NCBI GenBank assembly: GCA_039190745.1
Contig: JBCCXZ010000056.1
Coordinates: forward strand, 1 to 26,853
DNA from: Planctomycetota bacterium
Lineage (GTDB): Bacteria > Planctomycetota > Planctomycetia > Pirellulales > Lacipirellulaceae
Reading direction: 5' to 3'
Length of the DNA stretch: 26,853 nt
Shown here: positions 1 through 26,853 of the stretch, in pieces
Position numbering within the stretch: position 1 is the stretch's first letter
Layout: every line of letters begins with the position of its first letter
Position numbers and translations under genes: made by a program
The notes under the pieces: generated by a model
What the model saw: only the letters and a program-made list of their open reading frames with translations
Database searches by the model: none
What the model was told of the DNA's origin: nothing

Positions 1-73
1 GATTGAGCCCCCCGCCCGCCCAAACCGCCGCGACCCCAGCCCGCCGCAACCCCGACCCGCAGAAGCCGTTTCC

Positions 74-1441
74 GTGAAAGCCGCTCTCGAGTACCTCGAT
101 TCCCGCCGCGAAGACGCGAAAGCCGATTTGTTCGAGCTGCTGCGCATCCCCAGCGTGAGCGCTGATTCGGCCTTCGCGGCCGACGTGCGGCGGGCCGCCG
201 ACTGGATGGTGCAGCACTTCGGCGTGATCGGGCTGGCCGCCGAGCTGCACGAGACAGCCGGGCACCCGATCGTGTACGCCGAGTCGCCCCCCGTGCCGGG
301 CGCGCCGGTGGCGTTGGTCTACGGGCACTACGACGTGCAGCCGCCCGACCCGCTCGACGAGTGGATCACCCCCGCGTTCGAGCCGACCGAGCGCGACGGC
401 AACGTCTACGCCCGCGGCGCTACCGACGACAAGGGCCAGATGCTCACGCACCTCAAGAGCGTGCAGGCGTGGCTGGCCGCTGAGGGGAAGTTGCCGCTGC
501 AAGTGAAGTTCCTCATCGAAGGCGAAGAGGAAGTCGGCAGCGAGCACATCGAGGGGTTCGTCTCCGAGAACCGGGAGAAGCTCGCCTGCGACTGCGTGGT
601 GGTGAGCGACTCCGGTCAGTACGGACCCGGCGTGCCGGCGATCACCTACGGCTTGCGCGGCATCGCCTACTACGAGCTGCGGCTTCAAGGCCCCAAGCAA
701 GACCTCCACTCGGGCACGTTCGGCGGCGCGGTGAGCAACCCCGCCAACGCGATCGCGAAGATGCTGGCCTCGCTGATCGACGACTCGGGTCGGATCCAAG
801 TGCCCGGGTTCTACGACAGGGTAGTGGAGCTGACCGACCGCGAACGGGCGGAGTTCGCCAAGCTGCCGTTCGACGAGGGCGATTTCAAAGCTCAGCTCGA
901 CGTCGATGGTCTGCTCGGCGAGGAAGGCTTTACCACGAACGAGCGTCGTTGGGCCCGGCCCACGTTCGACGTGAACGGCGTGTGGGGCGGCTACCAGGGC
1001 GAGGGTGAAAAGACGGTGCTCCCCGCCAAGGCGGCGGCGAAGTTCAGCTTCCGGCTCGTGCCGAATCAGGACCCCAAACAGATCACGGCCGCTTTGCTGG
1101 CCTACTTGCAGGAGCAGCTGCCCTCGGGCATCACGATGGAGCTGGTCGAGTCGCACGGGGCGCCCGGAGTGGTATTCCCGATGGAGAGCAAGTACCTGCA
1201 ATCAGCGGCCGAGGCCATCGAGGTCGGCTTCGGCACGCGGCCGGTGTTCATCCGCGAGGGGGGCTCGATCCCCATCGTCAACACGCTGGCCAGCCACCTG
1301 GAGGCCGACGTGCTGCTCTTGGGCTGGGGGCTGAACGACGACAACACGCACAGCCCGAACGAGAAATTCAACCTGGCCGACTACCACCGGGGCGCCCGGG
1401 CGAGCGCGGCCTTGTGGGGCGCCCTAGCGGGCGTATCCTAA
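74..1441 (+). CDS. M20 family metallo-dipeptidase (ArgE/DapE-like)
   Basis: 455-aa ORF from GTG with M20 motifs YGHYDVQP, ARGATDDKGQ, EGEEEVGS, DLHSG and HSPNE. Confidence 0.92.
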   Translation: MKAALEYLDSRREDAKADLFELLRIPSVSADSAFAADVRRAADWMVQHFGVIGLAAELHETAGHPIVYAESPPVPGAPVALVYGHYDVQPPDPLDEWITPAFEPTERDGNVYARGATDDKGQMLTHLKSVQAWLAAEGKLPLQVKFLIEGEEEVGSEHIEGFVSENREKLACDCVVVSDSGQYGPGVPAITYGLRGIAYYELRLQGPKQDLHSGTFGGAVSNPANAIAKMLASLIDDSGRIQVPGFYDRVVELTDRERAEFAKLPFDEGDFKAQLDVDGLLGEEGFTTNERRWARPTFDVNGVWGGYQGEGEKTVLPAKAAAKFSFRLVPNQDPKQITAALLAYLQEQLPSGITMELVESHGAPGVVFPMESKYLQSAAEAIEVGFGTRPVFIREGGSIPIVNTLASHLEADVLLLGWGLNDDNTHSPNEKFNLADYHRGARASAALWGALAGVS

Positions 1442-1520
1442 CGACACACCCAATCCTTGCTGCTTGGTCGGGATACCCAGCGGCAAGGCAAACAAGAACC
1501 AGCGGGGGGCGGCGACGCCG

Positions 1521-2804
1521 ATGCTCGACAAGCGTTTTATTCTGGAGAACGCCGAAGCGGTGCAGCAGAACTGCGACCACCGCGGCGTGAAGGCCGACGT
1601 GGCCCGGTTCGTAGAGCTCGAGACGCAGTGCAGGGCGCTGCGGCAAGAGGTCGAAGAGCTCTCGCGGCAGGCCAATCAGGTCAGCAAGTCAATCGGTAAT
1701 GCCAAAGACGACGCCGAGCGCGAGGAGCGTAAGGAAGAGGGCCGCCGGCTCCGCGAGGAGAAGGACGGCAAGCAGCAGGAGATCGACCGGCTGGACGCCG
1801 AGGCCGGCGCGATCTACCGCAGCATGCCCAACCTGACGCACCCCGAGTCGCCCATCGGCGACGAGGCGAGCAGCAAAGAGCTGAGCCGCGGGGGGACCGA
1901 GGTCCGCCGGTTTGGGTTCCCCGTGCAGGACCACGTCGAACTGGCCGGGCAGCACGACCTGGTCGACTTCGAGGGCGGGGGCCGCATCGCCGGGCACGGA
2001 TTCTATTTCTTGAAGAACGAAGCGGTGCTGCTGGAGCTGGCTCTGCAGCAGTTCACGCTTGAGCTGCTGATGGGCGAGGGCTTCGTGCCCACGATCACGC
2101 CCGACCTGGCCCGGGGCGACATCGTCGCGGGCGTGGGGTTCATCCCCCGCGGGCCGGAGACGCAGATCTACAGCATCGAGAATTTTGACCTGAACCTGGT
2201 GGCCACGGCCGAGATCACCCTGGGCGGCCTCTACGCCGGCGAGGTGCTCGACGCGGACGATCTGCCGATCAAGCTGTGCGGCATCAGCCACTGCTTCCGC
2301 ACCGAGGCGGGCGCCGCGGGCCGAGCCTCACGCGGCCTGTACCGGGTGCACCAGTTCACGAAGGTCGAGATGTTCGCCTTCACCAAGCCCGAAGAGAGCG
2401 AGGCGGTGCACCAGCAGTTCCGCGACCTGGAGTGCCGCATCTTCGACGCGTTGGGCATCCCCTACCGGGTGATCGACATCGCCACGGGCGACCTGGGCGG
2501 CCCGGCGTACCGGAAGTTCGATCTCGAGGCCTGGATGCCCGGCCGCGGCGAGGCGGACGAGTTCGGCGAGGTGACTAGCGCGAGCAACTGCACCGACTAC
2601 CAGGCCCGCCGCTTGGACATCCGCTACAAGACCAAGGGCGAGAAGGGCACCAGCTACGTGCACACGCTCAACGGCACGGCGGTGGCAATCAGCCGGGCGA
2701 TGATCGCGATCCTCGAAAACTACCAGCAGGCGGACGGGACGATCCTGGTGCCCGACGTGCTGCGGCGGTGGGTGGGGAAGGACCGGATTGGGTCGACGGG
2801 GTAG
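1521..2804 (+). CDS. serS: Serine--tRNA ligase
   Basis: MLDKRFI start at ATG 1521, N-terminal coiled-coil arm, motifs LVATAEITL, FRTEAG...GLYRVHQFTKVE, KFDLEAWMP, SASNCTDYQARR and HTLNGT. Confidence 0.98.
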   Translation: MLDKRFILENAEAVQQNCDHRGVKADVARFVELETQCRALRQEVEELSRQANQVSKSIGNAKDDAEREERKEEGRRLREEKDGKQQEIDRLDAEAGAIYRSMPNLTHPESPIGDEASSKELSRGGTEVRRFGFPVQDHVELAGQHDLVDFEGGGRIAGHGFYFLKNEAVLLELALQQFTLELLMGEGFVPTITPDLARGDIVAGVGFIPRGPETQIYSIENFDLNLVATAEITLGGLYAGEVLDADDLPIKLCGISHCFRTEAGAAGRASRGLYRVHQFTKVEMFAFTKPEESEAVHQQFRDLECRIFDALGIPYRVIDIATGDLGGPAYRKFDLEAWMPGRGEADEFGEVTSASNCTDYQARRLDIRYKTKGEKGTSYVHTLNGTAVAISRAMIAILENYQQADGTILVPDVLRRWVGKDRIGSTG

Positions 2805-3108
2805 CTGTCCGCGACACGCGACTTTAGCGAGTAGTTAAGTTGAAGGAATTACTCGCGCCCAGGGAAAGTAGACCTTTCCATCTGCTGGGGATTTTCCACC
2901 ATGCCCCGTACTTCTTCCGTGTTCTGCGTTCTTGAAACAAAAGCAGAGCAGGCTAGACTACGCCACGATTGGTCGTGAGTCGTTGGTGCAAGCACCGTGA
3001 ATTCGTTGGAGCGCTTTGAGAAGGCTATTGTCACGACGCAAGAGTATCGGGTTGCGTGAACCCAGTGCGTCTCTCGGTCGAAGAGTGAACTACACGAGGC
3101 CAGTTACT

Positions 3109-3951
3109 ATGGGAATTGACAAGAAGTCACTGCTCGCACGCGTGATCGAAGGATACGAGCGCGCAAAGAAACCTCTCGCTTACTCCGTGATGACTTTAGC
3201 GGTCGTCTTGGGCGCTTTTCCGCCGAACGTCTTGCCTGAAGGTGCCCGCACCGTTACCTACACCGCAGTGCTGCTTATTCTCTCGCTGATCCTCCTCGAA
3301 GTGCTTTTCGAGATCTACGAGCGTGTGGTAACAGAAGAGAAGCAGCTGAACCTTATCGACTCGAACGACTTGTATTCCGAGATTCTCGGCATTGTTAGCG
3401 ACAAGCGAACCGTGAACATCAAGTTTCTGGCTGTCGCTGGACGGGTAGGTTGGGTGAATGTCCTGAGTAAGCTCCTCGACAGGAATCACCCCGAGTCCCT
3501 ACCCGCGCGGCGCATCAGTTTCAAGGTTGAGGTTGCTCTCCTCGACCCCGAGTACTGCAGGGATAACGCCATCTTCGAGGAGTTTGACGTAGTCGAAAGA
3601 ACTGTAAAGAACATCAAACGCTTGCAAAAACAATTCGAAGCCCAGTCGTCGGATTCGGACGAGAGCTTCGAAATCACCCTGGCATACTACCGCCACATGC
3701 CTAATCTGCTTGGCTTTCTAGTGGACGACAACTACCTGTTCCTTACCCACAGCAATTGGGAGTTCTACGAGAAGCAGCCGATCTTGAAGGCCGGGGGATC
3801 CGATTACTTTGTATACAACCGGAGCGATGACTTTGGCGGCTCCGAGCTTATCCGAAGGTTCTCGGGTTGGTTCCAATTCATCGTGAGTAACGCTGCGAGT
3901 TCTACGCATTCCGAGCCAGCCGCTACGGAGCAGCGGCTGACTCGGAAGTAA
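3109..3951 (+). CDS. Hypothetical protein with two N-terminal TM helices and a soluble C-terminal domain (possibly PLD-like/DUF5919-like)
   Basis: 280-aa ORF from ATG 3109. Two hydrophobic stretches (LAYSVMTLAVVLGAF, VTYTAVLLILSLILLEVLF). Codon usage is more AT-rich than the flanking genes. The fold guess comes from the motif pattern LLDP...YYRHMPNLLGFLVDD and is inference. Confidence 0.75.
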   Translation: MGIDKKSLLARVIEGYERAKKPLAYSVMTLAVVLGAFPPNVLPEGARTVTYTAVLLILSLILLEVLFEIYERVVTEEKQLNLIDSNDLYSEILGIVSDKRTVNIKFLAVAGRVGWVNVLSKLLDRNHPESLPARRISFKVEVALLDPEYCRDNAIFEEFDVVERTVKNIKRLQKQFEAQSSDSDESFEITLAYYRHMPNLLGFLVDDNYLFLTHSNWEFYEKQPILKAGGSDYFVYNRSDDFGGSELIRRFSGWFQFIVSNAASSTHSEPAATEQRLTRK

Positions 3952-4022
3952 GGATGCTCGCCTCAGAGAATTGAAATATACGGCTCAGTTCAGTAGGACG
4001 CCCGGCTCTATCGCTATCGCCC

Positions 4023-5861
4023 TTACTTGATCTGCACCGTATAGGGCATCATCAACAGCGCGGGTTCCTGCAACAGCGTGCGGTGCAGGTGGGCCGCGTG
4101 GCTAAAGACGGTCTTCAGCTCCGGCGCCACGCCGCTGAGGGCGGCCATGACGTGCGCCTCGCGCTCCGCGTCGAGGTCGGCCTTGAAGATCGCCTCGAAC
4201 GGGTTCTCCGGCTTGGGCAGCACCTTCAGCTGGGCCTTCTCGTCGGCGTCGATGCCGGCGAGCTGCTTCGCCAGATTGAGGGCGTCCTTCAGCGAGCCGA
4301 GCTCGTCGACCAGGCCGAGGCGCTTGGCGACGCGGCCGGTGTAGACCTGCCCGCCGGCGTGTTTCTCGAGCTCTTCGAGCTCCATGCCGCGGCCCTCGGC
4401 GGCCTTGCTGGTGAACTGCAGGTAGATGTCCTTGAGGAACTTCTCGAAGACCTTCTTCTCCGAGTCGGAGAACTTCTCGGTGGCGGAGAAGATGCCGCTG
4501 TTCGCGCCGCGGCTGATCGTCTCGGTGTTCATGCCGATCTTGTCGTACAGCCCGCCCATGGCGATCTTGCCGCCCACGACGCCGATCGAGCCGGTGATCG
4601 TGCCGGGCTCGGCCATGATCTTGTCGGCCCCCATGGCGATGTAGTAGCCGCCGCTGCCGGCGACGTCGCCCATGCTCGCGACGATCGGCTTGTCGATAGC
4701 CTGGGTGGCCCGCCAGATCATGTCGCTCGCGAGCGCCGAGCCGCCGGGGCTGTTGATGCGGAGGACGATCGCCTTCACGGCCTCGTCTGCTGCGGCCTCC
4801 TGGAGGGCTTTGACGATCGTGTCGGAGCCCATCACCTCGCCTGCGAACGGGTCGCTCTGGCTCTTGCCGCTCATGATTGGTCCGACGGCGTAAACCAACG
4901 CGACCTTCGGCCCCTTGGCTCCACGGCCGCCGCGTGAGGCGCCCAAGATGCTCTGGAACAGCTTCATCATGCCCATTGGGCCGGAGAAGTCGGTGTCGAC
5001 CTTCTTCTTACCGTAGTTGACGACATAGACGAGCTTGTCGGCGGCGTACTCTTCTTTGAGCTGGGCGCGGAACACGTCCGGGTAAACCAGCCGGTCGACC
5101 AATCCGAGTTCCTTAGCGGCGATCGCGGTAAGCAGGCCCTGGTCGATGGCGGCCTTCGCCTCGTCGACCTTCATCTCACGGTCTTTGGCGATCGTGGTGA
5201 TCATCTGGTCGTAGAGGTCGTCGATCAGGGCGGTCATGTTCTTCTTGACGCCCTCGCTCATGCTGTCGCGGGTGTAGGGCTCGCCGGCGCCCTTGGCCTC
5301 GCCGACGTGCATGATGTCGGCCTCGAGGCCGAGCTTGGCGAGCATGTCTTTGTAGTAGGCAAACTCGCCGTGCAGGCCGGGGATCAGAATCATGCCGGAC
5401 TCGGGCATGACGACCTCGTCGCACGCGACCGCGAGCAGGTACTGCGGGGCCATCGCCATCTCGGCTACGCCGTATACCTTCTTGCCGGCTGACTGGGCGC
5501 GGGCCACAGCCTCACGCAGTTCGTTGAGCTTGCCCCAGCCGATGGCCGAGGGTTTGATCTCGAGGATGATGCCGGCGATGTTCTTGTCGCCTGCTGCCTT
5601 GTCGATGCGGGCGACCTGCTTGCGGAGGTCGACGCCTAGGTCGCCGAAGAGCGACATTTGGCCGGGCGACTCGGGCATCGCGCCCTCGATCGAAATGTGG
5701 GCCAGCCGCACCTTCTTGGGCTCGGCTTTCTTCTCCTCGGCGGCCGCGTCGGACCTGGCCGGCTTCTTGGAGGACGAGTCCTTGGCGTAGGCGATGGCGG
5801 CGGCTTGCAGCGCCATCACCATACTGAGTGCTATCGCGGTGAGTTTGATCGGCGTACGCAT
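4023..5861 (-). CDS. sppA: Signal peptide peptidase SppA, long (tandem S49 domain) form
   Basis: Start MRTPIKL at 5861, preceded by SD-like GAGGGAGA. Motifs GEAKGAGEPY (catalytic Lys region), VLRINSPGGSALASD, SMGDVAGSGGYY, TITGSIGV and GLVDELG. Confidence 0.93.
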   Translation of the reverse strand: MRTPIKLTAIALSMVMALQAAAIAYAKDSSSKKPARSDAAAEEKKAEPKKVRLAHISIEGAMPESPGQMSLFGDLGVDLRKQVARIDKAAGDKNIAGIILEIKPSAIGWGKLNELREAVARAQSAGKKVYGVAEMAMAPQYLLAVACDEVVMPESGMILIPGLHGEFAYYKDMLAKLGLEADIMHVGEAKGAGEPYTRDSMSEGVKKNMTALIDDLYDQMITTIAKDREMKVDEAKAAIDQGLLTAIAAKELGLVDRLVYPDVFRAQLKEEYAADKLVYVVNYGKKKVDTDFSGPMGMMKLFQSILGASRGGRGAKGPKVALVYAVGPIMSGKSQSDPFAGEVMGSDTIVKALQEAAADEAVKAIVLRINSPGGSALASDMIWRATQAIDKPIVASMGDVAGSGGYYIAMGADKIMAEPGTITGSIGVVGGKIAMGGLYDKIGMNTETISRGANSGIFSATEKFSDSEKKVFEKFLKDIYLQFTSKAAEGRGMELEELEKHAGGQVYTGRVAKRLGLVDELGSLKDALNLAKQLAGIDADEKAQLKVLPKPENPFEAIFKADLDAEREAHVMAALSGVAPELKTVFSHAAHLHRTLLQEPALLMMPYTVQIK

Positions 5862-6213
5862 CGTGAGTCTCCCTCTGACGATCTGTGGGTCGCCGAAGCG
5901 ACGGTGTGGCGTGAGGGCCGTGTTCTCGGCCTTCCTGAGAATGCGGGGGTTACGTTCCGAGGAGCGGGGCGGCCGCGGCGCATGGCTCCGGCACCCAGCT
6001 CCTAAGTATAGCGGCCTGAAATGCGGTTCGCTCCGCGGCCGGGCGTCTTGCGACCATTCTCCGTAAAACCCGCGAAATCGGCGGTCCGTACACAGCACAG
6101 GACACTCCCCCCAAGCGGTCTGGCCCGGGTTTTTGCCTTCTGATACGGTCCCGCGACTACCGACGCCGGCCCCGGCAGCCGGCCCGCCTTCCGCTAGGGA
6201 GAGGACCCTTCCG

Positions 6214-7422
6214 ATGACTCGCCACACCGTCCGTTTCCGTTTGGTTTTGCTCGCAACAGCCTCGGCCGTTTTTGGCATCGAAAAGGCAGGGCGGGCCGAA
6301 CCGCTGTGGCAGCGGCTCGCGCCCCGCAAGACGGTCGAGTCCGATCCGAACGCTGATTACACGCTCACCGATGAGAACGGCCCCTGGCTGATCCTGGCCG
6401 CTTCGTTCAGCGGCGAGCGGGCCGCCGAGCAGGCGGAAGAGCTTGTGCTTGAGATCCGCAGCGAATTCAACCTGCCCGCGTTCCACTACGACATGACATT
6501 CCGCGTGGAAGACGACCAGCCCGGCCGCGGCATCGACAGCTACGGCGGTCGGATCAAGCGGCGCTACCGCCAGAGCGGCGCCAGGGTCGAGCACGCCGTT
6601 TTGGTGGGTGAGTTCCCCGCGATAGACGACCCCGACGCCCAGCGGCTGCTGCAGCGCGTCAAACGGCTGCAGCCCGACTGCCTGATGGTGGACGACCCTG
6701 CGGAGACGGCCCAGAGCCTCGCGTCGGTCCGCAGGCAGCAGCGGGCGGTCAAGAAGCAACTCGGCAAGGGAGAAAAGGGGCCGATGGGGCACGCCTTCAT
6801 GACGCGCAACCCGATTTTGCCGCGGGAGTACTTCGTGCCGCAGGCGATCGACGAGGAAGTCGCCAAGTGGAACAAAGACGTGAAGCACTCGCTGCTCGAT
6901 TGCCCGGGTCGGTTCAGCATCAAGGTGGCGACGTTCCGCGGCCGCGTGTCGCTCAAGGCGGCCAACGACGACCAGCCAGACCGGACCGACGCCCGAGCGC
7001 CCTCGAAGGACGACCCGCTCGTAGTGGCCGCCCAGAACGCGCACAAGCTGACGGTCGCCCTCCGTGAGAAGGGGTGGGAGGCCTACGAGTTCCACGACCG
7101 TCGTGAGAGCTATGTGGCGGTCGGGTCGTTTGACAAAGGCGAGACGCTGCCCACCGGGCAGATTATCGTGCCGGAGCGCGAGGCGCAAATTATCATCAAC
7201 ACCTTCGGCGCCCACTCGAAAGACAACATCTTCAACCGCCCGGCGGCTCAGGACCAGCAGCTCGAAGAGCAGAAGAAGCGGGAGTTCTTCAACCGGCTCG
7301 GCGGCGGCTCGCAGGCGATGGGCGGGTTCAACCCGAAGCGGTTCGTCGGCCTACCTTTCGACATCTACCCCGCCGCCGTCTCGGTGCCGCAGACGTCGCT
7401 GACGACCGCCTATATGCGGTAG
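6214..7422 (+). CDS. Exported hypothetical protein with two SPOR-like segments
   Basis: ATG 6214 after GGAGAGGA, signal-peptide-like N-terminus, host-like codon usage. Two segments with a SPOR-like pattern: WLILAASF...AEELVLEIR and FSIKVATF...AHKLTVALREKGWEAY...VAVGSF. Confidence 0.75.
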   Translation: MTRHTVRFRLVLLATASAVFGIEKAGRAEPLWQRLAPRKTVESDPNADYTLTDENGPWLILAASFSGERAAEQAEELVLEIRSEFNLPAFHYDMTFRVEDDQPGRGIDSYGGRIKRRYRQSGARVEHAVLVGEFPAIDDPDAQRLLQRVKRLQPDCLMVDDPAETAQSLASVRRQQRAVKKQLGKGEKGPMGHAFMTRNPILPREYFVPQAIDEEVAKWNKDVKHSLLDCPGRFSIKVATFRGRVSLKAANDDQPDRTDARAPSKDDPLVVAAQNAHKLTVALREKGWEAYEFHDRRESYVAVGSFDKGETLPTGQIIVPEREAQIIINTFGAHSKDNIFNRPAAQDQQLEEQKKREFFNRLGGGSQAMGGFNPKRFVGLPFDIYPAAVSVPQTSLTTAYMR

Positions 7423-7504
7423 TGGCCTGAGCGTCCGTGGGCAGCTATCCTGAGCCACAACCCGAGCCACGTTGGTTCCGGGTCACCGGTTCGGAGAGGG
7501 CGCT

Positions 7505-8134
7505 ATGGCAGGCGAGACGCGTGAGCTGGTGGTAGGCACCACCAACCGATCGAAGGCGGTGGAGATCGCCGAGGTGCTCGGGCCCAAGGGCATCCGGGTG
7601 CTGACGCTCGCCGACCTCGGCCCCGCGCCCGAGGTGGTCGAGGACGGCGACTCGTTCGCCGAGCACGCCGAGAAGAAGGCGGTTGCCTACGCCCGGCACT
7701 TCCAGCGTTGGACGCTTGCGGACGACAGCGGTATTCAGGTCCACGCGCTCGGCGGGGCGCCCGGCGTCCACTCGGCCTACTTCGCCGGCCCCGACGCGAC
7801 CGACGCCGAGAACAACGCCAAGCTGCTGGAAGAACTCGCCGGCGTGTCGACCGCTAAGCGGACGGCCAACTACTTCTGCCACGTTTCGGTGGCCGACCCC
7901 ACAGGGGCGATCCGCTGCACCGCCACCGGCGTCTGCCAGGGCCGCGTGCGCGAGGAGCCCGCTGGTGCCAATGGTTTCGGCTACGACCCGTTGTTCGAGA
8001 TCGCCGAGCTGCACCAAACGTTCGGCGAATTGGGCCCGCACGTGAAGAAGATGCTCAGCCACCGCGGCCGGGCGACCCGCGCCGCGATGCGGCGTTTGGA
8101 ACAGTTGGCGGCAGCCGGCGAGTGGACGGCTTAG
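7505..8134 (+). CDS. rdgB: Non-canonical purine NTP pyrophosphatase (RdgB/HAM1)
   Basis: ATG 7505 after GGAGAGGG. Motifs TTNRSK, LADDSGI, GAPGVHSAYFAG, GFGYDPLF and SHRGRA. Confidence 0.96.
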   Translation: MAGETRELVVGTTNRSKAVEIAEVLGPKGIRVLTLADLGPAPEVVEDGDSFAEHAEKKAVAYARHFQRWTLADDSGIQVHALGGAPGVHSAYFAGPDATDAENNAKLLEELAGVSTAKRTANYFCHVSVADPTGAIRCTATGVCQGRVREEPAGANGFGYDPLFEIAELHQTFGELGPHVKKMLSHRGRATRAAMRRLEQLAAAGEWTA

Positions 8135-8138
8135 AACG

Positions 8139-8178
8139 AAAAAGGCCGCTCCGAAGGTGATGAACCTCGGAGCGGCCT
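8139..8178 (-). terminator. Intrinsic terminator-like hairpin with its U-tract on the minus strand
   Basis: Perfect 12-bp inverted repeat AGGCCGCTCCGA (8143-8154) / TCGGAGCGGCCT (8167-8178), with AAAAA at 8139-8143 on the + strand. Confidence 0.65.
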
Positions 8179-8197
8179 AATAACTAGAACGGTCCTG

Positions 8198-9574
8198 ATG
8201 ATGCCCGAGAGTCTACCGCAACCCGGCCCGTCCACCAATCGTTTTTCGTCGAAATCGGCACAGACTTGTTTTGTTCCGTCTCGCCTCGGTTGGGTGGCCT
8301 TGCTGTCGGTAGCTTGCTGGATGCCCGCGGCGAGCGCTGCCGAAGTCGAGGTCTGGCTTGCCAAGGAAACCCCCAGGCTTGTCCAGTTTTACCAAACCCT
8401 CCACGCATCGCCCGAACTCTCGTTCAAGGAGAAGGAAACCGCGGCCCGGATGACCGCAGAGGCGCGGCGGATGGGGTTCGAGGTGACCGAGGAGGTTGGC
8501 GGTCATGGCGTGGTCGCGGTGCTCGGAAACGGGCCAGGGAAGACGTTGCTTTTGCGGGCCGACATGGACGCGCTGCCCGTCGCCGAGGAGACCGGGCTGG
8601 AGTACGCCTCGAAAGTACGGGTCCGCGACGAGCGTGGCGCCACGGTCGGCGTGATGCACGCCTGCGGGCACGACATGCACATGACCAACCTCGTCGGCGC
8701 CCTCCGGTACCTCAACCAGTACCGGGGCCAGTGGTCGGGCACGCTGGTTGCCATGTTCCAGCCCGCCGAAGAACGCGGCGCCGGCGCCGAGGCGATGCTC
8801 GCTGACGGGCTGCTGAAGCGGTTCCCGAGGCCCGATTACGCGGTCGCCCTGCACGTGGCGGCGGACGCCGAGGCGGGCACTGTCGGGTATCGTGCCGGGT
8901 TCGCGATGGCGAACGTCGACAGCGTCGACATCACCATCCGCGGCCGCGGCGGCCACGGCGCTAACCCTTCGGCCACGATCGACCCCGTCGTCATCGCCGC
9001 CAAGCTGGTGGTCGACCTGCAGACAATCGTTAGCCGCGAGATCAGCGCGATCGAGCCGGCGGTGGTGACGGTCGGCTCGATCCACGGCGGGACGAAGCAC
9101 AACATCATCGGCGACACGTGCAAGCTGCAGCTCACCGTCCGCAGCTATACCGACGAGGTCCGCAAGCTGCTGGCCGACGCGATCCGCCGCAAGGCGAACG
9201 CCGCGGCCGCGAGCGCCGGGGCGCCGGAGCCCGAGGTGGTTTACTCCGAGGGGACGCCGGCTCTCTACAACGACCCGGAGCTCGTGGAGCGTCTGGTCCC
9301 GGTGATCGCCGCGGCGGTAGGGCAGGGGAGGGTGTTCGAGGTGGAGCAAACGATGGGCGGCGAAGACTTCGGCCGCATCGGCCGCGCGGGCGTGCCGATC
9401 GCGATGCTCCGTTTGGGGACGATCGAGAAAAGCCGGCTCGAGAAACTCACCGTCGGCGGCGCCCAACCGCCGTCGCTGCACTCGCCGCTTTACTACCCGG
9501 ATGCGGCGCCGAGCATCGAGACGGGGGTGAAGACGCTGGTGGCGGTGGCTCTTGAGTTGTTGGAGCCGGAGTAA
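8198..9574 (+). CDS. M20D family amidohydrolase with probable signal peptide
   Basis: Motifs LHASPELSFKE, LRADMDALP, MHACGHDMH, FQPAEE, GGHG, GEDF and LHSP. Hydrophobic AxA segment (WVALLSVACWMPAASA). The exact start is uncertain. Confidence 0.92.
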   Translation: MMPESLPQPGPSTNRFSSKSAQTCFVPSRLGWVALLSVACWMPAASAAEVEVWLAKETPRLVQFYQTLHASPELSFKEKETAARMTAEARRMGFEVTEEVGGHGVVAVLGNGPGKTLLLRADMDALPVAEETGLEYASKVRVRDERGATVGVMHACGHDMHMTNLVGALRYLNQYRGQWSGTLVAMFQPAEERGAGAEAMLADGLLKRFPRPDYAVALHVAADAEAGTVGYRAGFAMANVDSVDITIRGRGGHGANPSATIDPVVIAAKLVVDLQTIVSREISAIEPAVVTVGSIHGGTKHNIIGDTCKLQLTVRSYTDEVRKLLADAIRRKANAAAASAGAPEPEVVYSEGTPALYNDPELVERLVPVIAAAVGQGRVFEVEQTMGGEDFGRIGRAGVPIAMLRLGTIEKSRLEKLTVGGAQPPSLHSPLYYPDAAPSIETGVKTLVAVALELLEPE

Positions 9575-9581
9575 CGGAGCA

Positions 9582-10613
9582 GTGGCGTCTGAGACAGTTG
9601 CAAGCGAGGTTGTTGCAAAGAATCAACCATCAAGTTCAAGGACGAGGATCAAACAATTGGCAAACAATCTCTTGGATAACAACCCGCTGTGGGTGGTTGA
9701 TGTAGGCGCGAGCGGCGGCGTAGACCCCAGGTGGGGGGAGTTCACAGGATCGTATCGGGGCGTTTTGTTTGAGCCGGACCCGAGGGAGTATGATTTACTC
9801 AAGGCAAGAAGCCAGGATAATCTGATTGTTTTGAACGCCGCGTTGTCCGACTCGGCCGGTACAGTAGACTTCTACCTTTGTCAGAAACAGGAGGTGTCGT
9901 CCGCCTTCCTCCCGAACTTTGAGTTCTTGCGCAAGTTCCCTGACGCCGATCGCTTCAATGTCACACAAACCATACAGGTGCAAACGGATACTCTCGACAA
10001 CCAGCTCAAGGCTAGCGGCATCGAAGAGATTGATTTCGTCAAAGTCGACACCCAGGGGTGCGAGCTGCCTATTTTGAGGGGCGGTTCTGAGTGCCTCGGC
10101 ACCGTCGTCGGCCTAGAGCTAGAAGTTGAGTTTGCAGAGCTCTACACAAACCAACCGTTGTTTAGTGAACTGGATAGCTACGTGAGAGCGAAGGGGTTCT
10201 CGCTGTTCGATCTCAAGAGGTACTTTTGGAAACGGCTAGACGGGGCCGAGGCGGAGGATCAGAAGGGCCAGTTAGTATTTGGCGACGCCCTTTACTTCAG
10301 GGGCCCAGAACAGGTGCTCCAGATGAATGGCCTTACCCAAAACAAGGTATTGCGTGCTCTCAGTGTGTACCTAGTTTACGGGTATGTAGACCTTGCGAGA
10401 GCGTTGTTGAACGCAGCCGCGGACGGCGGGGCGATGTCGGGTGACGCCGCTCGTTCTGCCGAAGCGGTCATCGCAGACTGCGCCAAGAAAATGCGCGTGC
10501 CGAAGTTCAAGGGCAGAAAGAAGATAAGTCGAGCGCTGGAAGGGGTGTTAAGGGTTCTCGGCGGCCGCGGCGGCTGGCATGTCGGAACGGACCGATCGCT
10601 TGGGAATCCATAA
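9582..10613 (+). CDS. FkbM family SAM-dependent methyltransferase
   Basis: Motifs VVDVGASGG, FEPD, DFVKVDTQGCELPILRG, LELEVEFAELYTNQPLF and GDALY. Start uncertain (GTG 9582, or TTG 9657 after GAGGA). Lower GC than its neighbours. Confidence 0.9.
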   Translation: MASETVASEVVAKNQPSSSRTRIKQLANNLLDNNPLWVVDVGASGGVDPRWGEFTGSYRGVLFEPDPREYDLLKARSQDNLIVLNAALSDSAGTVDFYLCQKQEVSSAFLPNFEFLRKFPDADRFNVTQTIQVQTDTLDNQLKASGIEEIDFVKVDTQGCELPILRGGSECLGTVVGLELEVEFAELYTNQPLFSELDSYVRAKGFSLFDLKRYFWKRLDGAEAEDQKGQLVFGDALYFRGPEQVLQMNGLTQNKVLRALSVYLVYGYVDLARALLNAAADGGAMSGDAARSAEAVIADCAKKMRVPKFKGRKKISRALEGVLRVLGGRGGWHVGTDRSLGNP

Positions 10614-10766
10614 GCCGTCAGCGGCGAGTCAAGCGAGAGGCGGGACTCAACCATAGCCTTCGCTTGTCGCTACTAGACACCGGCAGTTGTACGGTGTCGT
10701 CAACGATTACGACAGAGCATCTCCCTGACAACAGACGCCGCTACCCGCGTTTCATGGCTACTTCGC

Positions 10767-10979
10767 TTAATCTTGTGCCTGCTCTCGAATCCTCTTTAAC
10801 CACATCAAGATCGTGGCAACGGCTATTGCCGCAAGCAACAATGCCGTCTGCCATGCGCCTTGTCCCAGTTCCATTCCGCGGACTGCCACCAGAAAGAAGC
10901 TGAACAGTGGGATCAATGTAAGGACAAGAACGGATAGCTCGGAGGCGCGCATGGTTACAACACGTTCGAGGTAGTTCAT
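10767..10979 (-). CDS. Putative small membrane protein (70 aa, two TM helices)
   Basis: MNYLERVV... contains two hydrophobic segments (LSVLVLTLIPLFSFFLVAV, TALLLAAIAVATILMWL) followed by a basic tail (KRIR). Confidence 0.55.
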   Translation of the reverse strand: MNYLERVVTMRASELSVLVLTLIPLFSFFLVAVRGMELGQGAWQTALLLAAIAVATILMWLKRIREQAQD

Positions 10980-11112
10980 TTCGAGACGCTTCAACGACTC
11001 AACGAGGCGCCATGCCCATGCTCGCGTAGGCATGTCGATAGGGAAGTGCGGCTACATACGCCTGCCCACACAGAAGCGGGCACGGTACATAGGCGAGCAG
11101 CCTCATTTAGCG

Positions 11113-11847
11113 TTACGTATCCTTTCGGTTCCGGCACGAGATCGCAAAAACTCCCAGCGCCGCGAGCGTCCACGTACCCGGTTCTGGGATCGGCAGTTGG
11201 AAAACTACGTTGTCGATCGCAATGCCGCCGACGTCGTCGTTGGTAATGACGACACCGGCGATGTCTACCGTATCTAGTTCCCGCACGAAGCCGAAAAAGC
11301 CGTTGGAGGGGAGGGGGACGGTGACGCTGTCGATGAGTGTGCCGTTCCTGCGGTAGAAATCAAAGGTGGCCCCGCCCGTCGAGGGGTCTACACCGAGAAT
11401 TTCGAGCCCGAACTCGGCGGTGTCGTCGTCAAACAAGATCGCGAGCGAGCCTTCGCCGTTGGCCGAAGCGAGCGGCCAGGCGTTCGGGCCAAGCCCTGCG
11501 ATTGCGACGATCCCGCCCACGTTGCCTACGGTGATGTTCTCTCCGACCGCCCCGGGCACCAAGGCCAACGGGTCGTTGGGCGAGCCGGACACCGTGTCGA
11601 AGTCTCCAGAGACGCCGATGGCTTGACCGGCGAAGTGCTCAGCGAAAGAGGCGCCATCGAGGTCGACTACGCCTTCAGTAGAGACACCCGGGAAAGGCGC
11701 CGAGGGCAGGCTGTTGAAATCGACAAGCCCCGTGGCCGTCAGGGAACCGTAAGGAGTCAGGTTCACGGGCAGTGCATGGCCCGACGGCGCCCACGCCGCT
11801 ACGAGAGACCAAGCGAGGAAGAGAAGGCGAAGGTAACGGATCGGCAT
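11113..11847 (-). CDS. PEP-CTERM sorting domain-containing exported protein
   Basis: Signal peptide MPIRYLRLLFLAWSLVAAWAPSGHA, acidic Gly-rich Lys-poor body, C-terminal IPEPGTWTLAALGVFAISCRNRKDT. Confidence 0.92.
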   Translation of the reverse strand: MPIRYLRLLFLAWSLVAAWAPSGHALPVNLTPYGSLTATGLVDFNSLPSAPFPGVSTEGVVDLDGASFAEHFAGQAIGVSGDFDTVSGSPNDPLALVPGAVGENITVGNVGGIVAIAGLGPNAWPLASANGEGSLAILFDDDTAEFGLEILGVDPSTGGATFDFYRRNGTLIDSVTVPLPSNGFFGFVRELDTVDIAGVVITNDDVGGIAIDNVVFQLPIPEPGTWTLAALGVFAISCRNRKDT

Positions 11848-12041
11848 GGAGTCACTCCCGGGTTGCAGTGCTAAGTTGTGGGTGAAAGCAGCGAGAATAG
11901 GATGGGGCGAGCCCCGTTCCCCGACGTGTATGCTCCGGAAGGTGACAACTTTCCGATGCACGGGGCGGTGTTGAAGATAGCCGCTCGATGGCCCGGGGCA
12001 AGAAGAATACCAGTGAGCTTGTGCGAGTTAGTTGCCGGGCG

Positions 12042-12235
12042 TCACGCGCAGTTTCGATTCCGGCGCGAAATCGCAAATAATGCCGCCACGGCGAGCGGCA
12101 GCCCCACCGATTCTGGGACGACAATCGCCGCCACGTCGATTGGTTTGAGAAAGCCCAAACCGACCACGCCGGACGTGCGGAACGGTAAGTGATGAGAAAC
12201 GGTAAGTGATGAGAGGAGAGCAGCGGCCGGTCCAT
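12042..12235 (-). pseudogene. Orphan PEP-CTERM C-terminal fragment
   Basis: Encodes VPESVGLPLAVAALFAISRRNRNCA*, the same length as the tail of the 11113 gene. Gap-free identity counted by hand is 53/77 nt (12042-12118 vs 11113-11189). No signal peptide or body lies upstream. Confidence 0.7.
12181..12214. repeat. Perfect 17-bp tandem duplication (AACGGTAAGTGATGAGA x2)
   Basis: Copies at 12181-12197 and 12198-12214. Confidence 0.95.
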
Positions 12236-12334
12236 GCGATAATCTGAAGTGCTGAGCCCGGACTGTAAGGCGGGCCGAATTCTGGAGCAAATAGAGCCCT
12301 ACTCAGAAGCCCAGGAACGGTGGCGGAGAGAACG

Positions 12335-12377
12335 AGCGGCCGATGGACGCAGACGGACGCAGACGGACGCAGACAAG
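12335..12377 (+). repeat. Left arm of inverted-repeat element, containing (GGACGCAGAC)x3
   Basis: AGCGGCCGAT-GGACGCAGAC x3-AAG, an inverted match to 13013-13045. Confidence 0.85.
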
Positions 12378-12474
12378 TCCCTCGGGTGCGCTGACTGTCG
12401 GCCGGGAACGGTATTGCTCCAGGACCGGAGGCATTGCGGCTAGGCCAGGCGCCGCTGCCGCAGTGCGGGTCTGC

Positions 12475-12960
12475 TCATTCACTCGGTCGCAATGCGGAAA
12501 TGACGCGCTGCAGTTCTTCGCTCGTGCCAAGGTGGTTCTGGTGGCGGAAGTACTTCAGTAACCGCCGTCGTAATTCATCGTTGATCGTGACGTGCCTGCC
12601 GTTGTCTTCCATCAGGCGGATCAGCCAATCGACCCCGCCGTATGTGATGAGGTCGTACGGCTCGATATCGACGATCATCTCGATGATCGCCTGGCCGATA
12701 TTGCCGTACTCGGCCATCAGAGCTTCGAAGCCGGGGTGATAATCGTCTCCGGTGACGAAGAAACGGTCGCCGATCCAACTCCCGACGAGCGGGTGGGGTT
12801 CGACGCCCGTGTAGTACGTGTTGTTCTGCAAGAGCAAGTACGAAAGGGCTCGCGAACCTATGTTGCGTCCTAGCGCATAGTTCTTGATGTCCGAGCCGGT
12901 GGGGTCGATGCAGAAGTACTGCCGTTTCGAATCATTCACGTAGAAATAGTAAGTGCCCAT
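12475..12960 (-). CDS. Hypothetical protein (161 aa), cargo between inverted repeats
   Basis: MGTYYFYVNDSKRQYF... The N-terminus and the GSWIGDR...GDD segment resemble a pattern I recall from small phage/accessory proteins (MGQYY..VN..K.EY); this was not verified by search. Confidence 0.8.
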   Translation of the reverse strand: MGTYYFYVNDSKRQYFCIDPTGSDIKNYALGRNIGSRALSYLLLQNNTYYTGVEPHPLVGSWIGDRFFVTGDDYHPGFEALMAEYGNIGQAIIEMIVDIEPYDLITYGGVDWLIRLMEDNGRHVTINDELRRRLLKYFRHQNHLGTSEELQRVISALRPSE

Positions 12961-13012
12961 GCGACCCAGCAACCAGCTTGGCGGCTGCCTCTAGGATTTC
13001 GGCTAGCGAGCG

Positions 13013-13045
13013 CTTGTCAGCGTTTATCTGCGCCCATCGGTGGCT
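13013..13045 (-). repeat. Right arm of inverted-repeat element
   Basis: Reverse complement reads AGCCACCGAT-GGGCGCAGAT-AAACGCTGAC-AAG and matches 12335-12377 unit by unit. It begins 4 bp after the oppC stop codon. Confidence 0.8.
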
Positions 13046-13049
13046 AGTT

Positions 13050-14264
13050 TCACTGCGTCCGCATCCGCGGGTCGAGCGCGTCACGCAGACCGTCCCCCAA
13101 GAAGTTGAGCGCCGTGAGCGTCACGCCCAACGCGATGCTCGGGAACACCACCAGCCACCAGTCGAATCGCACCGGCGTGATGACCTGGATGCCCTGGTTC
13201 GCCAGTAGGCCCCACGAGACCTCCGGCGGCTCGACGCCCAGGCCCAGGAACGAGAGGAACGCCTCGAACAGCATCACGCGGGGGATGGTGAGCGTGAGGT
13301 AAACGATCACCACGCTGAACAGGTTCGGCACGATGTGTAGGAACAAGATCCGGGCTTGCCCGGCGCCGAGCGACCGGGCCGCCTCGACGAAGGGCTCGGT
13401 CTTGAGCGAGATCACCTGCCCGCGGACCACCCGGGCCATGGTGAGCCAGTAGATGGCGCCCACCACGAAGAAGAACACTGTGACGCGGTCGATGCCGAAC
13501 CGGGCCAGCCGGTCGGCGACGCTCTCCTCGCCGAGGATAGTGATGATGAAAATGACCACGAACACGAACGGCACGGAGTAGAGCACGTCGACGGCCCGCA
13601 TCATCGCGTCGTCGACCCAGCCGCCGAGGTAACCGGAGACGGCCCCGTAGGTCACGCCGATCACCAGCGAGACGATCGTTGCCACGAGCCCCACCAGCAG
13701 CGAGGTGCGAGCGCCCCAGAACAGCCGGCTGAACAGGTCGCGGCCGAACAGGTCGCGGCCGCAGAGGGCGTTGACGCTGCGGTCGCCGAACAGGCTGTGC
13801 CGCGTGCGGACCATCCAGCGGGAGAGGCCGCCAAGGTTGGCGAAGCCCTGTTCGCGATAAGGCGCCTGGACGGTGTCTTCGATCTGGGCCTCGAGTCGCC
13901 GGACGGCGTCGCGGGCCTTTGAGTGGGCCTGCTCGTCGGCAGGGTCGACGCTGGCCAGCGCGGTCTCCGCTTCGGCGAGCTTCGGCTCGAGCTCCGCGAC
14001 GGCGTCGGGCGTGGCGGCGATCGCCTCGGTGTCGAGGTCGAAGTCGTGCAGCCAGAAGGGCGAGGCGGTTGGCTTTTCAAACTGCAGGCTGGTCTGGTCA
14101 CGGTCGGGCGGCTGCAAGGGCAACAACGGCGTGGACAACGCCAAGAGCGACACCGCCCCCAATACGTACAGCGAGACCATCGCCACGCGGTTGCGGCGCA
14201 GTTTGCGCCAGGCGTCCTGCGTGAGCGAAAGCCCCTTCGGCGTGTTGGGAGCGGGAGTCTGCAA
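13050..14264 (-). CDS. oppC: Oligopeptide ABC transporter permease
   Basis: SLTQDAWRKLRRNRVA, GRDLFGRDLFSRL, EAA motif (FVEAARSLGA), EAFLSFLGLG and NFLGDGLRDALDPR. TTG start. Confidence 0.93.
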   Translation of the reverse strand: MQTPAPNTPKGLSLTQDAWRKLRRNRVAMVSLYVLGAVSLLALSTPLLPLQPPDRDQTSLQFEKPTASPFWLHDFDLDTEAIAATPDAVAELEPKLAEAETALASVDPADEQAHSKARDAVRRLEAQIEDTVQAPYREQGFANLGGLSRWMVRTRHSLFGDRSVNALCGRDLFGRDLFSRLFWGARTSLLVGLVATIVSLVIGVTYGAVSGYLGGWVDDAMMRAVDVLYSVPFVFVVIFIITILGEESVADRLARFGIDRVTVFFFVVGAIYWLTMARVVRGQVISLKTEPFVEAARSLGAGQARILFLHIVPNLFSVVIVYLTLTIPRVMLFEAFLSFLGLGVEPPEVSWGLLANQGIQVITPVRFDWWLVVFPSIALGVTLTALNFLGDGLRDALDPRMRTQ

Positions 14265-14278
14265 TTGATTCAGAAAAC

Positions 14279-14346
14279 AGGAACACGAATCTGCACTAAT
14301 TCTCGCTAATCCGGATTAGTGAAGATTAGCTTTGATTAGTGTTCCT
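14279..14346. repeat. Imperfect ~68-bp palindrome built from CTAAT/GAAT subrepeats
   Basis: Left arm GGAACACGAATCTGCACTAATTCTCGCTAATCC versus reverse complement of the right arm GGAACACTAATCAAAGCTAATCTTCACTAATCC. The arms are equal in length, have no spacer and are centred on CCGG. Confidence 0.9.
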
Positions 14347-14361
14347 AATCTCTTCCTCTTC

Positions 14362-14389
14362 CTTTCGTTGTTTTCGTTTCTTTCGTGGT
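14362..14389 (-). repeat. Solo arm with three ACGAAA units at 9-bp period
   Basis: TTTCGT occurs at 14363, 14372 and 14381. On the minus strand ACCACGAAAGAAACGAAAACAACGAAAG directly follows the oppB stop codon. Confidence 0.85.
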
Positions 14390-15307
14390 CTAGTTCAGTT
14401 CCACCCGCGGGTCGAGCGCCGCGTACGACATGTCGACCAGCCAGTTCATCGTGTAGAGCAGCACGGTGTAGAGCATCACCACGCCCATCGCGAGGGTGTA
14501 GTCGCGGAGGATCGCCGCCTGCACGAAGTACGAGCCGAGGCCGGGGACGGCGAAGATCTGCTCCACCACCAGCGAGCCGGTGAGGATCCCGGCCACGGCC
14601 GGGCCGAGGAACGACGCCACAGGCAGCAACGCCCCCCGGAGGGCGTGGATGAATGTCACGCGGCCCGGCGAGGCGCCCTTGGCTTTGGCGGTGCGGATAA
14701 AATCTTGCGAGAGCACGTCGAGCATGCTGGTGCGCGTGATGCGGGCGACGTACGCCGCGTAGGGGGCGCCGAGGCAGAACGCCGGCAGGACGACCTGGAT
14801 GGGCGACCCCCAGCCGGCCGCGGGGAACCAGCCAAACTGGAACACGAACACCAGGATGCACAGCCCCGCGATGACGAAATTGGGCAGCGCAATTCCGACG
14901 GTTGCGACCAGGCGGAGCCCCACGTCCGCCGCCGAGCCGCGGCTCACGGCGGAGGTGACCCCCGCGAGCAGCCCCAGCACCAGCGCAAACGACAACGCCA
15001 CCGAGCCCAACGCGGCGGAGATCGGGAGTCCCTCGCGGATGACGGTCGCCACGGGGTAGTCGCCGATCCGCATGCAGTGCCCCAAGTCGCCGCGGACGAC
15101 TTGGCCGAGTGTTTGGAAGTACTGCTGGTAGAGCGGCGCGTCGAGGTTGTACTTGCGTTTGAGGTTCCGCTCGATCTCCGGCTCGAGCGCTCGCTCGCTG
15201 TCGAACGGCCCGCCGGGGACGGCGCGCATCAGGAAGAACGACACGGTGAACACGGCCCACACGGTGAGCACCATCCACAACGCGCGGCGGATGCAGAAGG
15301 CGATCAT
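14390..15307 (-). CDS. oppB: Oligopeptide ABC transporter permease
   Basis: MIAFCIRR, MRAVPGGPFD, RTSMLDVLSQDFIRTAKAKG, GSLVVEQIFAVPGLG and LDPR. ATGA overlap with oppA at 15304-15307. Confidence 0.95.
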   Translation of the reverse strand: MIAFCIRRALWMVLTVWAVFTVSFFLMRAVPGGPFDSERALEPEIERNLKRKYNLDAPLYQQYFQTLGQVVRGDLGHCMRIGDYPVATVIREGLPISAALGSVALSFALVLGLLAGVTSAVSRGSAADVGLRLVATVGIALPNFVIAGLCILVFVFQFGWFPAAGWGSPIQVVLPAFCLGAPYAAYVARITRTSMLDVLSQDFIRTAKAKGASPGRVTFIHALRGALLPVASFLGPAVAGILTGSLVVEQIFAVPGLGSYFVQAAILRDYTLAMGVVMLYTVLLYTMNWLVDMSYAALDPRVELN

Positions 15308-17202
15308 CGGCCGCGGGCCCCCTGCATGAACTCGTTGGGGGCGCCGCTGTCGTCGACCCAAATCGACCACAGCGGGTGGAAGTCCTGCACGTTGTTGTAG
15401 AACCCGCGGACGTGCGGCTTCACCAGGTTCTTGCTGACGTAGTAGTAGAGCGGCAAGATCGGCAGGTCGCGCATGAGGATCTGCTCCGCCTCGCGGAAGA
15501 TCGCCATGCGCTTGTCGGGGTCGCTCTCGCGGGCGGCGGCGGCGATCAGCTCGTCGTACCGCGGGTCGCCCCAGCCGGTGTTGTTCTGCTCGCCGCCGGT
15601 CACAAACATGTCGAGGAATGTGTTGGGGTCGGCGTAGTCTCCCACCCATCCCTTGCGGCAGACGTCGTAGCGCGCTTGGCGTTGGCTGGAGAGATAGGTG
15701 CCCCACTCTTCGTTGCGGGTGCGGACGGAGATCCCCAACTCGCGTTGCCACTGCTTGCGGATCAGCTCGGCGATCGACTGGTGCGCCTCGTGGGTGTTGT
15801 AGAGGATGTCGATCCGCGGGAAGCCCTTGCCCTCGGGGAAGCCTGCTTCGGCGAGCAAGCGTCGGGCTTCGTCGGGGTCTTGCGGCAGAGCCAGTTGCGG
15901 GACGTAGCCTTCGATGCCTGGAGGTACGAGACTGAGTGCCGGCTGCTCGCCCGCGGCGAGGATCTTGGTGGCGATCTCCTCGCGGTTGACCGCCATGTGC
16001 AACGCCTGACGAACCCGGAGGTCGTCGAGCGGCGCCTTAGTTGTGTTGAGCAGGTAGTAGTAACTGCTGAGCCACGTGCTGGGGTTGATGTCGTCCCGGG
16101 GCGGCTCGGCGTGGATCAGCTCGCGGAGCGCCGTGGGAGGGGCTTCGGTGATCCAGTCGACGTTGCCCGTCATGTAGAGGTTCATCGCCGTCGTGATGCT
16201 GTCGACAGCCAACGCGTCGATCACGTTGAGCTTGACCTCGTCCCGGTTCCAGTAGGTCTCGCTCTTTGCCAGGCGGATGCGGTCGCGGATGCGGCGGAGC
16301 TGCATCGTGAACGGGCCGTTGCCGACGAGGTTTTCCGGGTACGTCCACGCGGGCGAGCCGTGCGTCTCGACGCAGGTTTGGTTCACCGGGTAGAGCGGGT
16401 AGAACCCCATCAGGCTCAGGAAGAACGGCGTCGGGCTCTCGAGCGTGATCCGCAGCGTACGGTCGTCGACCGCCTCGACGCCCACATCGCGGAAGTCAAA
16501 GAGCACCTGCCGACACCAGCGGAGGCCGTCGTGCGGCGTCGCCCCGGCGTCGGCGTCGTCTTTGCTGACGAAACGGTTCTCTTGCCCGTCGATCTCGACA
16601 ACGAACACGCGGTCGGTCGAGTCCCGCTCGTCATCAGGCAATGGCTCGCCGGTTTGGTTTTCCAGACGGACGAACGTGCCGTGCAGCAGCTCGCCGCGGA
16701 GCGAGTTCACCGCGTCGGGCGGCAGGTTCAGCTCCACCTCGACGGGGTCGCCGGGTTCCACGCCGCTGCCGCCGCGGTTGTACTTGCGGCCGTTCTTGAT
16801 GTACCAAGCCTGGTAGGCGTACTCGGCGGCGGTCCGCGGGCCGAGGAACCGCCGGAGCGAGTAGCGGAAGTCGTCCGCCGTGACCAGCGTGCCGTCCGAC
16901 CACCGGGCCGTGTCACGCAAGTAGAATGTATAAACCACCCCGTCGTCCGAGAGGTCCCACCGCTCGGCCACGCCGGGGATAGGCTCCAGCGTCTGCGGGT
17001 GCAACCGGGTGAGGCCCTCGAACAGGGCGTTGATCATGCGGTTTTCCGGCGAGCCGGTGACGATCGCCGGGTCGAGGCTCTTGACCTCGCTCTCGTTGCA
17101 GAACGTAAAATCCGCGGGGGGCAGCCCGCCGCCGAGCGTGGAGAACACCGCCGAGAAGAGCAGGGCGGCCAGCACAACCCACGGGAAGAGCGCTCGTGCC
17201 AT
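15304..17202 (-). CDS. oppA: Oligopeptide ABC transporter substrate-binding protein (SBP family 5)
   Basis: SLDPA, LFEGL, PGVAERW...YTFYLR..ARWSDG, GNGPF, RVRQAL and WVGDYADPNTFL. Start ATG 17202 with an N-terminal hydrophobic anchor. Confidence 0.95.
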   Translation of the reverse strand: MARALFPWVVLAALLFSAVFSTLGGGLPPADFTFCNESEVKSLDPAIVTGSPENRMINALFEGLTRLHPQTLEPIPGVAERWDLSDDGVVYTFYLRDTARWSDGTLVTADDFRYSLRRFLGPRTAAEYAYQAWYIKNGRKYNRGGSGVEPGDPVEVELNLPPDAVNSLRGELLHGTFVRLENQTGEPLPDDERDSTDRVFVVEIDGQENRFVSKDDADAGATPHDGLRWCRQVLFDFRDVGVEAVDDRTLRITLESPTPFFLSLMGFYPLYPVNQTCVETHGSPAWTYPENLVGNGPFTMQLRRIRDRIRLAKSETYWNRDEVKLNVIDALAVDSITTAMNLYMTGNVDWITEAPPTALRELIHAEPPRDDINPSTWLSSYYYLLNTTKAPLDDLRVRQALHMAVNREEIATKILAAGEQPALSLVPPGIEGYVPQLALPQDPDEARRLLAEAGFPEGKGFPRIDILYNTHEAHQSIAELIRKQWQRELGISVRTRNEEWGTYLSSQRQARYDVCRKGWVGDYADPNTFLDMFVTGGEQNNTGWGDPRYDELIAAAARESDPDKRMAIFREAEQILMRDLPILPLYYYVSKNLVKPHVRGFYNNVQDFHPLWSIWVDDSGAPNEFMQGARGR

Positions 17203-17318
17203 GGTGTGCCGTTGAGGGTTCCGTCCTAAGTGGGGCTGTGAAGCCACAGTTTACCGGTTGCCCGCACCGCGGCGAAAGACCACCGCTAGCAGGCTAGGGG
17301 CGGAGCCCACACTTCTTT

Positions 17319-17558
17319 GGAGTCGATGGAAGAAGAAGGGGATCGGGAGATGGCTGGGGATGGGGGGGAAGAAAACAAAGGGGCCCCCGCGAGGTATTCT
17401 CTCGGAATCGATGGCAGGCCGCTGCGGCAGGAATTTGATTTCCTCCCGCCGAACCCGCCAGTAGCTTGAGTCTGTTCAGCGAAAGGAGCTAACCCACGCG
17501 GAAGCGATCCCCCGTATCCCCACGCATCCCCATATCTCCTTTCACCTTCTTCACTCCC
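17319..17558. repeat. Degenerate inverted-repeat element with GGGGAT/GGAGAT subrepeats
   Basis: Left (about 17319-17370) GGAGTCGATGGAAGAAGAAGGGGATCGGGAGATGGCTGGGGATGGGGGGGAA. Reverse complement of right (about 17507-17558) GGAGTGAAGAAGGTGAAAGGAGATATGGGGATGCGTGGGGATACGGGGGAT. The spacer is ~135 bp. Confidence 0.7.
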
Positions 17559-17573
17559 TGTTGCGCTAGACCC

Positions 17574-18068
17574 GTGTTCGAGCACCAACGCCACAAACCG
17601 CCGCGAGAACTCGCCCGCCCCCGCGGGCTGGTGCTGGCGTGCGCCCCCATGCGGAGCAACGTGAACCTCTCCCGCATCGCCCGGGCGGCCGGGTGCTGCG
17701 GGGTGGGGCGGATCATCTGCACCGGGACGGCGAAGCTCGACCGCAAGATCGCCCGCGACGGGGCCGACACCGTCCAGATCGAAACCCGCCGCTCGCTGCC
17801 GCCGGTGCTGGAGAAGCTCCGCGGCGAGGGCTTCCGGTTGGTGGGGCTGGAGCAGACATCCGGCTCAACCGACATCCACCGCTACGAGTTCCCGCACCAG
17901 ACGGCCCTGGTTATCGGCAACGAGCGGACCGGCCTCACGCCCGAGGTGCTCGAACTGCTCGACGACGTGGTGGAGATCCCCGTCTGGGGCATGCCCTATA
18001 GTTACAACGCGGCAACCGCTACTGTGATGGCGTTGTACGAGTACTGCCGCCAATGGCCGGATGGTTAG
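17574..18068 (+). CDS. TrmH/SpoU family RNA 2'-O-methyltransferase
   Basis: NLSRIARAAGCCG, VGLEQ, LVIGNERTGL and EIPVWGMPYSYNAATA (SPOUT motifs 1-3). Confidence 0.93.
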   Translation: MFEHQRHKPPRELARPRGLVLACAPMRSNVNLSRIARAAGCCGVGRIICTGTAKLDRKIARDGADTVQIETRRSLPPVLEKLRGEGFRLVGLEQTSGSTDIHRYEFPHQTALVIGNERTGLTPEVLELLDDVVEIPVWGMPYSYNAATATVMALYEYCRQWPDG

Positions 18069-18095
18069 TGGCCCCAAAACACCGCGCACACCGTC

Positions 18096-19709
18096 ATGGC
18101 CGGAACGCTTGTTTATGACCTGCTGATTATCCTCAGCGCCGGGCTGCTGGCCGGGTTGGTTTGCCGGCGCGTGCAAGTCTCTGTGCTCGTGGGCTACCTG
18201 GTGGTGGGGGCCCTGCTGGGCGCGGGCGTGCTAGGCTGGGTCCGCGACGAGCACCACGAGATCGAGCACCTCGCCGAGGCGGGCGTGTTCCTGCTTCTGT
18301 TCTCCATCGGCTTGGAGTTCTCGCTAGAAGAACTACTGCGCCTGGGCCGCAACCTGCTCGTGGGCGGCAGCGTGCAGATGCTGCTGGTCGCTGTGCCGGT
18401 GGCGGGGCTGATGACTGCCACCGGCGCTGCGTGGCAGCCGGCGCTGCTGGTCGCCGCGGCGACGGCGTTCAGCTCCACGGTGCTGGTGTTCAAAGCACTC
18501 GCCGAGAGCGGCCACTCCGGCCGGCCGCACGGGCGGCGGGCGATCGGCATCCTGCTGTTCCAAGACGCGGCGCTCGTGCCGCTTCTCTTGCTCGTGCCGC
18601 TGCTAACGCAAGGCGAAGAAACCGCAGGCCTAAGCGACCTCCTCCAACTGATGCTCATTTCCGCCGGGTTCGTCGCCGCGGTCGTGCTCTTGCGGCGGCT
18701 GCTGGCCCAGTGGCTGATCCCGATGATGGCCGGCTACCGCAGCCCCGATTTGGTCGTGCTGTTCGCGCTGGTGGTGCTCGGCGGCGTCACGATGGCCGCG
18801 TTCCAGGTCGGCCTGCCGCCGGCGATCGGCGCCTTCGCCGCGGGCCTGTCGTTCAGTGGCAACCGCTGGTCGCACCAGATCGACGCCCTGGTATTGCCGT
18901 TCCGCGAGGCGTTCGCCGCGGTGTTCTTTGTGAGCCTCGGATTGTTCTTTGACCCGCAAACGATCTTCGACGCCCCGCTGCTGATGCTCGCCTGCTTTGT
19001 CGGCTTGGTCGCGCTCAAAGCGGTCGCCGCGACGGCGGCGCTGCGGCTCACGGGGCTCGACAGCCGGTCGTCGCTCGGCATGGGCATCGGCCTGGCTCAT
19101 GTCGGCGAGTTCGCGTTCGTGCTGCTGCTGATCGGCGGCGAGGCGGGCGTCGTCCCTCGGGAAGACGTTCAGCGGATCATCACGCTGGCGATCGGCTCGC
19201 TGCTGCTCACCCCCTTCCTGATGCGGCTGGGCCTGCGGTGGGTGACCGAGAGCGGCGACGAGGCCGCGGCGGTGGCCGCCGTCCGCCACAACGGCGACGG
19301 CCGGCAGCAGGCCGTGGTCGTCGGCGCCGGCCCGGTCGGCCGGCAGCTGTCTTCCCAGCTGGAGACCACCGGCCACGACGTCTGCCTGATCGACCTTAGC
19401 CCGATCAACCTGCACCCGTTCGCCACGGAGGGCTTCCGCACCGTGGCCGGCGACGGCGGCGACGAGGAGACGCTCCGCAGCGCCCACGCCGACGAGGCGA
19501 TCCTCGCGGTGCTGTGCGTGCCCGACGACGCCGCGGCCGAGCGCACACTGCGAGCGCTACGCGAGATCAACCGCGAGTGCTTCGTGCTGGTCCGCTGCCG
19601 CTACCACGCGAACGAGCCGACGCTACGCAAGCACGGCGCCGACCGGGTGATCAGCGAGGAGACCGTCGCGACCGGGGCGCTGATGAAGATCCTTGCGGAG
19701 ATGAGCTAA
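18096..19709 (+). CDS. CPA2 cation:proton antiporter (KefC-like) with C-terminal TrkA-N/RCK domain
   Basis: Multiple TM helices with LAEAGVFLLLFSIGLEFS, FSST, GILLFQD, GAFAAG and HVGEFAFV. C-terminal GAGPVG Rossmann motif. Confidence 0.94.
   Translation: MAGTLVYDLLIILSAGLLAGLVCRRVQVSVLVGYLVVGALLGAGVLGWVRDEHHEIEHLAEAGVFLLLFSIGLEFSLEELLRLGRNLLVGGSVQMLLVAVPVAGLMTATGAAWQPALLVAAATAFSSTVLVFKALAESGHSGRPHGRRAIGILLFQDAALVPLLLLVPLLTQGEETAGLSDLLQLMLISAGFVAAVVLLRRLLAQWLIPMMAGYRSPDLVVLFALVVLGGVTMAAFQVGLPPAIGAFAAGLSFSGNRWSHQIDALVLPFREAFAAVFFVSLGLFFDPQTIFDAPLLMLACFVGLVALKAVAATAALRLTGLDSRSSLGMGIGLAHVGEFAFVLLLIGGEAGVVPREDVQRIITLAIGSLLLTPFLMRLGLRWVTESGDEAAAVAAVRHNGDGRQQAVVVGAGPVGRQLSSQLETTGHDVCLIDLSPINLHPFATEGFRTVAGDGGDEETLRSAHADEAILAVLCVPDDAAAERTLRALREINRECFVLVRCRYHANEPTLRKHGADRVISEETVATGALMKILAEMS
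19651..19708 (+). repeat. Direct repeat copy 1 (3' end of the antiporter gene)
   Basis: 53/58 nt identical to 20584-20641. Encodes SEETVATGALMKILAEMS*. Confidence 0.97.
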
Positions 19710-20458
19710 GCCGGAGCCCTTCGGCGTTGCGTCATCGCCAATACTGCACTTGCCGCGATCAATGCTGTGGCTGGCTCGGGCACCAATGAGAAAGAAGTCA
19801 CCTGATATTCAATCGGGTGGAGCCACATTTGATATTCGCCGATCTCGATTGCGTAGAAAGTGATGTTTGTCTCATCCTTTGCGACGTTCATATCTATCTG
19901 CACAACAGATCGATTCAGAATGATCTCGGTCGTGCTGACTAGGTAGTCAACCGTACCGCCAAAGTTGATTAGTCCCGTTGACATCCCATCTCTGTTCTCT
20001 TGGTGAGCCGGGTCTTCGGTATCGATTCCCCAATACCACATCGACGGCCCGATCTCGGGCCAGCCGCGGTAGTTGGTTGTAAACAGAAATTTATACTCTG
20101 TGCTTTGCTCTTCTCCCGAGCCACCATCAAGGTCGTAGTCTGTCGTGGAAATCTGGCCGAACAACCCGCCGCTCCGTTCGAAGACGTAGTATTGAGATGC
20201 CAGCTCCAGCTTCTCAATTCCTACGTAGGAGAATTCGGCGTCGTCTTGCGTTAGTACCCCGCTGTCTTCCTCGTCGAGCCACAGCGACATACGGATCCAT
20301 GGTGCAGGCACAAATTCAGTCGTATTCCATTCTCCGGAACTAAAGTCGGAGGTTTGGCCGCCTCGCAAGACGGCTTCGAGGTCAATCCGGAGAGTACCAG
20401 CTTGGACGATCTGAGTGTGGCAAGCGATGAGAAACACAGCTAGGAGAGTGCATCGCAT
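19706..20458 (-). CDS. PEP-CTERM sorting domain-containing exported protein
   Basis: Signal peptide MRCTLLAVFLIACHTQIVQA, C-terminal VPEPATALIAASAVLAMTQRRRAPA, lower-GC codon usage. Confidence 0.92.
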   Translation of the reverse strand: MRCTLLAVFLIACHTQIVQAGTLRIDLEAVLRGGQTSDFSSGEWNTTEFVPAPWIRMSLWLDEEDSGVLTQDDAEFSYVGIEKLELASQYYVFERSGGLFGQISTTDYDLDGGSGEEQSTEYKFLFTTNYRGWPEIGPSMWYWGIDTEDPAHQENRDGMSTGLINFGGTVDYLVSTTEIILNRSVVQIDMNVAKDETNITFYAIEIGEYQMWLHPIEYQVTSFSLVPEPATALIAASAVLAMTQRRRAPA

Positions 20459-20583
20459 GAGCTTGTTCCTACAGCGATTGCGAGGGTCTTGGCGGGGCGA
20501 TCGGAACTCTATCTCGATGCGGCGGCCCTGTCATCGTCGGTTGCCCGTCAGTGGGCCCGTTTCCGTTAATCGGCAAGCGTTGC

Positions 20584-20642
20584 TCAGCGAGGAGACCGTC
20601 GCGACCGAGGCGCTGATGCGCATCCTCGCGGAGATGAGCTAG
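20584..20642 (+). repeat. Direct repeat copy 2: orphan duplicate of the antiporter 3' end
   Basis: Encodes SEETVATEALMRILAEMS*, 933 bp downstream of copy 1. Confidence 0.97.
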
Positions 20643-21406
20643 CGGACATGCCTACGGATTGCGAAGCACGACATCATTATGAGTGCGACTGCTGCTGGTT
20701 CAGGGATCACTATGATTGAAGTCAGACGATAGGTGACTCCGTAGTATGCGTAGTCCCCACCCAGTCGGCCGCTCGTGCCAACAATCAGTGTCCCGCCCGC
20801 TGCGGCACCAACTGGTGGGGAACCGTGCGCAGGGTCGAAGTTCTCTAGTGCGGGGCCGATTCCGTCACCGGTCAGCCGCAACTCCGCAGTTGCCAAAGTC
20901 GGGATACCAAGATCGTAGTAGTCGTTTACACTGTCAGGGTGCGGAAAGGTAGTCCCGGCCCAGGGCTTTTTGCCGTAGGTCCGCCAGCCCGAGACCAAAC
21001 TGAAGTCGGTCTCAAACAATGGCTGCGTAGTCGTCCAGGTGATGCGATGTACGCTCACCGCAAATTCGGGCGATATCCCGAGCGGCTCCAGGATCGGCTC
21101 GTCGGGTGCGGCAGATTCGCGCCAGAAGAGCAGCGAAACATCGTCTGTCTCCGAACGCCCGAGCGAATTCTCCAAGAAAAAGTTGCTGACCTCAGTCGTG
21201 AATCGTTCGATGAGCCCCGGTGATGGACGCCCCGGACCGAGCTGGGTGGCGCCGAGTTCGAACCCGCCCTGAATCAAGCGGGGCGGGTTCATATAGACCG
21301 GGTGGGCATCGGCTAGCTCGCCTTCGAACAGCACGGTAACCTGCCCAGCCAGCACGGGCGCGGCGGGGGTGAGCAACGTAGCTACCAGTGAAAGTCGCAG
21401 GATCAT
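20639..21406 (-). CDS. PEP-CTERM sorting domain-containing exported protein
   Basis: Signal peptide MILRLSLVATLLTPAAPVLA, C-terminal IPEPAAVALIMMSCFAIRRHVR. ATGA overlap with the upstream paralog. Confidence 0.92.
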   Translation of the reverse strand: MILRLSLVATLLTPAAPVLAGQVTVLFEGELADAHPVYMNPPRLIQGGFELGATQLGPGRPSPGLIERFTTEVSNFFLENSLGRSETDDVSLLFWRESAAPDEPILEPLGISPEFAVSVHRITWTTTQPLFETDFSLVSGWRTYGKKPWAGTTFPHPDSVNDYYDLGIPTLATAELRLTGDGIGPALENFDPAHGSPPVGAAAGGTLIVGTSGRLGGDYAYYGVTYRLTSIIVIPEPAAVALIMMSCFAIRRHVR

Positions 21407-22308
21407 CGGCCGACTCCTTCGGCACGGTTTCGGCTTTTAGTCCACGCCCGGGAACGGATCGGCGCCAAGCAGGCCATCAGCAAGAGTGCTGCCGTCGTCG
21501 GTTCCGGCGTGACGGTCAGCAGGGTCAGGTCGTAAACGATGCGGTGCCGGTATGAGAATCCGTCGTCGTCGTAGAACGACTCGCCAGGGAGGTCTCCGGC
21601 GTAGAAGATAAACTCAGCGACAGAGGCCAGGTCGAGATCGAACGGAGCCAGCGAAGTATCGAAGTCTTCAGGTTCGGGTTCGTCATCTTTGTGGACGAGC
21701 CTGATCCCTGCGAAGGGATTCGTCACGTCCGGCGCGGCCGCGGGCAGACTATGTGTCGGGTACTCAATAGGCACGAATGGTACGTAGGCACCGGGTTCTA
21801 TGTCCGGTTCTTCGAAACCATTCGGTCCAAACTGACCGTCCCGGTCGATGTCGTCGGCGACTCCGTCGCCATCGAATACGCCGTCGCGGCTATCCGATCG
21901 TTCCGGCCTCTTGATTTCCCCGAAACTCACGGAGTAGCGGATGCCGTCGGGAAAGACTGGGGCACCGGGGAAACGGCTTGGGTTTCCGGGGGAAGGCCCT
22001 GGCAGGTAAACCTCTTCGTAGTCTTGGTATGTACTAACTACGAAGCCCGGGCCGGCCTGATCAAGCCCGTGAATGCTTGAGAATGAGATGCCCGACGTGG
22101 TTGTGCGGGCATTGATTGAATAGGTGCCCTCGAACAAGTTCACATCTTCCGTCTCAAAGCTGTACCAGCCGCTGATCGACGGTGCCGGGGCGACGAACAC
22201 AGACGTGTACTCTCGCAGCTCCGCCTCGAAGAGCACGGTGACTTTGCCCGCGAAGGCCACCGGGGAGGGTAGCATAAGGATCGTCAGCAGCCAGAGTCGC
22301 GATAGCAT
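21403..22308 (-). CDS. PEP-CTERM sorting domain-containing exported protein
   Basis: ATG 22308 gives signal peptide MLSRLWLLTILMLPSPVAFA. C-terminal TPEPTTAALLLMACLAPIRSR..., with an Asp-rich body. Confidence 0.9.
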   Translation of the reverse strand: MLSRLWLLTILMLPSPVAFAGKVTVLFEAELREYTSVFVAPAPSISGWYSFETEDVNLFEGTYSINARTTTSGISFSSIHGLDQAGPGFVVSTYQDYEEVYLPGPSPGNPSRFPGAPVFPDGIRYSVSFGEIKRPERSDSRDGVFDGDGVADDIDRDGQFGPNGFEEPDIEPGAYVPFVPIEYPTHSLPAAAPDVTNPFAGIRLVHKDDEPEPEDFDTSLAPFDLDLASVAEFIFYAGDLPGESFYDDDGFSYRHRIVYDLTLLTVTPEPTTAALLLMACLAPIRSRAWTKSRNRAEGVGR

Positions 22309-22400
22309 GAGTTGGTGTCCCGAGTGAAAGAGTCTTTTTAGCCGAAGTAACGAACGCTCTCTTGGGCTTCTTGGAGTCGAGGGAATCTCTTCCCCACTCG

Positions 22401-23462
22401 TTACCAGTTCATCCCGATCCGCGTAGTCGATCCGTCGAAACTCACGTTGCCAAGGTAGTTGCTGTCCCACGCCTGCGCCTCAAAGCCGGTCTGGAAGACC
22501 CATTCGCACCTCTTGAGGCGATAGACGTACTCGAGGCCGAGGAAGGTCTCCCGGATATCGAGGTTGAGATCGCCCCGGGTGCGGCCAGCGCGGAGGGGCT
22601 CGGTCCACTCGCCGGTGAGGTAAGCCCACCGCCCGCGCGTTAGCAGCGACCAACGGCTCCACGGCTTCTCGAACAGGGTGTGCCTGCCTTCTGCGAAGAA
22701 GCCGACACCGAACGCCGAGTCGGTCTCGTGGTGATCTAACGGGTTGGTATCGAACTCGAGACTCGCCCCCGTGAGGCTGGCGCCGAGCTCTACGTCGCCG
22801 CGCCTGAAACGGAAGCGGCGGTAGAAGTCGATGTCCCAACGGAACGCGTCGATGGTCAGCGGGGCCGGGTCGGCGACCGTGTCTGATGCGACGGAGTACT
22901 CGCCGTCGTGGCTCCAGATCCGGCTGCGGATACCGGCTCCGCTTGCCGATTCCCAGCCGAAGTAGACTCTCGCGCCGGAGCCGTCTTCTTCGTTCGTGAT
23001 TCCCCAGTCCGAGTTGCTGTAGCTCGGGTCGAGAGCCGTGAGGTCCACGCCGGCATACCAGTAGCTCTGGTAACGCACCTGCCTGCAGGCAATGCAACCG
23101 CACTGCTTATTGTGAGAGGCGAGTTGCAGGCACTGGTCGGCTGGCTCAATAGCACCGGCGAGTTCAACCACGGGGATGTCGGTGGCCAAGATCGCAGCCT
23201 GCTCTTTGTCAGGCTTGGCTTCGTCCTCGTCCGAGGGCGTTTCCTTTTCCGCCGCAGGCTCCGCAGGTGAAGCATCACGCTCCTGAGTGGTCTCGACCAT
23301 GGTCGCCCCGAGCGTGAGTTCGGAACTTTCGTCCTGCGGCTCCAATTCGGCCATGGTCGCTCCGAACCGGTACTCCGGCTCTTCCTTCGTGGGCTCTGTC
23401 TCCCCGAGGCATGGTTGTTCCAATGAGCAAAGAAGCACCACAAGGGCGAGACAGGTGCGCAT
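22401..23462 (-). CDS. Putative outer-membrane beta-barrel protein
   Basis: Signal peptide, acidic low-complexity linker, Cys cluster (CGCIAC), then alternating amphipathic strands (YWYAGVDL, GARVYFGWE, FLGLEYVY) and a terminal aromatic residue (GMNW). Confidence 0.75.
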   Translation of the reverse strand: MRTCLALVVLLCSLEQPCLGETEPTKEEPEYRFGATMAELEPQDESSELTLGATMVETTQERDASPAEPAAEKETPSDEDEAKPDKEQAAILATDIPVVELAGAIEPADQCLQLASHNKQCGCIACRQVRYQSYWYAGVDLTALDPSYSNSDWGITNEEDGSGARVYFGWESASGAGIRSRIWSHDGEYSVASDTVADPAPLTIDAFRWDIDFYRRFRFRRGDVELGASLTGASLEFDTNPLDHHETDSAFGVGFFAEGRHTLFEKPWSRWSLLTRGRWAYLTGEWTEPLRAGRTRGDLNLDIRETFLGLEYVYRLKRCEWVFQTGFEAQAWDSNYLGNVSFDGSTTRIGMNW

Positions 23463-23592
23463 CGATTTTCCCCAACCGGTTCAAGGCATGCGGACGCCTT
23501 GGTTTCGCGCGCCCGCGCGGGGGCTTCTAACAGAAGGGCTAGCGGGCGGCCACACCGATTGGGACCGCTAGCAGCAAGAGAGGTGCAGCAGC

Positions 23593-24177
23593 CTACGTTC
23601 GATCCCGCCGGAGGCGATCAAGCTTCGAGGCGTCGCTCGGGGTGTACTGCGCCATGCGATCGAGCAACTTGCTTGGAGACTCTTCCACAATGAGTGCTTC
23701 GCGGTTCTCTGCAGAGAGAAAACCCTCCGTTACGCCGTGGTCCATCATCGCGAGGAGATGGTCGAAGTAGTGGCGGGCGTTCAATAAGGCACACGGGGCC
23801 TGGATGATCCCCAGCTGCACCCACGTGGCCGCCTCGAACAGCTCTTCGAATGTGCCGAGCCCGCCCGGCAGGGCGATCACCCCTGCGGAGAGCTCCGCCA
23901 TCATCGCCTTCCGCTCGTGCATCGATCGGACGATGTGCAGTTCGGTCAGCCCTTCGTGTGCCAGCTCCTTCTCTTGCATGAAGTCCGGCAGCACGCCGAT
24001 CACTTCGCCGCCGGCCGCGAGTGCCGCGTCGGCCACCACGCCCATTAGGCCTACCCGGGCCCCGCCGTAGACCAGGCCGATTCCTCGTTCAGCCATGGCT
24101 TGGCCGAGGGACGCCGCCGCTTCGGCGTATGCCGGATCGGCCCCGGGGCTCGAGCCGCAGAAGACGCAGTAACGCAT
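23593..24177 (-). CDS. LOG family nucleotide phosphoribohydrolase (TIGR00730-like)
   Basis: CVFCGSS, LVYGGARVGLMG, MHERK and PGGLGTFEE. Confidence 0.96.
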   Translation of the reverse strand: MRYCVFCGSSPGADPAYAEAAASLGQAMAERGIGLVYGGARVGLMGVVADAALAAGGEVIGVLPDFMQEKELAHEGLTELHIVRSMHERKAMMAELSAGVIALPGGLGTFEELFEAATWVQLGIIQAPCALLNARHYFDHLLAMMDHGVTEGFLSAENREALIVEESPSKLLDRMAQYTPSDASKLDRLRRDRT

Positions 24178-24405
24178 GACAGCCTCGGTTGCCTGCCGGA
24201 GAGGTAGGAAGAAGGGCGGTGCGGAAGCATAACCCTGGGATAGCCTGCGCGCCGAGCGGCGGGCGTGAGAAGCCCTCCGCCCACCCGCTTCCAGCTAGCG
24301 GCCGGCCGGCTACAATGGGGCGTTTTGCACTAGCGTAGCGCCGGCTCCCGGGGGATTGCCGTTTCCCACGGCCCTAGTCGGCGGACTCTGTCGGGGAAGT
24401 ATCAC

Positions 24406-25704
24406 GTGTCAGGCACCTGCGTCATCGGTTTGCAGTGGGGCGACGAGGCCAAGGGCAAGATCGTCGACTTGCTCACCCCCCAGCACGACATCGTCGTCCG
24501 CTACCAGGGCGGCGCCAACGCGGGGCACACCGTCGTCGTAGGCGACGAGGTCTACAAGCTCTCGCTGCTGCCCAGCGGCGTGCTCACGCCGGGAGTGACC
24601 TGCGTCATCGCCGGCGGCGTGGTGATCAACCCCGCCAAGGTGATCGAGGAGCTCGACGAGCTGGTCGGTCGCAAGGTGGAAGACTGCGACAACCTGTTGC
24701 TGAGCGACCGCGCTCACGTCATCTTCCCCTGGCACTTCGCCGAAGACCGGGCGCTCGACACGAACACCACCGACGGCGAGAACATCGGCACCACCCAACG
24801 CGGCATCGGCCCGTGTTACCGAGACAAGGTCGGCCGCTCGCTCGCTTTGCGGCTGGGCGACCTCTACCACGACGAGTTCGCCGCCAAGGTCGAGCACATC
24901 TGCGAAGCGAAGAACCCGGTTCTCCAGGCGATGAAGCCCGAGGGGTTCGAGCCGCTCGACGCGGCGGCGATCACCAAGCAGTACGCCGAGTACGCCGAGC
25001 GCATCCGGCCTTACGTAGCGGACACAACCGACTACCTGCTCAACGCCGTCGAAGACGGCAAGCGGGTGCTGTTCGAGGGCGCCCAGGGTTCGCTCTTGGA
25101 TGTCGACCACGGCACGTTCCCATTCGTCACCAGCAGCAACAGCTCCGGCGTGGGCGTGGCGAGCGGCTCGGGCCTGCCGGCCAAGCACGTCGGCCACGTG
25201 CTGGGGATCGTGAAAGCCTACTCGACACGGGTGGGCGGCGGGCCGTTCCCCACCGAACTGCACGACGCGACGGGCCAGCAGATCCGCGACCAGGGCAACG
25301 AGTACGGCACCGTCACCAAGCGGCCCCGCCGCTGCGGCTGGATCGACACGGTTGCCATCCGCTACACGACCCGGCTGAGCGGCGTCGACGCGGTTTCGGT
25401 GATGCTGCTCGACGTGCTGAGCGGCGTCGGCGAGCTCTCGATCTGCACCGATTACGACCTGAACGGCGAGCGGAGCCGGCGGTTCCCCAGCCATGTGGAC
25501 GACCTCCGGCGGGTGAAGCCGGTGTACGAGACCATGCCGGGTTGGGACCAGGACGTCACTGGGGCGCGGGAACTCGGCGACCTGCCGGCAGAGGCTCGGG
25601 CCTACCTGAAGCGGGTTTCGGAGCTGATCGGCGTGCCGGTGGAGTACGCCTCGGTCGGGCCGGAACGGACACAGACCATCGCGGTCGGGGCCGGTGCGCT
25701 GTAG
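24406..25704 (+). CDS. purA: Adenylosuccinate synthetase
   Basis: GLQWGDEAKGKIVD, GGANAGHT, IGTTQRGIGP, FEGAQG, TRVGGGPFPTE and EYGTVTKRPRRCGW. Confidence 0.99.
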   Translation: MSGTCVIGLQWGDEAKGKIVDLLTPQHDIVVRYQGGANAGHTVVVGDEVYKLSLLPSGVLTPGVTCVIAGGVVINPAKVIEELDELVGRKVEDCDNLLLSDRAHVIFPWHFAEDRALDTNTTDGENIGTTQRGIGPCYRDKVGRSLALRLGDLYHDEFAAKVEHICEAKNPVLQAMKPEGFEPLDAAAITKQYAEYAERIRPYVADTTDYLLNAVEDGKRVLFEGAQGSLLDVDHGTFPFVTSSNSSGVGVASGSGLPAKHVGHVLGIVKAYSTRVGGGPFPTELHDATGQQIRDQGNEYGTVTKRPRRCGWIDTVAIRYTTRLSGVDAVSVMLLDVLSGVGELSICTDYDLNGERSRRFPSHVDDLRRVKPVYETMPGWDQDVTGARELGDLPAEARAYLKRVSELIGVPVEYASVGPERTQTIAVGAGAL

Positions 25705-25788
25705 AACCATGGCTGTCCGAGCCGCGTCCAAAGCCCAAGAACCAGTCCCTTCGCGGATGCAGTCAAGTCGCCGCCAGCGGAACCTGTG

Positions 25789-26592
25789 ATGAAAACGGCC
25801 GAAGCCCCGCTGCCGACGCTCCTCGCCGAAGTCCCCCGCGACCGCTGGCCCCGGCACATCGCGGTGATCATGGACGGCAACGGCCGCTGGGCGCAGCGGC
25901 GCGACCTGCCGCGGATCGAGGGCCACCGCCGCGGCGTGGACTCGGTCCGACGGACCACCGAGGAATCGGCCCGGTTGGGCATCGGGCAGCTCACGCTCTA
26001 CTGCCTCTCCAGCGAGAACTGGAAGCGGCCGCAGGAGGAGATTGATTTCCTCATGCACCTGCTGCAGCAGTACGCGATCGAAGAACGCTCAACGATCATG
26101 GAGAACGACATCCGCGCACGAATGATCGGCCACCGTGACGGTATTCCCGCTGAGGTGCTCGCCGAGTTGGACGAGACGGTCCGGCAGAGTTCGTCCAACA
26201 GCGGGATGTGGCTGAACCTGGCGATCAACTACGGAGGCCGCGCCGAGATCCTCGACGCCACGCGTGAGATTGCACGCCGGGCCGCGGCCGGGGAGATCGA
26301 CCCCGCCGAGATCAGCGAGCAAACTATCGCCGACCACCTTTACACGGCCGGCGCCGACGACCCCGACTTGTTGGTGCGCACCGCGGGCGAGCTGCGGATC
26401 AGCAATTTCCTGCTTTGGCAGGTGAGCTACGCGGAGATCTGGGTCACCGACCGCTGCTGGCCCGACTTCGACGAGCGGGCCCTGCACGAAGCGATCGCGG
26501 CCTACGCACAGCGGAACCGCAAATTCGGCGGCCTTTCTCAGCCCGGCGGACCGTCCCTGCCGGGCGGAGCCGCGCCAACCGAGTCCCCCTAG
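25789..26592 (+). CDS. uppS: Isoprenyl transferase (undecaprenyl diphosphate synthase)
   Basis: HIAVIMDGNGRWA, SSENWKRP, AINYGGRAEI, RTAGELRISNFLLWQ and RKFGG. Confidence 0.98.
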   Translation: MKTAEAPLPTLLAEVPRDRWPRHIAVIMDGNGRWAQRRDLPRIEGHRRGVDSVRRTTEESARLGIGQLTLYCLSSENWKRPQEEIDFLMHLLQQYAIEERSTIMENDIRARMIGHRDGIPAEVLAELDETVRQSSSNSGMWLNLAINYGGRAEILDATREIARRAAAGEIDPAEISEQTIADHLYTAGADDPDLLVRTAGELRISNFLLWQVSYAEIWVTDRCWPDFDERALHEAIAAYAQRNRKFGGLSQPGGPSLPGGAAPTESP

Positions 26593-26607
26593 CAAGAAAC
26601 GCAACGC

Positions 26608-26853
26608 GTGCTGCGACAACGGTTGATCGTCGGGGCGACTATCGTCATCGGTTTCTCCACGCTCACGTGGTTGGACGCCGTCTCTCCCAAGCCGGGGAGC
26701 GTCCTGGCCCCGCTGGCGATTGTGGCGGCTTGGCTCGCTTCGGGCGAGATGCTCCGTATGTTCCTCGCTCGCGGCGCCGACCCCTGGCCGCTCACAATGC
26801 GCATCGGCACCGTGCTGCCCGTTGCGGCGATCAGCGTGCCGGTGTTTTTCGAC
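26608..26853 (+). CDS. cdsA: Phosphatidate cytidylyltransferase, 5' part (runs off the window)
   Basis: GTG 26608 opens a hydrophobic frame MLRQRLIVGATIVIGFSTLTWLDA... that stays open to the window end. This is the canonical position after uppS. Confidence 0.8.
   Translation, partial: MLRQRLIVGATIVIGFSTLTWLDAVSPKPGSVLAPLAIVAAWLASGEMLRMFLARGADPWPLTMRIGTVLPVAAISVPVFFD

Follow-up and report, generated by a model that had tools for sequence, protein, structure and literature searches.

The oppC gene of the window, i.e., the whole 26,853-nucleotide stretch of DNA analyzed here (contig C56 of the present genome, G000), is followed by one small gene enclosed between two inverted arms of 10-bp units. 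This arrangement raises the question of whether arms and gene moved in together as a unit, or whether the arms were already in place and only the DNA between them changed. Direct reading of the positions reproduces the arm sequences and their placement exactly as given in the original prediction. The downstream arm comprises four 10-bp units (12335–12374, + strand) and the upstream arm three (13016–13045, − strand), with AAG after each, and the pair forms the longest inverted repeat of positions 11500–14000 (34 nt, 76% complementary, spacing 651 nt). The upstream arm starts 4 nt past the oppC stop codon and the enclosed 161-aa ORF has the same orientation as the opp genes, both as predicted (Table 1). 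The product of oppC is identified as OppC by Pfam PF00528 and PF12911, while the labels secA, top6B, ald, mtnA, mnmA, xerC-like, amidohydrolase, HicA-like and ParDE-like are presumptive and were assigned from the look of the sequences. One contig assembled from sequencing run X1, which may have been the source of the present DNA, covers positions 11000–13625 with zero differences, and no credible joint skipping the cargo gene was found in the X1 contigs, a type of assembly that drops rare variants. A scan of positions 11900–13200 with a model that may not suit the host organism gave no match to a sigma-70-type promoter. In what follows, G001 denotes the sister species, the sole other genome of the genus, and L-numbers denote fetched loci.

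Table 1. Coordinates of the oppC-proximal element and its neighbors in the window.
Feature	Position	Strand	Remark
Downstream arm, four units, three of them identical	12335..12377	+	32 bits; of the paired arms above 25 bits, the most diverged
Trailer of the inserted segment	12378..12474	−	Without attC-like fold; second genomic copy not found
Cargo gene, 161 aa, no Pfam or PHROG match	12475..12960	−	attC-like arrays around some homologues
Leader of the inserted segment	12961..12992	−	Absent from G001
23-bp interior in common with the empty element of the sister species	12993..13015	−	17/23 identical in L016
Upstream arm, three 10-bp units, family A	13016..13045	−	Profile 40 bits; orthologous arm in G001
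Host gene oppC, located upstream of the slot	13050..14264	−	Pfam; 95% identical in G001
Junction upstream of oppC: sibling element with nested E-family and C-family arms	14284..14387	.	Also in G001

Triple-repeat arms and GxxExxY genes

A profile of the arm, seeded from 22 copies in G000 and iterated once, identifies 28 strong sites (25 bits or more) in this genome as opposed to two in a reversed-genome control, where the best match reaches 28.9 bits. The G000 arms resolve into 10 inverted pairs and nine single arms, with the partner arm on contig C3 lying below the 25-bit threshold, so the motif does recur in paired inverted orientation, on which the original prediction depended. Nearly all arms are intergenic, and many begin within 12 nt of a stop codon. 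The interiors of the 10 pairs are short and gene-less in six cases, hold a GxxExxY gene in one and carry other ORFs (55, 95, and 161 aa) in the remaining three. Several sibling arm families are also present in G000 and are often nested within each other, as at 14284–14387. Beyond this genome, an 18-nt arm pattern was found in 89 of 120 family genomes (control matches: 0), and a 28-nt pattern in 33 stretches of viral contigs, many of which are short empty pairs.

A link between such arms and GxxExxY genes, which had been suggested in the original prediction, is upheld by several comparisons. All six PF13366 matches in G000 have triple-repeat arms nearby, one of them being cut by a contig end and another containing an internal stop with an arm pair downstream. 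A bracketing inverted repeat was detected at 32 of 37 GxxExxY loci (37 of 38 could be scored) vs. 4 of 200 random small genes, where two of the four control positives are a GxxExxY gene and the present cargo. Family-A arms surround PF13366 genes on C3 in G000, at L086 and L088 in G001, and at L160, L162, and L190. Two or more arm matches occur in 72 of 112 genomes with PF13366 and in none of eight without it, counted over related genomes that are not independent. Furthermore, on a tree of 37 GxxExxY proteins, which takes in related genomes and two pairs of orthologues, the arm type as assigned by eye requires 9 changes compared to 20.9 after shuffling, and the six proteins with family-A arms fall on the same side of a moderately supported branch (92/78; recovered in 90% of bootstrap trees). 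These sequence comparisons show that arm type is linked to nuclease lineage; the pattern on the tree would also arise if nuclease and arms were co-inherited as a unit. In the accessible part of one survey, PF13366 is listed as being of unknown function with many horizontal transfers (PMC3424549), and the sole bacterial mention of GxxExxY found, in the available text of a second source, is a Cas4-like call (10.1101/2021.01.26.428298). The literature covered, mostly main texts of open-access articles, contains no description of such arms or of a role for GxxExxY genes. From the oppC locus, the PF13366 family gains a candidate substrate and a testable role.

Interiors of orthologous arm sites

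In the sister species, the region after oppC holds an arm pair with an interior of ~40 bp and no gene, and the flanks are homologous on either side. The first 23 inner bases next to the upstream arm are identical between G000 and G001 (L016) at 17 positions (p about 2e-5), whereas other family-A interiors of G000 reach 13/23 at most. Since the upstream arm, together with the 23 bases adjoining it, has its orthologue in the empty sister element, the change occurred within a resident element; the arm pair at oppC predates the split of G000 and G001 and was present in their common ancestor. From 23 bp inside the upstream arm the two genomes diverge, and G000 carries a segment of ~600 bp with one foreign gene. 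The downstream arm of G000 differs from its G001 counterpart and may therefore have come with the cargo. A gain in G000 would be the more parsimonious direction, the alternative being a loss in the sister species. In G007, which belongs to another genus, the arm pair after oppC encloses an unrelated ORF of 77 aa, so that both the empty and the differently filled versions for which the original prediction proposed to search in relatives do exist. A match to oppC was obtained in 100 genomes; at the best 30 of these loci, an arm-type motif was found within 130 nt in 11 cases (one looks false by eye), as compared to 34 of 1180 shuffles, and a gene lies within an arm pair at two of the 30 loci (G000 and G007). 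Because the arm family at oppC varies between genera, the site has probably been colonized several times.

The surroundings of oppC differ between genomes in further respects. Positions 9575–13049 form a variable zone where G000 contains an FkbM methyltransferase gene, a PEP-CTERM gene, a remnant and the cargo, while homologues of the genes at 7505–8134 or 8321–9574 are the immediate convergent neighbors of oppC in many relatives. The remnant (12042–12180, − strand) represents only the 3′ end of a 324-aa PEP-CTERM gene, which in G001 follows the slot, and is adjoined by a 17-bp tandem duplication at about 12176–12213. At 2804–4023, a junction with a 311-aa ORF corresponds to a stretch of different length with another ORF in G001.

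Exchange of interiors extends to other junctions. Out of 25 strong family-A sites in G001, 24 were fetched and 11 were aligned to G000; five pairs and one single arm proved alike, while the other five sites differ. Three of the differing sites have a gene in G000 and none in G001, with contig C72 as a fourth such case; oppC aside, G000 sites with a gene that is missing at the same arm site in G001 number three. One further site holds a GxxExxY gene in G001 and other repeats in G000. At C72 the outer arms are orthologous and enclose a whole D-arm pair with a 105-aa gene in G000 vs. an E element in G001, and the arm pair found at C35 with an 80-aa gene is missing in G001. Two cargo regions of G000, used as DNA queries against G001, returned no orthologous stretch.

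Nine widely spaced pairs were fetched from five other genomes, of which one brackets a long host-like gene and one consists of two short elements. The remaining seven are long single-gene family-A pairs; one contains GxxExxY and six contain one or two other small ORFs, including HicB-like (PF15919) and barstar-like (PF01337) genes. The flanks of the fetched pairs identify the same junctions as in G000 with different contents. At one common junction, family-A arms enclose GxxExxY in G000 and G001 and a HicB-like pair in G005, and after secA the cargo between family-A arms is a 55-aa, a 78-aa or a barstar-like gene. It is this exchange of unrelated cargo at orthologous arm sites that the oppC locus adds.

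Other single-gene differences were observed along the way. A gene pair which we take to be ParDE-like follows secA in L245, L252, L260, and L264, with a single arm in two of the genomes and none in the other two, and only its first gene is left in L264. On C44 of G000 (L063:1063–1638), a 191-aa cargo in mixed arms, absent from G001, shows a PD-(D/E)XK-like motif by eye, no Pfam match and no similarity to GxxExxY. In L119 of G001, the orthologue of G000 C36:18360, a tight junction has received a 129-aa gene, which is followed by a different repeat; the product of the gene presumably is a four-helix-bundle protein.

A proposed resident slot and its alternatives

On balance, we lean toward a nuclease-linked repeat slot that is resident and has its interior exchanged in place, as opposed to a unit moving with its gene. 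As far as the alignments reach, they demonstrate resident arms, a variable interior and unrelated cargo at the same junctions. The oppC arms would represent a gene-less type of copy of a dispersed element whose full form would consist of two inverted triple-repeat arms flanking a gene for a GxxExxY (PF13366, PD-(D/E)XK) nuclease. These elements would settle just behind stop codons and then stay, with their interior being exchanged. Most likely, the cognate nuclease recognizes double-stranded DNA, binding to the arm units and cutting just inside them, and the ensuing repair may take up other DNA. This could be another arm element, leading to nested forms, or one foreign gene. The opp transcript probably serves for expression of the cargo as well. 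Several points count against this explanation, namely the result for shorter alleles and the three of eight arm-less secA junctions described below, the arm-less locus L150, and the 3′ side of oppC, which is variable anyway.

The association of arms with gene turnover was assessed at 525 conserved junctions covering about 1.2 Mb of G001, using a crude extra-ORF criterion and a set that excludes the oppC site. An extra ORF, reflecting gene gain or loss, occurs at 11 of 31 junctions with arms vs. 57 of 494 without (p = 8e-4), while counting arms in the shorter allele only yields 6/24 vs. 62/501, which is not significant (p = 0.11). After secA, where loci were counted by eye and one truncated locus was left out, junctions carrying an extra gene had an arm in 5 of 8 cases vs. 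1 of 21 for those lacking one (p = 0.003), which leaves three of the eight arm-less. By these counts, arms go along with gene turnover, which also takes place without them.

The original prediction of a non-autonomous gene-capture element stands insofar as paired arms recur and empty and refilled sites exist; that arms and cargo move as one unit is not borne out. A unit assembled elsewhere and moved whole, or a filled ancestral form from which empty forms arose by interior deletion, appears unlikely to us. Whole arm pairs with a gene do differ between the two species at C72 and C35, arms occur in viral contigs, and the different arm families at oppC in different genera imply that arms do move. 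At oppC, however, orthology to the empty site covers the upstream arm and 23 inner bases, and a target-site duplication is absent: across 10 pairs the mean flanking repeat is 1.1 nt vs. 1.4 nt for mismatched flanks and 0 at oppC, with the proviso that old sites may have lost it. Moreover, arms were found at none of the 14 cargo homologue loci tested (of 15), and no cargo was found at two non-orthologous arm sites, the only related pair (L188 and L192) being located at one and the same junction.

Quite improbable, in our estimate, is a generic hotspot in which operon 3′ ends gather repeats and small foreign genes independently, such that the bracketing results from position alone. Insertions without arms exist, 57 of 494 arm-less junctions differ by a gene, the contrast is not significant for shorter alleles, and G000 has several extra genes downstream of oppC where many relatives run straight into a convergent neighbor. 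Yet the insertion sits between the arms and not beside them, six of the seven long single-gene family-A pairs of other genomes hold one or two small non-GxxExxY ORFs, and the secA contrast points away from position alone. Very improbable is an RNA-level device, in which base-pairing of the arms in the transcript would lead RNase III to excise or process the gene between them in the manner of an intervening sequence: the fold predicted for the 728-nt sense strand does bring the two arms together (z −2.9, 20 shuffles) and the layout resembles ORF-bearing intervening sequences as described in the available text of PMC4990558, but G-U vs. A-C mismatches on the sense strand (53 vs. 63 over 33 pairs, p = 0.40) show no excess and the window pair is only 76% complementary.

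Extending the resident slot beyond this locus is more tentative. GxxExxY nucleases and clade-specific triple-repeat arms could possibly constitute an integrase-free gene-acquisition system with dozens of refillable single-gene slots behind stop codons. The nuclease would open the DNA of such a slot inside its arms, and the foreign genes admitted there, be they cassette-type genes, toxin-antitoxin pairs, or inhibitors, would be expressed from host operons. If the arms mark refillable slots, bacteria would possess a dispersed equivalent of the integron that works with no attC and no recombinase, and many small low-GC genes lodged within conserved operons would find an explanation. The locus points to an undescribed route for single genes into bacterial operons.

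The cargo gene and known mobile systems

The cargo gene had been regarded as an orphan, which does not hold, given 39 homologues besides its own record and 205 profile matches among 50%-identity representatives. It was detected in two of the 120 family genomes. The closest homologue, L150 (75%), lies behind a core recombinase gene and lacks arms; the differences between the two genes by codon position (30, 16, and 80) indicate purifying selection. The predicted structure of the product is confident (pLDDT 91.9) and matches two uncharacterized phage proteins (E 1.8e-5 and 7.3e-5). No match to the model was found in the PDB by Foldseek, and the best VIA Z is 4.1, which shows neither a new nor a different fold. 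Searches with Pfam found no family for the cargo and none in common to 47 distant homologues, PHROG none for the window protein (best member match E 0.02), and the ESM Atlas no usable match; homologues were not found in viral contigs with the patterns used. Dating by base composition was abandoned: GC3 is 0.76 for the cargo, 0.53–0.65 for close homologues and 0.86 for the host median, and a cargo common to both species itself has 0.57 and 0.69. The leader matches a coding gene on C25 over 20 nt, which was taken as chance. Many stretches of three proteins of 2061–5535 aa (P0050, P0062, and P0110) match the C-terminal half of the cargo profile, possibly spuriously.

Integron cassettes are typically single promoter-less small genes of varied kind, co-oriented with the upstream transcript and accompanied by attC sites. 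The present cargo resembles them as a single small co-oriented gene whose family occurs in attC-like arrays: a homologue in L007 is next to a strong attC-like fold, that in L010 lies in an array of such repeats, and a truncated repeat is seen by eye in L152. In contrast, the trailer in the window shows no attC-like fold (z +0.4 and +0.6 vs. −7.1 and −3.6 beside homologues; the motif-plus-fold scan was empty), and TIGR02249 gave eight weak matches for an integron integrase in G000 (95% complete), none over the cut-off. Furthermore, the present slots are dispersed, with one per junction and no array.

REPIN-RAYT systems, in the accessible parts of the descriptions, likewise consist of inverted doublets with a variable spacer that are dispersed between genes (PMC3116915; PMC3733652), and their repeat groups are tied to enzyme lineages encoded between or beside the repeats (PMC3733652). 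The similarity is one of layout, the enzymology of the present element being putative. The present arms differ in being purine-rich tandem units instead of hairpins, as single-arm folds are no better than shuffles in four of five cases (z −0.7 to 0.3; the four-unit window arm has z −2.2 and a broken stem). Their interiors carry whole foreign genes, the linked enzyme is PF13366, and no GTAG or CGTC tag of REPIN repeats was seen in the arm sequences.

MITEs and MITE-bounded carriers such as IMU share non-coding inverted ends, empty and filled sites and a candidate enzyme acting in trans, according to the available text of PMC3184786. The enzyme gene found between the present arms, however, encodes a PD-(D/E)XK nuclease instead of a transposase, and the arms stay while the interior changes; the genes found between family-A arms were either PF13366 or small ORFs unrelated to it. 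Intervening sequences with an ORF in 23S rRNA, as presented in the part of PMC4990558 seen, are similar in having one small ORF and complementary ends within a host transcript. They differ from the present element, which follows oppC in a protein-coding operon, shows no sign of selection on an RNA stem and varies in its cargo. Because REPINs, MITEs, integron cassettes and intervening sequences each have a defining feature that was looked for and is lacking here, the element is set apart as its own class.

G000 also contains other REP-like palindrome families, for example at C11:13996–14484, at C64:12566–12946, and at junctions on C29 and C54; the RAYT (Y1) transposase PF01797 was not found in this genome (95% complete), the only one searched for it. 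Some of these palindromes bracket single genes and some lie inside arm pairs.

What the first reader, a model, noticed from the sequence alone, without database searches (positions are those of the whole stretch)
19651..20642. PEP-CTERM gene in a 933-bp unit bounded by a duplicated antiporter 3' end (att-like signature, no integrase)
Seen: the last 58 bp of the antiporter gene recur 933 bp later (53/58 identical), and exactly one lower-GC PEP-CTERM gene plus its upstream region lies between the copies. In both copies the terminal CTA is the TAG stop of a convergent PEP-CTERM gene (19706 and 20639), so two different surface genes end at the same nucleotide of the repeat. The five differences are all frame-preserving substitutions (CTT/CTC synonymous, AAG/CGC K/R, GGG/GAG). 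Established: integrative elements that target a gene's 3' end carry a replacement end. Inference: single-gene PEP-CTERM cassettes are added at this site by recombination with a donor carrying another allele of the antiporter tail, growing a variable surface-protein array that could also excise as a 933-bp circle.
Basis: partly seen in the sequence, partly recalled or inferred. Interest (0 to 1): 0.85.

Follow-up and report, generated by a model that had tools for sequence, protein, structure and literature searches.

The report
Surface gene inserted behind duplicated gene-tail
A surface-protein-type gene sits between two copies of the last 58 bases of an ion-transporter gene, where the sister species has one copy; it likely arrived from a related bacterium by ordinary recombination, a known, integrase-free kind of gene insertion.

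Summary
The repeat is real: 53/58 identical, 933 bp apart, two copies in the genome, bridged by independently assembled contigs. The only congener (G001) has one tail and one different PEP-CTERM-like gene, a distant homologue of the 20639 gene, so the 19706 gene is the addition. The copies differ like two coding alleles (K/R, synonymous, TAA/TAG), not like a decayed local duplicate (P about 0.05 here; 0.009 and 0.001 at two similar sites). Best reading (0.7): a donor fragment [own antiporter tail + gene + upstream DNA] entered by one homologous crossover, pushing the old tail downstream. This fits the described class 'insertion with long target duplication', with non-restriction cargo. It is not a PEP-CTERM cassette system: 1 of 132 PEP-like genes lies between gene-tail repeats, the same scar at dnaA carries a NACHT gene, repeat lengths vary (58, about 85, 235, about 400 bp), there is no attC fold or nearby recombinase, and no excision joint was seen. 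The shared stop position is the genome's commonest convergent spacing. The scan noted this scar before in this and other genomes. Ordinary in kind; modest interest.

The parts
18096..19709 (+). CPA2 (KefB/KefC/YbaL-like) cation:proton antiporter with TrkA-N domain; host gene whose 3' end is duplicated
   Evidence: PF00999 E 1.5e-51, PF02254 E 1.2e-21; 93% identical orthologue in G001
19651..19709 (+). Repeat copy 1, the tail in use (..ALMKILAEMS, TAA); inferred donor-derived in its distal part
19706..20458 (-). Added gene: 250-aa PEP-CTERM-like protein of unknown function, low GC; absent from the G001 slot; no significant close relative in two protein collections
20459..20583 (-). 125-bp upstream region of the added gene, with a sigma70-like site at 20534-20506 (weak: 2 found vs 0.8 expected in 4.2 kb)
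20584..20642 (+). Repeat copy 2, displaced tail (..EALMRILAEMS, TAG); shares R and TAG with G001 and stays joined to the resident slot gene
20639..21406 (-). Resident slot gene, 255-aa PEP-CTERM-like; 24.5% identical over 277 aa to the single gene in the G001 slot
21403..22308 (-). Second resident slot gene, 301-aa PEP-CTERM-like paralogue (23% to the 20639 gene, 27% to the G001 gene); overlaps the next start by 4 nt; no tail scar between them
22401..23462 (-). Conserved right flank: secreted beta-barrel-like protein, present in G001 at the same place
   Evidence: PF13505 weak E 0.0028; DNA 82.7% to G001 from 22223 on

Best explanation
The 933-bp unit is an added gene between two copies of the antiporter's 3' end, and it likely came from a related planctomycete as a DNA piece carrying its own allele of that tail, which likely circularised and entered by one RecA-type crossover in the identical first 24 bases. 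Shown: anatomy, one-copy state in the congener, allele-like differences, absence of a recombinase gene on the contig. Inferred: the donor held this gene in the same slot; the crossover gave the antiporter a new last 12 codons (K, TAA) and pushed the old end (R, TAG), still joined to the resident PEP-CTERM gene, 933 bp downstream. The antiporter stays intact, which would let such insertions persist. The slot between the antiporter and the barrel gene likely also turns over by ordinary two-sided replacement. Cargo role (a sorted cell-surface protein) is inferred from the tail motif and an exosortase gene; its activity is unknown.
For: One tail and no homologue of the added gene in the G001 slot; both flanks syntenic at 83-89%. 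Copy 2 is linked to the homologue of G001's slot gene (E 9e-11 pairwise) and shares R and TAG with G001. Six differences change only 2 residues (neutral mean 4.2, P 0.045) and three fall in one codon, giving the commonest Lys and Arg codons (P 0.012). Same anatomy at dnaA (84 nt, 2 residues of 8 changes, P 0.009, TAG/TGA) and at a C6 membrane-protein gene (234 nt, P 0.001); G001 lacks both inserts. G001 has its own, longer displaced dnaA tail (316+83 nt) followed by a PEP-CTERM gene, i.e. two nested events at one locus. Variable repeat lengths fit homology, not a fixed att site. No tyrosine recombinase among 10 genomic matches lies on this contig, no resolvase-family match in the genome; recA, dprA and a ComEC-family gene are present. 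Experimental precedent: in E. coli, linear DNA with one-sided homology gave duplications of 109-950 bp by re-circularisation and single crossover in 56 of 60 clones (PMC3240628, passages and section 14).
Against: Only one congener exists among 119 family genomes searched; no conspecific empty site or other allele was found. Nucleotide polarity is weak: of 6 differing sites G001 sides with copy 2 at 3, copy 1 at 2, neither at 1 (9 vs 8 differences overall); at dnaA 13 vs 14 of 90; at C6 the functional copy is the closer one inside the repeat (46 vs 53) and the displaced copy only beyond it. The P values come from my own simple simulation on very few sites, and the clpB 5' repeat shows no coding constraint (P 0.63). 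That the added gene belongs to the slot family is only hinted (profile E 0.12, second non-member of 132; best non-member on the 10 residues before PEP; upstream DNA not alike). No donor was found. 58 bp at 91% is a short substrate for RecA (recalled). Circle versus a linear template-switch route cannot be told apart.
Confidence: 0.7

Rival explanations
1. Remnant of a site-specific integrative element that targeted the antiporter 3' end with a replacement tail (integrase lost or supplied in trans).
For: Replacement-tail anatomy; first 24 nt of the copies identical; 10 tyrosine-recombinase matches elsewhere in the genome; classic tRNA-end repeats exist at C4.
Against: No recombinase gene or fragment on the contig; the unit is one gene plus 125 bp; no other copy of the 58-mer; comparable scars differ in target and length; no hairpin (z -1.3 to +1.0).
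Confidence: 0.12
2. Break-repair insertion that copied the recipient's own 58 bases (true target duplication), with later divergence of the copies, copy 2 perhaps kept as a promoter or terminator element.
For: Matches the published class in size and identity (e.g. 59/64, 57/64 in Table 3 of PMC2853133); outgroup polarity is weak.
Against: A three-base K/R codon swap and stop-to-stop change are unlikely under neutral decay (P 0.012 and 0.045), and the excess of silent changes recurs at two other sites; no terminator-like site at copy 2.
Confidence: 0.12
3. Old local tandem duplication of tail plus PEP-CTERM gene, followed by divergence of the two genes.
For: Both genes stop at the same base; faint likeness at both protein ends.
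Against: Gene bodies are unalignable (only residues 216-247, 28%) while the non-coding copy 2 is 91% alike; upstream regions differ; GC differs (0.526 vs 0.600).
Confidence: 0.05
4. Assembly artefact joining two strain alleles.
For: Metagenome-assembled genome; best run may be its source.
Against: Separately assembled contigs span 17000-20190 and 20165-23192 with no differences at even depth 8.3; a second sample has a 263-nt contig across copy 2 with no differences.
Confidence: 0.01

Closest known systems
Insertion with long target duplication (Furuta, Abe and Kobayashi 2010, PMC2853133: passages and section 13 read; Nobusato 2000 seen only as a citation there)
   Same: Small insert, no mobility genes, imperfect direct repeats over 30 bp (their range 25-423 bp, e.g. 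59/64), one copy at the relative's site, repeats often spanning a start or stop so the target stays intact.
   Different: Cargo is a PEP-CTERM-like gene, not a restriction-modification unit, so their break-by-own-nuclease idea does not apply; here the copies look like donor and recipient alleles.
rhs C-terminal displacement (Jackson et al. 2009, PMC2935791: passages and first part of the discussion read); Vibrio T6SS effector-immunity arrays (PMC5361080: passages)
   Same: Incoming 3' end joined to low-GC cargo displaces the old 3' end downstream without deleting it; fragments of variable length; circle plus homologous crossover proposed; no integrase.
   Different: The anchor is a housekeeping gene whose new end is near-synonymous; the novelty is a convergent passenger gene, not a new toxin tip; one event here rather than long strings.
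Re-circularisation and single crossover of incoming DNA in E. coli (PMC3240628: passages and section 14 read)
   Same: Yields insert flanked by a partial duplication of the homology, of variable length, rather than the deletion typical of HFIR.
   Different: Laboratory plasmid with identical homology, duplications 109-950 bp; here a natural 58-bp, 91% case with inferred donor.
Minimal mobile elements of Neisseria (as defined in PMC3787668: passages read)
   Same: Variable genes between conserved flanking genes; G000 has three and G001 one different gene between the same flanks.
   Different: Plain two-sided replacement leaves no duplicated tail; shown within one species there, two species here.
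PEP-CTERM/exosortase sorting system (Haft et al. 2006, PMC1569441: passages read)
   Same: PEP motif, hydrophobic helix, basic cluster, N-terminal hydrophobic leader, no homology elsewhere, many per genome, exosortase present.
   Different: Tails fall below the Pfam model; nothing ties the family to this insertion route.

Membership tests
Insertion with long target duplication | Direct repeat longer than 30 bp flanking the insert | tested here: met
   58 bp, 53 identical
Insertion with long target duplication | Insert under 20 kb with no mobility genes | tested here: met
   875 bp between copies; no recombinase match on C56
Insertion with long target duplication | Repeat is not a dispersed multicopy element | tested here: met
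   2 copies in 3.89 Mb
Insertion with long target duplication | Related genome with one copy and no insert | tested here: met
   G001 has one tail, followed by a diverged homologue of the 20639 gene; different species, n=1
Insertion with long target duplication | Restriction-modification genes as cargo (screening criterion of the paper) | tested here: not met
   Cargo is a PEP-CTERM-like gene; so same structural class, not the RM subtype
Integrative element with replacement 3' end (att site) | Integrase in or next to the element | tested here: not met
Integrative element with replacement 3' end (att site) | Excised circle or empty site in the population | tested here: inconclusive
   No joint in contigs of 3 runs; raw reads not available
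Integron cassette | attC-type single-strand hairpin (feature recalled) | tested here: not met
   Both copies, both strands fold no better than shuffles, z -1.29 to +1.04
rhs/T6SS C-terminal displacement | Rhs or effector core with variable toxin tip | tested here: not met
   Host gene is a CPA2 antiporter; works like it, not a member
Minimal mobile element | Variable genes between conserved flanking genes | tested here: met
   G000 vs G001; n=2
Minimal mobile element | Exchange among strains by recombination in the flanks | tested here: inconclusive
   Last 39 nt of the antiporter differ from G001 at 9 sites (binomial P 0.018) but 45 of 512 internal windows reach that; no conspecific genomes
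PEP-CTERM protein (19706 gene) | PEP motif, hydrophobic helix, basic cluster, N-terminal leader | tested here: met
   Sequence and hydropathy only
PEP-CTERM protein (19706 gene) | Score to Pfam PF07589 | tested here: not met
   No hit at E<=0.01; weak NCBIfam NF038129 hit; Atlas nearest clusters PEP-CTERM at 0.91
PEP-CTERM protein (19706 gene) | Exosortase in the genome | tested here: met
   PF09721 E 1.3e-56 on C2
PEP-CTERM protein (19706 gene) | Processing and surface display | not testable with these tools
   No RNA run or proteomics

The most novel reading that the evidence does not exclude
In this planctomycete genus the 3' ends of housekeeping genes (antiporter, dnaA) act as reusable, enzyme-free landing pads: small circles of [donor tail + convergent gene] integrate serially, each swapping the host gene's last codons for a foreign allele and stacking surface and defence genes behind it; most 'long target duplications' would then be donor-recipient allele pairs rather than copied targets.
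Probability: 0.3. Interest if true: 0.6.

Novelty: new member of a known kind. Interest (0 to 1): 0.3.

Why it matters
How single accessory genes first enter a chromosome without any mobile element is still poorly resolved. This locus adds a clean case with non-restriction cargo, and the coding-type differences between the copies point to a donor allele, which is a testable prediction about the whole class. It also suggests one route by which the large, orphan-rich PEP-CTERM repertoires of planctomycetes grow, though only 1 of 132 such genes here lies between gene-tail repeats.

Tried and rejected
Metagenome pattern scan for the tail: 0 hits. Metagenome protein scan: 11 loci at 52-59% identity; the 10 with a stop in view showed no tail copy. 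Genome-collection pattern scan: 3 hits, one titled Lacipirellulaceae, two in other phyla taken as chance and not opened. 28 antiporter homologues: none with a tail copy in the DNA held (12-5994 nt downstream); apart from G001, the 3 'convergent PEP' flags were a gene one ORF further on; R is the commonest residue at the K/R column (9 of 28) but the column is variable, so I gave it no weight. Homologue searches for the added protein found only itself, plus one weak repeat-like hit (E 3e-4) not followed. Single-sequence fold pLDDT 33.7, so no fold search was run. No Rfam match at E<=0.1. No RNA holder listed. Upstream DNA of the added gene is not alike to that of the slot genes. A genome-wide test of the last 36 nt of 2034 core-like genes found 2 tail copies (dnaA, antiporter) against 0-2 at internal offsets: the scar is rare here, and this test alone shows no enrichment at stops. 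Literature searches listed no paper on PEP-CTERM genes inserted this way; the library lacks most subscription papers and I opened no supplements.

Full report
Setting. The window is a whole contig (C56) of a 3.89-Mb, 95% complete genome from a marine metagenome. A record titled Lacipirellulaceae holds the exact 22-nt start of the repeat (L077), so the organism is likely a planctomycete of that family.

Observation. 19651-19708 and 20584-20641 match at 53 of 58 bases; the next base makes the stop TAA in copy 1 and TAG in copy 2. There is no third copy in the genome. Between the copies lie a 250-aa minus-strand ORF (GC 0.526, GC3 0.60, against 0.695 and 0.905 for the antiporter) and 125 bp of upstream DNA. 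The host gene is a CPA2 antiporter with a TrkA-N domain. Independently assembled contigs bridge both copies with no differences at even depth, and a second sample bridges copy 2, so mis-assembly is unlikely. The three minus-strand genes end in PEP, a hydrophobic stretch and basic residues, the genome has an exosortase and at least 51 Pfam PEP-CTERM matches, but these three miss the Pfam model.

The relative. G001, the only congener among 119 family genomes searched, is syntenic on both sides and holds one tail and one 286-aa PEP-CTERM-like gene. That gene is a distant homologue of the 20639 and 21403 genes (24.5% and 27.4%, pairwise E 9e-11 and 3e-15) and matches the 19706 gene only over 30 C-terminal residues. 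The 20639 protein matched only these slot genes, plus one short hit on C32, in 120 family genomes. So the 20639/21403 pair is the resident family and the 19706 gene is the addition. No tail scar lies between the resident genes: one scarred event, not a series. More distant antiporter homologues have other neighbours and no tail copy.

The shared stop. Any convergent ORF entering the tail stops at 4 nt or 59 nt of overlap, or further, by frame. Four nt is the modal convergent spacing in this genome (16 of 338 pairs), and G001's gene uses the 59-nt frame. The shared stop is therefore not a recombination signature. One coincidence remains unexplained: the 59-nt stop is exactly the left edge of the repeat.

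Two alleles, not a decayed copy. Six differences in 57 in-frame bases change two residues (neutral simulation mean 4.2, P 0.045); three sit in one codon and turn the commonest Lys codon into the commonest Arg codon (P 0.012); the stop stays a stop. Copy 2 shares R and TAG with G001 and remains joined to the resident gene, but site counts are nearly even (3 for copy 2, 2 for copy 1, 1 neither). The gene bodies are unalignable while the non-coding copy is 91% alike, which rules against an old tandem duplication.

Other sites. A self-search listed 54 direct repeats within 20 kb; I inspected 15 and compared 4 with G001. dnaA has an 84-90-nt displaced tail around a 1050-aa NACHT gene (8 changes, 2 residues, TAG/TGA, P 0.009); G001 lacks that insert, ends dnaA like the displaced copy, and has its own displaced dnaA tail of about 400 nt further on, followed by a PEP-CTERM gene: two nested events at one locus. 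A C6 membrane-protein gene has a 235-nt repeat (P 0.001); inside it the functional copy is closer to G001 (46 vs 53 differences), beyond it the displaced copy matches G001 to the stop, a mosaic that one crossover would give but drift could also produce. 5'-end fragments occur at clpB (no coding constraint, P 0.63) and a peptidase M90 gene; G001 has one copy at each. A systematic test found 2 of 2034 core-like genes with a copy of the last 36 nt, against 0-2 at internal offsets. Of 132 PEP-like ORFs, 4 repeat pairs enclose any, and only this one is a host-gene tail.

Mechanism. No tyrosine recombinase match lies on this contig and no resolvase-family gene was found; recA, dprA and a ComEC-family gene are present. 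The repeat has no hairpin and no Rfam match. Repeat lengths of 58, about 85, 235 and about 400 nt fit homology-dependent entry. I infer that a donor fragment with its own tail, the gene and upstream DNA circularised and crossed in within the first 24 identical bases. In E. coli, 56 of 60 clones selected for one-sided integration carried such variable duplications, made by re-circularisation and single crossover, and only 4 were deletion-type HFIR (PMC3240628). The same two-step model was proposed for rhs tips (PMC2935791). The donor, the circle and the crossover are inferred; none was observed, and contigs of 3 runs showed no excision joint.

Classification. Size, identity, absence of mobility genes and a one-copy relative meet the structural criteria of insertion with long target duplication; the restriction-modification cargo criterion is not met (PMC2853133). 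An earlier scan note on this genome led me to that paper, and notes on several other genomes describe the same scar; these are unchecked and not counted as support. The added protein has no significant close relative and no usable model; its role as a sorted surface protein is inferred.

Verdict. Real, correctly described, partly over-read. New member of a known kind; interest 0.3.

Noticed in passing
G000:C23:10649-15553 (L048) and G001:C1 (L056:3338-7184): dnaA 3' end is a serial insertion site: G000 has an 84-90-nt displaced tail around a NACHT gene; G001 has an approx. 400-nt displaced tail with an internal deletion, followed by a convergent PEP-CTERM gene.
   Followed up: partly
window 19651-19653 and L031:16769-16827: The left edge of the repeat coincides with the TGA at which G001's slot gene stops after a 59-nt overlap with the antiporter; unexplained, possibly chance.
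   Followed up: partly
G000:C6:83552-85504 (L049): 235-nt duplicated 3' part of a membrane-protein gene around a 282-aa orphan ORF; G001 has the one-copy state.
   Followed up: partly
G000:C76:2456-3085 (L050) and G000:C20:2153-2894 (L051): 5'-end fragments of clpB (after a 5'-nucleotidase gene) and of a peptidase M90 gene (before a PemK/MazF-like toxin gene); G001 has single copies.
   Followed up: partly
window 2804-4024, 9578-12993, 23563-24281: Three more variable slots relative to G001: an orphan 311-aa ORF after serS; FkbM methyltransferase, a PEP-CTERM gene and a 165-aa orphan after the amidohydrolase; a LOG-family gene absent from G001 here. No tail repeats seen.
   Followed up: partly
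window 14272-14353: Palindromic REP-like repeat between oppC- and oppB-like genes, also found on other contigs (C25, C80) and in G001.
   Followed up: no
window 20639-22308: Slot-resident PEP-CTERM-like family keeps only its first ~55 residues and C-terminal end between two species whose antiporters are 93% identical, suggesting fast body replacement.
   Followed up: partly
G000:C4:101232-102689: 47-nt tRNA-end repeat around a 1.4-kb low-GC insert without an integrase in between.
   Followed up: no
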